DNA of 64,000 nt from Candidatus Adlerbacteria bacterium. Lineage in GTDB: Bacteria > Patescibacteriota > Minisyncoccia > Phycocordibacterales > SBAW01. Made by a program: the position numbers and the translations under genes. The stretch is from positions 3,925 to 67,924 of the forward strand of contig CAINNF010000018.1 of NCBI GenBank assembly GCA_903851045.1, read 5' to 3'. Numbering within the stretch: position 1 is the first letter of the stretch; each line of letters starts with the position of its first letter. Positions 1-64,000 of the stretch are shown piece after piece. The notes below the pieces were generated by a model. The model was not told where the DNA came from. It made no database searches and was given only the letters and a program-made list of their open reading frames with translations.

Positions 1-883
1 TCGCACCTTCTGCGGCACCGGCCCCGATGATGGTGTGTATCTCGTCGATAAAAAGGAGCACTTTGCCTTCGGAGCGCTCGATCTCCTTCATGATAGCCTT
101 GAGCCGCTCCTCGAACTCGCCTCGATACTTGGTACCGGCGATGAGCGCCCCAAGGTCGAGCGACACAAGGTCTTTGTCCTTCAACGACTCGGGCACATCA
201 CCGATAGCGATACGTGCGGCGAGTCCTTCGGCGATAGCGGTCTTTCCCACACCGGCTTCACCGATCAGTATCGGGTTGTTCTTCGTTCGGCGGGACAATA
301 TTTGAATGACACGCTGGATCTCTTCGTCACGGCCGATGACCGGATCAAGCTTGTTCTCCTGGGCCAACTTCGTGAGCGAGCGCGTGTACTTGGCAAGCGC
401 ACGAAACTTCTTTTGTTCCCCTGTGGCGGTGGTCTTCGACGAACGAAGCTCCATGAGCGCACGTATGACCGACTCGCGCGTGACGCGAAATCGGGACAGC
501 GTCTCTCGTACGAGCCCCGGGACATCGAGCAACGCGACGAAGAGGTGCTCGGTCGAAACGAACTCATCATGCAACTCGGTCGCGACCTTCGCGGAACGCT
601 CGAGTGCCTGTACGAGCTCGGGGGTGAGGTACAACTGGTACGACGGTGAAAGCACCGAGGCACCACCTGCTCCTTCGATAGACTCCAAGACGGTGTCAGT
701 GAGGAGTACAAGGTCGACCTCGAGTCGGTCGAGTATGGAGGTCACCAAACTTTCCTCCTGCGTCAGCAGCGCAGCAAGAAGATGCATTGGACTCACCTGG
801 TTTTGGCCACGCTCGACCGCGAGCTCGTGCGCCTTACGCACCGCTTCTTTCGCCTTAGTTGTGAAATGGTTGAATGGTGGCAT
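1..883 (-). CDS. Clp-family AAA+ chaperone/protease ATPase (ClpB/ClpC-like), 3'-truncated at window edge. N-terminus [40 protein letters not shown]... (Clp_N), then Walker [16 protein letters not shown] and LLFIDEIHT
   Basis: Manual reverse-strand translation from ATG at 883-881. Not in ORF track because no stop lies inside the window. Listed + strand ORFs 27..917 are antisense artefacts. Confidence 0.8.
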
Positions 884-894
884 ATATACTGTTA

Positions 895-1740
895 TTACGG
901 ATTTGAGGCTTGATTAGTTGCACCATGCACCGGTTGTGACGCGATCGACGCCACCGTATAGGAATCTGTGGACTGTCCCAGGGACGCAGCGGTTGTGATA
1001 CCGATGATCTCGCCGAACTGGGTCGCGACGACCGAGCCCGGTGTCGTACCTGGCACGGTCGTCAGTATCGACGCGGTGCCGACCCCACCATCCGGAAGCA
1101 TGGCGACCACTCCCTCACCCACACTATCGACTCCTTTACCGCTGATACCAAGTACGCGTTGACCCAAACGAAGCTTCGAGACGTCGGCGATCGATGAGGG
1201 AGCAAATCCGGTCGACGTTCCAAGAACCGTCACAAGGGCGATCGGTGAACTGGTTGCGGACAGGTCCCCCACCTTCAACGGTACTCGGTCCCCGTTCGCT
1301 AGTATGGCTTCGAACTCGGTCGCACCCGAACCGACAAGTGCCGCGCGGTCCGTCATGGTCGTCCCCGTCGCGTTAATGACGACACCTCGTGCAAGCAGGT
1401 CAGCACCTCCCTTCACCGTGATGCGTACGACGCTTTTCTGAAGAGCGGCTATTGTCTGTGCGACGAGATCATCATCTTTCACGACGATGGTCTTTTGGGT
1501 CACTACTGCGGCAGTGTTCTGAGCGGACGCGGGTACGACGGTCTGTACCGTATGTTCGACTATTTGGTTGATGGTGCGGGTGACCGAGGGTGGCGCTTGG
1601 TTCATGAGGGAAACCGTTACGATACCGGTCGCGATGGACGTGACGAAGCTGACCAAGAGTGTAAGAAGAATAATCTGATGTTTCGTCAGGTTCTCAAGAT
1701 CCATACTTCTATTATGCCATACTTTTGTACCTATCTGCAA
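895..1740 (-). CDS. membrane-anchored trypsin-like (HtrA/S1-like) fold protein, catalytic motif apparently degenerate
   Basis: N-terminal TM helix. C-terminal region [27 protein letters not shown] resembles the GNSGGP..GxVIGI segment of S1 proteases but lacks a canonical GDSGGP. Confidence 0.35.
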
Positions 1741-2962
1741 CTACGGCGAGTATCTTGGCGACTTGTATCACTTCGCTGCGTTTCGTCGTCGGCAAGAGCG
1801 TGAGTCGAATGGCGCTTTTGGTCCTGTACTGGTCCAAGCCGAGCGCCACGAGCACATGAGACGGCTTCTCGTCGCTGGAATCGCACGCCGAGCGGGTCGA
1901 GGCCGCGACTCCCTCGGCATCAAGGGCTATGACCGCCATTTCACCATCAAGACCGGGGATCGAGATATTCAGATTGTTCGCAACCCGGACCTGTGGCGTC
2001 GTTTTGTGCGGCGTCGGAGCTGGTATGTCCCACGCACCGTTCACCACCGCAGTGGGGATGCGTCGAGCGATCTCGGTATACAAGAGGTCGCGTGCGGATG
2101 TCACACGCACGACGCGCTCGTCCACGTGCGCCTGTGCCTCTTGAAGGGCGGCAGCGAACGATCCTGTAAGCAGCACGTTTTCGGTACCACCACGACGACC
2201 ACGCTCTTGCCCGCCACCGCGCGACTGCCCCTCGAGCGGGACCCCTCTTCTCACATACAGCGCACCAACTCCTTTGGGACCGCATATCTTCTGCCCATCG
2301 AGCGTTAACAGGTCGACACCAAGCTGTTCGACGCCAACACTGAGCCACAGCGGTGCCTGCGAGGCGTCACAATGGAAATACAGCGGCCTTTGCTCAGAAA
2401 GGGCGGGGCTTTCGGCGCGTTCTTTCTTGATCCGTCGAATTTCTTTTGCTATCTCGCGGATCGGTTCGATGGTGCCGATCTCGCTGTTCACCATTTGGAC
2501 CGACACGAAGACAGTATCGTCGGTCACGGCCGCCGCGACATCCTTCGCGGACACAAGCCCCGCTTCGTCCACCGGAAGCTCCGTGAGCAGTACCCCCTCT
2601 ACCTGGAGCGCACGCAACGGCTCGAGCACCGATGGGTGTTCTATCGAACTCGTGATAGCATGCACCCGTCCGCCCGCACGCAAAAACGGCCGCAGCATGC
2701 CATCGATCGCCAGATTGTTCCCTTCTGTCCCGCCTGAGGTGAAGATGATCTCGTCCGCATGTGCACCGATCGTGGTCGCTATAATCTCGCGCGAATGATC
2801 GAGTTCGGCCTTCGCAGCAAGCGCCTCTTGGTGCAAAGCACCCGGGTTGCCATACACAGTAAGTGTTTGCACCAATGCCTTTCGTGCTGCAGGCGAAATG
2901 GGGGTCGCGGCTGCGGCGTCGAGGTAGATTCGGTGCGTTTTCCTTTGCGACTTCCAAAACAT
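1712..2962 (-). CDS. cysteine desulfurase (NifS/IscS class V aminotransferase)
   Basis: 416 aa. Motifs HCDASQA and PLP-Lys region DGQKICGPKG; SSIEHPSVLEPL. Confidence 0.85.
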   Translation of the reverse strand: MFWKSQRKTHRIYLDAAAATPISPAARKALVQTLTVYGNPGALHQEALAAKAELDHSREIIATTIGAHADEIIFTSGGTEGNNLAIDGMLRPFLRAGGRVHAITSSIEHPSVLEPLRALQVEGVLLTELPVDEAGLVSAKDVAAAVTDDTVFVSVQMVNSEIGTIEPIREIAKEIRRIKKERAESPALSEQRPLYFHCDASQAPLWLSVGVEQLGVDLLTLDGQKICGPKGVGALYVRRGVPLEGQSRGGGQERGRRGGTENVLLTGSFAAALQEAQAHVDERVVRVTSARDLLYTEIARRIPTAVVNGAWDIPAPTPHKTTPQVRVANNLNISIPGLDGEMAVIALDAEGVAASTRSACDSSDEKPSHVLVALGLDQYRTKSAIRLTLLPTTKRSEVIQVAKILAVVADRYKSMA

Positions 2963-2988
2963 GTTGTAATAAGTATATACTCTACTGT

Positions 2989-3477
2989 ATGCATAGCTAC
3001 CTTACCACCTTTGCCCCCTACTTCGCGTTCGCGGCGTGCATACTTTCTTTGTTGAGCCTTCTGTTCGTTCTATTGGTCAGCCGTCGGGTCGAGGATATCT
3101 CGGCCGGTGCGCACGGTTCTCTCGAAAAGACGCTCGACACCCTGCTGAAGAACGTCAGCGAGCTACAAACATTCCGCACCGAACTCGAGTTCTATCTGAA
3201 ACATGCAGAGAGCCGTTTGCGCACGTCGGTGCGTGGTATCGGTGTCGTACGATACAATCCGTTCGCCAGTGACGGCTCCTCGGGAGGCAACCAGAGTTTT
3301 GCCATCGCATTTCTTGACGAAAGCCACTCGGGTGTGGTATTCTCAGCTCTCTACGCACGAGATCGCGTCGGCGTATACGCCAAGCCTATCGAGGCTGGTA
3401 TTCCTTTGTTCAAACTTTCAGAAGAAGAGGGACAGGCGATCACCAAGGCGAAGGAGTCGATGTCAGAGAAGAAGTAA
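2989..3477 (+). CDS. DUF4446-like small membrane protein
   Basis: Start moved to in-frame ATG 2989 (MHSYLTT...) because the longer ORF overlaps the divergent desulfurase. TM N-terminus, VRYNPF...GGNQSF core. Family assignment from memory. Confidence 0.45.
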   Translation: MHSYLTTFAPYFAFAACILSLLSLLFVLLVSRRVEDISAGAHGSLEKTLDTLLKNVSELQTFRTELEFYLKHAESRLRTSVRGIGVVRYNPFASDGSSGGNQSFAIAFLDESHSGVVFSALYARDRVGVYAKPIEAGIPLFKLSEEEGQAITKAKESMSEKK

Positions 3478-3503
3478 CGTGGGAGCTACACCAAACAACC
3501 GGT

Positions 3504-5030
3504 ATGCATACGCAGGAACGTACAACAGAAAGGCCCCCAATCGTGGCGGTCGTCGGACATATCGACCACGGGAAGTCGACGCTTCTTGACTATATCCGTA
3601 AATCAAAGACCGCCGAGGCCGAGGCTGGGGGCATCACCCAACATCTTTCAGCATACGAGGCGCTGCACACGACACCTGCAGGCATCGAGCGTCGTATCAC
3701 CTTCCTCGACACGCCGGGTCACGCAGCATTCGAAGCTATGCGATCGCGCGGTTTGGAAGCTGCGGATGTCGCAATCTTGGTCGTCTCTGCCGAGGACGGT
3801 GTAAAACCACAGACCGTCGAAGCGATCAAGCTCATCAACTCCGCACATATCCCGTTCATCGTCGCACTGACCAAGGTCGACAAGCCCGCCGCCAACGTCG
3901 AGCGCGCGAAAATGTCTCTGCTCGAGCACGGCGTATACCTCGAAGGGCTCGGCGGCGATATCGCCTTTGTCGCCGTGTCGAGCAAGACCGGCGAGGGTAT
4001 CCCCGAGCTGCTCGACCTCATCCTGCTCGCTGCCGAGCTCGAAGGACTTTCTGCCGACTCGGAGATGCCCGGCTCTGGACTCGTTATCGAGGCGCACGTC
4101 GACCAAAAGCGCGGCAACACCGCCACTCTTATCGTCAAAGACGGTAGTATCGAGAGCGGTGAGTTCGTCATCTCTGGCGAAAGCTACGCGCCGGTGCGCA
4201 TCATGGAGAACTATGTCGGGAAGAACATCAAGGTGGCGCTACCGGGAAGCCCGGTGCGCATCGTCGGGTTCTCGACCTTGCCCGAGGTTGGCGCGATGTG
4301 GCATGCGGTGGAGTCCAAGAAAGAGGCCGAGTCCGAGACGACCAACGCTCGTATCGAGCGTCTGACGCAGGAAAAGAAGCGACCGAACGTCTCCGAAAAA
4401 CCGGCGGAGGACACTATCCACATCATACTCCCGCTCGTCATCAAGACCGACTTCTCTGGCACCGGAGACGCGGTGCTGCACGAACTCAAAAAGATACCGG
4501 AGGACCCCCGCATGGAGGTGCGCGTCGTCGGACGCTCGGTCGGACATGTCTCGGAGAACGACGTGCGTCTCGTCGGCGCATCGACCCCCGCTGGCATCAT
4601 CGTCGGTTTCAACACCAAGGTCGACAATGACGCGCGCCAACTGGCGGACCGGCTCGGCGTGACCATCGCCACGTTCGATATCATCTACAAACTCACTGAG
4701 TGGCTCGAGTCAGAGCTTCAAAAACGTCATCCGCGAGAGAACATGGAGGAACGCATCGGCCTCGCGAAGGTACTCAAGGTGTTCAGCAATCAACAGGGTC
4801 GCATCGTGCTCGGAGGACGCGTCGAGGAAGGCACCTTGAGCGATGGGCAGGCAGTGAAGCTTCTGCGACAAGGAGAAGAGGTCGGACGTGGCGAGATCGT
4901 CAGTCTCCAGACCCAAAAGACTTCGGTTAAGAAGATTGAGAACGGCAAGGAGTTCGGTACGATGCTCAAGATGTCGGCCGAACCGGCGCCTGGCGATCAC
5001 ATTGAAGCGTTCGAGGTCGTCTTTAAATAA
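3504..5030 (+). CDS. infB: translation initiation factor IF-2 (short form, G domain at N-terminus)
   Basis: VAVVGHIDHGKSTLLD, DTPGH, LTKVDK motifs; 508 aa; followed by rbfA. Confidence 0.9.
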   Translation: MHTQERTTERPPIVAVVGHIDHGKSTLLDYIRKSKTAEAEAGGITQHLSAYEALHTTPAGIERRITFLDTPGHAAFEAMRSRGLEAADVAILVVSAEDGVKPQTVEAIKLINSAHIPFIVALTKVDKPAANVERAKMSLLEHGVYLEGLGGDIAFVAVSSKTGEGIPELLDLILLAAELEGLSADSEMPGSGLVIEAHVDQKRGNTATLIVKDGSIESGEFVISGESYAPVRIMENYVGKNIKVALPGSPVRIVGFSTLPEVGAMWHAVESKKEAESETTNARIERLTQEKKRPNVSEKPAEDTIHIILPLVIKTDFSGTGDAVLHELKKIPEDPRMEVRVVGRSVGHVSENDVRLVGASTPAGIIVGFNTKVDNDARQLADRLGVTIATFDIIYKLTEWLESELQKRHPRENMEERIGLAKVLKVFSNQQGRIVLGGRVEEGTLSDGQAVKLLRQGEEVGRGEIVSLQTQKTSVKKIENGKEFGTMLKMSAEPAPGDHIEAFEVVFK

Positions 5031-5035
5031 CCACT

Positions 5036-5356
5036 ATGCATGCGAACAGGAACGAAAGGATAGCAGAGGCACTACGCGCGACAGCCGCGGAGTTCTTGGC
5101 GCGAGAAGCGGGACGGCAGTCGATGATCACGGTCACACGCGTACAGCTCGACGAAGATAGTCGTCGCGCCCTCGTCTTTATCAGTGTATTCCCCGAGTCG
5201 TCCGAGCAGTCCGCGCTCGCGTTCGCACAGCGAAGTCGCAGCGAGCTTAGCAAACCGTTCAAGGCGCACGTGCGGGGTGCGTCGCTCCCCCACATCGAAT
5301 TTCGCATAGACACTGGCGAAAAGAACCGCCAGCGCCTCGACGAGCTTTCGCTGTAG
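5036..5356 (+). CDS. rbfA: ribosome-binding factor A
   Basis: 106 aa, conserved position directly after infB; RbfA-like composition. Confidence 0.65.
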   Translation: MHANRNERIAEALRATAAEFLAREAGRQSMITVTRVQLDEDSRRALVFISVFPESSEQSALAFAQRSRSELSKPFKAHVRGASLPHIEFRIDTGEKNRQRLDELSL

Positions 5357-5496
5357 CCAACTCTAGGTTACAGTATGATGTATCCTCGCCACTCGGGCGG
5401 GTACGGCCACGGCCTCCTTCGCTGAGTGCCAGTCGGTCAGCGGTGTTTGAAATAGAGCTTTGCGAGGGCCGCGGCCTCCTTCGCTCAAGCTACGAA

Positions 5497-5568
5497 GGCC
5501 ACGTAGTCAAGTGGTAAGACGAGAGTCTGCAAAACTCTTACGCGCGGGTTCGATTCCCGCCGTGGCCT
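5497..5568 (+). tRNA. tRNA-Cys (GCA)
   Basis: Hand fold: acceptor GGCCACG/CGTGGCC, anticodon stem AGAGT/ACTCT, loop CTGCAAA, T-arm GCGGG-TTCGATT-CCCGC. Confidence 0.8.
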
Positions 5569-5660
5569 CCCGAGCATATGTGTGTACAATAGGGTTACTG
5601 TTCGCTGCCGTAACAGCTGTGGCGGACTACGCCTCACTGCGCGAAAGCTTCGAGGGGTAA

Positions 5661-5744
5661 TGCCGGGGTGATGGAATGGTAGACATAGGGGACTTAAAAT
5701 CCCCAGACCTAATCGGTCGTGAGGGTTCGAGTCCCTCCCCCGGC
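5661..5744 (+). tRNA. tRNA-Leu (TAA), type II long variable arm
   Basis: Acceptor GCCGGGG/CCCCGGC, anticodon loop CTTAAAA, T-arm GAGGG-TTCGAGT-CCCTC. Confidence 0.85.
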
Positions 5745-6099
5745 ACCTTAAACGAACTGAATGGTTTTGAATGCAAATGCAATTCGAGCGACTTCTTGGA
5801 AAGTAACAGCTTTGCTTTTTCAAAACGATAAATTTCTTTTTCAATATCTTGGTCAAGATAACCATTAAGAAGTCGCTCTAACTTTTTCGACAAAGAAAAA
5901 ATCTTTTCTTCTTTGTCTTTCACACAAGCAATCAAAGACGGGGTGGAGTTTTTGTAGTCATCTAACGCCAAACGATTGAGTTCCTCCGACGGAAATGGTA
6001 AATATAAAAATGAGATTGAGTATAAGGGAGTTGAAAAATGTGTTATAATATTTCTAATAGTTGTATTACTAGAGTAAATCATATATGCCAGATTAAATT

Positions 6100-7587
6100 A
6101 TGAAAAAGGAGGATGAATGGTTAGTTGAGTTTTTTAAACATTTTGAGACGATACTTGCACCAAAGAGGTCAGAACTAAAGGATTGGTCTAAGGCAGCAGA
6201 TTTCCATGTCTTCAGCACGTTCTTAATCAAAGATATTCAAGAAATTCAAGAGTATTTGAAAAATGCCGATGACCAGTATCTTTATTATGTTTGTAGGCAT
6301 ATTTTTAATATTATAGATTGGATCAAACTTATGATTGTTTCTGGTCTTTCAAATTTTGGTATTGCTTTTGAAAACGTTTTTGATAAGCAATTTGGAGATA
6401 AATACATTCTGCAAAATTTGTATGATGCTTGTTTTGAAAAGTGGATTTCTCAAAAGAAAGGGCAATGGAAAATTGGAGAAAATTTTTATAACATTCTCGA
6501 TTGTAAGTTATATTACCGCAACCATTTTGGAGAGTGGTTTGAAGTCGAAAGAAGAACGGCCTTTGACCTTCTACCAGACAAAAAGCTTCTTGAAAACAAT
6601 TATTTAATCGAACAATTGAATAGCGAATGCAAAGAAACTTGGTACGATGCAATAATCAGAAAATGGGAAGATAAAAAATATCAGGGAGTACTACCAGATA
6701 ATTTTTTGAAATTTAATAAGGAAGAAACGAGTCCCGAAGAATATTCTGATTTTACAATTGAGAACATTAAAACATTAATAAAAAATCCGGTATCAATTGC
6801 GGAACTGGAACGCTGGAATAACGGCAAGATTTTGGATATAGAACACATCGTGAAAATAGCTTCTGGTGTATTAGAAATGGTAACAAAAAGGAGAGAAGAT
6901 AATTGTCATACTATATATCTTTTACGAGACTGTCTAGTGTTCTATGAAGTACACAAGACCATTGACCTCTTAAATTCGGAGCAGACTTCCGCTGATCAAA
7001 TATTGATTGGACGAAAATTACTCACACATGAATTAAGAGAATGGGGGTATTATGTAGTAACACTCGAATCTCTTTATATAGCTCATGACCGCTATCCAGA
7101 AAATTTTAGAGATTTCTACAATGAGTATGCAAGACTACTGGATATGTTCGTCTCTTTAAATCCAGGATTCGCAACTATTATATCTAATCTTGCTGAGTAC
7201 ATATCGGAACATATTCAAACAGACACAAATAAAATAGTTGTTTTCGACATAGGATTTCAAGGATCGATAGCACTATTAACAAAGTACATAATAGATCGCC
7301 ATATCAAGTCAAATGCCCCCAACAAAACAATGGAAACAGATGTGAAAATTGGTGTGGGTGCCGAATGGTCTAAGGGTTTGTTTGGAGATAGATATGAGAA
7401 TGACTGTTTTCCATTTCTAAATCGTTTGCAATTAATGGCAAGAAGTGATGAATTATTTCACTATAAACTGGGAAGTCTACATTCAGGTAAACTCCAGATT
7501 GTAATGGGTGATAAAGAATCGCAACATAAAGCTACCGTTGAACTTGTTGTTCTTGTAATGGTGACTCTATTGGCACAGAGTGAGTAA
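6100..7587 (+). CDS. hypothetical protein (island cargo), 495 aa
   Basis: Long clean ORF in the AT-rich island; no motif recognised. Confidence 0.5.
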   Translation: MKKEDEWLVEFFKHFETILAPKRSELKDWSKAADFHVFSTFLIKDIQEIQEYLKNADDQYLYYVCRHIFNIIDWIKLMIVSGLSNFGIAFENVFDKQFGDKYILQNLYDACFEKWISQKKGQWKIGENFYNILDCKLYYRNHFGEWFEVERRTAFDLLPDKKLLENNYLIEQLNSECKETWYDAIIRKWEDKKYQGVLPDNFLKFNKEETSPEEYSDFTIENIKTLIKNPVSIAELERWNNGKILDIEHIVKIASGVLEMVTKRREDNCHTIYLLRDCLVFYEVHKTIDLLNSEQTSADQILIGRKLLTHELREWGYYVVTLESLYIAHDRYPENFRDFYNEYARLLDMFVSLNPGFATIISNLAEYISEHIQTDTNKIVVFDIGFQGSIALLTKYIIDRHIKSNAPNKTMETDVKIGVGAEWSKGLFGDRYENDCFPFLNRLQLMARSDELFHYKLGSLHSGKLQIVMGDKESQHKATVELVVLVMVTLLAQSE

Positions 7588-7791
7588 AAAGGATATTGCT
7601 ACTATATCCAAGTTAATTTTGATGGTTTGGTTTTGACTTTCTTGGTGCATACACACCGATTTTTTTTGCAAACCGCACAAATATTATTCGCTGACATATT
7701 GGTGGGTTTCACCACATCACCATTATTTTTTTTCTGTTCGTCACTCATATTGTTTAATTATTTTAAATAAGGGTAATGCCTAGATAAACGT

Positions 7792-8763
7792 CTATTTTGT
7801 TTTGAAATTATCCAATATAGCGCAACTTTCCCGAATGTATTTCTTTGACCTCTCTAAATTTGCTGGGAGGGTCGAAACCATATGCCCTGATGAATCAGTC
7901 TGTGCGTCAGCGGGTTTTAGACGTCCTTGCGCATCAATAGCGATGCCTGGAAACTCTTTGGCTATTGGCTCAAGTAGATTCACTGAATCTGGTCCCAAAC
8001 CCCCTGCCACTGCAAGACCTAAATATGGAAGTTTACTATGGATTAATCTCAGCAAAGGGAGAAGTTCTCCCGCATCCATACCCTTTCCCTTTCCCATACT
8101 CATGTCTATCAAGGCAAAATCAATTGAATCACCGTACTCACGAAGTCGGTTCACTACTTCCTGAGGATCGCCATCAACAGCTCTTATTGCGAATTTTCCA
8201 AGTTGTAAGATAATGACAATATTTGGATTTCTCTCTTTAAACTTGCTCATTTCATCAGGATCTGGCCAGGTGACATCAAGTTGAATTGCGTGGAGATTTT
8301 TTCCTCCATATTGAACACATAATTCAAGATTTTTAAGGATGTCTGGAGATTCTTTAGCTTCCCATGGTCCGTTTGGGCCATATAAGTCAGCATAATGTAT
8401 AGTATTCAAAACATCTGGGTCATCAGTAAATCCATTTGCCATTTCTTCCGTGGTTGGAAACTCTTTACTTACTTCTTCGCGTACTTTCGGAGGAACCGGT
8501 AAATCAGGATTCAAAACAATAGGATGTGTCATGACCCCAACCATAATCTTCCGATCTGGATTTTTTCTATTTAGTCGAAGCTCATCAGCCATGGCTCGGG
8601 CTTGCTCAGGACTAAATACATCACAAACACCGGAATAACGATCGCGTTCCATGTTATGCAATTGTTCTTCGGCATCGGCATAATTTTTTGCCCTTCCTGA
8701 TTCAACTTTCTCTCGAAGCATCTCTGCTTCTTTTTGTGCTACTCTTTGTGAGTATTTTTCCAT
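7792..8763 (-). CDS. hypothetical protein (island cargo), 323 aa
   Basis: Long clean ORF; contains ALIDMSMGKGKG and LAVAGGLGPD, no confident family. Confidence 0.5.
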   Translation of the reverse strand: MEKYSQRVAQKEAEMLREKVESGRAKNYADAEEQLHNMERDRYSGVCDVFSPEQARAMADELRLNRKNPDRKIMVGVMTHPIVLNPDLPVPPKVREEVSKEFPTTEEMANGFTDDPDVLNTIHYADLYGPNGPWEAKESPDILKNLELCVQYGGKNLHAIQLDVTWPDPDEMSKFKERNPNIVIILQLGKFAIRAVDGDPQEVVNRLREYGDSIDFALIDMSMGKGKGMDAGELLPLLRLIHSKLPYLGLAVAGGLGPDSVNLLEPIAKEFPGIAIDAQGRLKPADAQTDSSGHMVSTLPANLERSKKYIRESCAILDNFKTK

Positions 8764-8811
8764 TTTAAGATTATAACTTTAAGATTATAACATGGTTCCG
8801 AAAGTCATACA

Positions 8812-8918
8812 TGTTGCCCGCCCGCACTCATTCCCCAGACCCCTTTCTGTGGGCGGGAAATGCAGTCTCGGTTTTGCCAAATCCATATCCCCAGAAAATA
8901 GTTTGGCAAAACCGAGTC
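8812..8918 (+). repeat. conserved structured element copy L1 (second copy at 62404..62500)
   Basis: Shared CATTCC-CCAGACCCCTYCTGYGGGCGGGAAATSCAG then a 9-13 bp stem (CTCGGTTTTGCCA/TGGCAAAACCGAG here) around the conserved loop AATCCATNTCCCCAGA..GTTT. Confidence 0.5.
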
Positions 8919-9239
8919 CATCAAATTGAAACTAGAATTCCGTCAGTTTCTCCCTTATGAGAAACCCGACCTCGCTCTCGCCACCACCATACCGAAAAAA
9001 GAAAAAAGAAAGCGCGCCAAATCAAAACAGAATGTGTGGTGGCGAGGCGAGGACGGAACAGCAGGAGAGGAAGAATAATGTCGTACTCGACAGTATTCTG
9101 GAACGGACGCTGGGCCGTGACGGAATTCATCGTGAAGCGTACGATTACATTTCACATTACCACACGCTCTGTGCGTGCGACATCATTACTCATTGATTTT
9201 TAAAACAGGTTCGGATTTGGTAAGATAAACGCACATCGT

Positions 9240-10109
9240 ATGCATCGCTATGACCACCGTTTGTTCGTGACCGAACTCCCCGAAGGGTTTACTTCGCGCC
9301 ACCAGTGGCCAGAATTTGCAGAACAGTATCAGTGGCCACCATTCTTTCATGCGACACCGGTGGGTGCGTATCCACGGGGTATGCGTCGTGGCCTGTGGCC
9401 GATTATTCTTGAAGAGTATGTCAGCGACGACGAGCCGCCGCTGGGATATGTAGACGAGACTGCGCCGAATCGTGTCATCCTGTGGCAACGCCTGACCCGA
9501 ACAGACATCCCACGTGGGTGGAGCGCACCGTCGCGTCACCCGGCGATGCTCGAAGGGTTCGCAGAGATTGTCCCTGGCGAAGACTATACTGCGCGCTGGT
9601 CAAAAATCGCTCGGCAGGAACGTAAGGCGTGTGCCGAGGCGTTCGAGCGCGGTCTCTTCGCGATAGAGCAACTCGACTGGGAGACGTTCGAGCGAGTATA
9701 CAGAGCGAGTACGACTATAGAGAAGGCAGGTCTCGGGGCCCTGGCTATCTTGAAGAGAAAATGGTTCGCCAACTCAACGCACATTATGCTGTGGGGCGCT
9801 CGAAATCTTCGTACGGGAGAAGTTGTCGCGGCCGTGGGTGTCGTCAACTCCCCGTCTCATCAGGCGTCCTACTATGCGGCCGGATGCAAGAGAGCGCACC
9901 TTGAGTATCCACTGGTCGTGGGGCTGCTCGCACATTGGTACGAGGTGTCTCAGGCGGCGGGGATTCGCTTCCTCCATTTCGGCGTGTTTTGGATACCCGG
10001 CAAGCCAAAGTCATGGCAGGGCTTCTCGACGTTCAAGATGAAGTTGCGTCCAAAGCTCGTGCTCTACCCGCCAACACTCGTACGATTCAAGCGTGGTACA
10101 CTGTGGTGA
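9240..10109 (+). CDS. FemAB/BioF2-like GNAT-fold acyltransferase (putative)
   Basis: C-terminal ASYYAAGCKRAHLEYPLVVGLLAHWYEVSQAAGIRFLHFGV resembles the FemAB family C-terminus. Confidence 0.35.
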   Translation: MHRYDHRLFVTELPEGFTSRHQWPEFAEQYQWPPFFHATPVGAYPRGMRRGLWPIILEEYVSDDEPPLGYVDETAPNRVILWQRLTRTDIPRGWSAPSRHPAMLEGFAEIVPGEDYTARWSKIARQERKACAEAFERGLFAIEQLDWETFERVYRASTTIEKAGLGALAILKRKWFANSTHIMLWGARNLRTGEVVAAVGVVNSPSHQASYYAAGCKRAHLEYPLVVGLLAHWYEVSQAAGIRFLHFGVFWIPGKPKSWQGFSTFKMKLRPKLVLYPPTLVRFKRGTLW

Positions 10110-10770
10110 CTTATTTTGTATGTGGCGACTTTTTTCGAAGAAAAAGATACCTTCCTCGCAGCACGGTGAGATAACGATCGAGCGCTTCTTCGGTCGGGTC
10201 GTCGTGCGTGCTGGCGGCGTACAACAGACAGGCAGTAAGGTCGATGAGATCTGGCGCTCTGCCCTACAAAGGCTCGAGAAGGCCTTCGGACAACCGCCGC
10301 GTGTGCTCTTACTCGGCCTAGGAGCAGGCGGCGTCGTCAAAGAGCTGCATACCATCTTCCCCGGTTGTACGGTCACCACGGTCGAGCACGACCCCCATAT
10401 GATCGCGATTACCCGCGAACTGCGGCTTTATGCGCCCTTCCCAGAGCCAGCTATCATCGAGGGCGACGCGGGAGAGGTCATCGCACACCATCCCGACCAC
10501 TTCGATCTTGTTCTCGTCGATCTCTACGACGGTCGCGTTGCTTCGCCGCTGGTGTCCCACGAGACGTTCCTACGCGACATCAAACACCATCTTCGACCGG
10601 GAGGGATCATGCTTATGAACATCTTCTCGTCAGAACCCGAGCGCATGCGCACGGCACAAGAGGTGTTCGGCACCTATGCCCACTGGCCGCACGCCGCCAA
10701 CACCATCGGTGTTTTTTGGGATACACCCACGCCGCACGCGAACACGGTTGTAAAAGACGATATTCTGTAG
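10093..10770 (+). CDS. spermidine synthase-like class I SAM-dependent methyltransferase-fold protein
   Basis: VLLLGLGAGGVVKEL (motif I), VLVDLYDG, GGIMLMN. True start uncertain. Confidence 0.45.
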   Translation: MVHCGDLFCMWRLFSKKKIPSSQHGEITIERFFGRVVVRAGGVQQTGSKVDEIWRSALQRLEKAFGQPPRVLLLGLGAGGVVKELHTIFPGCTVTTVEHDPHMIAITRELRLYAPFPEPAIIEGDAGEVIAHHPDHFDLVLVDLYDGRVASPLVSHETFLRDIKHHLRPGGIMLMNIFSSEPERMRTAQEVFGTYAHWPHAANTIGVFWDTPTPHANTVVKDDIL

Positions 10771-10814
10771 TACTTTTACACACAAGTGGAGCGAAGCGAT
10801 TCGTCACCATATTC

Positions 10815-10887
10815 CCGCCCATAGCTCAGTTGGTAGAGCAACTCCCTCTTAAGGAGATGGTCCCAGGTTCGAGCCCTGGTGGGCGGA
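10815..10887 (+). tRNA. tRNA-Lys (CTT)
   Basis: Acceptor CCGCCCA/TGGGCGG, D-arm GCTC-AGTTGGTA-GAGC, anticodon loop CTCTTAA, T-arm CCAGG-TTCGAGC-CCTGG. Confidence 0.8.
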
Positions 10888-10891
10888 CAAA

Positions 10892-11212
10892 TTGACTTTT
10901 ATTTATTTTTGTGATAACATATTTTTTAAGTTAGTACATTGCACTCAAAAAAAGAAGGAGGTCAAAACAATGGCTGTCTTTGGTGGGACTCATATGGCTT
11001 TTCATCCACGACATGGTACACGTGCTAGCTACTGTATTGTTGCGGCACTAAACAGAGAGGAAGCTCTGAATATTGGTTTGAGAATTGCACATGACCGGTT
11101 TCCTCCTGACGAAGACTGGGTAAACCATGAAGTGGGCATGAATGAGATTTCGCGAGAGAACTTGAACCTCCTGTCTCAAAACGCTAGAACTCAGGAGGAA
11201 ATCGGGAGTTAG
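10892..11212 (+). CDS. hypothetical small protein (likely starts at internal MAVFGG, ~10970)
   Basis: ORF only; lower-GC stretch after tRNA-Lys. Confidence 0.25.
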   Translation: MTFIYFCDNIFFKLVHCTQKKKEVKTMAVFGGTHMAFHPRHGTRASYCIVAALNREEALNIGLRIAHDRFPPDEDWVNHEVGMNEISRENLNLLSQNARTQEEIGS

Positions 11213-11366
11213 CCTCGACCGAACCATCAAGCTGCCTACTCGTGAACATTTACGAGTAGGCGGCTTTTTATTTACTCAAAACCATTCCTATCTCGAACCA
11301 GATCCAGAGGGCCGATAATTTGACAACATAAGTATAATATGTAACAATATAACCAGTGTTGAGGAG

Positions 11367-11591
11367 GTGTTTATGATTACCCAGGACCAGCTCGAGGTCG
11401 CTACCCAAATCGCGAGGGCCGCGATGAAGGGTTCCGTTTACAAACCCTTGACGGAAGAGTGGATGGGTGAGCTCCGCAGTATTGGCTATAAACTTGCCCG
11501 CGTGGCTGGCCTGATATGGGACGAAAGCGCGCTGGAAGACTTTCGTCAGGCGATCGTCGATACTGTCAGGCGCCAGGAGCAAACCGCGTAG
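11367..11591 (+). CDS. hypothetical small protein (74 aa)
   Basis: ORF preceded by GAGGAGG RBS (tgaggaggtgtttATG). Confidence 0.35.
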   Translation: MFMITQDQLEVATQIARAAMKGSVYKPLTEEWMGELRSIGYKLARVAGLIWDESALEDFRQAIVDTVRRQEQTA

Positions 11592-11629
11592 TTCTCGAAG
11601 TAATAGACACACTGAAAGGGAACGTGCAG

Positions 11630-11917
11630 ATGTCCGTCTGTGACAAGTGCGGCCGAGAGGTCCACCCCGTAAACGATGCAACCGTCGTGGAGGCGTACGC
11701 GTTTCCAGGCCACGTGATGATGCTCGCGCTGTCGAAACCTCGGCACTTCCTGCCACTCGTCGAAGATGGGAAGCGGGTGTGCGAGGGTTCGCCCAGTCGC
11801 GCGCAGTACATCGAGGGTCAGCCTCGCGACACGCGCGGCTTCCCCTATAACCCTAAGCTGGAGACGAAGTTTCGCGAAGCTTACGCTCGGGTACTCGCAA
11901 AATATTCAGCACAATAA
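11630..11917 (+). CDS. hypothetical zinc-ribbon protein
   Basis: Start at MSVCDKCGREV; CxxC pair. Confidence 0.3.
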   Translation: MSVCDKCGREVHPVNDATVVEAYAFPGHVMMLALSKPRHFLPLVEDGKRVCEGSPSRAQYIEGQPRDTRGFPYNPKLETKFREAYARVLAKYSAQ

Positions 11918-12085
11918 ACGAAGTACAGTAGAACACGCACCAACCGTCATGGATACAAGCTAGGGATTTAATTCCCACTTGTGCCATGACGGTCTGTTTT
12001 TTGTATGTAATACCGTTTAGATATCGAGCAAAAGGACGGATTGGTTACTTGTGACGATGGGGACGAGAGGGTACAATCCCCTCAT

Positions 12086-12170
12086 GCCCTCGTGGCGGAA
12101 TTGGTATACGCGCGTGCCTTAGGAGCACGTTCCGAAAGGATTAGAGGTTCGAGTCCTCTCGGGGGCACCA
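12086..12170 (+). tRNA. tRNA-Leu (TAG), type II, CCA encoded
   Basis: Acceptor GCCCTCG/CGGGGGC, anticodon loop CTTAGGA, long variable arm, T-arm GAGGTTCGAGTCCTC. The listed ORF 12041.. runs through it. Confidence 0.8.
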
Positions 12171-12301
12171 CGGGAAAAATCGGCGAAGAGCCGATTTTTC
12201 CTTTGTCAAAATTTCCTTATATAGAGCCACCGTACGGCTTGACAACAACCTGTTTACTTGTAGAATGCAGACAAACACAGTTCTTTGAAAGGAACATAAG
12301 C

Positions 12302-13768
12302 ATGGACTGGTTCGTGCTAATAAAGAGTACGCTTATCGCGTGGCTGCCTTCAATGCAATGGTTAAAGCAATGGTTTCCTCTTACCGCTCTGGTGGTGGGG
12401 GTCGTATCGTACGTCTTCTACCGCATCGTCTGGGTGCCTTTCTTCAAACAAACCGGCCTCAGCTTGATCCGTTGGAGTACGCTCTGGCAGGGAGCGGTCG
12501 TTGTCGGTTGGTACTACATGGTCGTACAAGCGATCCTGTTGTTTCCACCACTGCTACTGCTGACTGCGCCCGTCGTGGCCTTCTTCGTAGTCTTGTTCCT
12601 CCTTCCTTTTGTCCCAGGGCTGATACGGAAACTGAGTGTCAGCTTTAACCGCGAAACGGGGGATGTAAAGCCGGGGTTCTTCATGTACCCGGAGCAAGGC
12701 CGTATCATCATCATCGAACGAGGGAAGAACTTCTTCAAAGCGATCATGGCTCACGCCGACCACATGTTCAGAGGCGAGAAGCGTAATGCTCTGACTCCAA
12801 ACCAGCCGGAGTATCACGATATCGTACCAACAAGAGAACTTGATGATCCTGTCGTATATCAGGATACACACCCGATTCCTCCGCCCATCAAAAACACCGA
12901 AGAGGTGCTCGCTCGACCTCTGTGGTTGGTGCGGGCACCCTTGAGTGTGCCTTGGTGGGTATGGAAGCGGCATGTATTCGAACTCACCGGAGCGGTCTTT
13001 AGCGGCGTCAAAGGGTATCAGCAGCCGCGAATCTATCCGATCACCAAGATCGTGAAGACAAAGCAACAGGGTGGCAAACACCTCTTCGATGTTGTCGCCT
13101 CGTTCAGCGATCATTTGCGAGCGTCGGTGTTCGAGATTATCATACTAGTCGGTGATGCGAATACCCGGGACCAGTCTGCGGTGTTCGTAGCGGTCAGTCT
13201 CTTCCTCTACACCATCAACCCGTTTCGCGCAGCGTACAGGACCGAGTGGAAATGGCCCGAAAGGATCGACTCACTCGCTACTGGCGTGATCGGCAACTTC
13301 TGCAGATTTCGACCGATGGATGAAGTGCTTGCCGCGAAGGATGAAAAGGGTGCAGGGGCGCTCGCCGAATATCTACGCACAGAGCTTACTGCCCCATTCG
13401 AAGCGATCGGCATCGGATTCCAAGAAGTGGTGCCTGTGAACGTGCTGGATATCAGTCCTACGACTGAAGAGCTGAAGCGACAACTGGAAGCGCTATCAGC
13501 TGCACGGATCCAAAAACTGGCAGATATGGAACTCGCCATCGGTCGAACCGCGTACGCTGAACGTATGGCAAAATTGGCACAAGACAACCCCGAAGCTCTC
13601 GCCTTCGCCGAGATCGACAGTCGAGTAAGTATGTCTGCAAACATGGCGGCCAACCCGAATGCGGTGGTCATCCTGAGTCCTGGCGGAGCCCCACCGGTCG
13701 ATCCTATCGCAGCCGCAACGCTGCGTGGCGTCAATAATCTTGGCACACAACAAAAAGGAAAGAACTGA
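12302..13768 (+). CDS. SPFH/band-7 (flotillin-like) domain membrane protein
   Basis: Start reset to MDWFVLIK downstream of the tRNA; N-terminal TM helices; C-terminal coiled-coil/PHB-like region (KLAQDNPEALAFAEI...). Confidence 0.45.
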   Translation: MDWFVLIKSTLIAWLPSMQWLKQWFPLTALVVGVVSYVFYRIVWVPFFKQTGLSLIRWSTLWQGAVVVGWYYMVVQAILLFPPLLLLTAPVVAFFVVLFLLPFVPGLIRKLSVSFNRETGDVKPGFFMYPEQGRIIIIERGKNFFKAIMAHADHMFRGEKRNALTPNQPEYHDIVPTRELDDPVVYQDTHPIPPPIKNTEEVLARPLWLVRAPLSVPWWVWKRHVFELTGAVFSGVKGYQQPRIYPITKIVKTKQQGGKHLFDVVASFSDHLRASVFEIIILVGDANTRDQSAVFVAVSLFLYTINPFRAAYRTEWKWPERIDSLATGVIGNFCRFRPMDEVLAAKDEKGAGALAEYLRTELTAPFEAIGIGFQEVVPVNVLDISPTTEELKRQLEALSAARIQKLADMELAIGRTAYAERMAKLAQDNPEALAFAEIDSRVSMSANMAANPNAVVILSPGGAPPVDPIAAATLRGVNNLGTQQKGKN

Positions 13769-14643
13769 TGAATGCGTGGCTTGCAGTAGCAGTCGTCTGC
13801 ACCATAGTAATGTTTTTCTTCGTTCTGTGGCTTGCATCCGACTCTTCAGCCACACCTACGCAACAGAACCCGGCCCCACAGCCGGGAAGGGGGCAACAAT
13901 TCCTCGCACAGATAATCCCTTCGTGGAAATTCGTGAAGGGCGCTCTCATTGCTGTCGCCGGTGTCGTCTTGCTGCTCGTCCTGTTCTTGTTCGGTACGGT
14001 CGTCCTGACCACGGCGTCTGACGCTTTTGATTGGGACATCTGGCACAAGCTCTGGATGCGTCGACTTGGCTCTATACCGTGGTGGTGGCACGTTCTTGCG
14101 GCTGCTTCACTGGTAGTGAGCTTGTGTGCTTGGGTCTGGGGCCAGTGGTGGCTGCGCTCGAAGACGAAACGCTTCTGTCGCTGGGCTATCACCCTGGTGC
14201 TGCCGGCATATGCCATCATCTGTGTGGTGTATGCATCAGGCGGTAATCTGGACGCGGTCGGCACGTTCGCATGGCGACTGTGGCACCTGGACCCGTACGA
14301 TGTTCGTGAGTGGTTCTCAATGCTTCAGATGCCTTCGTTCCCAACGGACATCCCGATCATGGGTTGGGCTTCGATCGTCGCCACGACGGTCGGACTCATC
14401 TCGTGGTTCGGGTCGCAGAAAAAGCGTCGATGGTTGGCTCCCGTGGCGGCTCTCCTAGCGGGTGTCGCCACCCTCTTCCTGCTGAGCATCGACCCTTCAG
14501 ACTTCACGCAGGCGAGCTTCAGGCACATCACCAATGACCTGCTCAATTGGCTGCACACATTCCCTGTTTGGGGGCAGATCTGCGGCCTTGCGGTTGCAAC
14601 CATCGGTCTCGTGTTGACCCTGAAGACACTTGGGAGCAAATGA
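13768..14643 (+). CDS. polytopic membrane protein, Trp-rich, unknown function
   Basis: Multiple hydrophobic segments; stop overlaps next start (ATGATG). Confidence 0.5.
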   Translation: MNAWLAVAVVCTIVMFFFVLWLASDSSATPTQQNPAPQPGRGQQFLAQIIPSWKFVKGALIAVAGVVLLLVLFLFGTVVLTTASDAFDWDIWHKLWMRRLGSIPWWWHVLAAASLVVSLCAWVWGQWWLRSKTKRFCRWAITLVLPAYAIICVVYASGGNLDAVGTFAWRLWHLDPYDVREWFSMLQMPSFPTDIPIMGWASIVATTVGLISWFGSQKKRRWLAPVAALLAGVATLFLLSIDPSDFTQASFRHITNDLLNWLHTFPVWGQICGLAVATIGLVLTLKTLGSK

Positions 14644-15254
14644 TGGGGAAGAAAAGCCTACTCGTTGGTTTGGCTCTACTGTGTGGCATAGCGGCTGCGG
14701 CATGGGGATATTCACTCTTTACCATACCGCAATCCACGCTGAACCTCAGCCCATATCAGGTCTTCGTTGGTGCGGTCGTGGTGCCGATCGTGGCGGTCTG
14801 GAACTTTCTGGCGGCAGCACCGTTCGCTGCAGAGATGCTCGTGCTACTGCTGGCCTTGATCAGCGTCAGTCTGTGGCGGCGAAAGGAGTGGGAGGGGTGG
14901 TTTGTGTTGGCCGTCGGCGTGGCGTTCGTCATGTTGTGGGCTCACCACAACCCCACGACCGTCGCGACGCTCACCTCGTACTGGGAGTTGGGGCCGGCAC
15001 GTCCACAGCCGTCCAACTTCTACTGCGCCAGTACACAGTCGGTGGTGGCCACCCCCACTACGTGGACTTACGTTGACAACGGATCCTGCCGCTTGGATAT
15101 CACCGGCTTTAGTGGTTATCTCTCGTTCATGACTCGTGATGGGAGTATCTACAGACACATCAGCGAAGCGGGTCTCAACGGGGTGAACCAGGTCATGTGG
15201 ATCAAAAGTGATGACGGATACACACACCGGGTTTCCATTCAAAAGTTTCCCTAA
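14640..15254 (+). CDS. membrane protein with extracytoplasmic C-terminal domain
   Basis: In-frame ATG at 14640 overlapping the upstream stop (MMGKKSLLVGLALL...). Confidence 0.5.
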   Translation: MMGKKSLLVGLALLCGIAAAAWGYSLFTIPQSTLNLSPYQVFVGAVVVPIVAVWNFLAAAPFAAEMLVLLLALISVSLWRRKEWEGWFVLAVGVAFVMLWAHHNPTTVATLTSYWELGPARPQPSNFYCASTQSVVATPTTWTYVDNGSCRLDITGFSGYLSFMTRDGSIYRHISEAGLNGVNQVMWIKSDDGYTHRVSIQKFP

Positions 15255-15326
15255 GACAGCGGTCTTGTGGGAAGAACAAAAACGGCGAGCCCCACTCAGG
15301 GCTCGCCGTTCTCTTTTTGCATCTTC

Positions 15327-15686
15327 TTAATGGAAAAACGCCACGACCGTTCCCGCTATCATATTCATGATCGCAGTCGACGCGGTGACGATGAACAGTC
15401 CCGCGAGTCCATATAGCATATGTTTCTGCCCCTCTGGGGACGGCTTGCCGTCTCTCAATTGCCATAGGTATTCAACGATGCCTAAGACGAACACCAATAC
15501 CGAGGCGCCAAGCAGAACATCGACGACCGGATACAATAGCTGCTTCTCAAGATTTTGTATGATGGGGCACACGTCTGAGCCAGCAGTACATTGCAAGTTT
15601 GCGAACTGAGCGAAGGCGATCGAGGGTGCGAACAGCAAGCCGAGCGATCCGCCGACCACGAACCTATATCGATCGATATATCTCAT
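15327..15686 (-). CDS. TrbC/VirB2-like 'T4SS pilin'-family small membrane protein, paralog 1
   Basis: Signal peptide plus two TM helices; shares architecture with the three upstream paralogs. Confidence 0.5.
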   Translation of the reverse strand: MRYIDRYRFVVGGSLGLLFAPSIAFAQFANLQCTAGSDVCPIIQNLEKQLLYPVVDVLLGASVLVFVLGIVEYLWQLRDGKPSPEGQKHMLYGLAGLFIVTASTAIMNMIAGTVVAFFH

Positions 15687-15726
15687 ACCATGTGCGTCCT
15701 TTATATCGAGCGGATAAACGAGCTCC

Positions 15727-16065
15727 TTAGTTCGTTGGGAAGTGCGGCGCGGGTACGTTTTGTGTCCCGGTCACACCGAGAGCGTTCTGCGCAAGTGCGA
15801 TGATGCCCCAGATCGACACCATGATGAAAAGTGCGACGATACCGTTGATCATGATCTTTCTGCCGGCTTCCTTCTCAGGCTGTCGAATGTAGGTGATGAG
15901 TCCCCAGAAGAACGCGAGCATCGCGATGCCGATACAGATAGGTATGAGGAGTGCCACCAGGTTACCGATCGAGACGATAAGGGTTTGGATCGGGCCAAGC
16001 GTTTGAGCCGACGCAAAGAACGGGAGTGCCAAAAACGACGAGGTGATGAGCGCGAATTTTTTCAT
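15727..16065 (-). CDS. TrbC/VirB2-like 'T4SS pilin'-family small membrane protein, paralog 2
   Basis: MKKFALITSSFLALPFFASAQ signal, then a two-helix pilin-like core. Confidence 0.55.
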   Translation of the reverse strand: MKKFALITSSFLALPFFASAQTLGPIQTLIVSIGNLVALLIPICIGIAMLAFFWGLITYIRQPEKEAGRKIMINGIVALFIMVSIWGIIALAQNALGVTGTQNVPAPHFPTN

Positions 16066-16184
16066 ACGAAAGAAGTGGCTAAGATAATTTTTAATGGTAT
16101 ACGACCAGTGTAGCAGTCGTGCCCATCCTCACAATAGCCCTGTGTGGATAGCCTGGTCGACATGCACAAAAGCCTTACCCAACA

Positions 16185-16445
16185 TTAACTGCCGAACACG
16201 CCGATACGCATAACCGCGAGGATGCCGCTCAGCGAAAAAATGATGAAAAGTCCGATCAGCCCCCACTTGATCAGCTCCTTCCCGTCCTGTTGTCCCTTCG
16301 AGCCAGCGCTGCGGCTTATATAAAGCACCATACCGAACATGAAAACGGTAATGGCCGTGCCCGAAAGAAGCCACACAAGCAGTTGCATCACCATCAGGAC
16401 GGAATGGACGACGGTCACAAAGGTGGCGCTGGTGTTTCCTGTCAT
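16185..16445 (-). CDS. TrbC/VirB2-like pilin-family protein, paralog 3 (short)
   Basis: Two TM helices flanking a GSKGQQDGKEL loop, as in the paralogs. Confidence 0.45.
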   Translation of the reverse strand: MTGNTSATFVTVVHSVLMVMQLLVWLLSGTAITVFMFGMVLYISRSAGSKGQQDGKELIKWGLIGLFIIFSLSGILAVMRIGVFGS

Positions 16446-16450
16446 ATCGG

Positions 16451-16843
16451 CTAACTACAGGAGGACGCGCTCCCGGCGTTCTGTGGAGAGATATTCTTAA
16501 TCGTGTTCGCTATCACCTGTCCCAAGAACCACGCGGCCATAAAAATAAGGATACCGAGTAGCACGTTCACAAGATTCTCTTTAGCCCTCGCTATGTCTCC
16601 CGGATTGCCGCGTGCGGAAATGAACTTAAAGCCAGCCCATACGAGAAACCCTGCCGCTATAGGGCCACCAACCGACAGCACAAAGCCAAGGATTAGTTTC
16701 ATGAGGCCACAGATCGAGTTTGCCGCAAGCGGATTCGCTATCGTGAACCCGGTCCCAGGGTCGTTAGCGGTCGTGACCCCAAGAGCGATCATGGGAGTAC
16801 ACAGCAGAGCGAACAAGAAAAGATGTCGTGCGAAGGCCTTCAT
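16451..16843 (-). CDS. TrbC/VirB2-like 'T4SS pilin'-family small membrane protein, paralog 4
   Basis: ARGNPGDIARAKENLVNVLLGILIFMAAWFLGQVIANTI aligns with ARGNSEGIARARENLWKVVIGVVLFMSSWLLGVTIVNTI of 60185..60493. Confidence 0.65.
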   Translation of the reverse strand: MKAFARHLFLFALLCTPMIALGVTTANDPGTGFTIANPLAANSICGLMKLILGFVLSVGGPIAAGFLVWAGFKFISARGNPGDIARAKENLVNVLLGILIFMAAWFLGQVIANTIKNISPQNAGSASSCS

Positions 16844-18171
16844 GATGATGCGTGAAGCGAGTTGGTGTGGAGGAGTGTTTGCAGGACCTGGTATGCGTCG
16901 AATATCGCCTGTGCCGGACTCTCCGAACTACTCATCACCGATTCTATCATATTCTCGAAGACGGTGTTCGTCTTCGACGCGTCCGGATCGAGCCACCCAC
17001 GTGAGATAAGTGCCGAGGACGCGAAAACGCTTTTAGCGGCGTCCTTCGACGTATCCATCTGCACATCACGCCGCACGGGGGGTAGTCCCGTACCCGCGAC
17101 AATCGTAGCTATCCCCGTTTGACTCGAGAGCTTTTCGGCAGCAAGGAGCGCACCTGTCGGGTTCGTGCTCGTCCGAGGTATGGCGAGTCCGGTCAACTCT
17201 CCAAATGTCATCTTGACCCCAGTACCCTGGACCTGTGGTACCTGGGCGACACCGAAACGAAGGTTCGGATTGCGAGCTTGTATGGTCGCATAGTCGCTTG
17301 CCAGACCAAAATAGATCGCCAAAGTCCCAGCGACGAACGCATCTTGCGACAATGGGAGCGAGCGGTTCCAGGAGTAGGTCGTCTTCGCCGGGTTCGCGAA
17401 CTCGGTATAGAACTGCAGTGCCGACGAGGCCGGATTTTCGGTCGTGTTCGGGTCCGAACTTACTATCGTGCCCAGTACCGGTGTCGGCGTGCCCGCACCG
17501 TTTCGCACGACGATAGGGTCGCCAGCTTGCATGAACAGCGTCGACAGTATCTCTTTCGCATGAAGTACGTTGGTCCAGCTTCCCATCGCTACGGCGGCTC
17601 GCGTGATGTTCGAACTACCATCAAGCTGCGTGAGCTTCGGCGCACTTTCGAGGAAATCGTTCCAGTATTGCGGCGGGTTCGCGTATCCTGCGCTTGAAAG
17701 AAGGTCACGATTATAGTACATCACCAACGGGTCGATCGTGAACGGGAGTGCAAATGCCCCGTCGGTAGTAAGGAATAGCTGCGCTTCATCTATATAGGAG
17801 TCGGTGAACACCTGCTGCGAGATCGCACTATAGGGAATGACCCCGATCTTGTCGGAGAAAGCGGTGATCTGGTCCTGAGAGATCACGAACAGGTCAGGCC
17901 CGTTACCGCTCGCCATGGCATCGATGATATCCGCTATGTAGGTCGAAGCGTCCTTCTGGACGTAGGATACTCCTTGCAAGGAACCATCCTTCTCGCGAAG
18001 AGACGTGAGCGCCGGTTCGACGACACTTGCGTCCATGGTACCCCAGACGGTGACCTTACCGATCTGCGCACTGCTTTTGACCCCGCCGTAGGTAGCGAAC
18101 GCGCCGATACCGACGAGTATCAAAGCGGCGAATATGCCGAGCGAAGCAATCTGAAATATGGACATTTTCAT
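16840..18171 (-). CDS. extracellular solute-binding protein (ABC transporter SBP family 1-like)
   Basis: Listed ORF begins at a GTG (18243); preferred start is ATG 18171 (MKMSIFQIASLGIF... signal anchor). Long periplasmic-binding-like body. Confidence 0.5.
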   Translation of the reverse strand: MKMSIFQIASLGIFAALILVGIGAFATYGGVKSSAQIGKVTVWGTMDASVVEPALTSLREKDGSLQGVSYVQKDASTYIADIIDAMASGNGPDLFVISQDQITAFSDKIGVIPYSAISQQVFTDSYIDEAQLFLTTDGAFALPFTIDPLVMYYNRDLLSSAGYANPPQYWNDFLESAPKLTQLDGSSNITRAAVAMGSWTNVLHAKEILSTLFMQAGDPIVVRNGAGTPTPVLGTIVSSDPNTTENPASSALQFYTEFANPAKTTYSWNRSLPLSQDAFVAGTLAIYFGLASDYATIQARNPNLRFGVAQVPQVQGTGVKMTFGELTGLAIPRTSTNPTGALLAAEKLSSQTGIATIVAGTGLPPVRRDVQMDTSKDAAKSVFASSALISRGWLDPDASKTNTVFENMIESVMSSSESPAQAIFDAYQVLQTLLHTNSLHASS

Positions 18172-18187
18172 AGTATTTCCATGATAC

Positions 18188-18745
18188 TTAATGCATCGTT
18201 GGTCGAACCTTCTTGCGAACGACGAACCCCCAATGATATTCACCTGCGGGAATATCCTGTACGTATTCGAGCGCTACTTTTTCGAACAGGTCTCGTGCGG
18301 TACCGACCGTGAGCACGTGGTCGGGGTGTGGCCCAAGCCCCCCGAACGAATCGCGCCAGTCGATGACCACCCCGCGCCCGCCCGGACGCAGTATTCGTTC
18401 GACCTCATGTGCCGCCGCAACCCGGTCCTCCAGTGCGAACAAAAGGTTCGAGACGATGGCCACATCGAACGTATCGTCGGAGAGATGACTCCCCTTCTTC
18501 GCCTCGACATCTCCGCGCACGATCTCCACGTTGTGGAGACCTTCGGCACGCGACAGGTTGTGGATCCTGGTCAGAAGGTCCGGATTCACGTCGACGGCCC
18601 ACACCACCCCAGTGGGACCGACCATACGCGCAGCCGTGCGCGTAAAAAAGCCCGAACCCGCGCCAAGGTCGGCGACATGCATCCCCTCATGCAGTCCGAC
18701 CGCATCAAGCGCTTTCGCTGGCTGTAAGAACGAACTTTCTTCCAT
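18188..18745 (-). CDS. class I SAM-dependent methyltransferase
   Basis: VADLGAGSGFF motif I; VVWAVDVNPDLL. Confidence 0.7.
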   Translation of the reverse strand: MEESSFLQPAKALDAVGLHEGMHVADLGAGSGFFTRTAARMVGPTGVVWAVDVNPDLLTRIHNLSRAEGLHNVEIVRGDVEAKKGSHLSDDTFDVAIVSNLLFALEDRVAAAHEVERILRPGGRGVVIDWRDSFGGLGPHPDHVLTVGTARDLFEKVALEYVQDIPAGEYHWGFVVRKKVRPTMH

Positions 18746-18825
18746 TGTTCCTATTGTACATCTAAAAATATCGTACGCATCAAGTGATGATGTGTACGAG
18801 ACGACGCAACCGACACCCTCTGTGC

Positions 18826-19563
18826 TTACAGCTTTGCGTAGAGTGTCGTAAATATCGTCTTTTGAAAATCGGCCAATGCCTTGTTCTCGATTACAAGCGT
18901 CGTTTCACTGTTCAAATCGATGAACGCAACCTTTGTACCATATATCAGCTCGATAATGTTCTGCTCGAACCGCTCTTGGCCCTGACCCAGGTATTTTATG
19001 AACCGCTCAAGGCGCGGCTTTTTTTCCGTACCCGACACGGGGTTGCTGATGACCATCCGTTCGAGCTTCTTTCCGTCACGCTTCTTCCGATAGTCTCGGG
19101 GCAGATAGCTATTCACTTTCGCCAGATCGGTCTCTGATGTGTAGCGATAGAACACATCACCCTTCTCGAGCGAATCGACGATATCCGAGAACACCTGCGA
19201 GATCCCGTTCTTGCCCTCCAGCATACGTACGACGGGCGTATTGCCCCTGGGACCATACAAGGCCTCGAGGTCCGACAGCGATTCGTTCAGATCAACCTCA
19301 AGATCGGTGACCAATGCGCGCAAGCGGTCGGGCTTCTGTGCCATATACAATGTTCGAGCACCTTTCGGTGAGGTACTGACGAGTCCTTTTTGCATAAGCG
19401 AAGCGAGTGCTGCATAGACCGCGGGGCGGTGCTTGTCCGCACGCCGCGCGATATCGGTAGCCGAGGAGGCACCGTGGCTTAGCAAATAAAGGTAGACCGT
19501 TATGTCCCCCTGCGAAAGCCCAAGCCGCCGCAGGAGTGACTGTATTTTTGTGTTTTGTATCAT
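18826..19563 (-). CDS. TrmB-family HTH transcriptional regulator
   Basis: Start at MIQNTKIQSLLRRLGLSQGDITVYLYLLSHGASSATDIARR (wHTH). Confidence 0.6.
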   Translation of the reverse strand: MIQNTKIQSLLRRLGLSQGDITVYLYLLSHGASSATDIARRADKHRPAVYAALASLMQKGLVSTSPKGARTLYMAQKPDRLRALVTDLEVDLNESLSDLEALYGPRGNTPVVRMLEGKNGISQVFSDIVDSLEKGDVFYRYTSETDLAKVNSYLPRDYRKKRDGKKLERMVISNPVSGTEKKPRLERFIKYLGQGQERFEQNIIELIYGTKVAFIDLNSETTLVIENKALADFQKTIFTTLYAKL

Positions 19564-19716
19564 AAATAGTACAATGTATATATAAAAAATATCCTTATAA
19601 ATAAACACTTATTGGCTTATAAAAAGCGATTATAGTACATATTGTATCAAATTGCAATACAAATGCGCGCACCTGCACTATGCTAGCGAAGGATGTTCTT
19701 ACATAGGAGTGAGTCG

Positions 19717-20004
19717 ATGCAAGTGTTAAAGGCGGGTCGCAAACAGCGCGGCCAAGCAATCAAACTGACCTGCACTGGGAAAGGCAACGGTGGTGGCGGA
19801 TGCGGAGCGAAGCTCCTTGTGGGCCAATATGATCTGTACAACACACACAGTTCGCACTATGACGGCAGCACGGAGTCGTACATCACGTTCTGCTGCCCAG
19901 AGTGCGGCACCGAGACCGATGTCGAGCGGACCGGATTCGATATCCGCGGCACTCGTCCCTCGGCCAACGAACGTGCGCGCATGGGGCACGAGCCATCCTC
20001 ATAA
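19717..20004 (+). CDS. hypothetical zinc-ribbon protein
   Basis: Start at MQVLKAG after GGAGTGAG RBS; CTGKGNGGGGCG...CCPECG. Confidence 0.4.
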   Translation: MQVLKAGRKQRGQAIKLTCTGKGNGGGGCGAKLLVGQYDLYNTHSSHYDGSTESYITFCCPECGTETDVERTGFDIRGTRPSANERARMGHEPSS

Positions 20005-20584
20005 TCGAGTCTGAGGTCCGCGTTCACCTCGCTAAGCTCACCTTCGACCATAGACGCATATTGACTGCCGGGCACCATCACACGATGGTGCCCTTTCTTG
20101 TGTTGATAAGCGGCACAGGCTACTCCCGTGTGGGGAAGCCCGGTCACGCTGCTAGCTGTCGCGCTTCCTTTGTCGTCTGTGTACGGACAGTCTCAGGAGC
20201 ATACAAGTTCCCATCATGAGCCAACATCATGAGAAGCGTTTGAACGTGAAGATATTTAGTCAGTTGTTCGGGAGTGAGCGGCGCCTTCTCCGAAGAAGCG
20301 GGGCGTGTTGACGCCTGAGTTCTCGAACGAATCCCAAATCGTTCTATATTCATATCGTGTAATTATACAAGAATTAGCACAGTCGAAAACCGTCAATCTC
20401 CACCCACGGCAGTCACACACACGTATGGCAATAGTTCAACCCTTCGCGGGTCACAAACATTCTTTTTGCGGAGAGGGTCGGTCTAGAACCAACCCGCTCC
20501 AAGCAGTATAAGGCTTTTTGAGCGACTTTTCCATGCGCCAAAATTAGGGGGAACGGTCGGGGTCTGAGAAATCACGCGTTACAA

Positions 20585-20809
20585 ATGTTACAACTTTTTA
20601 CGTACGTTTTTCGATATAATAAAGGCATGTTGAGTAAGAAGGCCAAAGACGATTTCAAGAAGATCATCAAGAAAGATTACGGGGCCGATCTGACAGACGA
20701 TCAGGCCGAAGAGCTTGGTGTCAGTCTCCTCCGCCTCACCCGGGTCGGCCTTTCAGCTCTAGCAAGAAGCCATGACAAAAAAGAAAAAGATAAAAAGAAA
20801 GCTGACTGA
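20585..20809 (+). CDS. hypothetical small basic protein
   Basis: ORF only; Lys-rich C-terminus. Confidence 0.3.
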   Translation: MLQLFTYVFRYNKGMLSKKAKDDFKKIIKKDYGADLTDDQAEELGVSLLRLTRVGLSALARSHDKKEKDKKKAD

Positions 20810-21224
20810 GGTAGAGGAAAAACAAGTCGACTATTTCGTTGATCGACTGGCCAACATTTTACTTATGCAAGTTGAGCAAGAAGCCCTCGAGAAGGCAGAA
20901 AAATCGAAACCCAAAAAGAAAACTGTGGATAAGTGAAAACCCTTATTACAAGCCACGATTTTAACTTTTTGTTGTTAACTCTTGTCAGGGCTTGAGAGGA
21001 AATGACAGGAAGTGACTTTGCAATGCATTTTTAGCGTTGCTACGATTAGGGCACGCAGGAATCTCACGGGGCATCCCCACGGAGAGGGTTCTGCAACAAA
21101 CAAATAAAGGACCCATCCAAGGGACCTAGAGCAACAACGTAACGTCTCGATACGCATCCCGTATCAAGGCGCTGCAAGGTTTTGCCTGGGTCCCTTTTGT
21201 ATTAATAGTTAGCAATTAATAACC

Positions 21225-22562
21225 ATGACCAAAAACAATCTCAAGATTGAGTACGTCCCTATCGACTCACTCCATCACGTGGAATACAACCCACGTATTA
21301 TCAACGACAGTACTAAAGCAGCCGTGCGGAAAAGCATCGAGATTCACGGGATGCAAGATCCGCTCATCGTAAACAATGCCCCCGAACGCATGGGCGGTAT
21401 CATCGGCGGCAACCTCCGCTATGAAGTGCTCAAGGACCTCGGATATACCGAGGTGCCAGTAGTCTTCGTTACCATCCCAGACATAGAGCGCGAAAAAGAT
21501 CTGTGTCTCAGGTTAAACCATGCAGTCGGAGAATGGAGCACTGATCTCCTCGCTGACTTCAGTGAAGCATTCCTCACAGATATTGGATTCTCTAGCGAGG
21601 AGATCGACAACATCTTCCCTGATGAAGATAATCCGACCCCGTTTGATCTCAAGAAGGAGTTGGAGAAACTCAACATCTCGAACATCTCTGTTAAAAAGGG
21701 TGACGTGTATGACCTCGATGGCTCCCGACTCATGTGTGGCGACTCAACCGTTGAGTCGGATATGCTCACACTCTTCGGTGAGTACCGAGCAGACATGTGC
21801 ATGACTGATCCTCCGTACATCCTCGACTATCTCCATGGGAAGAAACGTAACGGTAAAGCCACCGAAGGGTTCGGCCTCAGGCGTGACCGCAAATATCTCG
21901 AGACTGACGAATTGCCAGATAACTTCACCGACCTATGGATGGCGAATGTCGCAAAGATTCAGAAACCTGACTTTTCGATCATTGTGTACGAGAACCCCAA
22001 GAACCTGCGCACCATCTGGAACGCGCTTGAGGTGCACTGGAAGTATCGCAATACAATCGTTTGGACTATTCCGAACCGCGTGCAAAACTTCTCCGCTAAA
22101 TATAAGTTCTTCAACAAGCACGACATCGCGCTCGTGGGAACCTCGGGAGAGATTGCACTGCACACTGAGCCTGAAGATGAACCACTCTTCCAAAATGAGT
22201 ACGAGTCAGCGCTGTTTGCCACTGCGGGTAAGCCCCACTGGGAGTCGTATGGTAAAGACAAGAAGTACTGCCCAACTGACGTAATTGATCATATCGCTGC
22301 CGATGAGAAATCGTCGGGCCAAGGCATTATCTTCGGTACAAAACCCCTCCCGATACTCATTCCGTACATCAAGGTACTGACGAAGCGTGGAGATATTGTT
22401 GTTGAACCATTCGGCGGGAGTGGGTCGACTCTCATTGCCGCAAATACCATCGGACGTCGCTGCTTCCTCATGGAGAAAGTCCCGACCTATGCCGAGGTCA
22501 TCCTCAACCGCTGGGAAAAGTTCTCAGGCAAGAAGCGGGTGAAGATTCATGCACAAGCGTGA
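21225..22562 (+). CDS. ParB-like nuclease domain fused to N6-adenine/N4-cytosine DNA methyltransferase
   Basis: N-terminal ParB motif (EYNPRIIND..LIVNN..GNLRYEVLKDLGYTEVPVVFV); MTase motif IV DPPY (MCMTDPPYILDY) and motif I EPFGGSGST. Confidence 0.8.
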   Translation: MTKNNLKIEYVPIDSLHHVEYNPRIINDSTKAAVRKSIEIHGMQDPLIVNNAPERMGGIIGGNLRYEVLKDLGYTEVPVVFVTIPDIEREKDLCLRLNHAVGEWSTDLLADFSEAFLTDIGFSSEEIDNIFPDEDNPTPFDLKKELEKLNISNISVKKGDVYDLDGSRLMCGDSTVESDMLTLFGEYRADMCMTDPPYILDYLHGKKRNGKATEGFGLRRDRKYLETDELPDNFTDLWMANVAKIQKPDFSIIVYENPKNLRTIWNALEVHWKYRNTIVWTIPNRVQNFSAKYKFFNKHDIALVGTSGEIALHTEPEDEPLFQNEYESALFATAGKPHWESYGKDKKYCPTDVIDHIAADEKSSGQGIIFGTKPLPILIPYIKVLTKRGDIVVEPFGGSGSTLIAANTIGRRCFLMEKVPTYAEVILNRWEKFSGKKRVKIHAQA

Positions 22563-23061
22563 TCAGGAATCCATACTGATTAGCACCCTCGCCGAGGGTC
22601 ACACCATTACCGCCGCATGCAAGCGCGCGGGTGTCTCTCGTATGTTCTACGATCGACACTACAAGAGCGACCGTAACTTCCGTAAACAGGTCGATGAAGC
22701 CCGGTCTGTTGGTATGCATTCCAACGAAGATCTTGTGAGTACCATGCACATGAAAAAAGTGCGGGATGGTCATTGGCCTGCAATTCGGTACGCAATTGAT
22801 AAGAAGACAACTATGGAAAAAGAAGAGAAAGAGGACCGACGAGATCCAAATAGCGTACACATTTCTCCTGGCGATATTCGATTCCTGATTGATGCACTTC
22901 CAGAACCATTAAAATCGCGCAACTACATCAGACTGCGAGAGATCCTTGATGATTCCAGCGCCGCCCAGCAAGCAGGACAGCTTATAGACCCTCGTGTCAG
23001 GGCGGAGATGAAAGTAGCAAAGCCACCACCTGAAAAGCCGATCCAAATAGATGACCTCTAG
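22549..23061 (+). CDS. HTH-domain protein (possible terminase small-subunit-like/phage regulatory)
   Basis: N-terminal HTH ILISTLAEGHTITAACKRAGVSRMFYDRH; overlaps upstream stop by 14 nt. Confidence 0.4.
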   Translation: MHKRDQESILISTLAEGHTITAACKRAGVSRMFYDRHYKSDRNFRKQVDEARSVGMHSNEDLVSTMHMKKVRDGHWPAIRYAIDKKTTMEKEEKEDRRDPNSVHISPGDIRFLIDALPEPLKSRNYIRLREILDDSSAAQQAGQLIDPRVRAEMKVAKPPPEKPIQIDDL

Positions 23062-23267
23062 CGCTTCTTCAGATGCTTGGTGAATAAGGTCAGCTGGTTA
23101 GGGGGTGGCAGCGTCTTCTTTCGACCTCTCCATAAGCCAGTACACGGAAGTATTTTGTTGAGATAGTGCCAGACACGATACACCTCGGTGACAGACACAT
23201 CGTCACCAGTGGTCTCTTTGATTATTTCCTTCAGCTTCTGTGCGTTCTTAAGCGAAGGAAAAGTCAT
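23058..23267 (-). CDS. hypothetical small protein
   Basis: ORF only. Confidence 0.25.
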   Translation of the reverse strand: MTFPSLKNAQKLKEIIKETTGDDVSVTEVYRVWHYLNKILPCTGLWRGRKKTLPPPNQLTLFTKHLKKR

Positions 23268-23269
23268 GG

Positions 23270-23869
23270 CTATTGAGTTAACTGCGCGAGATCTTTATGT
23301 ACTTGAGCAAGATCAGTTGTGACCTTTTGCTCTGCGGCTTTAAGTTGTGCGGATGACACTTTGCTTATCTGCCAATTAATCGCAACTGAAGCCCACGCGC
23401 AGATATCACTGGCCGCTGTGTTGGTGTCGTAATTCCAGTCGTCGAGAGTACTTGGCGATTGCACGTGTGCCGAGGAGTACATATCCGAGACTGTGCGGTA
23501 TGCATCCATAGCATTTGCCGATGGATCGTTTTTTAGGCAGGTGTTAGTGCGGAATGCGCCAAATTTACTTGCTGCTGAATTTTGATCTTGTAGTGCAGAC
23601 AATCCAGCAGTTGCATTCGGATACTGAGTAGATCCGAGCGTATTTTTGCCTATCGCGAAAAGCTGGGAATAGTAGTCCGTACTCGCGACAAGTGTGGCCT
23701 CAACTTTTTTGGTATCTAAAGTAGCAGAAGACGTTGATGCAACAGGCTCAGGCTGTGTTGCGACAACTGTTTGTGTTTGCTGTGGTGGCAGATTATTTCC
23801 AATGAATAATAACGATACGAATATGAGAGCAGCTACTCCGATAACGGAGTAGAGAACTTTTTTAGCCAT
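23270..23869 (-). CDS. secreted/membrane-anchored hypothetical protein
   Basis: N-terminal MAKKVLYSVIGVAALIFVSLLFIG signal anchor. Confidence 0.5.
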   Translation of the reverse strand: MAKKVLYSVIGVAALIFVSLLFIGNNLPPQQTQTVVATQPEPVASTSSATLDTKKVEATLVASTDYYSQLFAIGKNTLGSTQYPNATAGLSALQDQNSAASKFGAFRTNTCLKNDPSANAMDAYRTVSDMYSSAHVQSPSTLDDWNYDTNTAASDICAWASVAINWQISKVSSAQLKAAEQKVTTDLAQVHKDLAQLTQ

Positions 23870-24251
23870 AAATTCTACTAGGATTTATACGGCAGAGCCC
23901 GATGAGGTAATCAAAAGGCTCCCAGCCATTGCGATAGCGCCTTTCGGCAACTACCCATACCCGTTTCCAGATATGACCTAGTAGAGTGACTCTGACTGGG
24001 AGTCCTTTGATCTCTACTAGGTTTTGCAACCATATCCTGAGAATTTGACTTCTTAGGGGTTAGGTCGGCTTGTATTCAATTGTTTGTACCAAGGGGTACA
24101 AGAACAATGATAACATTTTGAGTTATCACTTGGCCACCTTAGCTTAGCTTTGGAGGCTTGCGAAGGAGGTTACCAACAGAGATATGCGCCATCTCTGGCC
24201 TCAATTTGAGCTCACTAATCTATGCGAATGTTTTACTCCCACGAGTGAGTA

Positions 24252-24491
24252 TTATTGTAAGTCTTTCTTTTTCTCCTCAAACTCCTTTTTATCTATCTCA
24301 CCTTTAGCGTAGCGCTCTTTGAGAATATCGAGTGCTGTACCGCGCCCCAACAAACCGCACCACGATCCGCCGTGGCGGTGATGACGCACGATAGACACAA
24401 TGATCCAGATTATCAACACTAAAAACAATAGATCGAAGAGCCCACCGAAGAGACCTAGACCCCATGAATGATGTTCATAACCATAATGCAT
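24252..24491 (-). CDS. SHOCT-domain membrane protein
   Basis: Start at MHYGYEHH; TM helix then C-terminal ALDILKERYAKGEIDKKEFEEKKKDL (SHOCT). Confidence 0.5.
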   Translation of the reverse strand: MHYGYEHHSWGLGLFGGLFDLLFLVLIIWIIVSIVRHHRHGGSWCGLLGRGTALDILKERYAKGEIDKKEFEEKKKDLQ

Positions 24492-24519
24492 ATGCGTAAA
24501 TATATTACGAAATGATAAT

Positions 24520-24702
24520 TTATTGGGACGATGTATTGTCAGTTGGAGCGACCGTCTGCGTCGACGTGCCTCCGCCTTGCATGAACCAATAGATGCCGCC
24601 CAACACAATGACCACGATTACGACGATGGCTATGATGGTTGATGTCTTCATAACGTTTTTCAAATTACTTATAGTTGTTAATAGAGTGAACAAAACATTC
24701 AT
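24520..24702 (-). CDS. small single-pass membrane protein
   Basis: IIAIVVIVVIVLGGIYWF TM; stop/start abuts upstream gene. Confidence 0.35.
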   Translation of the reverse strand: MNVLFTLLTTISNLKNVMKTSTIIAIVVIVVIVLGGIYWFMQGGGTSTQTVAPTDNTSSQ

Positions 24703-26963
24703 TGATTGAGCGCTGCTCGCGTTGTGGGGCCGACATACCCAACTCGGCTTATACCATGCGCTCCCTGGAATTGATCAACCGCCGCCTGCGTGAGGGAACC
24801 GAAGTATCCGGTGATTGGGCCAGAATATACGCCGAGAGTAGTAAGCCGTTTCTGCAATTCTGTGACATCGTTTCCAGTCGAACCGACGCTAAGGAAATTA
24901 TTGAAGACAAAGCCGTCGTCAGCCGTAGTGGTGGTTGTACTACTGCTTTGCGCGCTATTAAGCGCCGCCCTCGTTGCCGGACCCACGACTCCCAGCTGCT
25001 GAATACCATGCGCGGCTTGAAATGCTACGACAGCAGCTTCAGTGAGAGAACCGTAATAGCCGGTTGCTGCTGCAGACAAATATCCATCTTTAATTAATAT
25101 ATTCTGGAGCGCAGTTACTTCACTACTTGTGAGCCCCGGATAAAGATAGTCGGTAATGACCGCGGAGGAAGACGTGGTTGTGACATTCTGCGACCCTGCG
25201 GCGACCACAAGAGTGGTTTGCGCGCTCGCAAGGTGGCTGTATGGATCAGTTGCCGTGACGGTTATTGTATGAGTTCCTGCGTCTGCATTGGTCGGTGTCC
25301 AAGAGAAATACCCCGACGAGTTGATGTCCGCATTCGTAATGCTTGAGCCGCCGAAAGAATCCTGCAAGGTATAGGAGGGCGAAGTAAAACCGTAAGCATA
25401 CGAGCTGAAGACGACCGTCGTGCCCGGCGCGACAGAAGAACTCGGCGTTGGAGCGGTGAGCGCCACCGAAACCCCGGAATTGACGCTTACGGTAATCGAG
25501 GTGTTGGCGCTATGCCCCGCGCTGTCGGTCGCATAGACGGTAATAATGTGCGATCCGGATTGATTGGTCGCAGGAGTCCATGTGAAATATCCTGACGCAT
25601 TGATGTTCGAGTTGGTAATCGTCGTACCGCTGAAAGAATCGCTAAGCGTGTAGGTTGGATTTACGAAACCAGCTTGCGACATGGTGAACGAGAGCGGGCT
25701 ATTGGGCGCGACAACCGTGCCTGGCGTGATTGAGGTAATGGTGATGTTTGGAGTCTGTACGGTAAGTGCGAGCGTGGTATTGCCGCTATGTCCCGAAGGA
25801 TCATTTACGTAGATAGTTAAGTTGTGTGTGCCGACTTGGCTTGAGTCTGGCGTCCATGTGAAGTAGCCGGCGGTATTGATGCTGGAATTGGAAATATTGC
25901 TGCCACCGAAGGAATCAGAAATGCTGAATACGGGGCTGGAGAAGCCCGAAGCCGCTACCGTAAAGGTGACGGGATTGCCGACGACTACCGTGGAGCCCGG
26001 CGAAAGTCCTTGAATAGACGCACCCGAGCCTCCAACAGTAATTGTTTGGCTTGCCGTCGCCGTGTGACCGGAACCATCGGACGCTGTCACGGTAATGGCA
26101 TGCGTGCCGACATCGCTGCTCGAAGGCATCCAAGAAAGGTTGCCTGATGAATTTATATTATTGCTTGAAAGAGTCGTCCCACTGAATGAGTCGCTTATCG
26201 AATATGAAGGACTCGAAAAACCCGAAGCCGCGGCTGTAAGAGTAAGCGTCTGTCCCACGTTAACACTTGAGCCTGGGGATAGGGACTGAATGACAAGCGT
26301 GGGCGCGGCACTTACAGTTATTTGTTCGGTCACGCTCGCGCTGTTCTGCGCATCATGCACCGTGACTGTTATGGTGTGCGTTCCTGCATCTTGTGTTGCC
26401 GGAACCCAGCTGAAGTTGCCCGATGAGTTGATATCTCCATTGACCACGGTCGAGCCGCTAAGGGAATCGTTCACGGAGTAGGTCGGGTTGGTAAAGCCCG
26501 ATGCCGCAACCGTAAAGGAAACCGTTTGCCCGATGGTAACTGCGGAGCTCGGCGAAAGGGATTGGATCGATACCGATGGCGCAGCGCTCACGGTCAGTGT
26601 TTCGGTCGTCGTAGCGCTATCGCCTGAAGAATCATTGACGGCAATGGAAAGATTGTGCGTACCGACATCATTCGAGTTCGGCGTCCATGAAAAGTTCCCG
26701 GACGAATTGATGTTTCCGCTGCCGACGCTGCTGCCGGATACCGAGTCGCTGATGCTGTAGATAGGGTTGGAAAAACCGGAGTTCGACACAGTAAACGAAA
26801 CATTAGTACCGACTGTGACACTAGTACTTGGAGAAAGAGACTGGATTGAAACGGAAACGCTCGCGTATGCAAACGCGAGCGGTACCGTCAAGAATCCCAG
26901 CGCAAACAGAACTTGTGCGAAGCGTTGTACCATTGTGTGCGAAGATTTCATGATGCTATCCAT
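24699..26963 (-). CDS. large secreted surface protein: ~8 tandem ~90-aa Ig-like repeats + two C-terminal peptidoglycan-binding domains
   Basis: Repeats of SIQSLSPS..VGQTVSFTVAASGF..PTYS..DS.SGSTV..INSSGNFSWTP...GTHTITV; C-terminal LTEAAVVAFQAAHGIQQLGVVGPATRAALN twice (PG_binding_1-like). Confidence 0.7.
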   Translation of the reverse strand: MDSIMKSSHTMVQRFAQVLFALGFLTVPLAFAYASVSVSIQSLSPSTSVTVGTNVSFTVSNSGFSNPIYSISDSVSGSSVGSGNINSSGNFSWTPNSNDVGTHNLSIAVNDSSGDSATTTETLTVSAAPSVSIQSLSPSSAVTIGQTVSFTVAASGFTNPTYSVNDSLSGSTVVNGDINSSGNFSWVPATQDAGTHTITVTVHDAQNSASVTEQITVSAAPTLVIQSLSPGSSVNVGQTLTLTAAASGFSSPSYSISDSFSGTTLSSNNINSSGNLSWMPSSSDVGTHAITVTASDGSGHTATASQTITVGGSGASIQGLSPGSTVVVGNPVTFTVAASGFSSPVFSISDSFGGSNISNSSINTAGYFTWTPDSSQVGTHNLTIYVNDPSGHSGNTTLALTVQTPNITITSITPGTVVAPNSPLSFTMSQAGFVNPTYTLSDSFSGTTITNSNINASGYFTWTPATNQSGSHIITVYATDSAGHSANTSITVSVNSGVSVALTAPTPSSSVAPGTTVVFSSYAYGFTSPSYTLQDSFGGSSITNADINSSGYFSWTPTNADAGTHTITVTATDPYSHLASAQTTLVVAAGSQNVTTTSSSAVITDYLYPGLTSSEVTALQNILIKDGYLSAAATGYYGSLTEAAVVAFQAAHGIQQLGVVGPATRAALNSAQSSSTTTTTADDGFVFNNFLSVGSTGNDVTELQKRLTTLGVYSGPITGYFGSLTQAAVDQFQGAHGISRVGYVGPTTRAALNQ

Positions 26964-26974
26964 TGGGCCTTGGT

Positions 26975-27985
26975 TTAGAAGAACCCAAAGAGGTTGTGGA
27001 AGAAGTTACCGATGCCACCAAAGAATCCCATGCCGCCTGTATGAGGTTGCGCAGTGTTCGTGGATGACTGTACTGGAGGAGTTCCGCTATCCATCACAGA
27101 CGACGCGGTGACTGATGTGCCGTTGGTTGTGCCTTGCACCACAACGTTATCGCCAACAACCACATTCGAGATCGAAGAAGCCGCGTTGCCTTTCTCTACG
27201 GTTGCATTTGTCGCGTCCACGGTGTAGGTAACATTGCTCTTGTTGGTTACGGTGAGAATTGAACCGTTTACTGCAGTGACATTACCGCCGATGACTGGCT
27301 GACCGTTACCTTGGATGACAGGCGTCGCATTTTGGTCCGTGCCCTGCCCCTGACCTACGCCATCACGGATCGTTGTAGCGGTGACAGAGGTGCCACTCAC
27401 GGTGCCCGCAACCATCACCGTATCTCCGACCGCGATGTTAGAGACCGATGAGCTTGAGCCGCCCTTCGTGACTGTCGCGTTGGTCGCATCGACCGTGTAA
27501 GTAGTACCTGTGCTACCACCCGGACCCATTTTAGATGTGACCGTAAGCGTATTCCCACTTACTGAAGCAACCGTACCGAAGACACCTGGTGATCGTGTGC
27601 CCATGTTGCCAACTCCGCCGCGGCCGCCCATCGCTCCATCACGAATGGTTGTTGCGGTAACAGATGTGCCGCTTACCGTACCCTGTGCTGAAATCATGTC
27701 GCCGACGGCAATATCGCCAAGTGACGATGCCTCACCATTTTTAGTGACCGTAGCGTTTGTCCCATCAACACTGTAAGTGGTGGGAGTTGCATTCTGACCG
27801 TAGCCATTGCTGGTGACAGTGAGAATGTCGCCGTTTATCGCAGAGACTGTGCCGCGCACGCCGGGAGTATGTGCGCCCCCGAAGCCAGGACCAGCCGCAA
27901 ATGCGGTGCCGCTGACAAGGAGAGAGCCGAGCAATACTGAACCTGCGACGATGTATCCTATCCTGCTTTCAATTTTGTTTTTCAT
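26975..27985 (-). CDS. secreted protein with three ~100-aa internal repeats
   Basis: Signal peptide; repeated TVTS..G.G..TTYTVDATNATVTKGG.SSS...IAVGD.V...GTVSGTSVTATTIRDG. Confidence 0.55.
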   Translation of the reverse strand: MKNKIESRIGYIVAGSVLLGSLLVSGTAFAAGPGFGGAHTPGVRGTVSAINGDILTVTSNGYGQNATPTTYSVDGTNATVTKNGEASSLGDIAVGDMISAQGTVSGTSVTATTIRDGAMGGRGGVGNMGTRSPGVFGTVASVSGNTLTVTSKMGPGGSTGTTYTVDATNATVTKGGSSSSVSNIAVGDTVMVAGTVSGTSVTATTIRDGVGQGQGTDQNATPVIQGNGQPVIGGNVTAVNGSILTVTNKSNVTYTVDATNATVEKGNAASSISNVVVGDNVVVQGTTNGTSVTASSVMDSGTPPVQSSTNTAQPHTGGMGFFGGIGNFFHNLFGFF

Positions 27986-28127
27986 AGTAATTTAGATTAA
28001 TTTTTACAAGCTACTACTAACTAATACGGGAGAAAGGGGCAATTAGGTGCTCTTCACGTCCCTACAACTGTTAATACGCCCACGGGACAAAAAAACTTTC
28101 ATCCCCAATTCATTAAAAGCTGGCTGG

Positions 28128-28433
28128 CTAATGAATGATATTAAAAGCCATAGATACAACGGTTATGACAAGTAGAGTAATACCCGCCATAAAAGAGTAG
28201 TCTGCAATATCTCGATATCGGGCAACGCGGGAGGCATCGTGACGCATGGAAATATAGGAATAAATGATGCTTATTGAAAGAAGAACTGAGGAAACTGCGG
28301 CAACCTCGTCTAAAATTGTTGAATTTGCAACACCGCTTACCCGGAGCCCGGTAATGATTATCAGACAAACCCCAATAAGGTTTGCGGCCGATTGCAGTAT
28401 GTGTGACGTGGCTTCTTTTTTGTATTCGCTCAT
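28128..28433 (-). CDS. small polytopic membrane protein
   Basis: ORF with three hydrophobic segments. Confidence 0.35.
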   Translation of the reverse strand: MSEYKKEATSHILQSAANLIGVCLIIITGLRVSGVANSTILDEVAAVSSVLLSISIIYSYISMRHDASRVARYRDIADYSFMAGITLLVITVVSMAFNIIH

Positions 28434-28760
28434 ATTTTTATTTGTTAATACTGCTTGTAACTATCAGTTTTAGCAAAAGAGGCCCCTATTGGAGGTCTCT
28501 TTTGCAAAAGTTCATAGTGTTTTTTGTACCAATTGTTTTTGAGTAGAGAGTCGACGAACGCATGTGGGCCGTAAAGAGTATTGCTATCCAATCAAGCGAG
28601 TAAGTACCTAATTACAAACCGGCTTGGGGGTGCGACACTCGCGGGCAATATTGTAGTAACAATAAGTTCGCTCGAGTCCAACAGTTGCAAGTGGTTGATT
28701 ACTAGTAATGCCTCGACCTGCACTTACTACTACGCGAGCAAACAAAAATTCCTTTCAAAG

Positions 28761-29447
28761 CTACTGCTCCCAGTTATGCACTGAGCGTGCAATAAATACA
28801 CTCGTCGAAGATTCAAGCAAACCAAACATTCGTATTGTGGAACTTGCGACGGGGACAAACGAGCCTGTGGATGTTGCGACCCGAACCTTCCAAGTACGGC
28901 CGTTAAAGTCAGTAACAGAAAAATTGTTGTTATCCTGGATTGAAGTGATGACTCCAGCCAACCTTCCCACAACCGGACGGCTATATGCTTCTCCCGAATC
29001 CAGCACCAACGAATCGTAGAGCGGTATGGTATTCAAAAATTCATGAGTAATTTTCCCAACACCAAAGAAGTTGAGGATTGAGCCGAAAATAATACTCAGA
29101 ATCACACAACCCAAAACCATCACTCGTATCGGGTACCTGTATCCCTTCTTTGTGTGTTTAAGTCCGATTCGTGCAATTACTATGAATAACACGAGCGCAA
29201 TAATCCAAAGAAACGGTACCATCGCGAGAAAATCAATCACATCATGGGGCATCGCCCATAGACCGTGTTTATGGAAATCAACAAAAAGGTACAGCATCAC
29301 TCCAACGGAAAAACCACCAAGGAGTAGGGAGAGTGCGGCACACAGCCAGTAAAACACTCGCCATACGAGAAAGCGCCAACGCGGAATCGAAATAATCTGA
29401 TCCTTCTCAATCCGTCCCATTATTTTGTTTGATAGTTCTTCGCTCAT
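28761..29447 (-). CDS. putative anti-sigma factor (membrane protein co-transcribed after ECF sigma)
   Basis: Start overlaps sigma stop (ATGA); N-terminal cytoplasmic segment then multiple TM helices. Confidence 0.45.
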   Translation of the reverse strand: MSEELSNKIMGRIEKDQIISIPRWRFLVWRVFYWLCAALSLLLGGFSVGVMLYLFVDFHKHGLWAMPHDVIDFLAMVPFLWIIALVLFIVIARIGLKHTKKGYRYPIRVMVLGCVILSIIFGSILNFFGVGKITHEFLNTIPLYDSLVLDSGEAYSRPVVGRLAGVITSIQDNNNFSVTDFNGRTWKVRVATSTGSFVPVASSTIRMFGLLESSTSVFIARSVHNWEQ

Positions 29448-30028
29448 ATGGTTGTCATCCCTTTGGCTTCCAGCGCAGTTTTTAATTCTTTTTTCCCTCG
29501 GTTGATAAGTGTTGCAACGGTACCCTCCGGCATTTTTAAAATGTCGCTAATCTCAGTATAGCTTTTCTCTTCAAGAAAACGGAGAACAAAAACCTCCTTG
29601 TATTTTGGATCAAGCTCAGAAAGAAGACTCTGTACAAGACGGGCATCGTCTCGTTTATGAGTAAGTTCAACAAAATCAGTCTCATCTGCTAACTGCTCAA
29701 AAAACACGTCCGTGTCCTCTGCGCTTAAGTTTAGTACGCGGGGGCGGACTTTTTTCTTTCTAAGAAACGAAACGGTCTCATTATGAGCTATGCGATAGAG
29801 CCATGATGAAAACTTAAGGCCGGAATCATAGTCATTGAGATTAATAAATACCTTGATGAAAATCTCTTGTAGTACGTCGTCTACGTCACCGTCATCAATA
29901 CCTCCTAAACGTTTACAGTAGCGGCGGATAGGGGCCTCGTACCTATGAACAATCTCTGAAAAAGCCTGCTTATCGGTAAGAGCGGCAGCGACTAATTCTT
30001 GGTCTGTTTTTGTTGATTCTACATTCAT
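29444..30028 (-). CDS. ECF-family RNA polymerase sigma-70 factor
   Basis: Region 2 (VLQEIFIKVF...FSSWLYRIAHNETVSFLRKKK) and region 4 HTH (YTEISDILKMPEGTVATLINRGKKELK). Confidence 0.85.
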   Translation of the reverse strand: MNVESTKTDQELVAAALTDKQAFSEIVHRYEAPIRRYCKRLGGIDDGDVDDVLQEIFIKVFINLNDYDSGLKFSSWLYRIAHNETVSFLRKKKVRPRVLNLSAEDTDVFFEQLADETDFVELTHKRDDARLVQSLLSELDPKYKEVFVLRFLEEKSYTEISDILKMPEGTVATLINRGKKELKTALEAKGMTTI

Positions 30029-30198
30029 GTAACTAAAAGTCGATATCGAGGAGCCCTGGGAGCATAACTGGCTCTGGATACTTCTTGTCGCAGAAAGCTG
30101 ACTCCTCTTTATACTAGCAATCTTGACCTTTTCTTACCAACTTCGAGGGCATTCGGACGCTCTGGACTCCTTAAGGGGTCTGCGTCATCTCTTGAGGT

Positions 30199-31530
30199 AT
30201 GGAACAAATAGCAACAAGGCCCGGTTTGGGAGACACAAGGAGGCAACCCATAGCCCAGCCAGTACGAGTTAGATATTGCCTCTATGCAAGAAAGAGTACC
30301 GAGTCAGAAGAAAGACAGGTCCTTTCTATCGATTCGCAGATCAAGGAGATGCTCCAGTTGGCCGACCGTGAGGGGCTGGAGATAGTCGAATTGAAACGAG
30401 AGAGTCACTCGGCAAAAGAGACTGGGCAGCGACCTGTTTTTAACGAAATAGTAGATGAGCTAAAAGCTGGCAAATATAACGGCATACTCACGTGGGCACC
30501 AGATCGTATTAGCCGCAATGCTGGAGATCTTGGAAAGATAGTAGACCTGATGGATGCGGGGACACTTCAGGAAATACGTACTCATAGTCAAAGTTTTAGG
30601 AATAACCCCAACGAAAAGTTCCTTCTGATGATTCTCGGGTCGCAAGCGAAGCTCGAAAACGATAACCGAGGCGTAAATGTTAAGCGTGGGCTACGGACAC
30701 GCTGCGAAATGGGCCTTAGGCCGGGGGTTGCCCCAGTGGGATATTCAAATGAGAAACACGCCGACCGTAAATGTCACGCGGTTATCGACGAACTGCGCGC
30801 ACCCGTAATCAAGCAAATGTTTGAGAAAGTGGCGAACGAGCAATGGAGTGGCAGGAAATTGTACCAATGGCTGAAATTCGACCTCAACTTCAAAAGTAGG
30901 GCAAACAAAAACATGACGTTGAGTAGTGTCTACGTGGTACTTCAAAACCCCTTCTACTATGGCGTATTCGAGTATCCAGAAAAGAGCGGCAACTGGTACG
31001 ACGGCAAACATCAACCTCTTATCACCAAGGAGCTGTTCGATAAAGCGCAGGAGCAACTCAAACGAGACCGCATCCTGCGCTCCGATATTAAGGAGTTTGC
31101 CTTTATTAAGCTCATGTTATGTGGGGCTTGCGGCTCGGGCATTACAGCGGAGGAGAAGTTTAAGAAACTAAAGGACGGCACCTCAAACCGCTACGTGTAC
31201 TACGGCTGCACCCGTGCGAGGGACAAGGACTGCAAGAACGGTTACGTACGGGAGGAAGAGTTGATTACTCAGACGGTCAAAATTATGGACCACATCGACC
31301 TCAACAACATCAGCATGCGGGAAAAATTCGAGGCAGAGGTAGACCGTATGCGAAAGTTTCAACGCGCATTCACTGCCACGACAACGGATGCAAAACCGCA
31401 AAAAGAAATCGACCTGCGCGGCTACGCTAAGTATTTACTCAAGGAAGGGAGTGTGACGGAGAAGCGCGAGTTGCTGCTCTGTATTAAGAGCAAGTTGGTA
31501 CTCGACAAGGGAACTCTGAGATTGGAGTAG
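30199..31530 (+). CDS. large serine recombinase (resolvase/invertase N-domain + recombinase + zinc-ribbon)
   Basis: VRYCLYARKSTESEERQVLSIDSQ (catalytic Ser region), ...WAPDRISRN; C-terminal CGACGS...YYGCTRAR zinc ribbon. Confidence 0.85.
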   Translation: MEQIATRPGLGDTRRQPIAQPVRVRYCLYARKSTESEERQVLSIDSQIKEMLQLADREGLEIVELKRESHSAKETGQRPVFNEIVDELKAGKYNGILTWAPDRISRNAGDLGKIVDLMDAGTLQEIRTHSQSFRNNPNEKFLLMILGSQAKLENDNRGVNVKRGLRTRCEMGLRPGVAPVGYSNEKHADRKCHAVIDELRAPVIKQMFEKVANEQWSGRKLYQWLKFDLNFKSRANKNMTLSSVYVVLQNPFYYGVFEYPEKSGNWYDGKHQPLITKELFDKAQEQLKRDRILRSDIKEFAFIKLMLCGACGSGITAEEKFKKLKDGTSNRYVYYGCTRARDKDCKNGYVREEELITQTVKIMDHIDLNNISMREKFEAEVDRMRKFQRAFTATTTDAKPQKEIDLRGYAKYLLKEGSVTEKRELLLCIKSKLVLDKGTLRLE

Positions 31531-31534
31531 CGAT

Positions 31535-32776
31535 CTACTTTCCCTTAAGTCGATCCTTATACTTCTTCCTCTGTAACCCAAGGTGGTACTTATGAAAATC
31601 ATCACTATCGCACTCGTTCTCAATTGTCAGAGCTTGCATACACCGGCCTCGACGATATGGACCGAATAGTTTTGCAAATTCTCCCTGAAACCACTGGAGT
31701 GTGTCGTGCTCGCTACCCGCATTCGTTTCTTTGCTGAAATCAGGATCCCCCGGCAATCTTCCGTATTCGTCCATAGCCCCGCCAGTCCCGTCATTATTGC
31801 CCCACATTATCTCGCCGCCCCAATGAATCGCACGAGGGTCAGGCATGAGCAGGTATCCATGCCCGTAGATATTCCAGTCTGATTTAGAGACATGGCGCTC
31901 AGGATACAACCATTCTTCCCTTGCTGCAGCTAAGTAACGGGTCGCACGACTCTTTATGATGAAATTTATTTCACGAACCTCCTGCTCGGTAAGGTGGCGC
32001 AGAACTTGGACATCGGTGAACTTAAATATTGCATTGCGAAAAGGAAACGAATTGGGGCGCTCTTGCTTCGCAGATTGATATGGATTCCTTACCCATGAAA
32101 GGTTTGTGAGTATCAGTACTTTATCGATCGAGAGTGGAAAAATGGTGTGTGTCCCCTGGAGCCATATCTCGGGATCGTTTGAGTCGCGACACTGATGTGA
32201 TCGGGGTCCGCATTCTCGATTATATACAGTAACGGGGTGATCAGAGACAATAAACTTCGTCTCCGACTGAGAAGCGTCCGCAATGAGCCAGACACATTCC
32301 GTCCAAATGGCGGAATGAATATTACGCAATCGAATCATGGCGCGTAGAATCGCGTCCTTATCCTTGCTTCCGATTTTCTCACTTAAAAACGAGAGGCCTT
32401 TGGGAGTCCTGAGTTTCTGGGTACTCATATAGCGCAAGATGTCCTCAAGGGAAGTTCCCCAATCCTTTAGTGGGTAGCCAAATTTTTCAAAGTACTCGAC
32501 AGCGGGGCGACCTTTCGTGTCTATCTCGCCGAAAAAGTGTTTCTCAATGTCTTTCACTTCAATGCCTCGTATTTTTGTCGTATATAAATCTTCTTCGACG
32601 AAACACTTTTTGCTGCCTTGCCGTTTTACTGCCTTCCTAATATGACGTACACCGCGCGGATCAGTGAAAGTTTCTGGATTCAAATCCAACTGAAACAGTT
32701 CATGTTCGCCAGGTAGCATGAACTTCTTTTGGTACCACTGCGGTACGTAGTGGTGATTTCGGTATTCATCAGGCAT
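31535..32776 (-). CDS. DUF4238-family protein
   Basis: N-terminal HHYVPQWYQKKF matches the DUF4238 signature HY(I/V)PQFYL..F as I recall it. Confidence 0.45.
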   Translation of the reverse strand: MPDEYRNHHYVPQWYQKKFMLPGEHELFQLDLNPETFTDPRGVRHIRKAVKRQGSKKCFVEEDLYTTKIRGIEVKDIEKHFFGEIDTKGRPAVEYFEKFGYPLKDWGTSLEDILRYMSTQKLRTPKGLSFLSEKIGSKDKDAILRAMIRLRNIHSAIWTECVWLIADASQSETKFIVSDHPVTVYNRECGPRSHQCRDSNDPEIWLQGTHTIFPLSIDKVLILTNLSWVRNPYQSAKQERPNSFPFRNAIFKFTDVQVLRHLTEQEVREINFIIKSRATRYLAAAREEWLYPERHVSKSDWNIYGHGYLLMPDPRAIHWGGEIMWGNNDGTGGAMDEYGRLPGDPDFSKETNAGSEHDTLQWFQGEFAKLFGPYRRGRCMQALTIENECDSDDFHKYHLGLQRKKYKDRLKGK

Positions 32777-32907
32777 TCCTAAACATTACTCCTGCCAGCA
32801 AAAAAGTTCGAATCCGCTTAGGGTTCGAACTTTTTTGTCTTTACTCATTTTTTATAGCCCCTTGTTTTATAGGGCACGCGGTCGCGAGACACGCATGCCC
32901 GTTCCTG

Positions 32908-32992
32908 CGGAGGCGGAGAGATTCGAACTCTCGAACCCTTGCGGATTGCCGCCTTTCCAAGGCGGTGCACTCGACCACTATGCGACGCCTCC
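32908..32992 (-). tRNA. tRNA-Ser (GGA), type II
   Basis: Reverse complement GGAGGCG..., anticodon stem CCGCC/GGCGG, loop TTGGAAA, long variable arm, T-arm GAGAG-TTCGAAT-CTCTC, acceptor CGCCTCC. Confidence 0.8.
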
Positions 32993-33118
32993 GTTATGTC
33001 GAACCAGCACGAGCGCACTTACCTATACTGCGCTAAAAATCGTTTTTTCTCAAGTCAAAAGGAGATAAGTCGTTTCGACTTACGTTGCATATACGCGCAA
33101 AGCGCACAGTCAGTCTGC

Positions 33119-33424
33119 CTACGCGGTAGGAGTAATAAGCTCCTTCTTGAGCTTCGCGGTCTCTTCGACCAACATCTGGTCGAACCCGGTCATATGCGAA
33201 CTGAGGTATTCGAGCACGGTCGCCACATCTGCCTGGTCACCCTTTTCGGCAAGAAAAGTGTCGAGTGCGGTCTGCTCCTCCTCCGACATCTCGTCTGCCG
33301 CTCGCAGGACAAGGCTCTGGTAGAGCGCCTGACCGATCTTGTCGATGAACTCGTCTTGCTCCTCGGGCGAGAACTGCCCCAACCCCCACTGCTCTATCAT
33401 CTGCTGTCTGTTGTCCTGTTCCAT
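33119..33424 (-). CDS. small acidic hypothetical protein
   Basis: ORF only; Glu/Asp-rich. Confidence 0.35.
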   Translation of the reverse strand: MEQDNRQQMIEQWGLGQFSPEEQDEFIDKIGQALYQSLVLRAADEMSEEEQTALDTFLAEKGDQADVATVLEYLSSHMTGFDQMLVEETAKLKKELITPTA

Positions 33425-33475
33425 AATTATGTTCGTCTATGTTCGCTCTATTAATTTGATGAGACTTCTTACTTC

Positions 33476-35545
33476 CTACTTCGTAGGGGGGACATGCAAT
33501 GCATACGCTCGGTTAAAGAGATCGTCGACCGCACTACTTCGCGTACCAAGGAGCGGATTAAGATTTATCTTGTCTCCTGGATGCACCATGTCGACGAACG
33601 CCATCCCGTGACCGTGCGTATCGAGATGTTGACCCATCATTATCTGTTTGACCATTTCAGGATCCGCTTTCGCGAGCTTCTCCAAAGCGTCAAGTGCATA
33701 ATTTTGTTGCTCGTGCGTGAGCGTAGCGAACACCTTAAAGTATGGCGAGTGTGGGTCACTGAGTCCTGCGCGCATGAGCGTCCAGTCATTGTTACCCGCA
33801 ACGACTTCGAGCGGAGGGATACCACCTGGAGGAATATGGTCGAGCGGATTCCCCGGGTCAACTGTAAGTGTGGAATCGTCCACATGCACATTCGGTTCAC
33901 CCCAATGAGACGGTGTCGCCGCTCCTGTCCCACTCGGATTGGCTGGCGACCCCGGCTCGGCAAATCTCGCGAAAGGATCTTTGCCACCACCACGCAGATA
34001 GGCCTCATCGTCGATATGTCTTGCAAGATCTCTTTCGGCCATAGCAGCCGAAGGTTGTTGGTCGTTCATGTGCAAGCGAGTACTTTCATCACCCAACACA
34101 ACGGTGTCTGAGGGTGTTGTGGGTGCCGGATGAGTCTCGGTGCTCCAACCTCCAGCGTCAGTCGGAGGATCGGTCACAATGACCACAGGCTCCTTTGCTG
34201 GGCCAAGATCCTCCGCAAGAGGTGGTGGCTTCCCTGAAGGGTCGGTGCTCCACCCTCCAGCATCAGTCACTTCCTTCTCTGCACCACCGATATTGTGCGG
34301 GTCGGTATGGTATCCACCTTCAGGTGCGGGGAGTGGTGATGGCTTACCCGAGTCTGGACCCGGAGCAGGGTGCGATGCCGTGTAAGCATCATGATCGGTC
34401 ACTCCGGGAGGAAAGGCTGCATGCGCCTCGTTCAAGGTTGCTGCAGAAGCCGTGCTGGAGCCGAACGGATTGAGTTTAGACAGATCAATGTTCGTCGGAT
34501 TAAGCTTGTTGAGGTCCATTTGGTGCAAAAGCGCGTCTCCACCACCGAAGCTGAGCCACGCGCCAGTACCGGCACCCGCTGCCGCTGCTGCTCCCACCTG
34601 CATCCAACGTGCATGTTTGTCACGCTTGACCTTGTCTTGAATATGCGTATCCAGCTCTTTGAGCTTAGCTGCAAGTGACTTGGGGTCGAGACTGAGGCTT
34701 GCTGTGGTTTGTGCCACACCTTGCTCATATTTTGCCGCACTGCGCCCGAACAACAACTTGCCCACCGCACCACCAACTGTGGCACCAGCGATACCACCTA
34801 ACAGACGACGCGAAAGAAACGCAAGCCCAAGACCAACCGATGCCGCTCCGCCACTTACTGCCAATGCACCTGCTGTGCCGACCACCGCCATTAAAATAAG
34901 GCGCTGCTTTGGAGGAATTTTCCCGATTGTGTTACTTATGGCTGTAAATATGCGCGACGGCTTCTCACCCTTCGCCCTTGAAATCTCCGTGAGCCGGTTC
35001 GTATGCTCTTGGAGCGCGAAATTTATACCGGCCTTTGCTTTTTCCATGTTCGACCCCTCCGTGTTCAAAGAAATCGCCCTTGTTGCGTCCGCTCGGGCTT
35101 TCTCATATTTAAGACGCGAATCACGCAAGCCAATCTCAAAAGGAGTGAGGGAACTCAGCCGTTGGTCCCCATCTGGAATATCCTCGAGTTTCGGCCAGTC
35201 TTTATGCTTCTTTTTGTACTCTTTTTCGACTTTAGCAGATGCATAAACCGCCTCCTCTGCCGCAAGGCTCGCGCGCGCCTTAGCCATTGCGTCTCGTGCG
35301 TCTTGAATTTTTTCGTCCGGAGTTTTTGGAACCTTTGGGGCTGTTGGAGCAGTTGGAGCAGGACGTGAAACCGAGCTGGGTGCAACTGGAGTAGCGGGTC
35401 CTCCGGCTCCCACAGGAGGAACAACTCCAGGCTGAGCATACTGAAAAGTAGTAGAATAATTTCCAACAGAACCAGGAGCAGACTGAGCTGCGGGCGGTTT
35501 GGGTGTATTGCCTTTTCTTGGACCTGCTCCTGGTGCTGCTGCCAT
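33476..35545 (-). CDS. large Pro/Ala-rich membrane-associated hypothetical protein (689 aa)
   Basis: Low-complexity P/A/G N-terminus, central hydrophobic segments, structured C-terminal domain; no motif recognised. Confidence 0.5.
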   Translation of the reverse strand: MAAAPGAGPRKGNTPKPPAAQSAPGSVGNYSTTFQYAQPGVVPPVGAGGPATPVAPSSVSRPAPTAPTAPKVPKTPDEKIQDARDAMAKARASLAAEEAVYASAKVEKEYKKKHKDWPKLEDIPDGDQRLSSLTPFEIGLRDSRLKYEKARADATRAISLNTEGSNMEKAKAGINFALQEHTNRLTEISRAKGEKPSRIFTAISNTIGKIPPKQRLILMAVVGTAGALAVSGGAASVGLGLAFLSRRLLGGIAGATVGGAVGKLLFGRSAAKYEQGVAQTTASLSLDPKSLAAKLKELDTHIQDKVKRDKHARWMQVGAAAAAGAGTGAWLSFGGGDALLHQMDLNKLNPTNIDLSKLNPFGSSTASAATLNEAHAAFPPGVTDHDAYTASHPAPGPDSGKPSPLPAPEGGYHTDPHNIGGAEKEVTDAGGWSTDPSGKPPPLAEDLGPAKEPVVIVTDPPTDAGGWSTETHPAPTTPSDTVVLGDESTRLHMNDQQPSAAMAERDLARHIDDEAYLRGGGKDPFARFAEPGSPANPSGTGAATPSHWGEPNVHVDDSTLTVDPGNPLDHIPPGGIPPLEVVAGNNDWTLMRAGLSDPHSPYFKVFATLTHEQQNYALDALEKLAKADPEMVKQIMMGQHLDTHGHGMAFVDMVHPGDKINLNPLLGTRSSAVDDLFNRAYALHVPPTK

Positions 35546-35671
35546 AAAAAATTATATAAAATTAGAAGTGTTGCTGATAAGTATGTGCATATGTACACGT
35601 ATAGGATAGGTTAGTTACTAGTCGGGGTCAATGTTATTTTTGGCTGGCGTTGGGGACGAGTTCGGGTGCAA

Positions 35672-35700
35672 GAAAAAAGGCGGCATCCGAAGAAGCCGCC
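35672..35700 (-). terminator. intrinsic terminator (minus strand): GGCGGCTTCTTCGGATGCCGCC + T6
   Basis: Perfect GC hairpin followed by TTTTTT on the minus strand; closes a ~760-nt ORF-free transcript downstream of htpX. Confidence 0.55.
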
Positions 35701-36438
35701 TGCGCACGCCAACTCAACGCTGGCTACCTGTATCTACAAACCTTCAGACAACGGACGACTCTTCGTCGTCGTGGTCTGCCACGCACCGTCCTTCCATTCC
35801 CGCAAGGGCATTCCCCTTTCGAGGAACGTCAGCAGAGCTTCCCACCGCGCAACCATTGCGGTGTAACAACCAACACAAAGACGTTTCATCTTAAGACACT
35901 CTCCTTTCCCACGATAGCAAAAACAAACACACTTACTTCCAGACGCCAAACGCCGCTGTGTGCGGATAGCCTCTGGGAGGTTCGAACCGTGGGGGTTTCG
36001 CTTGACCCGCCTCATGTCTGCGAACACACGGTTCGTGAACATAGCGGATCTGTTGGACTCCCACTCGCCCTGTAAACTGGTCAGACGAGTATATCGCTTG
36101 GATAGTACCGCGTCCTCCGCCGGGCCTCACCTCGAAGTATCGTTCCATCTTCGGACCTTTTACTCGATATTTGGGCCTCGCATCGCTACCTAGACGGCTC
36201 CCGATTCTTCTTGGCCTGTCCGCTCTTGCTTGCGTGCCGCACGCTGGTTTTCCACGATCTGACGCGCGATCGCACGCACCTTGCGCGTGGACCGCAACAC
36301 AGCGGCACGGCCCCAGTGATGCCAACCACGATGACGAAATTTGTTTCCTGGATTCGGCAAGACAAGTCTCCCTGAACGATGCATCAACACTTGCTGTGCT
36401 GACGATTTTTTATACTCCCGCGCGGCGATAGCGTCAAC

Positions 36439-37332
36439 CTACTTATCCCCCATGAGCGCGCGGACCCGATCTTCGATCGGCGGGTGGGTCGAAAAAAGCT
36501 TGGTGATAAGGCTTTGTGCAGCCCCCGCTCCGAACGGATTGGAGATATAGAGGTGAGCGGTCGCGTTGTTCGCTCGTTGCATCGGGAGCTCGTAGGCACC
36601 GATCTTCTGGAGTGCCGAGGCGAGTCCGTCTGGATAGCGTGTGAGCAAGGCACCCGAGGCGTCCGCCAAGAACTCGCGCTTGCGCGAGATGGCGAGCTGG
36701 AGCAGTGTCGCGATGATAGGAGAGAGTACCACGAGCGCGATCGCGAGCGCCATGAGCAGCGGGTTCTGGCGCTCTTCCCTGTCGCGGTCACCACCAAAGA
36801 AGGCTGCGCGCAAAAAGTAGTCGGACAAGAGCGTCACGAACCCGACAAGTACCACCGCGATGGTGGAGACGATCATGTCGCGGTTGCCGATGTGGGAGAG
36901 TTCATGCGCCAAGACCCCTTCGAGTTCGGTGCGGTTCATGATACTGAGGAGCCCGGTCGTCACTGCCACCGATGCATGCGTCGCACTTCGCCCCGTCGCG
37001 AACGCATTGGGAGCTGGGTCATCGATCACGTACACCTTGGGCTTGGGGAGTCCCGCCGTAATCGCAAGATTCTCGACGATACGATGCAACTCGACATACT
37101 CCGGCCCGTCGGCGGGTTGTGCGCCCGCGGTCGCTATGACTATCGTGTCGGAGAACCAAAAACTAAAGATGTTCATCACGACCGCAACGATGACCGCAAC
37201 GAACAAGATACTCGGGTTATTGTAGTAAAAGGATACCGCCCACCCGACGGCGATAACGGTACAGAAAAAGACGAACATAAGCGCCCAGGTCTTGGAGACA
37301 TTTTCGGTCTGATGGGTGTAGAGAGTGGCCAT
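36439..37332 (-). CDS. htpX: zinc metalloprotease HtpX
   Basis: HELSHIGNRD (HExxH) plus four TM helices, 297 aa. Confidence 0.85.
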   Translation of the reverse strand: MATLYTHQTENVSKTWALMFVFFCTVIAVGWAVSFYYNNPSILFVAVIVAVVMNIFSFWFSDTIVIATAGAQPADGPEYVELHRIVENLAITAGLPKPKVYVIDDPAPNAFATGRSATHASVAVTTGLLSIMNRTELEGVLAHELSHIGNRDMIVSTIAVVLVGFVTLLSDYFLRAAFFGGDRDREERQNPLLMALAIALVVLSPIIATLLQLAISRKREFLADASGALLTRYPDGLASALQKIGAYELPMQRANNATAHLYISNPFGAGAAQSLITKLFSTHPPIEDRVRALMGDK

Positions 37333-37351
37333 AGAGGTGTACTATACCAAA

Positions 37352-39085
37352 CTACCAGCTCCCGCCGCCACCGCCGCCAAAACCGCCGCCGGAGAATCCT
37401 CCCCCGCCCGAGCCCGAACCGCCGCCGGGAGCCGACGCAAGCGTCGATGTGGCTCCCGTCGAGAACGAACGAAGGTCGGTAGTGAAGAACACAGGGTTAA
37501 AGGTGCCCCCGCGCGAGTCTGCATACCAAGCGGGCGGTTGATTGTATATGCCTTCGAACTGTTTCGCCCATGCATTCTCGACACCGAGCGCCATCGCGAA
37601 CGGCAACAACTTCTCGAACAGCGCGGGACTCTTCTCGGGCGCATCATGAAAGTTGATACGGTCCTTCTCGGCGACGTTCATGTACCACTTCAGCCCTTCG
37701 ATCCGCTCACGGACGATTGCACCCTCCTTGGTCACCCGTGGCATAAGATATCCGAACAACACCACGATGAGTCCAGAGATGGTGCCACTGATCACCACCA
37801 AACTTCCGAGAGACGAACCAACGAACGAGCAGATTGCCATGATACCGATACCGACAGCGGTGTACGTACCACGCACGCCTTCAGGACTCTGTGTGAAATA
37901 CTTCTTTGCAACGACCGATACCATGGTCGCGTTTTTGATGATCGGCAACTCCTTGTAGAAGTGGTCCCGCAGATCCGACAGTTTGACGGAACTTCCGGTC
38001 GCGAACAGTCCGTTCAGCAACAAGCGGTCGAACTCGGGGATGTCCGCACCTTCCTGCAACTTGTCGAGCTGATAGTCGGTATGGTTAAAAAAGAGTATCT
38101 TTTCGTTCAATCGCGTAATCTTGAGGTAGCCTTTGGTCGCCAGATAGATGATCTCGGAGGATACCGCCGTGTTACTAAAACGTTCGTTGAGGACCACGGA
38201 CTGCTCGAGCGGCGTCAGATCGTCCGGCGAGTCATACTCCGGCACCACGGTGCCGCGTCCACGCGGGTCGCGACCTTTATAGAACCACAGCAGGAGCATG
38301 CCGACGAACACTACGACCGGGAGTCCCAGTACGATATTGTCTCTGATGGTCTGGAGAAGACTCTCCCACGACGACGGCTGGCTCACCAACCCCTTGGGGA
38401 AGCCGAGTGCGACCGTGAGTTGTTGGCTCGGAGCGAGCGCATCGGTCGCTTCGAACTTCACCGACCCGCTAGAGCCGTTCACTATAAGCATCGCCGCGGT
38501 ACACTTCTGGGTGCTCCCCTGTGCCCCCTCGTAACACGATACGCGCAGATCATCCTTTGGAAACGATGTTGGTATATTGATGACCGCGCTTGCTTCGTCT
38601 ATGGGGATGCTCCAACCGGAGCCGGTCACGTTCCAATAGAACTCGTCGTAGGAGCCGAAGTATCCTATCGCCCGTGAGACGCGATACGAGATGACGTACG
38701 TCTTGGTGCCGGTCACCAAAGCGTTCGGATCACCGATCTTGATGCGTAGGTTCGGGCCAAAGCGTTCGGTCGTAAATGGATACACGGCGCCCGTCTCGTC
38801 GGTCACACGAACCGCATCGATACCTATAGACGTCTTGCCTGCACTGGTCGTGTAGCTCACCGGTATGTCACGGTAGATACCATGGTGCTGTGCGCTGCCG
38901 AAATCGTATCGCAAGGTCTCTACCACGTTGACAGTGGCGTCGGTCTGCACCTGCGCGACCATGTCGAAGCGATCGATCTGCTCGACACCCGACTGCGCGT
39001 GGGCGGGCACACCGAACACGAGCATCCCGACGACCGCGACCGAGAGAAGGAAGGCTCGTTTCATGATATGCGGGTATGAGGACAA
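37352..39085 (-). CDS. DUF2207-domain membrane protein with Gly-rich C-terminal tail
   Basis: Signal peptide, large extracytoplasmic domain, TM helices, C-terminal GGGSGSGGGGFSGGGFGGGGGGSW; conserved pairing with LemA. Confidence 0.65.
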   Translation of the reverse strand: MSSYPHIMKRAFLLSVAVVGMLVFGVPAHAQSGVEQIDRFDMVAQVQTDATVNVVETLRYDFGSAQHHGIYRDIPVSYTTSAGKTSIGIDAVRVTDETGAVYPFTTERFGPNLRIKIGDPNALVTGTKTYVISYRVSRAIGYFGSYDEFYWNVTGSGWSIPIDEASAVINIPTSFPKDDLRVSCYEGAQGSTQKCTAAMLIVNGSSGSVKFEATDALAPSQQLTVALGFPKGLVSQPSSWESLLQTIRDNIVLGLPVVVFVGMLLLWFYKGRDPRGRGTVVPEYDSPDDLTPLEQSVVLNERFSNTAVSSEIIYLATKGYLKITRLNEKILFFNHTDYQLDKLQEGADIPEFDRLLLNGLFATGSSVKLSDLRDHFYKELPIIKNATMVSVVAKKYFTQSPEGVRGTYTAVGIGIMAICSFVGSSLGSLVVISGTISGLIVVLFGYLMPRVTKEGAIVRERIEGLKWYMNVAEKDRINFHDAPEKSPALFEKLLPFAMALGVENAWAKQFEGIYNQPPAWYADSRGGTFNPVFFTTDLRSFSTGATSTLASAPGGGSGSGGGGFSGGGFGGGGGGSW

Positions 39086-39712
39086 TTAAAACTTCACCGC
39101 GACCGGCTCACGAGCAGCCGCATCAGCATCGCCAAGTTCGAAGTACTTCTGTGCCTCAAAATGGAACGTGCTGGCGATAATATTACCCGGGAAAACTTGC
39201 ATCGCTGTCGTCAAATCACGGACGTTACCGTTGTAGAATCGGCGCGCGGCTTGAATCTTGTTCTCGGTATCTGACAACTCACCCTGGAGCGACAGGAAGT
39301 TCTGATTGGCCTTCAGTTCTGGATATGCTTCAGCAACCGCAAAAAGCGACTTCAGTGTACCCGAAAGCGCGTTCTCGGCTTGACCTTTCGCCTCTGGCCC
39401 TTGTGCGCTCATAGCTGCTGAGCGTGCCGCTGCGATGTTTTCGAACGTGGTCTTTTCGTGGGCGGCATACCCCTTCACCGTCTCGACCAAGTTCGGGATG
39501 AGGTCGTAGCGACGCTTGAGCTGCACATCGATATCGGCCCACGCCTCCTTTGTACGCTGCACCAAGGTCACAAAATGGTTGTACGCGAACACGACCCATA
39601 CAATGAGTAATACAAGCACTCCGAGCACTATATAAAGAATGGTCATACCAACAGTATACAACACCACTGCGGTCGTGGTAGTACTTGACGTGTATATTAT
39701 ATTAATGTACAT
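39086..39712 (-). CDS. LemA-family protein
   Basis: N-terminal TM then LemA core (...YNHFVTLVQRTKEAWADIDVQLKRRYDLIPNLVETVKGYAAHE...). Confidence 0.8.
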   Translation of the reverse strand: MYINIIYTSSTTTTAVVLYTVGMTILYIVLGVLVLLIVWVVFAYNHFVTLVQRTKEAWADIDVQLKRRYDLIPNLVETVKGYAAHEKTTFENIAAARSAAMSAQGPEAKGQAENALSGTLKSLFAVAEAYPELKANQNFLSLQGELSDTENKIQAARRFYNGNVRDLTTAMQVFPGNIIASTFHFEAQKYFELGDADAAAREPVAVKF

Positions 39713-39988
39713 TTTAAACAGGTGTTCACTGCAAAAAGGAAAAAAGAGTCTTGGGGTACGATCGTGGCCGATTTAAGGCCGAAACGAGGCGGGACTGGAG
39801 GAAGCAAAAAGGGAAACTCCGACAAGCCGCCCAAGCCCCGCTTCGAAGAGCCTCGGGCACATACTCAAGTGTGAAGGGTGGCAAGGTGTGGCTGGTGGGG
39901 ATCCTCGGTCTCTATCAACTCACGTTCGGTACCCTGTTCAGGGTGCTACGCTTGATTGTCAAACGGTAAGATAAGAGAGGAGTCGCAC

Positions 39989-40237
39989 ATGCTGAGGGCT
40001 TGGATCTGGTGGTTTGCGGGTACGCCACCGAAGTTCTTCACCCGAACGGTCGCCCCAATCGCCGCTCTGGCGGCGACTAGCTATTTTCAGCCAGTTCTGA
40101 CCGAGCGAGTGGTCTACGAGATCGAGGTCGCATTGAATCGGTTTCAGCCAGTCTTTATGGCGTTAGTCTTTGATTGCGTGGTTATACTGGTAATTCTTTT
40201 TTGTTTCACGCGCTTATTGAAGGCAATGTTCAAGTAA
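39989..40237 (+). CDS. small membrane protein
   Basis: Start at MLRAWIWWF; two hydrophobic segments. Confidence 0.3.
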   Translation: MLRAWIWWFAGTPPKFFTRTVAPIAALAATSYFQPVLTERVVYEIEVALNRFQPVFMALVFDCVVILVILFCFTRLLKAMFK

Positions 40238-40397
40238 GTTCGCCCTAACCCCCGCACGCAGCCGCGTGCGGGGGTTCAATACGTTCGTACTCACTCACGT
40301 TACCCCCGACTTATTGACAAAACATCCGTGAATAGGTATTTTGTTGCTAGAGTTGTTGCATACTGCGGCAATAGAAACATATCGAAAGGCATCGAGG

Positions 40398-40751
40398 ATG
40401 CGAACGGCACGAACTTTTCTGGGTCAGCTGATTGTATCAACCCTATGCAGTACGTCCACTATCACAATTGGACTCCTGGCCGCGGACATGGTCGAACTGA
40501 CACCATCGAGCATCAACCTGTTCCGGTTCATGATGGTGGTCCCTGCGATCTTCTGCCTCGTCCGGTGCGTACTGCTGTTGCGAAGGTCGTGGGGGCTGTT
40601 CACCTGCGGGACGATCGCCATCGTGTCGATACTGTTTCTCACCCAAGGACTGGGGCACACCGAGAACAGTATCTTTTTTGCGCTCGCCGCCTCAATGGGG
40701 GCGTGGGCCTTTATCGGATGGGTGATCACAGTTCGATCGTCTCACTATTGA
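40398..40751 (+). CDS. small polytopic membrane protein
   Basis: Start at MRTARTFLGQ; 3-4 TM helices. Confidence 0.35.
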   Translation: MRTARTFLGQLIVSTLCSTSTITIGLLAADMVELTPSSINLFRFMMVVPAIFCLVRCVLLLRRSWGLFTCGTIAIVSILFLTQGLGHTENSIFFALAASMGAWAFIGWVITVRSSHY

Positions 40752-40808
40752 CACCCAAAACACTACGCTATATAGAATAGTCGGAGCGTTTGGAGCAGAG
40801 GGTTCCAG

Positions 40809-41105
40809 ATGCGTTCCTACAGAGGAGCGACCACTATGTCCACCTGGGTACTCGTGGCCGGGATACTTACCTACCTCATTTCGGCAGGCATCATTGGCAC
40901 CTTCGCCTATAAGGATCTGGCTCACGAGTGGCGCGCCAGAACTATCAGGGTCGAACAGGTGTTCTGGGCGAGCGTGGCGGCACTCGTCCCGGCCATCAAC
41001 ACTGGCCTCGTCATCTTCGTCACGCTGCTGTGGCTGCTGTCGACAGCACTCGAATGGGTCCACAAGAAGCTCAACGTACCCCTGTTGTCGAAGACAAAAG
41101 AATAA
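40809..41105 (+). CDS. small membrane protein
   Basis: Two TM helices. Confidence 0.35.
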   Translation: MRSYRGATTMSTWVLVAGILTYLISAGIIGTFAYKDLAHEWRARTIRVEQVFWASVAALVPAINTGLVIFVTLLWLLSTALEWVHKKLNVPLLSKTKE

Positions 41106-41121
41106 AGATATCGACCACCAT

Positions 41122-41170
41122 CCCCGGCCCAGCCGGGGATTCTCTTTTTTGTACAAGGGTTACACTTGGA
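41122..41170 (+). repeat. array junction J1: GC hairpin (CCCCGGCCCAGCCGGGG) + T-tract + TGTACAAGGGTTACACTTGGA
   Basis: Member of the 7-copy junction repeat family (terminator then palindromic operator). Confidence 0.6.
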
Positions 41171-41254
41171 CTGGGTGGCACTGTATCGTTCACACTTGAC
41201 AGATTTTAAATTTATTATAAAATACAATTAGAGTCCAAAAAAACAGAGAGGTGT

Positions 41255-41728
41255 TTGATGAAAAACCAAACCAACGTACCTGAGGCGGTCGCACACATTG
41301 CCGAGGCACTGCTTCAGCTTCCTGGTATTACAGGAGTCAAATACGTCGAAGGAGTGGAAGCGATTGCAGTAAGCGAGAGGCCACTTGTGCTGGTACTCCA
41401 TGTTGACAACGTTGTAGCTTACTCGTTCCTGACCTACACACTACAGGTAAGGGACATTCTGACGAAGACGCCTGACTCGGCTGCGGCACAGAACATCCGC
41501 AAATTGGGTGCGGGTGATTCGGCTGTACGCTGCATGGCCGCTGCACTTGCAGTGCGGCCGCACACGCAGAACCTTCTAAAGGCGCTGCGTATCGACGACA
41601 CACCCCTCGGGAGCGTGGATGTCTTGATGGTGGCGCCTGGGGACGCATTCGCAGCGCAATTGAGCACCGCTCTGTTTGGCGCCGCATACATCTTCAAGGT
41701 CCTGAAGCTTGCCAGACCGCTCGCTTGA
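41255..41728 (+). CDS. array ORF A, hypothetical (157 aa)
   Basis: AGAGAGGTG RBS; bracketed by J1 and J2. Confidence 0.45.
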   Translation: MMKNQTNVPEAVAHIAEALLQLPGITGVKYVEGVEAIAVSERPLVLVLHVDNVVAYSFLTYTLQVRDILTKTPDSAAAQNIRKLGAGDSAVRCMAAALAVRPHTQNLLKALRIDDTPLGSVDVLMVAPGDAFAAQLSTALFGAAYIFKVLKLARPLA

Positions 41729-41735
41729 CCACACA

Positions 41736-41797
41736 CCCGCCCAGCGACCCCAGAGGTCCTGGGCGGGATTTCTTTTTGTACAAGGGTTACTTTTGGA
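41736..41797 (+). repeat. array junction J2: hairpin CCCGCCCAG...CTGGGCGGG + ATTTCTTTTTG + TGTACAAGGGTTACTTTTGGA
   Basis: Junction repeat family. Confidence 0.6.
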
Positions 41798-41887
41798 AAG
41801 ATACAGCGGTGGTGGTTGACAAAAGTAAGTGTCCCATATACACTTACTTTGATTAAGTTCCTTAACTGCATATGGGGGAGACATCCC

Positions 41888-42220
41888 ATGACCGAAAAAC
41901 AAGGCTTACCTCTGATCACGCCGACCGGTGACTTCATCATCTGTACAGGATGCAGGATCGAGAAACATCACTTGCCTGGTGGGTATGAGTGCGGCGGCCA
42001 GCAAGTGCTGCTCGACCGCATTGGTGGCGAGCCGTACGTGGTTGAAAATTACTCCTGGACGACCTGGACGACTAACCCACCAGACCCATCGGTCAGATTT
42101 GCCCACATGCGTGATGCGATCGTGGCCGAACTCGTGAAGGCGGCAACGACCGAGAAACCCGGGGTCATCGACCTTCGTCTACTGCAGATCTTTCAGAAGA
42201 AACTTCGTACTGCAGCCTGA
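41888..42220 (+). CDS. array ORF B, hypothetical Cys/His-containing protein (111 aa)
   Basis: Start at MTEKQG after GGGGGAGA RBS; CTGCRIEKHH...ECGG; C-terminal DLRLLQIF motif shared with ORF C. Confidence 0.4.
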   Translation: MTEKQGLPLITPTGDFIICTGCRIEKHHLPGGYECGGQQVLLDRIGGEPYVVENYSWTTWTTNPPDPSVRFAHMRDAIVAELVKAATTEKPGVIDLRLLQIFQKKLRTAA

Positions 42221-42236
42221 CACGTTAGCCCCTTTT

Positions 42237-42298
42237 CCCGCCAAAGACCCCAAAGGTCCCCGGCGGGATTTCTTTTTGTACAAGAGTTACCCTTATCC
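42237..42298 (+). repeat. array junction J3: hairpin + ATTTCTTTTTG + TGTACAAGAGTTACCCTTATCC
   Basis: Junction repeat family (degenerate palindrome). Confidence 0.55.
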
Positions 42299-42383
42299 AG
42301 TCACGTCTTATTCTAGTTTTTTGCAAAAAACTAGAATATATCAACACTGTTTTAGTGGCCAAAAAGTCTTTCGGCGAGATTTT

Positions 42384-42406
42384 TTGTACAAGGTTTATCC
42401 TTGTAT
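42384..42406 (+). promoter_or_regulatory. 23-bp palindrome TGTACAAGGTTTATCCTTGTATA (operator-like), J4
   Basis: 9-bp arms, 5-bp spacer, 8/9 arm symmetry; no ORF follows for ~370 nt. Confidence 0.5.
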
Positions 42407-42649
42407 AGAGCAATTATTGAGAGACTAACCCAAGCTCGCTCCGATTCCCTAAAGGAAAAGCCACCCACACGCAGTCGGTGTTGGGTGGCATATAAGTGGT
42501 TCGAGCAGTCTCGAGCAGGCAGCGTCCTCGTCGTGGCTGGGACACCGCTTTTCTCACACAACTGGATGGTGTTTCATTGACGACTCCCGTCCGACCTCAG
42601 TCAAACGTTCACAGTCTCCCATCTACACTGTGCTCGTGCATAATAGCTC

Positions 42650-42740
42650 TCGACCCCGCCGGAGAGAGTCGAACTCCCCTCCCTGCCCCGTCTAGGCAGG
42701 GTCGCCGTGGCGGTTTGCTCGAACCAGCGTCATCGTACCA
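42650..42740 (-). other. tRNA 3'-half-like fragment (T-arm GGGAG-TTCGACT-CTCTC + acceptor-like CGGCGGG), not a complete tRNA
   Basis: On minus strand ...GGGGAGTTCGACTCTCTCCGGCGGGGTCG; 15/16 identity to the T-arm region of tRNA-Ser(GGA) (GGAGAGAtTCGAACTC vs GGAGAGAgTCGAACTC on +). No matching 5' acceptor or D-arm. Confidence 0.3.
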
Positions 42741-42780
42741 AAACAAATATAGAAATCAACAGCACCCTTCTATCGTTTTT

Positions 42781-42803
42781 TGCACAAGGTTTATCCTTGT
42801 ACA
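42781..42803 (+). promoter_or_regulatory. 23-bp palindrome TGCACAAGGTTTATCCTTGTACA, J5
   Basis: Best-conserved copy of the operator-like palindrome; ~80 nt upstream of ORF C. Confidence 0.5.
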
Positions 42804-42883
42804 GACTTATCGAAGGACTGACCCCAGTGTTGGATACATAGACAACAAAACGTAAAAACGGTACTGTTCTTTGCGGTGGCTCG

Positions 42884-43381
42884 GTGGCGAGCCTCATAGG
42901 GAGAAAGCCAACGCAGTCCGTTCGGACGAGAATCTTTGCTCAGACCGTTCTCGACACAATCCTTACGCCCGAGCAGTCTCGGCTTCAAAACAACCCGCGG
43001 GCAGCGTTAGCGGTCCCCATCAACATCCACTGTGGGCAGCAACGCCGGACCATTGTCGCACTGTTTCATGTCGCCCCCAACGACATGACCTGTCTCACGT
43101 GGAGGTGGGTCAACGAGGACCGCCTCCCACTACAGAGTCGATTCCACACCATGACGCAGTGGAACGTACACATGGGAGCTCTGTACGAAACCCGAGGGGG
43201 TCTGAAAGTCTTACTCAACCACTGCGTGAACATCTTTCTCGCCAGCCTTAATGCCGACGAGCACGACCCAATCACGTTCCGCCTCCTGCAAACGTTTCGA
43301 CTCGAGTTGGACGAAGGGCACACGTTCGAGGGCAATACCTTCAACTGTCAAATCCTCTCGTCCGTACTTGTGACAGCATAG
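42884..43381 (+). CDS. array ORF C, hypothetical (165 aa; GTG start in track)
   Basis: Protein-like composition; C-terminal TFRLLQTF motif similar to ORF B. Start uncertain. Confidence 0.35.
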   Translation: MASLIGRKPTQSVRTRIFAQTVLDTILTPEQSRLQNNPRAALAVPINIHCGQQRRTIVALFHVAPNDMTCLTWRWVNEDRLPLQSRFHTMTQWNVHMGALYETRGGLKVLLNHCVNIFLASLNADEHDPITFRLLQTFRLELDEGHTFEGNTFNCQILSSVLVTA

Positions 43382-43416
43382 TTCTCTCCCGCACAAGACA
43401 ACCTCACCGTCTCATC

Positions 43417-43494
43417 CCCCGCCGGAGAAGACCTCACAGGTCCCCGGCGGGATTTCTTTTTGTACAAGGTTTATCCTTGGATACTTACACCACA
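43417..43494 (+). repeat. array junction J6: CCCCGCCGGAGAAGACCTCACAGGTCCCCGGCGGG + ATTTCTTTTTG + TGTACAAGGTTTATCCTTGGATACTTACACCAC
   Basis: Canonical junction: strong terminator hairpin immediately followed by the palindrome. Confidence 0.65.
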
Positions 43495-43589
43495 CTTCTT
43501 TTTTCTATGTAATTGTCACAATTTCCGCCAGATTTGACATGCTTATATATAAATGATAAAATATTTTTTGGTAAGCATGGAGGAAAGCT

Positions 43590-43895
43590 ATGTGGCGTAT
43601 CGTGGTTGGCGATGTCGAAATCAAAACCGACAAGCTGGGTGGCCAACTTAAAGGCTCAAGGTTTGTCTTCCCTGACGGGAGCTACGTTGCTTTGCCCGGC
43701 GGTATAGTAAACCTGGGGTCTGGCAGCATCTCAACCAAAACTCTTCCGCCAGACTCAGCGCTGCCAACGGGAGAGGTCCGCTACCCCAGCGGGTACGTGA
43801 CAACCGATCAAGGCAACTCAAAAAAGATCGCCTGGTTGCCTATCGTTCTCGCCATCGCGACACTGATTGGTTGTCTGTCCTACTTCCTCCTGTAA
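43590..43895 (+). CDS. array ORF D, tail-anchored small membrane protein (101 aa)
   Basis: GGAGGAAAG RBS; C-terminal TM IAWLPIVLAIATLIGCLSYFLL. Confidence 0.4.
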   Translation: MWRIVVGDVEIKTDKLGGQLKGSRFVFPDGSYVALPGGIVNLGSGSISTKTLPPDSALPTGEVRYPSGYVTTDQGNSKKIAWLPIVLAIATLIGCLSYFLL

Positions 43896-43969
43896 AAGGG
43901 CAAGAGCTGTTATATACCCCGCCGTTAATCGTGACTGTCACCATTTCCCCGACCCTTTAGGAGAGACGT

Positions 43970-44146
43970 ATGCCGACCGCCGACACTTTGATGTTCTGCT
44001 TCCTCATGATGTCCATGGTGATTCTCGGAGCCACGGCGATATGGGGCAACTGGATCTGGGACGGCAAGTCGAAACCACCCAGTTTCTGCCGTTTCTGGTT
44101 CGTCCTTGCGCCTCGTGCATTCCTCAAATTTTTCGTGGGGCGTTAA
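43970..44146 (+). CDS. small hydrophobic protein (58 aa), not in ORF track (<60 aa)
   Basis: AGGAGAGACGT-ATG RBS; MPTADTLMFCFLMMSMVILGATAIWGNWIW... TM. Confidence 0.3.
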   Translation: MPTADTLMFCFLMMSMVILGATAIWGNWIWDGKSKPPSFCRFWFVLAPRAFLKFFVGR

Positions 44147-44292
44147 CTTATACACCGCAGACGAAGGTCCGACACCTCCTCTGCGGTTTTTCTTATGAAG
44201 AGTTGCACCATACGGACAATATGTCATGATGCGATCGGCTAGCTCGTTGTATCCACACTGGCTGTGCACGATACGCAAAAAGGAGACGCAGG

Positions 44293-44796
44293 ATGACGAG
44301 GTCCACACTTACACATATCGAGATCCAAGCCAACCTAGGCACCGAAAAAGTACCTCTCGATAAGGAGACACTGAGGTCGGCATATTTGAGGCACTCCTAT
44401 GGAGACGCCGATCTGATCTTCAAGAGACATTATAGGCGTAAATACGGAGGCACCATCACCTTTGGCGTTGCCCAGGCGAAAGATGTAGCGAAAGGACGAC
44501 TCACTCGCTACAACATCTTGGAGAGTCTCCGGGAACAGCGTTTCCGACCCTGTACATTCATGGACGCTCCATTCCTTGCGCTGTATTGCGACACTCACCA
44601 GGCACAGAAGATTCTTCTTCCTCCAGGCGAATACATAACGGTCATGGAATTGATCGAGCATCCACTTGAGAACTGGGAGCCGTTCTACCTTCAACTCGGA
44701 GTCGCACAGGGTGGGTGGTTTAGCTTTTCGGACGTCGCAGATCCAGAGAGACTCCCCCTAAACCCGACCGATTGGGTCCTGTTCAAGAAAGCCTAA
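44293..44796 (+). CDS. array ORF E, hypothetical (167 aa)
   Basis: Clean ORF, AAAGGAGACGCAGG RBS; bracketed by junction J7. Confidence 0.45.
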   Translation: MTRSTLTHIEIQANLGTEKVPLDKETLRSAYLRHSYGDADLIFKRHYRRKYGGTITFGVAQAKDVAKGRLTRYNILESLREQRFRPCTFMDAPFLALYCDTHQAQKILLPPGEYITVMELIEHPLENWEPFYLQLGVAQGGWFSFSDVADPERLPLNPTDWVLFKKA

Positions 44797-44805
44797 CAAA
44801 GCCAT

Positions 44806-44898
44806 CCCCGCCGGAGAGACCCAAAAGGTCCCCGGCGGGATTTCTTTTTGCACAAGGTTTATCCTTGAATAAGGGTTACCCTTGGATACTTACACCAC
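44806..44898 (+). repeat. array junction J7: CCCCGCCGGAGAGACCCAAAAGGTCCCCGGCGGG + T-tract + TGCACAAGGTTTATCCTTGAATAAGGGTTACCCTTGGATACTTACACCAC
   Basis: Carries both palindrome variants (ACAAGGTTTATCCTTG and CAAGGGTTACCCTTG). Confidence 0.65.
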
Positions 44899-44945
44899 TT
44901 TTTTTGCTATTTAATCGTAACTGTCCACATTTCCTTTCTCCTCTA

Positions 44946-45200
44946 TTATTTGAGTTTCTGAGCTATAACGCGAATGTTATGATCAAGAGTCGGAAGAGCC
45001 ATATTTATCTGTGCTTCAATTTTTTTTACTTCCTTCTCCAGAGCCTTTATTGAGGTGTGAAGGTCGTAAAATGGTACAACGCCAACAGGCGTACCACAAC
45101 TAACACACTGAACAAAGTACATTTTGAAATTCGCTCCAACTGGCGCAACCTCAGCTAATTCAAAATTCATCCATCCACACTTTCCACATTTTGATACCAT
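44946..45200 (-). CDS. zinc-ribbon hypothetical protein
   Basis: CGKCGW...CVSCGTP. Confidence 0.4.
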   Translation of the reverse strand: MVSKCGKCGWMNFELAEVAPVGANFKMYFVQCVSCGTPVGVVPFYDLHTSIKALEKEVKKIEAQINMALPTLDHNIRVIAQKLK

Positions 45201-45224
45201 ACATTTATTTGTAGTTAATATTGT

Positions 45225-45407
45225 TTATAATCCAAGCTTTGAACGGAGAGCTGCACCACCAAGAAGGTATGCAGCGGTGTTCATGACCTGAGTTGCTTGC
45301 GTAGGGGCTTTCCAAAAAAGCAACGCCACGATACACAGCGTCAGCGAGTAGGTAATAACTCTGGCCGCAGTATTTACGAAGTGCTTATTTTGGAGAAGCT
45401 CTTTCAT
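45225..45407 (-). CDS. small membrane protein
   Basis: ORF only; one TM. Confidence 0.25.
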   Translation of the reverse strand: MKELLQNKHFVNTAARVITYSLTLCIVALLFWKAPTQATQVMNTAAYLLGGAALRSKLGL

Positions 45408-45408
45408 G

Positions 45409-45897
45409 TTACTTTTGCAGCCCTCTTAAATAATCAAGCCCTTTCTTTTGGCTATGGAACATACCTCCTATTTTTTTAACAAAGGCGTTACGCATATTAC
45501 GAGCATTAAATGCGCCGAAGTTCTTCGCCTCGATACGATCCTTCAGTTCACTTGAGAGAAAATCTATTTCACCTGAGTTAAGACCCTTTACTCCATTTTG
45601 TTCAGCATATTCTAAAAGCCATATTATCTTGTCAGTTTTTGTTGGCAATTCGTAATAACCAGGATAGCCTTCTAGGGCTGTGGAGATAGGGAGTTCTCTG
45701 ATTTCTGCGCGGACACCGCGACCGGCAAACCCACGCCGTTCAGCAACAAACTGCTTCATAGGCTCACCCGATAGGGGGGGTAGAAGGGTGCTTTGTTCCT
45801 GACCTAACAGACTTATAATTTGACCCGCACGCTGCTGCGTAATCACCTTTTCAAAGGAAAATCCTTCGCCAAGAATTGTTAATTTTATTTCGCTCAT
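45409..45897 (-). CDS. hypothetical protein (162 aa)
   Basis: Clean ORF; stop/start abut downstream gene. Confidence 0.45.
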   Translation of the reverse strand: MSEIKLTILGEGFSFEKVITQQRAGQIISLLGQEQSTLLPPLSGEPMKQFVAERRGFAGRGVRAEIRELPISTALEGYPGYYELPTKTDKIIWLLEYAEQNGVKGLNSGEIDFLSSELKDRIEAKNFGAFNARNMRNAFVKKIGGMFHSQKKGLDYLRGLQK

Positions 45898-46000
45898 TTT
45901 TATACCACGTTAGCGTGATATATAAATAATATCATACCTAGTCTTGCGAATAAATCCTACTAGAGTAGTCGAGACTCTTTTTTTGTGTGTGTCAACTACA

Positions 46001-48487
46001 CTACAAACAAACGAAGCTTGCGATAGCGTCGCCGTCGCGGAGTTTCATTATTCTGACTCCTTGGGTACCTCTTGAGAGGGATGGGATTTCGGCTAGGTCG
46101 GTTCTAATCACTTGGCCTTTTTTGGAGACTACCACTATTTCGGGGGAGACTTCGGCTTCTTTGGAGACGACTCGGGCGGCGATCAGGGGGCCCGTTTTTG
46201 GCGTGACTTTGACGGTGCGGATACCGGAGCCGCCTCTGTTCTGCGTCTTGTATTCGTCGGCTGGGGTGGTCTTGCCGTAGCCGTTGCGGGAGACGACGAG
46301 GACTTCGGACGTTTTGTCGCCTTTGCGCACGACGTCGGCGCCGACGATGATGTCGCTGCCGGAGAGCTTCATGGCGCGCACACCTCCGGCGGTGCGGCCC
46401 ATGGCGCGGATGTCGCTTTCTTTAAAGCGGATTGATTGGCCAGTGGATGAGGCGAGGAGGATCTCGTCTCCCTTGTCGACGAAGAGCGCGGCGATGAGTT
46501 CGTCACCCTTGTCGAGGCGCATAGCGATGAGTCCCGAGCGACGCACATCGTGGAAGGCGGTCGCATCTACCTTCTTGGCGACACCCTTCTTCGTGATCAT
46601 ATAGAGCGCGCGCTGACCCTCCTTCTCGGTCTTGCGCATCGGGAGCACAGAGGAGACCTTTTCGCCGTCGCTTATGGAGAGGAAGTTCACTATCGCCTTA
46701 CCCTTGGTGGAGCGCTTCCCTTCTGGCAGTTCGTACATCTTGATCTGGTACGCCTTGCCAAGGTCGGTGAAGAAGAGCAGGTCAGAGTGGCTGGAGGTGG
46801 TGAGGAAGGTGGTTACGAAGTCCTCTTCTTTCGTATCGAGGTCGATGACGCCGACGCCGCCGCGCTTTTGGCGCTTGTACTCTTCGGGGTTGGTGCGCTT
46901 GACGTAGCCGCCGGAGGTGAGGACGAGCACCTGCTCCTCCTCGGGCACGAGGTCTTCGACGTTTATGATGCCTGCGGCACCCTTCATGATGCGGGTCTCG
47001 CGGTCGTCGCCGTACTTGCGGATGATCTCTTGGATCTCGCCCTTGATGACGCCGAGCATCTTCTTGTCAGACTTCAGGAGCGCATCGAGCTCAGCTATGA
47101 GCGCCTGGACTTCGGCCAGCTCGTCTTCGACTTTCTTGCGCTCGAGGTTCGCGAGCTTCTGGAGACGCATCTCGAGGATGGCGTTGGCCTGGAGCTCGGT
47201 GAACTTGAACTTCTTCATCAAGTTGAGGCGCGCGTCATTGACGTCCTTGGAGGCGCGGATGGTCTTGATGACCTCATCGATATGGTCGAGCGCCTTCTTG
47301 AGGCCAATGAGTATATGTTCGCGCTCGCGTGCGCGCGTGAGGTCGAACTGGGTGCGTCGTCGCACCACCTCGCGGCGATGTTTGATGAACTCCTGGAGTA
47401 TGCCCTTGAGCGACATCGTTTGCGGCACGCCGTCCACGAGCATAACCATGTTGAAATGGAAGGTGTCTTCCAGAGCCGTGTGCTTGTAGAGATAGTTGAG
47501 CACCTTCTGGGGCTGGGCGCCTTGCTTGAGCTCGACCACGACGCGGATGTCGCGGGTCGACTCGTCGCGCAGGCCGCGGATACCCTCTATCTTCTTGTCA
47601 CGCACCAGGTCGGCGATGCGCACGATCATGTCGGCCTTGTTGACGCGGTACGGGATAGACGTAATGACTATCTGGAAGTTACCCTTCTTGTCCTCGACTA
47701 TCTCGGCGTTACCGCGCACGACGACGCCACCGCGACCGGTGGAGTATGCATGCAAAAGATCTTTTTTATTGAAAGCGACCGCCCCTGTGGGGAAGTCCGG
47801 CCCCGAAATATCCTCCATCAGGTCTTCGACCGTTGAGTCGGGGTTCTCGATAAGACGCACCACCGCGTTGGAGACTTCGGTCAGGTTGTGCGGCGGGATG
47901 TTGGTCGCCATACCCACGGCGATACCGAGCGTACCGTTGAGCAAAATGTTGGGGAGCACCGCAGGGAGCACGGCCGGCTCCTTGAGCGTGCCGTCGTAGT
48001 TGGCGCGCCAGTCGACGGTGTCCTTGTCGATATCACGCAGCAACTCTTCGGCCACACGCGACATCTTCGCTTCGGTGTAGCGCATAGCAGCGGCAGAGTC
48101 GCCGTCAATCGAGCCGAAGTTACCTTGGCCGAGCACCAACGGGTAGCGCATAGCGAAGTCCTGCGCCATCTTGACCATAGCGTCATAGACGGACGAGTCG
48201 CCGTGCGGGTGGTACTTTCCGAGCACATCTCCGACCACTGCCGCCGACTTGCGGAAGCGCGCACCCGGGGTGAGCCCCATGCGGTGCATGGTGTAGAGGA
48301 TACGTCGGTGCACAGGCTTGAGCCCATCGCGCACGTCTGGCAGCGCGCGGGAGGTGATGACGGTCATCGCGTAGTCGATGTAGGACTCGCGCATTTCGGT
48401 CGAGATATTGCGGCCGATGACGTTCTGACGCGTCACGACCTCCTCGGGCACACTTGAATTACCTTTCTTTTTATCCTTGTCTGCCAT
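46001..48487 (-). CDS. gyrA: DNA gyrase subunit A
   Basis: 828 aa; AAMRYTE active-site Tyr region, ...QGNFGS..., C-terminal beta-pinwheel repeats. Antisense ORFs in the track are artefacts. Confidence 0.95.
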
Positions 48488-48500
48488 ACTCGTCTAAAAG

Positions 48501-48812
48501 TTATTGCTGCGGTAGTGTCGTCTGGTCTTGACCAGGTACCCCAGTGTACGTGGTCGTGGTCGCAACTTCAAGCGAATTGTTGTTTTGCTGTACATCGGTC
48601 CCCATACCGTTGATGGCGTTCGCGAGCTGCAACTCGTTGGACGTCTTATTAAGACTGTTCGCTATATCCGTCTGATGGTTCGCGAGACGAACCCCCAGCG
48701 TCGCTATCCACCCAACGAAAACGAGCGAAGTGACGACCGTCGCAACCTGTGCCGCGTGCTGGCGACGTTCATGCGTGGACTTGGTCTGCATGTGTTCTAG
48801 GTATCGTTTCAT
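48501..48812 (-). CDS. small membrane protein
   Basis: One TM (VATVVTSLVFVGWIATL). Confidence 0.35.
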   Translation of the reverse strand: MKRYLEHMQTKSTHERRQHAAQVATVVTSLVFVGWIATLGVRLANHQTDIANSLNKTSNELQLANAINGMGTDVQQNNNSLEVATTTTYTGVPGQDQTTLPQQ

Positions 48813-48867
48813 AGTTCGATGTTACTCACCACAAGTAGTTCGGTGTGGTTCACTCACTAGTATACCA

Positions 48868-49485
48868 CTATGACGCTATCACGATGATCTCGCCCTCCTT
48901 ACCTTCAAGCTCCTTCTTTTTGGTCGTCAGTTTGTCGACCGGCTTTACCCCCTCGGCGCCCGCCTCTTTCAAGAAGGCTTTGAGCGATGCGTCGTCATAG
49001 TGCATCGGGACGATCGCTTTGGGCTCCAGTTGGACGGCAAGCTTGTATGCCTCGGCGTGGTTCAATACCCCGTTGGCACCCACGGGTACGAAAAGAATGT
49101 CGATATCGTCGAGTTCGGCCTTCGCAGCCGTCGGAAGGGTGGTCGAACCGACCGCCCCCAAGAAACAAAGGTTCGTCCCCTCCAAAAGCACACTATATAT
49201 AGTGTTGAGGTGCTCGCCACCGAATTGCGACTGGGAACCGAAGCCGCGAACCGCTATCCCCTTCACTTCATATTCGCCCGGGCCACTGATAACGAACGGC
49301 TCGCGCTCGCCATAGCTATTGTTCTCTATGCCATTGAAATCTTGATGATCTTGGGATACGAGCACGATGTCGGAGCCGAACTTCACGCTTTTTAATGCGG
49401 AGTCCTTAGATGGCGGATTAAAGGCCAGTGTAAGCTCGCCTTGAGTTATCTTAAAGCATTGCCCACCGAAATAGCTGATTACCAT
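48868..49485 (-). CDS. MBL-fold metal-dependent hydrolase (UPF0173-like)
   Basis: IVLVSQDHQDF..., ...PMHYDD pattern of small metallo-beta-lactamase-fold hydrolases. Confidence 0.65.
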   Translation of the reverse strand: MVISYFGGQCFKITQGELTLAFNPPSKDSALKSVKFGSDIVLVSQDHQDFNGIENNSYGEREPFVISGPGEYEVKGIAVRGFGSQSQFGGEHLNTIYSVLLEGTNLCFLGAVGSTTLPTAAKAELDDIDILFVPVGANGVLNHAEAYKLAVQLEPKAIVPMHYDDASLKAFLKEAGAEGVKPVDKLTTKKKELEGKEGEIIVIAS

Positions 49486-49803
49486 GGGTTATATTTTAGC
49501 ACATGCTAACCTCATTGCCCACCATTGACACGACCACGGCCTATACCGTATCGTCTAGACGGATGCTCCTGATCTCCTCTTTTTTGGTGGCATCTGCTGT
49601 GGCCGTCCGGTCCCAGTAACGAAGAAGGAACGATTCGCCATGCGAAAAACCTTCGTACCCACACCGATCCTGCGCACCGCCAGTCTTGGTGCGGGTACCG
49701 GGCGACCGCTGGATATCGAAAAACACGTACATCGAACCAGTATCGGCTAATACTGGCTAGAGGCCTGACGGCCTCCATGCGCCACCCACGAGTGGCGTAA
49801 AAC

Positions 49804-49843
49804 GCAGCCGAGCTCTTTGGAGCTCGGCTGCACTTCGTTTTTA
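49804..49843 (+). terminator. intrinsic terminator GCAGCCGAGCTCTTTGGAGCTCGGCTGC + T-tract
   Basis: 12-bp perfect stem followed by CGTTTTT. Confidence 0.55.
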
Positions 49844-50296
49844 TCAACACCTCGTTATAGACCAATACTTGCACGAAAAAAACGTGGGTGTACATTTAAA
49901 AAGGCCGTTCTCTGAACTGAATAGTCTTATGGGTTCGGCGCTTAACGTCGCATTGGCTTGCCCCTCCTTCCACACACGGACGGTGACCAAGATGAAACGA
50001 CGAAGATCGCTTAACACTACCGTGTGCGCTCTGCGCACGCATGTCAACGGGCAGAAGCACAACACCCGTCGGAGTGCCCCCTGCAACTCCCTTGTGGAGG
50101 AGCGCGGCATCTGACGGACCGAGATGATTTCGCTTCTAGACAATGAAGCGTGTACGTGCTAGCCGGCCCACCTGCGGAACTTCGTTTCTTCAATCCCCCG
50201 CAGGTGGGACTCTCTCACTATTCGATCCGTTCTTTCTACACCCACTTGGCTTCCTGGTCGCTCTGCAATCAATCTTCCTCACCACCTACCCCACAC

Positions 50297-50328
50297 GCCC
50301 CTGGCGTTGTCCGGGGTTTGTTTTTTTG
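50297..50328 (+). terminator. intrinsic terminator CCCCTGGCGTTGTCCGGGG + T7
   Basis: GC stem then GTTTGTTTTTTTG. Confidence 0.5.
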
Positions 50329-51831
50329 TATACAACCCTGAAATATGCTTTAGCATCCCAAACGCTGGGGTGCGAACCATTTTTAGACAGGACACCGTAT
50401 ACAAAAAGAGCCATATAGTGTCGTGTGGTTCATAGAGCGCAGCGGCCTTCGCTGCCAAGCGCAACGCACAAAGAGGTCTTTTGATGTCGACTGCTGATAC
50501 CGATACCAACACCGAGTCTGCGGACGAAGGAGGTGGTCGTACTGTGACCGAGTCGAACCAAGGAAGTTCGACACCGTTCGTCGAGCAAGAGTGGCGAGGA
50601 TCTGTTAGTCTGGGTACCACTCAAAACAAGCAACTCTAAACGGGAGGCTCCAGTGGTTGAGATCGATTGGGCACAGTTCGAAGCCCGCATGGTTGAACTG
50701 TTTCGCAGGTATGAACTGTTCATACTTCGCACCACGTAAGACCCTGACTACCCCGAGGAGTGAAAACTCCTCGGGCAACCACCTCATCTAGACATTTGCA
50801 GTTCGTTCGGTACCTTGCTCGATATTCACCCCGCCTGCTTCGCGCACGTGTCGGGGTTTTCTTTTTTCTTGTATAAAATAGTCAGAATAAGCCTTATTTA
50901 ACAACATATTTTACATGTACCCATAATATCGTGCAAAATTACTTGACAGAATTTTAATACCGTGTATACTACTCATTGTCGATTCCAAGTTTCGGGATCG
51001 GGCATACCCGGCATCCGTGCCGGTGGAAGAACATCAACAAAGGAAAGGTGCGTGCAATGCACGATCCCCCGCAGAATCTCGGTCGCGCGAGCGACCGTTA
51101 TGGTGTCAAAAACATGCATTTCGGCCTCAGTCATCTCGTCGCCATCGGCCTGGTCGCCCTGACCCGCTGATTCGGCGCCGGCGCCTCGGGGTAGGCGCTT
51201 CGTCCGGGTGAATCCCGGAAGCGAAGCGGCCTACCGCGGGCCTGCTCCAGGCCTAGTGCCTGCTCTGGGTCGTTTCGGCGTCTGGCCGAGAACCCACAGC
51301 TGAGGGCCTAGCTTGGAGCCGTGCAGGTAGGGTGGAGTCACCTCGGTGTAGCTCAACCGAGCGTTGACTGTGAAGCCTTACTTGCCTGAGCTTGCCTGAT
51401 CGACCCGGCTCGCCCCCATCCCGCGCGCAGTGCGCGGGTACGCAACGGCGGGACCGGGCCGATTCCCCCGTCACTCCAGAAGGAGAGGACAGGCCATGCG
51501 CAACCGGCAGCCGGAGCTGCCCGAGCCGGACACCCCGGCCTAAGGGCTTGACAGCCCCTATGTAGCACGGAGAGAGGTTCGAAACCCCAGCAGGTCCCCG
51601 ATATTTTTCTTCCTTTTATAAGGAGGAAAAAGTCGGGGGCCTTTTTCATTTCATGAAAAGGTTGTTTTTATATGAAAACTACGGTATAATCTGTAGTAAT
51701 TGCCTTTATCAGCAATGGTTCGTCGTCGCATAAGGCTATGGCGAACGAAAGCGCGTGGGAGTAATCTCCATATTCACAAAGGTCTGACCTTTGCAGTGTG
51801 GAACCCCTACCGTACAAGTACATAATTATAT

Positions 51832-52947
51832 ATGCCAGTAGAAACAGCAGAAAAGGTGCCAGCTTTAGCCTTGGGCGTATCGGTCATGACCGGTTTGTTC
51901 GAACAGGCACAAACACCCCCGAAAGAGGGTGATATTGTCGAGGGCCACGTGCTTGCGCTCGACCGTGCACGTTTATATATCGATCTTCCTCCGTTCGGTA
52001 CGGGTGTTATTTTTGGTCGTGAGTACATGAACGCGCGCGAGGTCATCAAGCGCGTGAACGTCGGCGACCTCGTCGCGGCAAAGGTCATCTCGACCACCGC
52101 CAAGGACGGCTATATCGAGCTTTCGCTCAAAGAGGCTCGCCAGGCTATCGTCTGGGCAGAGGCTGAAGAGGCGGTCAAGGGCAAGAAGCCGTTCGAACTC
52201 ACCGTCAAAGAGGCGAACAAGGGCGGACTTATCCTCGACTGGCAGGGCCTCATGGGCTTCCTCCCCGCATCCCAACTCAAACCCGAGCACTATCCTCGCG
52301 TCTCGGACGGCGACAAGGATCGTATCCTCGACGAATTGCGCAAGCTCGTTGGCACCAAGCTTACCGTCACCGTCATTTCGGCAACACCGAAGGAAGGCAA
52401 ACTTATCTTCTCTGAAAAAGGTCAGGACGATACCGGCAAGCGCGAGATCGTCGAACACTACCAGGTCGGCGACACGCTCGAGGGCGAAGTGACTGGCATG
52501 GTCGACTTCGGCGTCTTCGTCAAGATCGAGGACGGGCTTGAAGGTCTCGTCCATATCTCGGAGATCGACTGGGGACTCGTGGATGATCCTCGCCACTTCT
52601 TTAAGGTCGGCGACAAGGTAAAGGTCAAGGTCATCGACATCAAGGATGGCAAGATCTCGCTGTCGGTCAAGGCGCTTAAGGAGAACCCGTGGCAGTCCGC
52701 AGGAGATAAGTACAAGAAGGGCGATCGTGTCGAGGGTATCGTCATCAAGTTCAACAAGCACGGCGCACTCGCGTCGATCGAAGAGGGCATCGCGGGTCTC
52801 GTCCACATCTCCGAGTTCGGCTCGGAGGAGAAGCTGCGCCAGTCGCTCGAGCTCGGCAAGCGCTACCCGTTCACCATCTCGCTCTTCGACCCCAAGGAAA
52901 TGCGTATGGCGCTCACCTTTGGCACTCCGGTTGAAAAGAAGGTGTAG
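51832..52947 (+). CDS. rpsA: 30S ribosomal protein S1 (short, 4 S1 domains)
   Basis: Repeated S1-domain signatures (GDIVEGHV..., GDTLEGEVTGMVDFGVFVKI, GDRVEGIVIKFNKHGALASI). Confidence 0.85.
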   Translation: MPVETAEKVPALALGVSVMTGLFEQAQTPPKEGDIVEGHVLALDRARLYIDLPPFGTGVIFGREYMNAREVIKRVNVGDLVAAKVISTTAKDGYIELSLKEARQAIVWAEAEEAVKGKKPFELTVKEANKGGLILDWQGLMGFLPASQLKPEHYPRVSDGDKDRILDELRKLVGTKLTVTVISATPKEGKLIFSEKGQDDTGKREIVEHYQVGDTLEGEVTGMVDFGVFVKIEDGLEGLVHISEIDWGLVDDPRHFFKVGDKVKVKVIDIKDGKISLSVKALKENPWQSAGDKYKKGDRVEGIVIKFNKHGALASIEEGIAGLVHISEFGSEEKLRQSLELGKRYPFTISLFDPKEMRMALTFGTPVEKKV

Positions 52948-52956
52948 CCGTCGTTA

Positions 52957-53061
52957 CAGAACACAAGAAAAACACTTTGCAAATGGTCTGGAAGCCTACA
53001 GCGTCGCTCTGGACGCTGAGGCGGCCCGAGGACCTTTGCAAAGTGTTTTTCTTGTGTTCTG
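52957..53061. repeat. palindromic mini-element copy 1: 27-bp inverted arms (CAGAACACAAGAAAAACACTTTGCAAA/…) around conserved 51-nt core ATGGTCTGGAAGCCTACAGCGTCGCTCTGGACGCTGAGGCGGCCCGAGGACC
   Basis: Perfect long inverted repeat; core shared with 53704..53799; lies between convergent rpsA and pth. Confidence 0.65.
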
Positions 53062-53065
53062 TTCT

Positions 53066-53662
53066 CTATTGTTTCGAATGAATGACCATCGTCGCATGGT
53101 CGCGGCTTTCGTTCACTAACAGTTCGAGCGCTTCGGCGACCAGCTTCTTTACCTTTTTTAGTTTTTCTCCTTCGGTAGGTTTGAACGTACCGAGCACGAA
53201 GTCGACGACCTTCTCCGACTCTGGCTTTTTCGTCTTACCTGACGGTGTCGTGGGCGAGATGCCGATGCGGATACGAACGAAATCCTTCGTCTTGAGCGCC
53301 TTTTGAATAGAGTCGACGCCTCGGTGACCGCCCGCGGAGCTGCCGAACGACAACTTCACCCGCCCAAGAGGCATATCGAGCTCATCGTGGAGCACGACGA
53401 GATTCTCGGCGGCTTTTTTCGACTTCACGAGCGCGGTCAGCGCCTTGCCGGAATTGTTCATATAGGTGTCCGGTAGTACGAGTGCCACCTTTTTACCGAA
53501 CAGTTCTGCTTTCGCGGTCAGTGCATGCAGCTTCGCATCCTCTTTCCACTTTGCTACCCCTTCTTTCTCCGCAATCTCCAATAAGAAGTCGCGTCCGATG
53601 TTATGACGTGTGCCGTCATACTCGCCACCTGGGTTCCCAAGCCCTACGATCGTCCATTGCAT
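53066..53662 (-). CDS. pth: peptidyl-tRNA hydrolase
   Basis: MQWTIVGLGNPGGEYDGTRHNIGRDF...HDELD...GGHRGV motifs. Confidence 0.9.
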   Translation of the reverse strand: MQWTIVGLGNPGGEYDGTRHNIGRDFLLEIAEKEGVAKWKEDAKLHALTAKAELFGKKVALVLPDTYMNNSGKALTALVKSKKAAENLVVLHDELDMPLGRVKLSFGSSAGGHRGVDSIQKALKTKDFVRIRIGISPTTPSGKTKKPESEKVVDFVLGTFKPTEGEKLKKVKKLVAEALELLVNESRDHATMVIHSKQ

Positions 53663-53703
53663 GTCTTACAGCGTAGCATAAGAAGAAAAAATACAAAGTC
53701 TTT

Positions 53704-53799
53704 ACAAAAAAAATGAAAAACATTTTACAAATGGTCTGGAAGCCTACAGTGTCGCTCTGGACGCTGAGGCGGCCCGAGGACCTTTGTAAAATATTTTTC
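53704..53799. repeat. palindromic mini-element copy 2: arms ACAAAAAAAATGAAAAACATTTTACAAA/TTTGTAAAATATTTTTCATTTTTTTGT around the same core (one C>T)
   Basis: Arms differ from copy 1 but remain self-complementary (compensatory changes). Confidence 0.65.
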
Positions 53800-53865
53800 A
53801 TTTTTTTGTATATATATTTTTTGATAAAACTTGCGTTGTTCGAAAAGAAGAATACAATAACTTGC

Positions 53866-54423
53866 ATGCCTCAGGAGCACAGTGAGAATTTTTTCATTGA
53901 ACTCCTCAAGTTCGCTCTTCTCGCGTTATGCATCGTCATACCAGTGCGCTTGTTCGTCGCACAACCGTTCATCGTCTCCGGCGAATCGATGGTCCCCACG
54001 TTCCAGAACGGACAATATTTGATCGTGGACGAACTCACGTATCACTTCGAAGTACCGAAACGCGGCGATGTCATCGTCTTTCGCTATCCGAAGGACCCGT
54101 CGCAGTTCTTTATCAAGCGCATCGTTGGTTTGCCAGGCGACGTCGTGCACGTGTCCGACACCGGCGTCACGGTCACACATACCGACGGGACCACTATCAC
54201 GGTCGACGAGTCCTATGTCGTGAACCACGGCAACGGCGGCACGCACGACTACACGATCCCTGCACAGGACTACTTCGTCATGGGAGACAATCGTCCAGAG
54301 AGTTCCGATTCGCGAGCATGGGGTTTCCTGCCGCGCGGCAACATGGTCGGACGAGTCTTGTTGAGAGTGCTACCGTTCCAAACCCTTGGTCTCTTCCCGG
54401 GAAGTATATCCGAGCCGCAATAA
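53866..54423 (+). CDS. lepB: signal peptidase I
   Basis: Start moved to MPQEHS (53866) because the listed ORF reads through the palindromic element. SGESMVPTF (catalytic Ser), ...KRIVGLPGD..., GDNRPESSDSR. Confidence 0.8.
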   Translation: MPQEHSENFFIELLKFALLALCIVIPVRLFVAQPFIVSGESMVPTFQNGQYLIVDELTYHFEVPKRGDVIVFRYPKDPSQFFIKRIVGLPGDVVHVSDTGVTVTHTDGTTITVDESYVVNHGNGGTHDYTIPAQDYFVMGDNRPESSDSRAWGFLPRGNMVGRVLLRVLPFQTLGLFPGSISEPQ

Positions 54424-54442
54424 ATAATAACAATCACATCAT

Positions 54443-55591
54443 ATGAGCGCATCTCAACGGCTTTCACCCGCATCGTTCGTTCGTCACGCGTCGGACGTCT
54501 CCGCTTTTTACGGGTTTCGACCGATACACGAGGTCGAAAAAGGCCTTGCCGGTAGGCGCTCGCGCTCTTTGCATACCTTCCAAACGAGCATCGAGTCGTG
54601 CACGCAACGGTTTATACAGCAGAAACGGAGCGAGCCGGTCTTGGCGTACTACGCGAGTGCCGCACCGCTCCACACTCCGACCGGGATCTCTGCGCGAGAC
54701 GTTGGTGAGTTCGGACTCCATGTGGTCGGCACGACCGAGAGTCTCGGCGAGATCATTTTGCTCAAAACATTATTCTCGATCGTGACCGAGTGGGGCGCTC
54801 GAGTCTCGCGCGTGCGCGTGAACGCGCTTGGCGACCGCGACTCGAAGTCTCGCTTCGAGCGAGAACTGACCGGATATCTGCGCAAGCATGCACACCTACT
54901 CGACCCCGTTTGTCGCAAAGCGGTCGGTGAAAGCCCGTTGACGACGTACGGATGCACCAACGATGCCTGTCGAGATGTACTAGGTGACGGACCGCGATCC
55001 ATGAACTTTTTGTCCGAGAAGAGTCGCGAGCATTTTCGCGAAGTGCTGGAGTATATCGAGAGTCTGGGTCTCCCCTACGAGGTAGATGACCTGTTGGTCG
55101 GAGATACGCGAGAACCGAGCATAACCTTCGCGCTCGACCTCGATGAGCCGGATGCGACGATCGTCAGCGGTGTCGGGGGACGCTTTGACGAATACGTACG
55201 AAAGCTGAACGCGCGCAAAGACGGCGCCGGCGCCTCAGCGAGTATCTTTTTCCGAAAGAAGGGGTTGGTGCGGTCCGCCTTCGTACCGTCCGCATCCCAG
55301 CGCGCCCCAAAGATATACTTCGTGCAGCTTGGACTGCGCGCGAAATTGCAGAGTCTCTCGGTGGTCGACATGCTTCGAGCGGCTCAGGTGCCGGTCTCGC
55401 AGTCCTTCGACGCACGGAGTCTCGCTCCCCAGATGGAGTCTGCCCGAGCACAGGGTGTCTCCCATCTTCTCATCATGGGCCAACGAGAGGCGATCGACGG
55501 CACCATCATCGTACGTTCGATGCTCAACAGCTCTCAAACGACCGTCCCGATCGCCATCCTCCCCCGCTACCTCAAGACACTGAAGGTTTAG
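54443..55591 (+). CDS. histidyl-tRNA synthetase-like class II aaRS paralog (HisRS/HisZ family, probably non-catalytic)
   Basis: Class-II-like body and C-terminal anticodon-binding-like domain (IYFVQLG...LLIMGQREAIDGTIIVRSM) but no clear motif 2/3. Confidence 0.45.
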   Translation: MSASQRLSPASFVRHASDVSAFYGFRPIHEVEKGLAGRRSRSLHTFQTSIESCTQRFIQQKRSEPVLAYYASAAPLHTPTGISARDVGEFGLHVVGTTESLGEIILLKTLFSIVTEWGARVSRVRVNALGDRDSKSRFERELTGYLRKHAHLLDPVCRKAVGESPLTTYGCTNDACRDVLGDGPRSMNFLSEKSREHFREVLEYIESLGLPYEVDDLLVGDTREPSITFALDLDEPDATIVSGVGGRFDEYVRKLNARKDGAGASASIFFRKKGLVRSAFVPSASQRAPKIYFVQLGLRAKLQSLSVVDMLRAAQVPVSQSFDARSLAPQMESARAQGVSHLLIMGQREAIDGTIIVRSMLNSSQTTVPIAILPRYLKTLKV

Positions 55592-55686
55592 CAGGCACAT
55601 TGACTTGTTTTTAATGGTGTAGTATAAACAAATCCGGATACGGTCTTGCGTTATCTTGTATATAATACAAAAAAGGAAACGGATCG

Positions 55687-56040
55687 GTGAAACCATCGAA
55701 GAGAGTGTTACTCGCCGAGGAAGCGAAGCGGGTTACGAGAGAACTTGTCGCGCTTGGGCTGGACGCGGACATGCTCTCGGTCATGACCCAGAAGGTCCGT
55801 CGCGTTCTTGGTGGTGTACTCGACCACGAACTTAAACAGCTGGATACGCTCGACCCTCGTCATAGAGCGAAAGTGAGGGCGGATGTGTTGGAGGCTATCG
55901 AAGACTCCCTCGGTAAAGCAGCGAGTGGCTCTCTGAAGAGCTATGCTCGGCAATTCCAGGTCGCCGCGAGTGGATGTGAGACCACCGAGGGTAGGGGTGC
56001 TCTCTTGGGTATCGCCAACGCCATGAGTGCAGCTATCTAG
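55687..56040 (+). CDS. hypothetical protein (117 aa)
   Basis: ORF only. Confidence 0.35.
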   Translation: MKPSKRVLLAEEAKRVTRELVALGLDADMLSVMTQKVRRVLGGVLDHELKQLDTLDPRHRAKVRADVLEAIEDSLGKAASGSLKSYARQFQVAASGCETTEGRGALLGIANAMSAAI

Positions 56041-56132
56041 CACGTTTTTTCCAGACTTCTCGACCAAAGGGGCCAGTACGAAAAATACCACCGTACTGGC
56101 CCTTCGCTGTAAGTTGCACCCAGTGTAGGGGT

Positions 56133-56405
56133 GTGGTAGTATCTTTTTACATGGCTATAAATGCAGAAGTGACGAAAAACGAGGCCGAAACACCGGTCAA
56201 TCTTATACGACGATTCTCCAAGCGCGTTCAGGGAACCGGGCTTATCCAGCGTATGCGCTCACGCCGCTACCAGGTCCGTATCAAGTCTGGTAACGTCCGC
56301 CGCAAGCAGACATTGAAGGTTATCAAGCGCCGAGAAGAGGTTGCCGAGCTCATCAAGCTTGGCAAGATGCTCGAGCGCACGACCCGTGGCCCTCGCCGAC
56401 GCTAA
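56133..56405 (+). CDS. rpsU: 30S ribosomal protein bS21 (putative)
   Basis: VNLIRRFSKRVQGTGLIQRMRSRRYQVR resembles S21 core ALRRFKR..K.G....R.R..Y.KP; basic tail; precedes ybeY. Confidence 0.5.
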   Translation: MVVSFYMAINAEVTKNEAETPVNLIRRFSKRVQGTGLIQRMRSRRYQVRIKSGNVRRKQTLKVIKRREEVAELIKLGKMLERTTRGPRRR

Positions 56406-56414
56406 CAACACTCC

Positions 56415-56765
56415 TTGGATACGCTGTTTGAACAGATTAAGACCTTTGTGCTCGGAAAGCGATATGACTTGTCAGTCGCTTTTTTGAGTTCTTCGAAGAT
56501 GCGTGAGGTGACCAAGAAGGCCAAAGGCACGGACAAGGCGAGTAACGTACTGGCGTTCCCACTCTCCAAGACGTCAGGTGAGGTCCTCATCTGCAAGGCG
56601 ACCGCACGAAAAGAGGCGAAGGATTTTGGTATGACCCCCGACACTTTTATCGCCTATTTGTTTATCCACGGTGTATTGCACTTAAAAGGCTTCGATCATA
56701 GTGCTACAATGGAGCACGAAGAGCGCCGAGTCATGCGGCGATTTGATCTTCGTCGTAATGAGTAA
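56415..56765 (+). CDS. ybeY: rRNA maturation endoribonuclease YbeY
   Basis: HGVLHLKGFDH metal-binding motif (H3xH5xH). Confidence 0.8.
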   Translation: MDTLFEQIKTFVLGKRYDLSVAFLSSSKMREVTKKAKGTDKASNVLAFPLSKTSGEVLICKATARKEAKDFGMTPDTFIAYLFIHGVLHLKGFDHSATMEHEERRVMRRFDLRRNE

Positions 56766-57936
56766 AGTAGTCACAGGAATCGATATAGGCACCTACCACG
56801 TCAAAGTGGTCATCGCTGAGCTCGCCGACGATCCTCGGCAGCCTCCGCGTATTCTTGGTAGTGGATATGCCGAGAGCCGGGGACTGAAACAGGGGTATGT
56901 CATTTCTATTGAGGAAACGTCTCGGTCGGTCGCCGCTGCGGTGGCCCAAGCGAGCCGAGCTGCACGGGTGCCCGTAAAGCGTGCGTACGTATCGTTGGGT
57001 GGTGTTGGACTCGATGAGGCGTTCGCCCGGGGTGAGACCGTGGTCGAGCGCGGTGACTCCGAAGTGACCGAGCGCGATGTCCCACGTGCTATAGCCGCCA
57101 GCGAGAAAGCGCTCGCACCTTCGGCCACCCTCAACAGGAAGATCATCCATACCATCCCGCTACGCTTTACCGTCGACGGCGTGACCGTCATGGGCGGCAA
57201 TCCGATCGGCATGAAGGGTATGCGCATCTCGGTCGAAACACTTTTCATAACATGCGTCGAACGTCATGTGCGCGACCTGGTAGAGGCGGTCGAACATGCC
57301 GGGGTCGAGGTGGAGGACCTGGTCGCCTCCCCTATCGCAGCAAGTTTCGTCGCGACGACGAAGATGCAGAAACGCGTCGGCTGTTTGCTCGCCAACATCG
57401 GCTCTGAAACACTCTCTATGGTCGTGTTCGAGGACACGAAACCGGTCTCGCTCAAGGTGTTCCCCGTCGGCGGCAGCGACATCACTAACGACCTCGCGCT
57501 CGCGCTCCGTATCTCTCCTGAAGAGGCTGAACAGCTAAAGTCGGGCGCAGTACTCGCCACCACCTACCCGAAGAAAAAAGTGGACGACATCATCAACCGT
57601 CGGCTCGTCGAGATGTTCAAGCTCATAGAGGCGCACCTCAAACGCATCGGCAAGAACGAACTACTGCCCGCGGGTGCCCTACTCACCGGTGGAGGATCAT
57701 CGCTTCATGCTGCTGCGGACGTCGCCAAACTGGTCCTGAAACTCCCCGCACGCATCGCGAGCCTGTCGGACAGTAACGCGACGAAGATGCAGCTCGGCGA
57801 CGGCATCTGGTCGGTCGCGTACGGACTCACGGTATGGGGTTTTACCTCTGGCGAGGGTATCGAGCGTCCCGACGCCAGCAATTTCGCCGACACCTTCAAA
57901 TTGTTCTGGCGCTGGCTCAAAAAATTCTTTCCATAA
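56758..57936 (+). CDS. ftsA: cell division protein FtsA
   Basis: ATG 56758 overlaps the ybeY stop; actin-like fold motifs VVTGIDIGTYHVKVV...; immediately upstream of ftsZ. Confidence 0.8.
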   Translation: MSKVVTGIDIGTYHVKVVIAELADDPRQPPRILGSGYAESRGLKQGYVISIEETSRSVAAAVAQASRAARVPVKRAYVSLGGVGLDEAFARGETVVERGDSEVTERDVPRAIAASEKALAPSATLNRKIIHTIPLRFTVDGVTVMGGNPIGMKGMRISVETLFITCVERHVRDLVEAVEHAGVEVEDLVASPIAASFVATTKMQKRVGCLLANIGSETLSMVVFEDTKPVSLKVFPVGGSDITNDLALALRISPEEAEQLKSGAVLATTYPKKKVDDIINRRLVEMFKLIEAHLKRIGKNELLPAGALLTGGGSSLHAAADVAKLVLKLPARIASLSDSNATKMQLGDGIWSVAYGLTVWGFTSGEGIERPDASNFADTFKLFWRWLKKFFP

Positions 57937-58005
57937 ACACCAGCTAATAGAAGAAAAAGCTTGTCAAAGTTTGCAAAGCACTTCGACGGTGGTAGAGTGT
58001 GGGGC

Positions 58006-59238
58006 ATGCCGCAAGTACAACCAGAAATTGAAGCGTTCGCTCGTATTCGTGTCGTCGGAGTCGGAGGCTCCGGTGGTAACGCCATCAATCACATGATGGA
58101 GAACAAGATGCGTGGCGTCGACTTCGTCGCTATTAACACCGACGCTCAAGACCTCCACAATTCGCTCGCAAAGAAGAAGATCCATATTGGCAAGAACCTC
58201 ACTCGTGGCCTCGGTGCCGGCATGAACCCTGACCTTGGCAAGCGTGCCGCGGAAGAGACCAAAGAAGAGATACAGCAGTCGATGAAGGGTTCGGACATGG
58301 TCTTCATCGCCTGCGGTATGGGCGGCGGCACCGGCACCGGTGCAGCTCCTATCGTCGCCAAGACCGCCAAAGAGCTCGGTGCACTCACCGTCGCGGTCGT
58401 CACCAAGCCGTTCTCGTTCGAAGGCCAACAGCGTATGCGACTCGCCGAGCAGGGCCTTGAGGACCTGCGCAAAGAGGTCGACGCGCTCATCATCATCCCG
58501 AATGACCGTATTCTTGCGACCGTCGCGAAGGATACGACACTCAAGAATGCCTTCGCTATGTGCGACGACATCCTCAAGCAGGCGGTCGAGGGTATCTCTG
58601 ACCTGATCACCCACCCCGGCATCATCAACGTCGACTTCGCCGATATTCGCGCGGTCATGGAGAACGCTGGCTCGGCACTCATGGGTATCGGTATCGCGTC
58701 CGGCGAGAATCGTGCACAGGTCGCCGCTAAGGCTGCCGTCTCCTCACCCCTGCTCGAACTATCGATCAATGGTGCGAAAGGGGTACTCTTCGCTATCGCA
58801 GGAGGTGACGACCTCGGCATGATCGAGGTACACGAAGCGGCCAAGATTGTGACCGAGTCCGTGGACCCGAACGCGAAGATCATCTTCGGAGCAATCAAAG
58901 ACGAGAAGCTCAAGAAGAACGATGTGCGCGTCACCGTTATCGCGACCGGCTTCCCAACCGCGGCACAGAACGCACAGGCGCAGCGAGGCACGCCACTCTT
59001 TACCTTCGGACGCGACCAGAAAGAAGCTGATGTCCCTCCGGTTGGCACCATCGGCAAGATATTCAACTCACCGACCCCGCCTCCGGTCGCACCGACTCCC
59101 ATAGTCATTCGCGAACCAGAGACTCCAAAGGTCACGACGCCCGTCGTCGAGGTCGAAGTCAAAGCAAAGAAGGACGAGGACGAGGACGATGAGTGGGGCG
59201 CGGTACCATCCTTCCTTCGCCGACCAAAAATTAAATAA
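58006..59238 (+). CDS. ftsZ: cell division GTPase FtsZ
   Basis: Listed ORF starts at TTG 57961; preferred start ATG 58006 (MPQVQPEIEAF). GGGTGTG signature, NTDAQ. Confidence 0.95.
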   Translation: MPQVQPEIEAFARIRVVGVGGSGGNAINHMMENKMRGVDFVAINTDAQDLHNSLAKKKIHIGKNLTRGLGAGMNPDLGKRAAEETKEEIQQSMKGSDMVFIACGMGGGTGTGAAPIVAKTAKELGALTVAVVTKPFSFEGQQRMRLAEQGLEDLRKEVDALIIIPNDRILATVAKDTTLKNAFAMCDDILKQAVEGISDLITHPGIINVDFADIRAVMENAGSALMGIGIASGENRAQVAAKAAVSSPLLELSINGAKGVLFAIAGGDDLGMIEVHEAAKIVTESVDPNAKIIFGAIKDEKLKKNDVRVTVIATGFPTAAQNAQAQRGTPLFTFGRDQKEADVPPVGTIGKIFNSPTPPPVAPTPIVIREPETPKVTTPVVEVEVKAKKDEDEDDEWGAVPSFLRRPKIK

Positions 59239-59255
59239 AGCGGTATACTGTCCTC

Positions 59256-60188
59256 ATGAGTTACGATCTAGCGATTATTGGCGGCGGGCCGGCGGGTGTT
59301 GCTGCGGGAGTGTATGCTGCTCGCAAGCGTCTGAAAACAGTGTTTATCGCCGAGGCCATTGGCGGTCAAAGCATCGACTCGACTGGGATAGAGAACTGGA
59401 TCGGCACCGAGAAGATCTCGGGACTGGACTTGGCTAAGTCGCTCGAGCGACACCTGCGCGCCTACGCGGGCGACATTGTCGATCTGCGGATTGGCGAACG
59501 TGCGAATACGGTCACTAAGGCGAGCCAAGGATTCGCGGTCACGACGACCAAAGGCTCGTATGACGCCAAGACGGTGCTCGTCGTGACCGGAGGCTCGCGC
59601 CGCAAGCTCACCATCCCCGGCGCGGCAGAGTTCGAGAACAAGGGTGTCACCTACTGCGCATCGTGCGACGGCCCGCTCTTCGCGGGCCAGGATGTCGTCG
59701 TCGTCGGTAGCGGTAACGCGGGCTTTGAGAGCGCCGCCCAACTTCTCGCCTATACCAAGTCGGTCACGCTTCTCAACCGGAGTGCCGATTTCAAAAAAGC
59801 GGACGCATCGACCGTGAGCGCGGTTCTTGCACATCCGAACATGACCGCACTTTCGAACACGATACCTGTCGAGATCAAAGGAAACGGCTTTGTGAGCAGC
59901 GTTGTCATCCAAAATTCTGTCACGAACGAGACGAAAGAGATCCCCGCCGCGGGCGTCTTTGTGGAAATCGGCATGGTGCCCGCAACCGACTTTGTCAAAG
60001 ACCTTGTAGAGCGCGACCCGTGGGGCAAGGTTAAGGTAGATGGCAAGAGCCAGCGCACCTCACAGCCGGGCATCTGGTCTGCCGGAGACTGCTCCGACGC
60101 GCTGTATCATCAAAACAACATCGCCGCAGGCGACGCCGTCAAGGCGCTTGAGGACATCTATTTGTATATAAAATCGCTCCCTGCCTAG
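59256..60188 (+). CDS. trxB: thioredoxin-disulfide reductase
   Basis: IIGGGPAGVAAGVYAAR FAD motif; redox CASCDG; VVVVGSGNAGFESA NADPH motif. Confidence 0.85.
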   Translation: MSYDLAIIGGGPAGVAAGVYAARKRLKTVFIAEAIGGQSIDSTGIENWIGTEKISGLDLAKSLERHLRAYAGDIVDLRIGERANTVTKASQGFAVTTTKGSYDAKTVLVVTGGSRRKLTIPGAAEFENKGVTYCASCDGPLFAGQDVVVVGSGNAGFESAAQLLAYTKSVTLLNRSADFKKADASTVSAVLAHPNMTALSNTIPVEIKGNGFVSSVVIQNSVTNETKEIPAAGVFVEIGMVPATDFVKDLVERDPWGKVKVDGKSQRTSQPGIWSAGDCSDALYHQNNIAAGDAVKALEDIYLYIKSLPA

Positions 60189-60493
60189 CAGGACGGCGTC
60201 CCAGGGAAGATCCCCGGAATGATCTGACTAATAGTGTTCACGATAGTGACACCAAGGAGCCACGAGCTCATGAACAGCACGACACCTATCACCACCTTCC
60301 ACAAGTTTTCGCGCGCTCGCGCGATCCCTTCACTGTTACCACGCGCTTTTACCAACAAAAAACCAGCAATAATAAGCCAGAGGGCAGCTATGGGCGTGCC
60401 AATAAGATACACCCCACCAATAAACCCTTTTATCATACAGAAAATACCCGTCTGGGTAAGCGGATCATGCAGAGTGAAACTCACGCCATTCAC
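60185..60493 (-). CDS. TrbC/VirB2-like 'T4SS pilin'-family small membrane protein (5th copy)
   Basis: Aligns with 16451..16843 across ARGN..GIARA.ENL..V.G..LFM..W.LG..I.NTI. Confidence 0.6.
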   Translation of the reverse strand: MNGVSFTLHDPLTQTGIFCMIKGFIGGVYLIGTPIAALWLIIAGFLLVKARGNSEGIARARENLWKVVIGVVLFMSSWLLGVTIVNTISQIIPGIFPGTPSC

Positions 60494-60522
60494 TCGTCCA
60501 GTATACTATATAAGAATTCCGG

Positions 60523-60594
60523 TGACCTCACGGGGAATCGAACCCCGATTTACGCCGTGAAAGGGCGCTGTCCTAACCGTTAGACGATGAGGCC
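60523..60594 (-). tRNA. tRNA-Glu (TTC)
   Basis: Reverse complement GGCCTCA..., anticodon loop CTTTCAC, T-arm CGGGG-TTCGATT-CCCCG, acceptor TGAGGTC. Confidence 0.8.
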
Positions 60595-60703
60595 GTTAGG
60601 TGCCACTATAGCCTACTCGGCGAAAAAATGCTATTGTAGCGCGTGTTCGATGGGTATAGTATGAAAATGCTATTGGTGTGTAACAACTGGTGTGTAGCAA
60701 CCT

Positions 60704-60790
60704 GGAGAGGTGGCTGAGTGGTCGAAGGCACCGCACTCGAAATGCGGCGTAGGGGTAACCTTACCGAGAGTTCGAATCTCTCCCTCTCCG
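60704..60790 (+). tRNA. tRNA-Ser (CGA), type II, CCA encoded (to 60793)
   Basis: Acceptor GGAGAGG/CCTCTCC, anticodon loop CTCGAAA, long variable arm, T-arm GAGAG-TTCGAAT-CTCTC. Confidence 0.8.
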
Positions 60791-60947
60791 CCAAAATTGA
60801 AAATCGGAATTGGAAGCCGAAATGGGGCCGCGCCGCAGGCGCGACACAAACGCATTACCGCCAGAAATTCGCGAATCCAAAAGGTCTTTCCACGCTCCGC
60901 GTAGCTCAAAAAGTACGGTTCGGGAGTTGGAGGATCAAAAATAAATC

Positions 60948-62342
60948 ATGAACGAAGGAAATTTGAACTATTTTGGACCTCGGATTTCAACTCCTAAACC
61001 GAGAACTTTTGAATTGACTGGTAAAAAAGAGCGAGAAGGCCTGACGCCAGAAGAAGAAGGCGAGCTACGAGGTTTATTTGCCCACCCCGATAATCCAGAA
61101 GCTGCGAGCCTATTGCAAAAAGAATACCTCGCATCGCAAGGAATAGGGCAAATGAGTGATGAGGAACGAGAACGCCTGCGCATTATACGAATGGAAAAAT
61201 ATCGTCGAGAACGTAGAGTAGAACCATCTGAAAATGCACCATCTAAATTAGATGAGAAAAAGCAGGCCGAGGCGAGTGCCGCAGAACTGCACATGCTTTA
61301 TATACAAGCAAAAATTGCCGCACTTAAAGGACACTGGGACGGTCTGCCAAAAGAGGTTATAGATCGAATGATTCAAGCTATTCCTGACGATGTAACCGTT
61401 TATACAAAAGAGACCTTACACTCAATGCCAAAGGATGAGCCGTCCGAAATTGAACTATATTTTTTAAGCAAAATTCAAAATCTTCCCGATTTTAGAAAAG
61501 ATGATAAACCGGAAGGGGCATTGCGTATAATGGAGAGCATTCGTTGTTTACGAGATAAAATAAGAACCAAAAAATTTTTAGCTGGACTTACCGAGGCACT
61601 TAATAATATTGGTTCATCCGAAAAATCCGAAATAGAGATGTGCGATGCTGGTACGGGTGCAATACCAATTTTAGCGATTTATGCGGCACTTTCTTCTGAA
61701 AAGGTTCGATGTACTGCGATTGAGCTCAACCCAAATTCTGCTGCGATTGCAGAAAAAGTTGTAGAAGCTTTCGGATTGCAAGACCGCATTAAAATCTTAC
61801 GAACTGATGCAATAAAATTCGAGCCAGAAAAACAGATTGATTTATTAATTTCCGAAACCATGCATTCTGGCCTAACCGCGGAACCTATGGTGCAGATTCT
61901 CTCAAATCTAAATAAATACTTAAAAGAGGACGGGGTCGCATTACCGAGTGCAGTAAGAATAAAAGCCGCGCTTGTGCCTCTCAATGATTGGACAAGCCCA
62001 AAAGGGTTTGTGAAAATTTATGGCAATTTACATCATGTCGTGTCACCGAACTGGGAAGAGGTCGTACATTATGAACCTGGAGACAATTTGGAAGAAATTG
62101 CATTTAACGTACCGGTCGAAGGTGCACCGAAGGGAAGTTATTTTGTCCTTGTGACAAGTGAGGTGGATATTGGTTCACAACGGATTAACTCCTACCAGTC
62201 GCTTATTACAATGCCTCAGTTTTTGCGAGACGCTAAATCTGATCCAATGATCTTTGATATTAAAGATAGCGATAGTCGTCATTCTATCAGTGTTACATAT
62301 AAGCCAGGAGAAATGTTGGATGGGGTAAGCAGACTTGATTAG
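60948..62342 (+). CDS. class I SAM-dependent methyltransferase-domain protein (464 aa) in a lower-GC island
   Basis: Motif I MCDAGTGAIPILAIYAA; post-I acidic ELNPNS; Glu/Lys-rich N-terminal extension. Confidence 0.5.
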   Translation: MNEGNLNYFGPRISTPKPRTFELTGKKEREGLTPEEEGELRGLFAHPDNPEAASLLQKEYLASQGIGQMSDEERERLRIIRMEKYRRERRVEPSENAPSKLDEKKQAEASAAELHMLYIQAKIAALKGHWDGLPKEVIDRMIQAIPDDVTVYTKETLHSMPKDEPSEIELYFLSKIQNLPDFRKDDKPEGALRIMESIRCLRDKIRTKKFLAGLTEALNNIGSSEKSEIEMCDAGTGAIPILAIYAALSSEKVRCTAIELNPNSAAIAEKVVEAFGLQDRIKILRTDAIKFEPEKQIDLLISETMHSGLTAEPMVQILSNLNKYLKEDGVALPSAVRIKAALVPLNDWTSPKGFVKIYGNLHHVVSPNWEEVVHYEPGDNLEEIAFNVPVEGAPKGSYFVLVTSEVDIGSQRINSYQSLITMPQFLRDAKSDPMIFDIKDSDSRHSISVTYKPGEMLDGVSRLD

Positions 62343-62403
62343 AATTTTGTGAGATCTGCTAGTTTGGTGCCGACGAATTTCCGACAATCCCCAGTCCGAA
62401 ACT

Positions 62404-62500
62404 CGTCCGCATTCCTCCCCAGACCCCTCCTGCGGGCGGGAAATCAGCCGAGGCAGGGCGAATCCATTCCCCCAGACACATTGTTTCGCCCTGCCGAGTC
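62404..62500 (+). repeat. conserved structured element copy L2 (pair of 8812..8918)
   Basis: CATTCCTCCCCAGACCCCTCCTGCGGGCGGGAAATCAG + stem GGCAGGGCG/CGCCCTGCC around loop AATCCATTCCCCCAGACACATTGTTT. Confidence 0.5.
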
Positions 62501-62632
62501 CGCTTTAATCGTTTGGATTTTGCTCGAAATAGTTTCAAACTTTGTTTAACAAACACTGCAGAATGTGCTTATAAACAGTTCGGCGTTATGCGACCATGTA
62601 CGTCAAACGGTGCGTGGTATGCTTGTAGGTAT

Positions 62633-63268
62633 ATGGACACCAAGAGTACCGGCGTCAGCATGGTGCTTATCGCAGTTGCTGCGACGGTTTTGGGTGTTGC
62701 GGTATATCCATCCCTACCTGCGGAAGTCGCGGCACACTGGGGAACGATGGGAGAGGTGGATGGGTACCTTCCAAAGGCGTGGGGCATATTCATGTTCCCA
62801 TACATCATGCTGTTCACGTTCTTGGTGTGGTGGGTCATTCCCTACGTGGAGCCGATGAAAAAGAATCTTGAGGCTTTCCGCGAGGCTTACAATGGCTTCT
62901 GGCTCGTGATAGCGGTCTTTCTTTTTTACGTGTATGTACTGGTGATTGGCACGAACGTCGGGTGGGAGTTCAATTTCGTGCAAGCGCTCGCCCCTGGCCT
63001 CGCCCTCTTTCTTGCGGGAGCAGGTGTCTTGCTCGCAGAAAGTAAGCGGAACTACTTCGTTGGCATCCGTACCCCTTGGACCCTCTCGAGCGACAAGGTG
63101 TGGAAACGCACGCACTTGCTCGGGTCGAAGCTGTTCTATCTGTGCGCGGTGTGGACCTTTCTGGGCGTCGTGTTCCCTCAATACTTGATGTGGCTTTTGT
63201 TCGTACCGCTGACGATCACGGTACTGATCACGACCGGCTATTCGTATATTGAATTCAGACGTCAATAG
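62633..63268 (+). CDS. SdpI/YhfL-family membrane protein
   Basis: Start at MDTKSTGVSM; multiple TM helices and GIRTPWTLSSDKVWKRTH signature. Confidence 0.55.
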   Translation: MDTKSTGVSMVLIAVAATVLGVAVYPSLPAEVAAHWGTMGEVDGYLPKAWGIFMFPYIMLFTFLVWWVIPYVEPMKKNLEAFREAYNGFWLVIAVFLFYVYVLVIGTNVGWEFNFVQALAPGLALFLAGAGVLLAESKRNYFVGIRTPWTLSSDKVWKRTHLLGSKLFYLCAVWTFLGVVFPQYLMWLLFVPLTITVLITTGYSYIEFRRQ

Positions 63269-63313
63269 GTGTACAGTAGCTGGGCAATGACGGTGCGCGG
63301 GTGACGACACAAT

Positions 63314-63386
63314 GCGCGGTTAGCTCAGTTGGTAGAGCATCCCCTTGACGTGGGGAGGGCCAGGGGTTCGAGTCCCTTACCGCGCA
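63314..63386 (+). tRNA. tRNA-Val (GAC)
   Basis: Acceptor GCGCGGT/ACCGCGC, D-arm GCTC-AGTTGGTA-GAGC, anticodon stem TCCCC/GGGGA, loop TTGACGT. Confidence 0.8.
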
Positions 63387-63387
63387 C

Positions 63388-64000
63388 ATGAGGGTTCTAG
63401 CGATCGAAACCAGCTGCGACGAGACTGGCGTCTCTATACTTGAGGGCACCCAAACGGGCGAGGCGATGCGTTTTACGGTGCTCGGCACCGCACTCCTCTC
63501 TCAAGCAGCCCTCCACGCGCCCTACGGCGGTGTATACCCCAATCTCGCCAAGCGCGAACATGAGAAGAATCTCCCGGTCATTTTGGAGCAAGCAACAAGA
63601 GCGGCTGGAGAAGCTTGCACGGGGTCCATCGAAACCACCTCAGAAAAAAAGTCCTCGGGTCTCCCGTCCAGGCCGGATGCCGGCCAGGCGGGCCAGACTA
63701 TTTTTTCTGAGGTGGTTTCGACGTTCCAGCGATTATCGATCGACGCGATAGCGGTCACGAGCGGCCCAGGACTCGAACCGGCACTTTGGACCGGGATCAC
63801 CTTCGCGAAGCGACTCGCTAAAGAGACCGGACTGCCGCTGATGGGTGTCAATCATATGGAAGGACATCTTATCTCCTCCCTCGCCCGTCAAAGCCTCGGC
63901 AACGACGGGACTCATTCTCACATTCTTGAGAATGGTGGAGTGACAAGATGTGAGATTCGTGATGTGCGGTTTCCCGTCCTTGGACTTCTGATCTCGGGTG
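63388..64000 (+). CDS. tsaD: tRNA N6-adenosine threonylcarbamoyltransferase TsaD (Kae1/Gcp), 3'-truncated at window edge
   Basis: MRVLAIETSCDETGVSI..., AVTSGPGLEPALWTGITFAKRLA...GVNHMEGH; manual translation, no stop inside the window. Confidence 0.85.
   Translation, partial: MRVLAIETSCDETGVSILEGTQTGEAMRFTVLGTALLSQAALHAPYGGVYPNLAKREHEKNLPVILEQATRAAGEACTGSIETTSEKKSSGLPSRPDAGQAGQTIFSEVVSTFQRLSIDAIAVTSGPGLEPALWTGITFAKRLAKETGLPLMGVNHMEGHLISSLARQSLGNDGTHSHILENGGVTRCEIRDVRFPVLGLLISG

Follow-up and report, generated by a model that had tools for sequence, protein, structure and literature searches.

Large serine integrases, represented by SPbeta SprA/YokA, phiC31, Bxb1 and the CcrAB enzymes of SCCmec, share a three-domain architecture, act at att sites with a short core and no long repeat, and are encoded at one end of their element. 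The characterised enzymes mostly target protein-coding genes. Insertion at the 3' end of a tRNA gene, with the tRNA preserved, is known from islands with tyrosine integrases, which have a second, partial copy of the tRNA at their far end, a reduced GC content and cargo that varies. A serine recombinase directed at the 3' end of tRNA-Ser occurs in the phiRSM-type unit of Ralstonia filamentous phages (core TGGCGGAGAGGGT; PMC3816273). Phage satellites (PICI/SaPI, capsid-forming PICI, PICMI and P4-like elements) have 10-15 kb, a site-specific integrase of the tyrosine class, a small-terminase-like gene of their own and accessory or defence cargo, without the full set of virion genes. LOOT is described, in the parts of the literature used here, only as an RNA derived from metagenomes, whose six helices comprise about 43 base pairs (PMC7779021, PMC7657543).

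The locus analysed here was found in the window, the whole 64,000-nt stretch of DNA from a CPR bacterium. The island at 20467-32912 (12,446 bp) is very probably a site-specific integrative element of a phage-derived, capsid-less family, which inserted itself at the very 3' end of tRNA-Ser(GGA).

Results

The island showed a GC content of 0.483, versus 0.532 outside. Across the region the composition was patchy (0.43-0.50 versus about 0.53-0.55 in the rest), and the Ig/repeat genes inside the island reached 0.535. This agrees with the initial annotation, which had noted lower and patchy GC and proposed an integrated element between 19600 and 32992. The element itself is supported by the tRNA linkage, the shared ends and the conserved left module in relatives; its limits had to be moved to 20467 on the left and 32912 on the right. 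All the listed genes were present (Pfam; tRNA by ARAGORN and Rfam), and the recombinase and DUF4238 genes lay beside tRNA-Ser(GGA), as had been stated, according to the coordinates and tRNA calls. The features are collected in the table.

Features of the island and its borders (window positions)
Feature	Position	Strand	Remarks
Zinc-ribbon-like gene, 95 aa	19717-20004		Chromosomal backbone; conserved beside TrmB in distant CPR genomes
Terminator of zinc-ribbon-like gene	20070-20093		Chromosomal backbone
Chromosome-side arm, left junction (putative B' half-site)	20449-20466	-	tRNA-sense strand: AAAAAGAATGTTT-GTGACC
Left core copy TGCGGAG	20467-20473		Identical to 32906-32912
Left terminal block	20474-20580	-	Pseudo-tRNA 3' half, then conserved non-coding sequence
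F8-like small protein	20627-20809	+	Homologous to N-terminus of family 'F8'
Lysine-rich ORF, 54 aa	20772-20936	+	Gene call on contig L070
ParB_N-N6/N4 DNA methyltransferase fusion	21225-22562	+	First gene of conserved family module
HTH protein, terminase-small-subunit-like	22549-23061	+	Overlaps methylase stop by 14 nt
Two ORFs, 69 aa and 199 aa	23058-23267; 23270-23869	-	199-aa ORF with N-terminal membrane anchor
LOOT RNA (Rfam RF03000)	23933-24066	-	Full-length match, 72.5 bits (gathering score 46.4), E=1e-11
Small membrane protein, SHOCT domain	24252-24491	-	PF09851, 36 bits
Secreted Ig-like-repeat protein, ~750 aa	24699-26963	-	Two PG_binding_1 domains, 113 bits; He_PIG, Big_9, PKD
Repeat-rich Gly/Thr/Ser-rich secreted protein, 336 aa	26975-27985	-	Signal-peptide-like N-terminus, three internal repeats
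Membrane protein, 101 aa	28128-28433	-	ORF and gene call
Multi-pass membrane protein	28761-29447	-	Start overlaps stop of sigma gene by 4 nt
ECF sigma factor	29444-30028	-	Sigma70_r2, r4_2; TIGR02937, 102 bits
Large serine recombinase	30199-31530	+	PF00239 Resolvase, PF07508 Recombinase, PF13408 Zn_ribbon_recom
DUF4238 protein	31535-32776	-	PF14022, 61 bits
Hairpin	32799-32837		Inverted repeat, perfect 17 bp, T-loop-like arms
Element-side arm, right junction (putative P' half-site)	32878-32905	-	+ strand: GCGGTCGCGAGACACGCATGCCCGTTCC
Right core copy TGCGGAG	32906-32912		Overlaps last 6 nt of tRNA gene
tRNA-Ser(GGA), integration target	32907-32992	-	ARAGORN; Rfam tRNA, 56.7 bits

Both ends could be fixed because they are homologous to related elements at other tRNA-Ser genes. 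The left-terminal 115 nt, counted from TGCGG (20467), showed 84-92% identity to the far ends of two such elements: 84% over 63 nt against L084 (129-191), and 92-95% against L086 (354-379 and 429-450). In both alignments the homology began exactly at the core, and no homology to relatives was detected to the left of 20467. The block starts with a pseudo-tRNA 3' half (20467-20500), a mimic of the acceptor and T-arm. The minihelix at about 20470-20510, suggested earlier as a left att candidate, is real: it is the left attachment site, where homology starts. The left block fits the pattern GTTC.A-N-G[CT]GACC, and the composite pattern gave 16 matches versus 4.7 in shuffles. The combination of tRNA and pseudo-tRNA was also observed in L041, where the alignment scored 46 and the null reached 23 at most, and in L102, as a 21-nt repeat.

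At the left junction a G[CT]GACC motif was found 14 nt from the core, arranged as beside the recombinase-proximal tRNAs of the family. From the backbone terminator to this junction there are 373 nt, including the GTGACC motif; this stretch could represent the flank of the native attB or what is left of an earlier element. The right arm holds GGTCGC and adjoins the tRNA directly. It was near-invariant in five elements whose recombinases are 87-92% identical, located at tRNA-Ser(cga), (tga) or (gct); since it is conserved at other isoacceptors, it must be element DNA. The G[CTA]GACC motif was present at 10-12 of the 14 IMG/VR junctions, versus 0/14 and 0/20 in control tRNAs. In sister species the same tRNA and right flank were found, but with other DNA 3' of that tRNA. 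The hairpin next to the right arm looks like a bidirectional terminator; its sequence was 91% conserved in L085, where it follows the recombinase at a distance of 1.1 kb.

The tRNA-Ser(GGA) is intact and its 3' end points toward the element. A search for att direct repeats, proposed as a check, yielded the 7-bp repeat TGCGGAG over the last bases of the tRNA and no long repeat, as expected for a serine integrase. TGCGG is common to both ends of L084 and L086, and the crossover probably takes place within it; this would account for the intact tRNA and for a repeat of only 7 bp. In the proposed reaction, the recombinase would pair attP with attB. The attP site would comprise both element ends, namely the tRNA-Ser 3'-half mimic (now 20467-20500), as its P arm, and the GGTCGC arm (now 32878-32905), whereas attB would consist of the tRNA T-arm, the acceptor end and about 20 bp of the DNA downstream. 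The reconstructed sites would read …GCATGCCCGTTCC-TGCGGAG-AGGGTCGGTCTAG… (attP) and …GGGTCACAAACATTCTTTT-TGCGGAG-GCGGAGAGATTCG… (attB).

The recombinase is the element's own integrase. It matched the integrase family phrog_95 with 206 bits, its best PDB relative was the solved SPbeta integrase YokA/SprA, and its CPR clade comprised at least 7,999 homologous sequence clusters. A downstream tRNA on the opposite strand was near-universal beside its relatives (45-92% identity; 36 IMG/VR and 83 metagenome loci). This orientation was seen in all of the 14-15 IMG/VR loci with a downstream tRNA and in 46/46 metagenome loci of that kind (relatives of at least 62% identity), where the tRNA was a tRNA-Ser in 43. 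Serine recombinases can also be invertases, and an inverted repeat of 17 nt, at 27976-27992 and 29175-29191, extends over the beginning of the repeat-protein gene. A native region, in which a housekeeping invertase or resolvase switches surface-protein genes, is nevertheless hardly credible: the enzyme's recombinase and zinc-ribbon domains are those of an integrase, about 0.7 such repeats are expected by chance in 21 kb (an estimate), the relatives retain the tRNA junction and not the surface genes, and the element ends recur in elements of other genomes.

In the family, the left end is followed by the F8-like protein, the ParB-N6/N4 methylase, the small-terminase-like HTH gene and the large terminase, then by variable minus-strand cargo (often with LOOT RNA), the integrase, optional cargo and the tRNA. 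The F8-like gene of the island was called on public contigs and its product matched F8 proteins, whose genes precede the methylase gene in relatives, with E=5e-7 and 1e-4 (blastp, small database). The lysine-rich ORF showed no family match. The initial annotation had described a ParB/methyltransferase fusion with an HTH gene overlapping its stop, and both Pfam domains (ParB_N, 30 bits; N6_N4_Mtase, 69 bits) and the overlap were found. The fusion also matched phrog_498 (251 bits) and a type II MTase in PADLOC, and homologues occurred in 33/37 loci found via the recombinase. The HTH gene was detected in 28/37 loci, in at least 22 of them directly upstream of the large terminase. Instead of a generic regulator, its product thus resembles a small terminase of a phage-derived packaging module, judging from weak profile matches (phrog_4044, E=3e-5; PF20901, 18 bits, below cut-off) and the conserved position. 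The two following ORFs had no Pfam, PHROG or PADLOC match, and neither a replication gene nor a recombination directionality factor was identified in the element.

The large terminase was present in at least 22 of the 37 recombinase-found loci; the window copy has lost it, and L084, L041 and L027 lack it too. In an unbiased metagenome set, 25 loci extended 6 kb or more upstream and only 10 of them had the methylase within reach, so the packaging module does not accompany this recombinase in every element. No portal, capsid or tail gene was found in any family member examined, and two complete relatives (13.2 and 15.1 kb) had no capsid genes. Large terminases at least 44% identical were always accompanied by the methylase and HTH genes and, if the locus extended far enough, by the recombinase. 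Downstream of those 41-43% identical lay genes for a portal, a protease and a major head protein; the closest large terminases outside the family are those of ordinary tailed phages. The family thus derives from phages but has no capsid. It is very large, apparently undescribed so far, and confined to CPR/Patescibacteria as far as the named sources show.

These phage traits could alternatively be attributed to a defective prophage, in which deletion of the structural genes would have left only the end of a formerly complete temperate phage. The phage-type profile matches of the methylase, small-terminase-like protein and serine integrase fit this, as do the large terminases of family members and the filing of relatives as viral contigs in IMG/VR. 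It is an improbable explanation, since dozens of loci share this compact layout without capsid genes, among them four complete att-bounded elements of 12-15 kb (L041, L084, L086 and L102), and independent deletions would not produce this. Moreover, a portal gene never follows the large-terminase clade of the family, though it does in the next clade out.

The surface-protein and ECF sigma genes had been regarded as cargo, which is justified by their position between two conserved modules. The passengers of this copy comprise a set of envelope genes (Ig/peptidoglycan-binding, repeat-rich, SHOCT and membrane proteins), the ECF sigma gene with its putative anti-sigma partner, and DUF4238. The Ig-repeat gene contains internal repeats of 276 nt, and in L085 a neighbouring element encodes a homologue (52%) of its product at the corresponding position. 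The 336-aa and 101-aa proteins gave no family match (Pfam or other for the former). The multi-pass membrane protein is a candidate anti-sigma factor, by its topology and gene overlap. The cargo may remodel the cell surface under its own regulator. DUF4238 homologues (74-75% identity) directly follow the recombinase in L117 and L153; this protein, for which no PADLOC or PDB match was found, is a recurrent passenger between integrase and att site.

The LOOT RNA had not been reported in the initial annotation. It occurred in 11/31 scanned IMG/VR family loci and in 7 metagenome loci (nhmmer), on the strand opposite to the core genes in every case seen except L019. Mostly it lies just upstream of the methylase or integrase, and in a few loci, including the window copy, within the cargo. 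A so far orphan RNA thus gains a genomic context inside this serine-integrase family, in which it may have a role.

Discussion

The gene content suggests that the element is possibly a phage satellite, the likeliest lifestyle for this family. It would excise, its own or a helper's terminase would cut and package its DNA into helper capsids, and the packaged element would re-integrate at tRNA-Ser. The window copy retains the methylase, small-terminase-like gene, LOOT RNA, integrase and both att arms.

This particular copy may be fixed or immobile. Presence/absence polymorphism within the species, suggested as a check, was not observed: all contigs with flanks, from several samples, were occupied and 100% identical, and pattern scans and the species' flank-bearing contigs revealed neither an empty site nor a circular (attP) junction. 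A decaying, domesticated island that no longer moves, with integrase and methylase kept by chance or for another role and with the envelope and ECF sigma genes now ordinary host genes, would fit these results. A search of the window for a large-terminase remnant gave no trace, and the GC of the largest cargo genes equals that of the host. This explanation is possible but rather doubtful. A full-length integrase is present, with 90-93% identity to many others, conservation of both att arms matches that in relatives, and the other elements without large terminase suggest a viable variant and not decay. An integrative element of the capsid-less family is thus the preferred interpretation.

Compared with known systems, the island has the enzyme architecture, short core and terminal integrase gene of large serine integrases. 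Among the integrases of deposited phage genomes none exceeds 28% identity to its enzyme, whose scores also lie far under the NCBIfam cut-offs for CcrA, CcrB, CcrC and XisF. The family differs from these systems in its target, the 3' ends of tRNA-Ser genes with any anticodon, and in the attP arm that mimics a tRNA acceptor and T-arm. The phiRSM core TGGCGGAGAGGGT closely resembles the island's sequence TGCGGAGAGGGTCGG, but phiRSM uses a small enzyme of the resolvase/invertase type and is housed in a filamentous phage, whereas a large serine recombinase serves a capsid-less dsDNA element of CPR bacteria here.

Size, a site-specific integrase, the small-terminase-like gene (with a large terminase in most relatives), the incomplete virion gene set and the cargo recall phage satellites. 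In contrast to these, the island has an integrase of the serine class, neither a primase/replicase nor a master repressor was recognised, and the ParB-methylase and the LOOT RNA, matched at full length above the gathering score, are not satellite hallmarks; helper dependence is putative, with no helper phage known. The island finally resembles tRNA-linked islands with tyrosine integrases in its insertion site, preserved tRNA, partial far-end copy, low GC and variable cargo. It differs from them in the recombinase class and in the far-end copy, an imperfect mimic with 7 bp in common instead of an exact repeat of 15-60 bp.

Gene content and composition

All the genes listed in the initial annotation were recovered at the same positions by gene, tRNA and Pfam calls, and they are collected in the table together with two features added here.

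Features of the element and its target tRNA gene, in window coordinates. F8 is a family protein encoded upstream of the methylase in relatives.
Feature	Position	Strand	Basis or remark
Small ORF homologous to the F8 N-terminus	20627-20809		Element gene
ParB_N + N6_N4_Mtase fusion	21225-22562	+	Pfam
HTH protein, 170 aa, overlapping the methylase stop	22549-23061	+	Weak small-terminase matches
LOOT RNA	23933-24066	-	Rfam, 72.5 bits
SHOCT protein	24252-24491	-	Pfam
Protein of ~750 aa, Ig-like repeats and two peptidoglycan-binding domains	24699-26963	-	Pfam
Secreted, repeat-rich protein	26975-27985	-
Membrane protein overlapping the ECF sigma gene, putative anti-sigma	28761-29447	-
ECF sigma factor	29444-30028	-	Pfam
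Large serine recombinase, 443 aa, three domains	30199-31530	+	Pfam
DUF4238 protein	31535-32776	-	Pfam
tRNA-Ser(gga)	32907-32992	-

The lower and patchy GC content that had been described holds for most of the region (0.43-0.50, against approximately 0.53-0.55 outside) but not for the two large repeat genes, which are at host level. The surface-protein and ECF sigma genes fill the slot that is variable in the element family, between the conserved modules, and they are thus internal cargo, as had been proposed. A defence role for DUF4238 or other cargo was rejected, since PADLOC gave 0 matches and no PDB relative was found.

Homologues of the DUF4238 protein (74-75% identity) lie on the minus strand directly 3' of the recombinases in two related loci, L117 (from 3344) and L153 (from 3394), whose recombinases are only 65-67% identical to that of the window. 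Because the DUF4238 proteins are more similar than the adjoining recombinases, the gene apparently passes from one element to another, or else is retained at that position. In a 17-nt inverted repeat (16/17 complementary; 27976-27992 and 29175-29191), one arm overlaps the repeat-protein start codon and the other lies in the interior of the putative anti-sigma gene. It is probably without meaning, as chance alone would give approximately one pair of this kind in 21 kb.

Integrase and tRNA target

Judged by its domains, the recombinase is a large serine recombinase of the integrase type, for which attP x attB catalysis is predicted. The N-terminal resolvase catalytic domain (PF00239, 68 bits) covers residues 28-172, the nucleophile-serine motif YARKSTESEERQ is present in the translation, and the C-terminal part matched PF07508 (56 bits) and the zinc-ribbon PF13408 (33 bits). 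In the PDB comparison, residues 29-381 aligned to SPbeta YokA. Large serine integrases exchange attP and attB at a central dinucleotide, generating hybrid sites, and their excision requires a directionality factor; none was recognised among the element proteins. The recombinase family comprises at least 8,000 sequence clusters, and the named relatives belong to Minisyncoccia, Azambacteria and Nealsonbacteria.

Relatives of the recombinase with 45-68% identity were found on 36 IMG/VR loci. A tRNA gene (Ser, Gln, Asp, Glu, Asn or Trp) lies 3' of the recombinase in 14-15 of them, always on the opposite strand and sometimes at a distance of just 117-164 nt. A scan of JGI metagenomes, without bias to viral calls, yielded 80 loci with recombinases 62-91% identical to that of the window, and three extra loci were obtained via a 92% relative (83 in total). 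A downstream tRNA was reached in 46 of the 83, on the opposite strand in every case, and was a tRNA-Ser in 43/46, with the anticodons gct, tga, cga, gga and act. This subclade of the recombinase is thus specific to tRNA-Ser genes, whatever the anticodon.

Boundaries and attachment sites

The motif G[CTA]GACC was observed 14-22 nt past the 3' end of the recombinase-proximal tRNAs (tRNA-sense strand) in 10-12 of 14 IMG/VR junctions. It is missing from all 14 of the other tRNAs that served as a comparison and from 20 further control tRNAs of the metagenome loci. The window displays the same family trait, an opposite-strand tRNA 3' of the integrase together with a G[CT]GACC arm. Five elements with 87-92% identical recombinases adjoin tRNA-Ser(cga), (tga) or (gct), and in these and the window the 28 nt directly before the TGCGGAG of the tRNA, GCGGTCGCG.AACAC.....C.CGTTC., are near-identical. 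As this arm stays with the recombinase while the tRNA gene differs, it is element DNA, which places the right junction at the last bases of the tRNA.

On the left side, the limit of 19600 had to be abandoned. The 95-aa gene at 19717-20004 is chromosomal backbone; it is paired with TrmB in distant genomes of the candidate phyla radiation (CPR), and a strong terminator lies at 20070-20093. The element starts at 20467. The minihelix that had been proposed near 20470-20510 proved to be the left att site: it lies between the backbone gene and the small ORF that belongs to the element by its F8 homology, and conservation within the family begins there. In a blastn search, the segment 20430-20640 matched two complete relatives, L084 (129-191, 84% over 63 nt) and L086 (354-379 and 429-450, 92-95%), at the far ends of elements whose recombinases are 90% and 87% identical, respectively. 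The three-way alignment showed conservation from TGCGG (20467) onward for approximately 115 nt and none leftwards.

The core TGCGGAG was found at both window junctions (20467-20473 and 32906-32912), and the sequence common to both junctions is CTGCGG in L084 and TGCGG in L086. With both junctions located, the element therefore corresponds to 20467-32912, which makes 12,446 bp if both cores are counted and 12,439 bp for the unit. Read on the tRNA-sense strand, the left junction (20489 to 20449) is GTTCTAGACCGACCCTCTCCGC / AAAAAGAATGTTT GTGACC and the right one (32928 to 32880) is GTTCGAATCTCTCCGCCTCCGC / AGGAACGGGCATGCGTGTCTC GCGACC. The composite pattern GTTC.A-N-G[CT]GACC gave 16 matches in the window plus 36 loci versus 4.7 in shuffles, and the non-random matches fall at tRNA junctions.

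The far end of the element carries the tRNA 3'-half mimic of the family. This was also seen in two further complete elements: L041 has an imperfect copy of 45 nt at the end opposite its tRNA-Asn (score 46 versus a null maximum of 23), and L102 has a perfect 21-nt copy of its tRNA-Ser 3' end upstream of the methylase. Of the att direct repeats anticipated by the initial annotation, the 7-bp core is present at both ends, but there is no tRNA-derived repeat of 9 nt or more, either with a 10-nt seed over 15-36 kb or by 9-nt exact matching of the tRNA region against the left end. The 10-mer TAGGGCACGC (21047 and 32870) was rejected as an att repeat because the F8-like gene to its left is a family gene and approximately 0.27 such matches are expected by chance.

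The 373 nt between the backbone terminator and the left junction (20094-20466) contain a 69-aa ORF (20144-20353, minus strand) and GGTCAC motifs at 20142-20147 and 20449-20454. This stretch could belong to the native flank of attB, or it could be what is left of an older, displaced element. In the related locus L029 (6429-6556), a pseudo-tRNA 3' half with a GTGACC arm lies approximately 27 nt from an intact tRNA, which suggests that elements integrated one after another or that a residual hybrid site was used. The window also holds a second tRNA-Ser (cga, 60704-60793), terminating in CTCTCCGCCA; tRNA-Ser(cga) is the target of two relatives of the element (L081 and L161). Its downstream flank, which served as a control, has no GACC arm, so this gene looks unoccupied. 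It is followed by a low-GC gene (60948-62342) encoding a 464-aa methyltransferase-like protein.

Proposed integration

In the proposed mechanism, the arms of attP would be the far-end tRNA mimic and the GGTCGC arm, while attB would comprise the real T-arm, the acceptor end and the native downstream flank, itself with GTGACC. The predicted junction sequences are CGCGGGTCACAAACATTCTTTTTGCGGAGGCGGAGAGATTCGAAC for attB and GACACGCATGCCCGTTCCTGCGGAGAGGGTCGGTCTAGAACC for attP. Integration would leave the tRNA untouched, since the core coincides with the end of its acceptor stem. GCGACC resembles the reverse complement of the T-arm TCGAACC, and for this reason each att site would form a rough dyad centred near the tRNA end, on our reading of the sequences.

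Host flanks and search for an empty site

Identical sequence (100%) was found on at least 15 public metagenome contigs, and no empty allele was seen among the contigs of the species. The presence/absence polymorphism expected from the initial annotation was therefore not seen within the species. Sister species have other DNA 3' of the same tRNA. In two of these, whose flanks are approximately 71% identical in nucleotide sequence, the M48 peptidase gene, the large flanking protein, DUF5663 and tRNA-Ser(gga) are retained. The tRNA is followed by a P-loop protein and a phosphoesterase in one of them, and by an IS3 element and an fn3 protein in the other. The tRNA-Ser(gga) site is an insertion hot spot.

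The exact flank pattern of an empty site gave 0 matches in JGI metagenomes. Relatives of the flanking TrmB-like regulator in GTDB genomes and the protein database were at most 59% identical (Nomurabacteria, Kaiserbacteria, Paceibacterota and Saccharibacteria MAGs) and none was syntenic. Together with the named recombinase relatives, they assign the window to a CPR/Patescibacteria genome. In sister species the right flank and the tRNA are common, but the contigs end or hold other insertions. Degenerate attP and left-arm patterns for a circular form gave 0 matches in IMG/VR. Short contigs ending at 32846 and at 20080/20092 were discarded as breakpoints, since they contain no novel junction sequence and apparently come from two assemblies of one low-coverage sample.

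A very low GC content (0.32-0.42) was observed at 6000-9000, directly 3' of tRNA-Cys and tRNA-Leu(taa) (5496-5747). This patch contains two ORFs without Pfam match (6100-7587, plus strand, 495 aa; 7792-8763, minus strand, 323 aa) and no integrase, and is probably another acquired islet. In the related locus L043, a SAM riboswitch (RF00162, 50 bits; 13655-13760) lies just beyond the tRNA-Gln that bounds a family element, i.e., in host DNA.

Element family and LOOT RNA

Clustering of all ORFs of the recombinase-bearing IMG/VR loci revealed a colinear core on one strand: ParB-methylase (33/37 loci), HTH protein (28 loci), large terminase and recombinase. The large terminase is a protein of approximately 500 aa in at least 22 loci (phrog_38, 281 bits; Terminase_6N/6C), and the HTH protein, with weak small-terminase matches, is always directly 5' of it. 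The space between terminase and recombinase, or that 3' of the recombinase, is taken by variable genes that mostly run on the opposite strand; among those of relatives are type I and type III-like restriction systems, a reverse transcriptase and DUF2779. The window has methylase, HTH gene and recombinase in the family order and on the same strand. No large terminase or remnant was detected in it by tblastn with all family large terminases, and this gene is likewise missing from L027, L041 and L084. In the unbiased metagenome set, the methylase was present within 6-10 kb in just 10 of the 25 loci with enough upstream sequence; therefore the packaging module is common, not universal, among elements with this recombinase.

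Of the complete relatives, L084 (13.2 kb) lacks the large terminase and carries a Dam methylase, a ParB-like protein, a helicase and M23 and M78 peptidases, while L086 (15.1 kb) has the terminase together with DUF4352 and a 1,350-aa AAA/NACHT-like ATPase. Two family elements are apparently in tandem in L085 (JGI Ga0209211_10003156, 8778-20109). In the second, the HTH and large-terminase genes come first and are succeeded, on the minus strand, by a homologue (52%) of the Ig/peptidoglycan-binding protein of the window, and a hairpin of the window (32799-32837) is kept at 91% in this locus, 1.1 kb past the first recombinase. The ends of the 12.4-kb IMG/VR contig L025 (1-450 and 11940-12396) are 93% identical over approximately 440 nt spanning the HTH gene. 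As the identity is not 100%, a circular genome was rejected, and the contig more probably holds a tandem pair of related elements, or strain variants that were merged in assembly.

The LOOT RNA was found when a translated match crossing reading frames prompted an Rfam scan. The window copy scores well over the gathering score of RF03000 (46.4) and covers model positions 1-121 of 121. LOOT was also detected in 11 of 31 scanned IMG/VR loci and, by nhmmer, in 7 metagenome loci. Except in L019, it and the core genes are on opposite strands, and in most loci it lies just upstream of the methylase or the recombinase. A role as target guide was rejected, because the variable parts show no match to the cognate junction and the longest stretches identical or complementary to its own tRNA junction are 6-9 nt, no longer than with non-cognate ones. 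In the published passages on it, LOOT is a metagenome-derived RNA with about six helices (PMC7779021, PMC7657543). In the literature searched, the element family is the first genomic context found for this RNA, so far a metagenomic motif only.

The proposal of an integrated element is thus upheld in substance, as a precisely bounded serine-integrase island at a tRNA-Ser gene. The island is a member of a large CPR family, lacks the large terminase and has envelope and ECF-sigma genes as its cargo, along with a LOOT RNA. No description of this family was found in the literature searched.

Nature of the element and comparison with known systems

A complete temperate prophage, which would hold portal, major capsid, tail and lysis genes, does not fit: portal, capsid and tail genes are absent from L084 and L086, and no structural matches were obtained in the window (Pfam, PHROG). 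An integrative conjugative or mobilisable element does not fit either. Pfam gave no relaxase or type IV secretion genes within 20467-32912, and the T4SS pilin at 16451-16843 is outside the element. This T4SS-type pilin gene (PF18895) adjoins a solute-binding protein gene (16451-18243) in the backbone left of the element, with no relaxase nearby.

As no close relative of the L086 large terminase was found in IMG/VR, the terminases were compared by a profile search that began with the terminase. Large terminases at least 44% identical to the family are all preceded by the methylase and HTH genes and, in loci that extend far enough, have the recombinase downstream. Behind the next-nearest ones (41-43%; L174 and L176) come genes for portal, protease and major head proteins, and these belong to ordinary phages. 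From this split and the lack of capsid genes in the complete relatives, the family is phage-derived and capsid-less. An integrase and a packaging-redirection gene without capsid or tail genes, as found here, are one mark of a phage satellite, and a satellite-like lifestyle, with packaging predicted from gene content, fits the family. No helper phage was identified.

CPR bacteria have tiny genomes, and descriptions of their mobile elements are, to our knowledge, few. This work adds a mobile island defined to the base and a much larger family, with a recognition rule: a serine integrase pointing at a tRNA 3' end, a GGTCGC-type arm by the tRNA and, at the opposite end of the element, a mimic of the tRNA. 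It points to a route by which envelope proteins with their own sigma factor move between episymbiotic CPR bacteria; in relatives, restriction and other defence genes may travel by the same route. Since enzyme and attP arm change together, the clade amounts to a natural set of integrase/site pairs, which could be useful for genome engineering.

A wider and rather doubtful reading would make these elements the first described phage-satellite class in CPR/Patescibacteria, capsid-less, with their own terminase and a tRNA-mimicking serine-integrase site. The LOOT RNA would then be a working part, e.g., an excision/packaging regulator or a packaging-motor cofactor like phi29 pRNA. The clade of thousands of integrases, each with an attP arm that co-varies with its enzyme, would be a natural library of large serine integrases specific for tRNA ends.

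A precedent for the target is the filamentous phage phiRSM, whose serine recombinase uses the 3' end of tRNA-Ser, with the core TGGCGGAGAGGGT (PMC3816273), as proposed for the element; the phiRSM enzyme is small, whereas that of the element is large. With the PICI-like phage satellites, the element shares an integrase and a packaging gene in the absence of virion genes. It differs from them in having no replication module of its own, since domain and profile searches gave no primase/replicase or other replication domain in any element protein.

Follow-up and report, generated by a model that had tools for sequence, protein, structure and literature searches.

Genes and features downstream of htpX

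The DNA analyzed here, to which we refer as the window, is a stretch of 64,000 nucleotides in which the minus-strand gene htpX, encoding a 297-aa Peptidase_M48 protein, ends with a TAG stop codon at 36439 (Table 1). The window has a GC content of ~53%, except for an AT-rich island (34%) at 6001-8000. Its organism is present in the sequencing runs SRR8496336, SRR8496337 and ERR4195021. The relatives of its HtpX are found in CPR/Patescibacteria of the class Paceibacteria, among Adlerbacteria- and Kaiserbacteria-like genomes, and the nearest GTDB species representative has an HtpX that is 73% identical. In Paceibacteria, htpX is usually followed on the same strand by the gene for tRNA-Ser(GGA), with a spacer of 32-965 nt, and in many of these loci a promoter-like box adjoins the htpX stop codon. 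The tRNA-Ser(GGA) gene of the window (32907-32992, minus strand) lies 3.4 kb downstream of htpX, and between the two are the region studied here, the gene for a 689-aa protein, and a 101-aa gene with a weak match to DUF5663. On the 3' side of the tRNA gene are a DUF4238 gene (31535-32776, minus strand) and a gene for a large serine recombinase (30199-31530, plus strand), which probably belong to an element integrated beside tRNA-Ser(GGA).

The 689-aa protein, whose gene is the first one downstream of the region, evolves very fast: it shares 54% and 43% identity with P0123 and P0124, which come from lineages whose HtpX is 87-88% identical to that of the window. It has just three relatives among 5.8 billion proteins, and a Pfam domain search of its sequence found no domain. 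A promoter scan placed promoter-like sites before its gene at 35631-35603 and 35580-35551. When 5.4 kb were scanned for local folds, the strongest one (35450-35599, minus strand, z -3.65) lay over the promoter, start codon and initial codons of this same gene.

At an HtpX identity of 79-80%, htpX is followed by entirely different genes and units. In L085, htpX is followed by a promoter-to-terminator unit of ~330 nt and then by other genes; in L151, by an alternative oxidase gene; and in L153, by two short promoter-to-terminator units and then tRNA-Ser. Thus, the conserved block LemA-DUF2207-htpX has on its 3' flank a synteny breakpoint, which, as judged from the predicted promoters and terminators, is also a place that collects short transcription units. 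L085 (6970-7400) and L153 (5255-5540) share the start of another such short unit, GGAGTATAC[C/A]T[A]TGGAGGCA..., which runs from promoter to terminator downstream of htpX and has no obvious ORF; its copy in L085/L087 has no match in Rfam.

Table 1. Positions of the features described in the text, in window coordinates
Feature	Positions	Strand	Details
htpX, M48 metallopeptidase CDS	36439..37332	minus	ORF list; Pfam PF01435 on the identical protein
Predicted promoter P1	36409..36437	minus	-35 TTGACG (36437-36432), 17-nt spacer, -10 TATAAA (36414-36409)
5' stem-loop	36382..36404	minus	CGUCAGCAC-AGCAA-GUGUUGAUG; opens the inferred transcript
Putative RBS and start codon	36358..36373	minus	AGGGAGAC TTGTC TTG; TTG codon 36360-36358
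sORF1	36190..36360	minus	56 codons; Arg-rich, net charge ~+9; MPNPGNKFRHRGWHHWGRAAVLRSTRKVRAIARQIVENQRAARKQERTGQEESGAV
Window-specific interior	35890..36189	minus	~300 nt; location of the two RNase-P-like strings and of a 71-codon ORF
Second start-context motif	35893..35904	minus	GGAGAGTGTCTT; precedes sORF2; regex scan
sORF2	35734..35889	minus	51 codons; public gene call (L081); dubious
Predicted intrinsic terminator	35673..35700	minus	GGCGGCUUC-UUCG-GAUGCCGCC followed by U6; conserved hairpin
Promoter and leader of the next gene (689-aa protein)	35546..35672	minus	conserved; outside the unit
689-aa membrane protein gene	33476..35545	minus	Pro/Ala-rich; start at 35545

Conserved ends and a variable interior

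A search of 5.8 billion proteins yielded HtpX homologues that are 86-88% identical to that of the window, and through these and the homologues of the 689-aa protein we reached the DNA of the sister lineages L088/L089, L090-L092 and L093/L150. Conservation was judged across four lineages, i.e. the window, L088, L090 and L093. Contigs encoding an identical HtpX were 100% identical over the studied region, and hence showed no variation within the lineage of the window. Between the window and the three sister lineages, the synonymous sites of htpX are near saturation (pS 0.58-0.61, dS 1.1-1.3). The closest pair of sister lineages, L088 and L090, have HtpX proteins that are 93% identical and an htpX dS of 0.61, and the htpX dS of L090 and L093 is 0.93. 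Against these near-saturated sites, the conservation of a promoter, a hairpin, a start context and a terminator stands out.

At the 5' end of the region, a sigma-70-type promoter sequence (P1) begins 2 nt past the htpX stop codon. Its two hexamers and the CGGGAG in front of them do not vary among the four lineages, and TTGACGC...CGGGAGTATAAA is unchanged throughout. The promoter was missed by a consensus scan because that scan demands a T at position 6 of the -10 box. The first 93-97 nt past the htpX stop are 75-78% identical to those of L090 and L093, and transcription from P1 would start near 36402. The sequence-only reading had considered that the region might simply be a long htpX 3' UTR, and the presence of TTGACG-N17-TATAAA at the same place in four lineages argues against this simple form of the idea.

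The first nucleotides of the predicted transcript can form a stem-loop with an energy of -11 kcal/mol (z -3.25 in the window). An equivalent hairpin is present in L088, L090 and L093, the energies ranging from -11 to -15 kcal/mol over the four lineages, and 96.9% of the cells in the stem across lineages are paired, versus 21-50% in slid controls. Two pairs of this hairpin are compensatory, with both sides changed in L088; covariation was seen here and nowhere else in the region. By analogy with the leaders of some well-known mRNAs, which are discussed below, the hairpin may stabilize the RNA by protecting its 5' end.

The stem-loop is followed by a purine-rich putative ribosome binding site and a TTG codon, a context (AGGGAGAC-TTGTC-TTG) that is identical in L090. 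The corresponding sequence of L093 is GAGGGAGGCTAGTCTTG (GAGGGAGGC-TAGTC-TTG), and that of L088 is AGGAGA-N9-ATG. In a regex scan of the 64-kb window, the motif GGAG[AG]..GTCTT occurred twice, both times inside the studied region; the second occurrence precedes sORF2, and the second small ORF of L093 is likewise preceded by GGAGA..GTCTT. It should be noted that most genes of the window have no Shine-Dalgarno motif, which makes the reading of these sequences as ribosome binding sites less secure. Instead, these genes carry a -10-like box (TATAAT/TATAC) 6-12 nt upstream of the ATG, suggesting that their mRNAs are leaderless or have very short leaders.

At the other end, the sequence GGCGGCTTCTTCGGATGCCGCC followed by TTTTTT (35700-35673; -15.9 kcal/mol, z -2.7) is predicted to be an intrinsic terminator, overlooked by a simple scan owing to a single T.T mismatch in its stem. 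A hairpin with a U-tract is present at the equivalent place in L088, L090 and L093, with different stem sequences. The terminator and the ~125 nt between it and the next gene are conserved, and share ~66% identity with L090/L093 over ~160 nt. The sequence-only reading had placed an htpX stop codon at 36439 and a strong minus-strand terminator downstream of it, and our comparison bears out both. Because htpX has no terminator of its own, read-through would turn the stretch into a part of the htpX 3' end.

Conservation is restricted to these two ends, and the interior cannot be aligned across lineages. Local alignments of the interiors gave z-scores of -0.8 to 2.0, the level of shuffled sequences, for all pairs except L090-L093 (z 14), where the signal corresponds to the coding sORF1 of those two lineages. 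Even L088 and L090 have interiors that cannot be aligned, despite their 93% identical HtpX proteins. The length is also variable: the distance between the htpX stop and the start of the next gene is 894 nt in the window, 803 nt in L093, 1181 nt in the P0004 contig, and ~630-632 nt in L088, L090 and the P0002 contig, which belongs to the lineage of L090. The window-specific segment 35890..36189 gave no blastn HSP to L088, L090 or L093, and no match in Rfam or Pfam. As judged from these alignments, the conserved ends bracket an interior that is either evolving at or near the neutral rate or has been replaced outright.

Searches beyond the sister lineages gave no counterpart of the region. When it was compared by blastn, nhmmer and tblastx with 80 GTDB loci having an HtpX of 57-73% identity, the 3' end of htpX alone was matched; scans of JGI metagenomes with patterns for the 5' and 3' modules returned 0 and then 56 hits, the latter unrelated; and collections of phages and plasmids contained no match. 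A repeat or mobile element was rejected, since the sequence is found just once in the window and matches neither phages nor plasmids, and an origin of replication was rejected because the region contains no DnaA boxes. Long-range inverted repeats occur at chance level and cross each other, and a possible internal terminator near 35925 was not convincing.

Small ORFs and tests for a structured RNA

The region had been described as lacking ORFs. This does not hold for the minus strand, which contains ORFs of 51-130 codons, including the publicly called 51-aa sORF2. Three ORFs on this strand, with 66, 130 and 102 codons, together tile the region. That they represent a frameshifted pseudogene was rejected, as the sequences following htpX in relatives showed no translated similarity and Pfam gave no match to any of them. 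In a codon-usage log-odds model, for which 24 long ORFs of the window served as the training set, all ORFs of the region, on both strands, score between -0.08 and -0.30 bits per codon, versus +0.27 +/- 0.14 for real genes, and the position-specific GC content is flat for most of them, including the 71-codon ORF of the interior (35933..36148). Thus, of the earlier description as a long untranslated stretch, what stands is that no ORF has normal coding statistics; the word untranslated is made doubtful by the counterpart in L090 and L093, which is demonstrably a protein gene.

In these two lineages, the ORF that begins at the conserved start encodes proteins that are ~60% identical (BLOSUM score 144, versus 31 +/- 6 for shuffles), and the genes differ by ~15 synonymous codon swaps, with a pN of 0.25 versus a pS of 0.76. 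By this pattern of substitutions, the ORF is unquestionably a protein gene under purifying selection in L090 and L093. Gene callers annotate it inconsistently, giving it 65 aa in L090 and 80 aa in L093. The products form a small basic family of ~55 aa (KGKS.HFTGRG...NRH..AAQ; L090 869-1066, L093 1394-1585) that has no Pfam match, and a profile of the two proteins, applied to the six-frame ORFs that follow htpX in every locus, found no further members.

sORF1 is the positional counterpart of this verified gene in the window, and has an alternative in-frame ATG at 36384. The ORFs at the conserved start have 56, 56, 54 and 51 codons in the four lineages, those of the window and L090 having 56. 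In dinucleotide shuffles, an ORF of at least 50 codons arises from that start in ~23% of the cases, and a length of 50-57 codons has a chance of ~0.05 per lineage. The GC content at the three codon positions of sORF1 (.68/.53/.58) matches that of the verified genes (.67/.54/.67 in L090 and.67/.53/.53 in L093), and the three proteins are similarly basic. The codon-usage score of sORF1 is slightly negative (-0.08 per codon). Its similarity to the L090/L093 protein and to the L088 ORF is not significant (p 0.23-0.53), Pfam contains no match to it, and HMMER, run exhaustively against 1.84 billion representative proteins, revealed no genuine homologue; the single match, P0125, was discarded because it is a translated tandem repeat. 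A relationship with the second ORF of L093 was not supported either. The pN/pS values refer to the L090 and L093 copies alone, since those of the window lineage are 100% identical and sORF1 cannot be aligned to the others. From its start context, length and composition, sORF1 is probably translated in the window.

sORF2 is dubious. Among 5.8 billion proteins it matches none but itself, and the idea of a conserved protein was rejected; the codon model gives it -0.17 per codon, and its GC content at the three codon positions resembles that of non-coding DNA. A weak resemblance to the second ORF of L090 has an uncorrected p of 0.04.

The sequence-only reading had also noted many stems, and strings with a loose likeness to the cores of structured RNAs. 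The minimum free energy of the whole region is indeed lower than that of shuffled sequences (z -2.1, 20 shuffles), as it is for the equivalent region of L088 (z -2.7). In sliding segments of 150 nt, however, the mean z-score is only -0.80 in the region and +0.17 +/- 0.89 in the flanking genes; the segment of the region with the best score (z -2.17) is one that includes the terminator. The Rfam search proposed at that stage was run with Rfam 15, and returned no family in the region either at the gathering threshold or at E<=10. At the gathering threshold, cmscan of the 64-kb window identified eight tRNAs and, as the only other Rfam hit, a full-length match to the LOOT RNA (RF03000) at 23933-24066 on the minus strand (72.5 bits, versus a gathering score of 46.4), all of them elsewhere. 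With permissive filters and E<=10, positions 35500-36600 gave no match to RNase P RNA, a riboswitch or a ribozyme; the best match, sbrA, scored 19.5 bits where the threshold is 45, and corresponds to the terminator hairpin, and the others were two eukaryotic snRNA/snoRNA models at noise level. Rfam searches of the equivalent regions of L088 and L087 likewise found no match. In addition, the core of a structured RNA should be conserved, and the lack of conservation of the interior at an HtpX identity of 86-88% therefore argues against one. On these comparisons, the region is not a conserved structured RNA.

The nature of the transcription unit

We favor, with moderate confidence, the view that the region downstream of htpX is an independent transcription unit of ~700 nt, probably the mRNA of a small protein with a long non-conserved tail. 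The sigma-70-type promoter just past the htpX stop would start a transcript near 36402, whose first 25 nt would fold into the stem-loop that may protect its 5' end. The purine-rich ribosome binding site and TTG codon would then open sORF1 (36360..36190), whose 56 codons would specify a small and strongly basic protein. The other ~490 nt, lineage-specific and with no detectable constraint, contain the doubtful 51-codon ORF, and the hairpin-U6 terminator (35700-35673) would end the transcript, stop read-through from htpX and insulate the next gene. Transcripts reading through from htpX would cover the region as well and end at the shared terminator; in this limited sense, the region would serve as the 3' end of htpX. 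The small protein may be under weak sequence constraint, such that the allele of the window has diverged, or has been replaced, beyond recognition. Counting against our view is that ~490 nt of the transcript remain unexplained. Conserved ends with an interior that is free to vary are the opposite of the pattern of a structured RNA. A protein-coding unit is the most economical reading.

Two alternatives hold that the RNA itself is the product. It is unlikely that the region specifies a lineage-specific, ~700-nt non-coding or dual-function RNA acting by base-pairing or structure, even if such an RNA would fit the discrete promoter-to-terminator unit, the conserved 5' stem-loop, the folding that is mildly better than that of shuffles, and the poor coding statistics over most of the length. 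What speaks against it, besides the absence of an Rfam family at E<=10 and the unremarkable sliding-window scores, is that the interior has no conservation of sequence or structure among the sister lineages, so that no covariation can be shown for it, and that the conserved part is a translation-start context which precedes a protein-coding ORF in L090 and L093. There is virtually no likelihood that the region is a diverged form of RNase P RNA or some other large structured RNA already known. This idea goes back to two strings, AAAAGGTCCGAAG and ACAGATCCGCTAT, which are indeed present in the sequence and loosely resemble the conserved strands of helix P4. RNase P RNA genes are known 1-3.5 kb from htpX in L002 (8439-8726) and L006 (5990-6290), and no RNase P RNA was detected anywhere in the 64-kb window. 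However, inspection of the two strings (AAAGGUCCGAAG and ACAGAUCCGCUAU) shows that they are not complementary, and hence cannot form a P4 helix; cmscan of 1.1 kb with permissive filters gave no match at E<=10. Moreover, both strings lie in the ~300-nt segment that has no counterpart in L088, L090 and L093, and an essential RNA would be expected in the sister lineages as well.

A further alternative, possible although on the unlikely side, is that the region is a neutral spacer in a recombination-prone slot, where the signals at the ends serve the neighboring genes and the ORFs arise by chance in GC-rich DNA. According to this alternative, the promoter would be a relic, or an active copy, of the ancestral tRNA-Ser(GGA) promoter, and the terminator would be kept to end htpX transcription and insulate the next gene. 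It is in line with the common htpX-tRNA-Ser(GGA) arrangement of Paceibacteria, with promoter-like boxes abutting the htpX stop, and with the 3.4 kb that now separate the two genes in the window. The interiors of L088 and L090, unalignable at 93% HtpX identity and a dS of 0.61, the variable length of the unit (630-1181 nt from htpX to the next gene in close relatives), and the orphan ORFs of the window with their non-coding statistics also speak for a spacer. Left unexplained, however, are the conserved 5' hairpin with its compensatory changes and the exact RBS-TTG context at a divergence that scrambles neutral sites, the clustering of ORF lengths at 51-56 codons, and the purifying selection on the L090/L093 ORF.

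A more specific proposal is that the fixed promoter, hairpin, RBS-TTG and terminator constitute an expression socket, in which the cargo of small ORFs or RNAs has repeatedly been swapped among sister CPR lineages. We regard this as speculative and rather improbable. The unrelated interiors of L088 and L090, with their 93% identical HtpX proteins, are consistent with it, as is the start motif GGAGA..GTCTT, of which the window and L093 each have a second copy ahead of another ORF. If it were true, the slot would be a hypervariable locus for small proteins, which might be linked to the adjoining fast-evolving surface protein and to host interaction; with cargo replacement, episymbiotic bacteria would have such a locus next to a variable surface protein.

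The post-htpX unit is a fairly ordinary feature of low novelty, and the value of its analysis is mainly corrective: a long, seemingly empty stretch with stems in a CPR genome would be a small, separately promoted unit in a slot that evolves fast, and not a new ribozyme or large structured RNA. The analysis also adds one probable small-protein gene that had been missed, together with the clearly coding L090/L093 family. It further suggests that, in reduced genomes, expression signals can outlast the sequence they express.

The unit can be compared with several known systems. Large bacterial RNAs such as GOLLD, ROOL, OLE, HEARO and raiA are defined by extensive conserved, covarying structure. 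The region resembles them in its length of several hundred nucleotides, its intergenic position and its own terminator, but has neither an Rfam hit nor conservation of the interior. To RNase P RNA of class A (RF00010), the resemblance is limited to the two short strings and is a loose one; the absence of a covariance-model match (RF00010/RF00011), of P4, and of the segment itself from the sister lineages sets the region apart. Small RNAs derived from 3' UTRs, such as CpxQ, which comes from the 3' UTR of the envelope-stress gene cpxP, are short and conserved at a terminator-proximal seed, and usually have no long variable body. Like them, the region lies directly downstream of a gene for an envelope-stress protease and shares its only terminator; unlike them, it has a conserved 5' promoter and an unconserved interior of 500-700 nt.

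The leaders of the ompA, ermC and aprE mRNAs carry stabilizing stem-loops at their 5' termini. The hairpin of 8-9 bp with compensatory changes, near the inferred 5' end and upstream of the ribosome binding site, is similar, although the transcription start in the window is inferred and a stabilizing role would be by analogy only. Finally, unannotated bacterial sORF genes of ~50 codons with their own promoter and terminator differ from the unit in that the window copy has no recognizable homologue and no domain or family match, and in that its predicted transcript is ~4x the length of the ORF. What the unit has in common with them is the short transcription unit itself, an RBS-like motif, a non-ATG start codon, a product of ~56 aa, and purifying selection on the copies of the sister lineages.

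What the first reader, a model, noticed from the sequence alone, without database searches (positions are those of the whole stretch)
41120..44905. Cassette-like array of short unrelated ORFs bracketed by a conserved terminator-plus-palindrome junction
Seen in sequence: seven copies of a ~50-95 bp junction occur within 3.8 kb. Each consists of a GC-rich hairpin (canonical CCCCGCCGGAGA..GACC..AGGTCCCCGGCGGG) plus ATTTCTTTTTG, immediately followed by a 23-bp palindrome TGTACAAGG-N5-CCTTGTACA (variant CAAGGGTTACCCTTG). Between junctions sit single short ORFs (157, 111, 165, 101+58, 167 aa) with no mutual similarity except a shared C-terminal [DT]x[RF]LLQxF motif in ORFs B and C. Two junction-bounded units (42300-42880) contain no ORF at all but carry a tRNA 3'-half-like fragment. 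The 'terminator - dimeric-TF operator - gene' modules resemble a hypervariable cassette/moron array or a regulon of orphan genes under one palindrome-binding regulator, and are not an obvious known system.
Basis: partly seen in the sequence, partly recalled or inferred. Interest (0 to 1): 0.75.

Follow-up and report, generated by a model that had tools for sequence, protein, structure and literature searches.

The report
Repeat-bounded orphan-gene cassette array in CPR bacterium
A small uncultured freshwater bacterium carries, next to gyrA, a row of tiny species-only genes, each with its own promoter and terminator and each separated by the same terminator-plus-palindrome joint; close relatives keep the joint but carry different genes, so it behaves like a gene-cassette array, but no recombinase has been found.

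Summary
Seven junction sites carrying eight palindromes (TTTTTG[T/C]ACAAGG-N5-CCTTG) lie at 41120-44934, and there are none in the other 60 kb. Four carry a near-identical intrinsic terminator, one carries a different hairpin, and two carry none.

The host is a Patescibacteria (Paceibacteria) metagenome-assembled genome. The region between gyrA and a methyltransferase/SBP/pilin cluster is hypervariable across the family. The junction itself occurs only in the window species and two close relatives, and there it bounds different cargo: a wHTH gene, a 64-aa ORF, a lipoprotein, a HIT-like gene and a 68-aa ORF.

ORFs A and E have no homologue anywhere, and no cargo ORF matches any family library. 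E is under purifying selection (dN/dS 0.16). All the ORFs have host-like codon periodicity. The two ORF-less units are decay products: a wHTH-deletion scar and a degenerate minus-strand unit. The tRNA likeness is weak.

Three junctions lie between convergent genes, and the distance from palindrome to promoter is unphased. That argues against a promoter operator.

Best reading (about 0.45): these are autonomous promoter-gene-terminator modules whose shared junction is the joint at which modules are inserted, lost or swapped. The enzyme is unknown. It is not an integron (no attC boxes, no IntI found), not a dif-module array and not rAID-1. I rate it a new variant of repeat-bounded cassette arrays, of moderate interest.

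The parts
41120..41172 (+). J1: terminator hairpin of the upstream small membrane ORF U3 (a hairpin different from the canonical one), then a T-run and palindrome TGTACAAGGGTTACACTTGGACT
   Evidence: 9-bp stem plus T-run; 28 bits
41196..41223 (+). sigma-70-like promoter of ORF A (TTGACA-16-TAAAAT, 11/12)
41258..41728 (+). ORF A, 156 aa, orphan
   Evidence: self hit only; annotated frame is best
41736..41799 (+). J2: terminator with compensated arms (CCCGCCCAG/CTGGGCGGG), then U-tract and palindrome
   Evidence: (-31.4 kcal/mol, z -3.9)
41816..41844 (+). promoter of ORF B (TTGACA-17-TACACT)
41888..42220 (+). ORF B, 110 aa, no family or homologue found
42237..42299 (+). J3: terminator, U-tract and palindrome (weakened copy)
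42309..42338 (.). perfect 30-bp palindrome TATTCTAGTTTTTTG/CAAAAAACTAGAATA. It is the scar left by loss of a wHTH (ArsR/HTH_20-like) gene that sits here in relative L007.
   Evidence: (I6)
42360..42407 (+). J4: relic of the 3' hairpin arm, then T-run and near-perfect 23-bp palindrome
   Evidence: 28.9 bits
42408..42772 (-). ORF-less unit. On the minus strand it has a candidate promoter (TTGATT-N17-TACGAT, about 42759-42731, read by eye) and a terminator (42487-42455). It contains a truncated junction 5' arm CCCCGCCGGAGAGA (42654-42667) that overlaps the T-arm-like 17-mer. Read as a decayed cassette.
   Evidence: (D5)
42773..42803 (+). J5: T-run and near-perfect 23-bp palindrome, no hairpin
42884..43381 (+). 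ORF C, 165 aa (GTG start, no clear SD; some assemblies call it as 76 aa)
43417..43530 (+). J6 plus right-hand extension (ACTTACACCAC...TAATTGTCACAATTTCC)
   Evidence: (87 bits)
43534..43562 (+). promoter of D1 (TTGACA-17-TAAAAT with TG), conserved in L017
43590..43895 (+). ORF D1, 101 aa, C-terminal TM helix; reduced to a 14-codon remnant in L017/L018
43917..43950 (+). degenerate junction: 5' arm CCCCGCCG fused directly to the extension TTAATCGTGACTGTCACCATTTCC
43970..44146 (+). ORF D2, 58 aa, membrane-like
44155..44194 (+). separate intrinsic terminator after D2 (no palindrome)
   Evidence: sequence; 13 bits, weak
44293..44796 (+). ORF E, 167 aa, orphan under purifying selection
   Evidence: dN/dS 0.16; 1 hit among 1.84e9 representatives
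44806..44934 (+). J7/J8: terminator, U-tract, double palindrome and extension. It forms the right end of the array, and the next gene converges on it.
   Evidence: (-36.9 kcal/mol)

Best explanation
The locus is a strain-variable accessory island built from autonomous single-gene modules. Each module has a sigma-70-type promoter, a Shine-Dalgarno site, a lineage-restricted ORF and an intrinsic terminator. The modules are strung together by copies of one junction (J). J consists of a terminator hairpin and U-tract fused in fixed register to a 19-23-bp dyad, TTTTTG[T/C]ACAAGG-N5-CCTTG.

At the RNA level J ends each module's transcript. This is shown by sequence and folding, not by experiment.

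At the DNA level J is the joint at which modules are gained, lost or replaced. This is inferred. A module carrying one J would recombine with a resident J in a Campbell-type integration, and excision would be the reverse. The result is a cargo segment flanked by direct J copies, as is seen for D1-D2-E between J6+ext and J7/8+ext. The exchange could be catalysed by an unidentified dimeric site-specific recombinase that binds the dyad. The geometry, 8-bp arms around a 7-bp core, would suit a tyrosine recombinase. Alternatively RecA could act on the 45-115 bp of shared sequence after DNA uptake.

Modules then decay in place. Examples are the wHTH scar, the ORF-less unit, and D1 truncated in a relative.
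For: - J is confined to the array: 8 palindromes against 3.65 expected hits, and none in the other 60 kb.
- In the fully scanned relative bin-176 only one 1.5-kb contig carries J. No true copy was found in JGI metagenomes, IMG/VR, phage or plasmid collections.
- Three related genomes share J but carry different cargo, and none of the relatives' cargo is encoded anywhere in the window.
- Homology between genomes starts at the hairpin 5' arm and stops at or a few nt past the palindrome. After E the similarity ends at CCTTGA. L017J ends 8 nt after the palindrome.
- D1-D2-E is flanked by direct ~115-nt J+ext repeats.
- The dyad persists, and is most perfect, at J4 and J5 where no terminator hairpin remains. 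J1 combines a different hairpin with the same T-run and dyad. The dyad is therefore maintained independently of the terminator.
- J parts are reassorted. L017J has J2's 5' arm with a near-canonical 3' arm, and the spacer GTTAT is a hybrid of GTTAC and TTTAT.
- The hairpins are strong (-20 to -37 kcal/mol, z -3.4 to -4.9). Across copies 94% of cells are paired, and 3 pairs changed on both sides.
- The gyrA-to-MTase interval is a family-wide variable hotspot.
- The cargo looks like real genes: E has dN/dS 0.16, and the annotated frame is best with host-like GC3 for every ORF.
Against: - No recombinase is adjacent. The only recombinase found in the window is a large serine recombinase about 10 kb away (30199-31530), separated by housekeeping-type genes, and the odd-length dyad fits a serine recombinase poorly.
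- No tyrosine recombinase was found among the ORFs scanned. Only 64 kb of a 265-kb contig was visible.
- No cassette was seen at two different array positions, and no circular or empty-site form was seen.
- Only three lineages carry J, so turnover rests on few events.
- Some differences are ordinary deletions that do not involve J. The wHTH was lost between TTTTGCAAAA repeats, and D1 was lost by microhomology.
- The outer right half of the dyad is poorly conserved.
- A terminator followed by TTTTCTTTTTGCACAA also follows an unrelated gene in relatives, so part of J may simply be a clade-typical terminator.
Confidence: 0.45

Rival explanations
1. Regulatory or insulator site. The dyad is the operator of a dimeric DNA-binding protein (a wHTH or similar) that co-regulates or insulates the orphan genes. 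On this view J is conserved for regulation, not recombination.
For: - A 9-5-9 dyad is typical of dimeric HTH operators.
- Most palindromes lie 25-62 nt upstream of a strong -35 box.
- A wHTH gene is a recurrent resident of this hotspot (L007, L023, L026). In L007 a J palindrome lies in the divergent region between that gene and the next cassette.
- The dyad survives without the terminator at J4 and J5.
Against: - J7/8, L007c and L017J lie between convergent genes, with no promoter downstream.
- The distance from dyad centre to -35 (about 25, 29, 33, 35, 38, 42, 62 nt) is not phased.
- The dyad keeps exact register with the U-tract instead.
- The wHTH is flanked by a different palindrome (GTATTTTGCAAAATAC / CTAGTTTTTTGCAAAAAACTAG), and the gene is deleted in the window while J persists.
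- The outer right half-site is not conserved.
Confidence: 0.2
2. Passive repeat. J is just one efficient terminator with adjoining sequence that was copied around the island by local duplication and gene conversion. The palindrome has no function of its own, and cargo differences arise from ordinary insertions and deletions in a recombination-prone hotspot.
For: - The hotspot is variable in relatives that lack J.
- Some indels do not involve J.
- A similar terminator plus TTTTCTTTTTGCACAA occurs at an unrelated gene in relatives.
- L026 also has a 42-nt terminator-like repeat after two different genes.
Against: - The T-run and dyad are retained, at their most perfect, where the hairpin is gone (J4, J5), and they are attached to a different hairpin at J1.
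- The dyad core is kept across three genomes whose E gene differs by dS 0.13.
- Breakpoints of cargo differences coincide repeatedly with J edges.
- The ORFs and promoters between J copies are unrelated, so whole units were not duplicated.
Confidence: 0.2
3. Selfish miniature repeat. J is a REP/BIME-, MITE- or IS200/IS605-PATE-like element that has inserted repeatedly at gene 3' ends.
For: It is a short palindromic unit at gene 3' ends. REPs often double as terminators. The last site carries a double palindrome.
Against: - All copies have one orientation and lie within a single 3.8-kb locus.
- There are none in the other 60 kb. There is one contig only in the fully scanned bin-176 assembly, and none in about 118 kb of relatives.
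- No terminal inverted repeats or target-site duplications surround J.
- No RAYT/TnpA-type gene was found among the ORFs scanned.
Confidence: 0.08
4. A true integron cassette array or CALIN, or a Xer-dependent dif-module array, that has diverged beyond easy recognition.
For: Array topology, small orphan cargo, a hairpin with bulged bases, and variable content.
Against: - No junction contains an R'' (RYYYAAC) or R' (GTTRRRY) box on either strand.
- Every module has its own promoter.
- No IntI or Xer gene was found in the ORFs scanned.
- The dyad is 9-5-9 rather than 11-6-11 and lacks the dif consensus.
- The sites do not alternate in orientation.
Confidence: 0.04

Closest known systems
Integron cassette arrays and CALINs (clusters of attC sites lacking an integrase; PMC4889954)
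   Same: A tandem, same-orientation array of small, mostly unknown-function ORFs. Each is followed by a structured repeat that marks the cassette boundary. Content varies between close relatives. The predicted topology is a circle carrying one site integrating into an array.
   Different: The junction has no attC R''/R' boxes. It is a GC-rich Rho-independent terminator plus a separate dyad. Each module carries its own sigma-70 promoter instead of relying on Pc. No IntI was found. The host is a CPR bacterium.
rAID-1 arrays of Bacteroidales (recombinase-associated acquired interbacterial defence; bioRxiv 10.1101/471110)
   Same: Long arrays of small orphan genes separated by repetitive intergenic sequences described as 'reminiscent of integrons', with evidence of gene acquisition.
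   Different: rAID-1 is defined by a conserved XerD-family recombinase at the head, by skewed GC, and by cargo homologous to immunity genes. Here no such recombinase was seen, GC3 is host-like, and the cargo matches no family.
Acinetobacter dif modules bounded by pdif (XerC/XerD) sites (PMC6449649, PMC13141974)
   Same: Discrete one- to few-gene modules bounded by short dyad sites, and shuffled between replicons without a module-encoded recombinase.
   Different: pdif sites are 28 bp (11-6-11), carry the dif consensus and alternate in orientation. J is 9-5-9 with no dif consensus, all copies are in direct orientation, it is fused to a terminator, and it is chromosomal.
Prophage morons (own knowledge: promoter-gene-terminator units inserted between phage genes)
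   Same: Each unit is an autonomous expression module with its own promoter and factor-independent terminator.
   Different: Morons are single insertions in phage genomes and do not share a common junction. Here no phage genes flank the array, and neither the ORFs nor the junction match phage collections.
REP/BIME and Correia-type intergenic repeats (own knowledge)
   Same: Short palindromic repeats at gene 3' ends that can act as terminators.
   Different: Those are dispersed in tens to hundreds of copies. J is restricted to one locus.

Membership tests
Integron / CALIN | attC sites with R'' (RYYYAAC) and R' (GTTRRRY) core boxes flanking an imperfect palindrome | tested here: not met
   Regex on both strands found no R' or R'' box in any of the 7 junctions. 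The only paired hit in 41100-44950 lies inside ORF C, at the chance level (0.6 expected). The IntegronFinder attC covariance model itself could not be run.
Integron / CALIN | IntI-type tyrosine recombinase with attI and Pc next to the array (complete integrons only) | tested here: not met
   Pfam scans of the flanking ORFs and of most large ORFs in the window gave no Phage_integrase hit. The neighbours are LemA/DUF2207/M48 on one side and gyrA on the other. The rest of the genome was not visible.
Integron / CALIN | largely promoterless cassettes | tested here: not met
   Sigma-70-like promoters scoring 10-11/12 precede A, B and D1. Candidates for C and the L007/L027 cassettes were read by eye.
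Integron / CALIN | cassette content varies between close relatives, with the repeat at the boundaries | tested here: met
   Window compared with L007, L017 and L027/L028.
Xer-dependent dif modules | 28-bp sites, 11-bp XerC and XerD arms around a 6-bp spacer, with the dif consensus | tested here: not met
   The dyad is 9-5-9 (or 8-7-8). The dif-core pattern has no match in the array.
Xer-dependent dif modules | sites alternate in orientation around modules | tested here: not met
   All junctions share one orientation. The asymmetric spacers TTTAT and GTTAC and the upstream T-run always lie on the + strand.
rAID-1 | conserved XerD-family recombinase heading the array | tested here: not met
   None was found in the window ORFs scanned.
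rAID-1 | repetitive intergenic sequences between the ORFs | tested here: met
rAID-1 | cargo homologous to immunity genes; GC content skewed relative to the host | tested here: not met
   No Pfam, NCBIfam, PHROG or PADLOC hits. Cargo GC3 is 0.58-0.74, within or near the core-gene range of 0.60-0.79.
REP/BIME/MITE-type dispersed repeats | many copies dispersed through the genome | tested here: not met
   0 copies in the other 60 kb of the window. One 1.5-kb contig in the whole bin-176 assembly. None in about 118 kb of relatives by covariance model. The complete genome of the window organism was not available.
Rho-independent (intrinsic) terminator | stable GC-rich hairpin immediately followed by a U-tract at a gene's 3' end | tested here: met
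   J1, J2, J3, J6 and J7 fold at -20 to -37 kcal/mol; for J2, J3, J6 and J7 the z-score is -3.4 to -4.0 (J1: z -1.5). Each is followed by (A)TTTCTTTTT, 7-34 nt after the stop codon. The arms are kept paired through changes on both sides. Termination was not measured.
Single-regulator operon set (regulon operator) | operator in fixed or helically phased position relative to each regulated promoter | tested here: not met
   Centre-to-(-35) distances run from about 25 to 62 nt without phasing. Three junctions have no downstream promoter.

The most novel reading that the evidence does not exclude
A previously undescribed, integron-like gene-capture system in Candidate Phyla Radiation bacteria. Each cassette would be a complete expression unit (promoter, gene, terminator). 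The terminator-linked dyad TTTTTGTACAAGG-N5-CCTTG would act as the cassette recombination site for a recombinase encoded elsewhere in the genome. The system would supply and turn over lineage-specific orphan genes in an otherwise streamlined genome.
Probability: 0.2. Interest if true: 0.8.

Novelty: new variant of a known kind. Interest (0 to 1): 0.5.

Why it matters
CPR/Patescibacteria have tiny, streamlined genomes and many genes of unknown origin, and how they gain and lose accessory genes is poorly understood. This locus appears to be a dedicated site where self-sufficient orphan-gene modules are swapped between near relatives at a common joint. That would be a tractable example of cassette-style gene flux outside the integron, Xer and rAID paradigms. 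It also couples a transcription terminator physically to a putative recombination or binding site. If instead the joint is only a copied terminator, the locus is still a clean example of a family-wide hypervariable hotspot next to gyrA, with orphan genes under purifying selection.

Tried and rejected
- **Collection scans.** An exact-pattern scan of GTDB genomes gave only L007 plus one chance terminator in Falsibacillus. Scans of JGI metagenomes and IMG/VR gave only chance hits that lack the palindrome. These collections hold no further arrays.
- **Phage and plasmid searches.** Blastn of J+ext and tblastn of the concatenated cargo found no match.
- **Family libraries.** Pfam, NCBIfam, PHROGs and PADLOC found nothing for A-E.
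- **Homologue searches.** E matched only itself among 1.84 billion representatives. A matched only itself. A concatenated 821-aa query returned nothing at all and wasted one search.
- **Structure prediction.** AlphaFold2 on single sequences of E and A gave pLDDT 32 and 44, which is unusable, so no fold search was run.
- **tRNA or att-site idea.** The fragment at 42650-42740 is not a tRNA or tmRNA by ARAGORN or Rfam. It matches tRNA-Ser only in a 17-nt T-arm. Its CCCCGCCGGAGAGA is better read as a truncated junction arm.
- **wHTH as the palindrome binder.** Rejected as the simplest reading, because its orthologues are flanked by a different palindrome.
- **Replication terminus or dif idea.** Cumulative GC skew peaks near 27-31 kb, but no dif-like site was found.
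- **Large serine recombinase as the cassette enzyme.** It lies 10 kb away, no J-like sequence is near it, and the odd-length dyad is atypical for serine recombinases. It is not excluded.
- **Diverged junctions in more distant relatives.** The covariance model of J found none in their hotspots. It found only ordinary terminators with a similar U-tract.

Full report
**1. The observation**

The region 41120-44934 contains seven junction sites that carry eight copies of the dyad TGTACAAGG-N5-CCTTG(TACA). The pattern, allowing up to 3 mismatches, gives 15 strand-hits against 3.65 +/- 1.78 in shuffles, and every hit lies within 41150-44888. The T-run plus left half-site, TTTTTGTACAAGG, is likewise confined to the array. 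The 21-mer CCCCGGCGGGATTTCTTTTTG occurs four times against zero expected.

- J2 (41736), J3 (42237), J6 (43417) and J7 (44806) carry the canonical GC hairpin.
- J1 (41120) joins a different hairpin to the same T-run and dyad.
- J4 (42360) keeps only a relic of the 3' arm.
- J5 (42773) has no hairpin.
- J4 and J5 nevertheless have the most perfect 23-bp palindromes.
- J7 is followed 17 nt later by a second palindrome, J8.
- J6 and J7/8 share a further ~50-nt extension (ACTTACACCAC...TTAATCGTGACTGTCACC.TTTCC), so the repeat there is ~115-130 nt. A deleted version of that junction lies between D1 and D2 at 43917-43950.

The hairpins are strong. They fold at -20 to -37 kcal/mol with z of -3.4 to -4.9 (J1 alone is weak, z -1.5), and each is followed by ATTTCTTTTT. 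Across eight copies 94% of cells pair, and three pairs changed on both sides. These are ordinary-looking intrinsic terminators.

Sigma-70-like promoters scoring 10-11 of 12 follow the palindromes at 41196, 41816 and 43534.

The ORFs are 156, 110, 165, 101+58 and 167 aa. They show no significant pairwise similarity, and the B/C 'LLQxF' motif is not significant.

**2. Organism and setting**

GyrA (46001-48487, minus strand) is most similar to proteins of Patescibacteria, in the Paceibacteria / Adlerbacteria / Kaiserbacteria group. The exact proteins of the locus occur on only 2-10 contigs, from lake metagenomes and MAGs. Contigs of the same species carry an identical array (L001-L006, L029, L030).

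In relatives with 89-91% GyrA identity, gyrA is followed within 0.1-3.7 kb by a methyltransferase / SBP / T4SS-pilin cluster. That cluster corresponds to window 15800-18767. The short interval between gyrA and the cluster holds a different gene set in every genome:
- L019: ORFs of 162 and 65 aa.
- L020: a HAD hydrolase.
- L023: a Ser_hydrolase, a wHTH and a 106-aa ORF.
- L026: DUF3850, NUDIX, a 193-aa ORF, an ANT-like protein, a wHTH, a Ser_hydrolase and a 111-aa ORF.

The gyrA-to-MTase interval is therefore a family-wide hypervariable hotspot. None of these more distant relatives has the junction, either by motif search or by a covariance model built from seven J copies.

In the window the interval has grown to 26.6 kb. 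It also holds a large serine recombinase (30199-31530), an ECF sigma factor, a ParB-methylase, a TerS-like gene, tRNA-Ser and LemA/DUF2207/M48.

**3. Relatives that do have the junction**

- **L007** (bin-176, 1.5 kb, the only true hit in 185,579 species genomes). It has three junctions. Between the first two sits a minus-strand wHTH (ArsR/HTH_5-like). Next comes a 64-aa ORF. The third junction, J+ext, is followed by a different convergent 131-aa ORF.
- **L017 with L018, L027 and L028** (a near relative; D2/E are 92-93% identical at the nucleotide level). The order is the MTase/SBP/pilin cluster, a 55-aa lipoprotein, J, a minus-strand HIT-like ORF, the D1 promoter, D1 reduced to 14 codons, D2', E', J, a new 68-aa membrane ORF, and further ORFs.

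None of these foreign cargo proteins is encoded anywhere in the 64-kb window.

Similarity between genomes begins at the hairpin 5' arm. It ends at, or a few nt after, the palindrome. After E it stops at CCTTGA.

Parts of J are reassorted. L017J has J2's 5' arm together with a near-canonical 3' arm. The spacer GTTAT in L007c and L017J is a hybrid of the two window spacer types, GTTAC and TTTAT.

**4. The ORF-less units**

The stretch 42300-42384 aligns with both flanks of the L007 wHTH gene. The gene has been lost between direct copies of TATTCTAGTTTTT(T)GCA, which left a perfect 30-bp palindrome at 42309-42338. In L023 and L026 the orthologous wHTH is flanked by GTATTTTGCAAAATAC-type palindromes. 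These are therefore its likely own sites, and the J dyad is not.

The stretch 42408-42772 has a minus-strand promoter-like site and a minus-strand terminator. It also contains CCCCGCCGGAGAGA, which is identical to the junction 5' arm (family D5). Its 'tRNA' likeness is a 16/17-nt T-arm match only, with no ARAGORN call and no Rfam hit at E<=5. I read this unit as a decayed module.

**5. Cargo**

- E differs from its L018 orthologue at 15 synonymous and 8 non-synonymous codons, giving dN/dS 0.16.
- All nine small ORFs, U1-U3 and A-E, score best in the annotated frame under a host codon model. Their GC3 is 0.58-0.74, similar to the host.
- The convergent block R84/R60/R162 has GC3 0.33-0.48 and looks foreign.
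- E matches only itself among 1.84 billion cluster representatives. A matches only itself.
- There are no Pfam, NCBIfam, PHROG or PADLOC hits, and no phage or plasmid hits.
- Structure prediction failed, with pLDDT 32 and 44.
- D1, D2 and U1-U3 look membrane-anchored, judged from their sequences.

**6. Mechanism**

*Shown.* J contains a bona fide terminator architecture. The modules have their own promoters and SD sites. J is locus-restricted, is shared by three lineages and sits at the edges of cargo differences. The dyad is maintained independently of the hairpin.

*Inferred.* J is the joint for module turnover. D1-D2-E, flanked by direct J+ext copies, is what integration of a circle carrying one J into a resident J would produce. 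Either an unidentified dimeric recombinase acting on the dyad or RecA acting on the 45-115-bp homology would fit. I put this reading at about 0.45.

*The regulon reading (about 0.2)* is weakened on several counts. Three junctions lie between convergent genes. The palindrome-to-promoter spacing, about 25-62 nt, is unphased. The dyad keeps a fixed register with the U-tract rather than the promoter.

*A purely passive copied terminator (about 0.2)* is weakened by J1, J4 and J5. It is helped by a similar terminator plus TTTTCTTTTTGCACAA at an unrelated gene in relatives, and by indels that do not involve J.

*A REP/MITE-like repeat (about 0.08) and a true integron or dif-module array (about 0.04)* fail specific tests.

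**7. Comparison with known systems**

The locus works most like an integron/CALIN or an rAID-1 array: same-orientation small cassettes, a structured repeat at each boundary, and strain-level turnover. It is a member of none of them.
- It has no attC boxes and no IntI or XerD-type gene nearby.
- Its cassettes are promoter-bearing.
- Its GC is host-like.
- Its sites do not fit the dif consensus and do not alternate in orientation.

The definition of rAID-1 is taken from bioRxiv 10.1101/471110. CALINs are from PMC4889954, and dif modules from PMC6449649 and PMC13141974.

**8. Verdict**

The finding is real and is not an artefact. The 'operator regulon' and the 'tRNA fragment' are not.

I rate it a new variant of repeat-bounded cassette arrays, in an unusual host. 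Interest is moderate (0.5). It is limited by the narrow distribution (three lineages), the absence of an identified recombinase, and the unknown function of the cargo.

Noticed in passing
window 23933-24066 (-): LOOT RNA (Rfam RF03000) match, 72.5 bits against a gathering score of 46.4. It lies inside the 26.6-kb segment that relatives lack.
   Followed up: no
window 18746-45408: This 26.6-kb segment separates gyrA from the MTase/SBP/T4SS-pilin cluster, which are adjacent in relatives L019, L020, L023 and L026. It carries a large serine recombinase (30199-31530), an ECF sigma factor (29444-30028), a ParB_N+N6_N4 methylase (21225-22562), a TerS-like ORF (22549-23061), a 754-aa Ig/PKD/PG-binding surface protein (24699-26963), DUF4238 and tRNA-Ser(gga). 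It may be a mosaic of an integrated element and a rearrangement.
   Followed up: partly
window 42309-42338; L007 81-395 (-); L023 7947-8264; L026 5728-6045: A small wHTH (ArsR/HTH_20-like) gene is a recurrent resident of the gyrA hotspot. It is flanked by TTTTGCAAAA-centred palindromes, one of which overlaps its last codons. In the window the gene is deleted, leaving a perfect 30-bp palindrome.
   Followed up: yes
window 44946-45897 (-): The three convergent ORFs (84, 60 and 162 aa) between the array and gyrA have GC3 0.33-0.48, against 0.60-0.79 in core genes, so they look recently acquired. The 84-aa zinc-ribbon-like protein hits phrog_9414 (E 8e-8). The near relative carries different genes at this position.
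   Followed up: partly
window 6000-9000: Low-GC block (0.32-0.42) with two large ORFs (6100-7587 on +, 7792-8763 on -) that have no Pfam match. It is probably foreign DNA.
   Followed up: no
window 26000-31000: Cumulative GC skew peaks here, which might mark a replication terminus. No dif-like site was found with a core-consensus search.
   Followed up: partly
L024 6843-6898; L019 6478-6530: In relatives, an unrelated 203/204-aa gene ends with a terminator followed by TTTTCTTTTTGCACAA. This resembles the U-tract and left edge of the junction, so that part of J may descend from a clade-typical terminator.
   Followed up: partly
L027 1-225: The 5' end of this metagenome contig encodes a purL-like fragment fused directly to the start of E'. 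This is most likely a chimeric assembly.
   Followed up: no
L004, L006 (ends); L017 9826: Two independent same-species assemblies break at window position about 43522. This is exactly where the L017-type variant starts to match the window, which suggests that both array variants co-occur in the sampled populations.
   Followed up: partly
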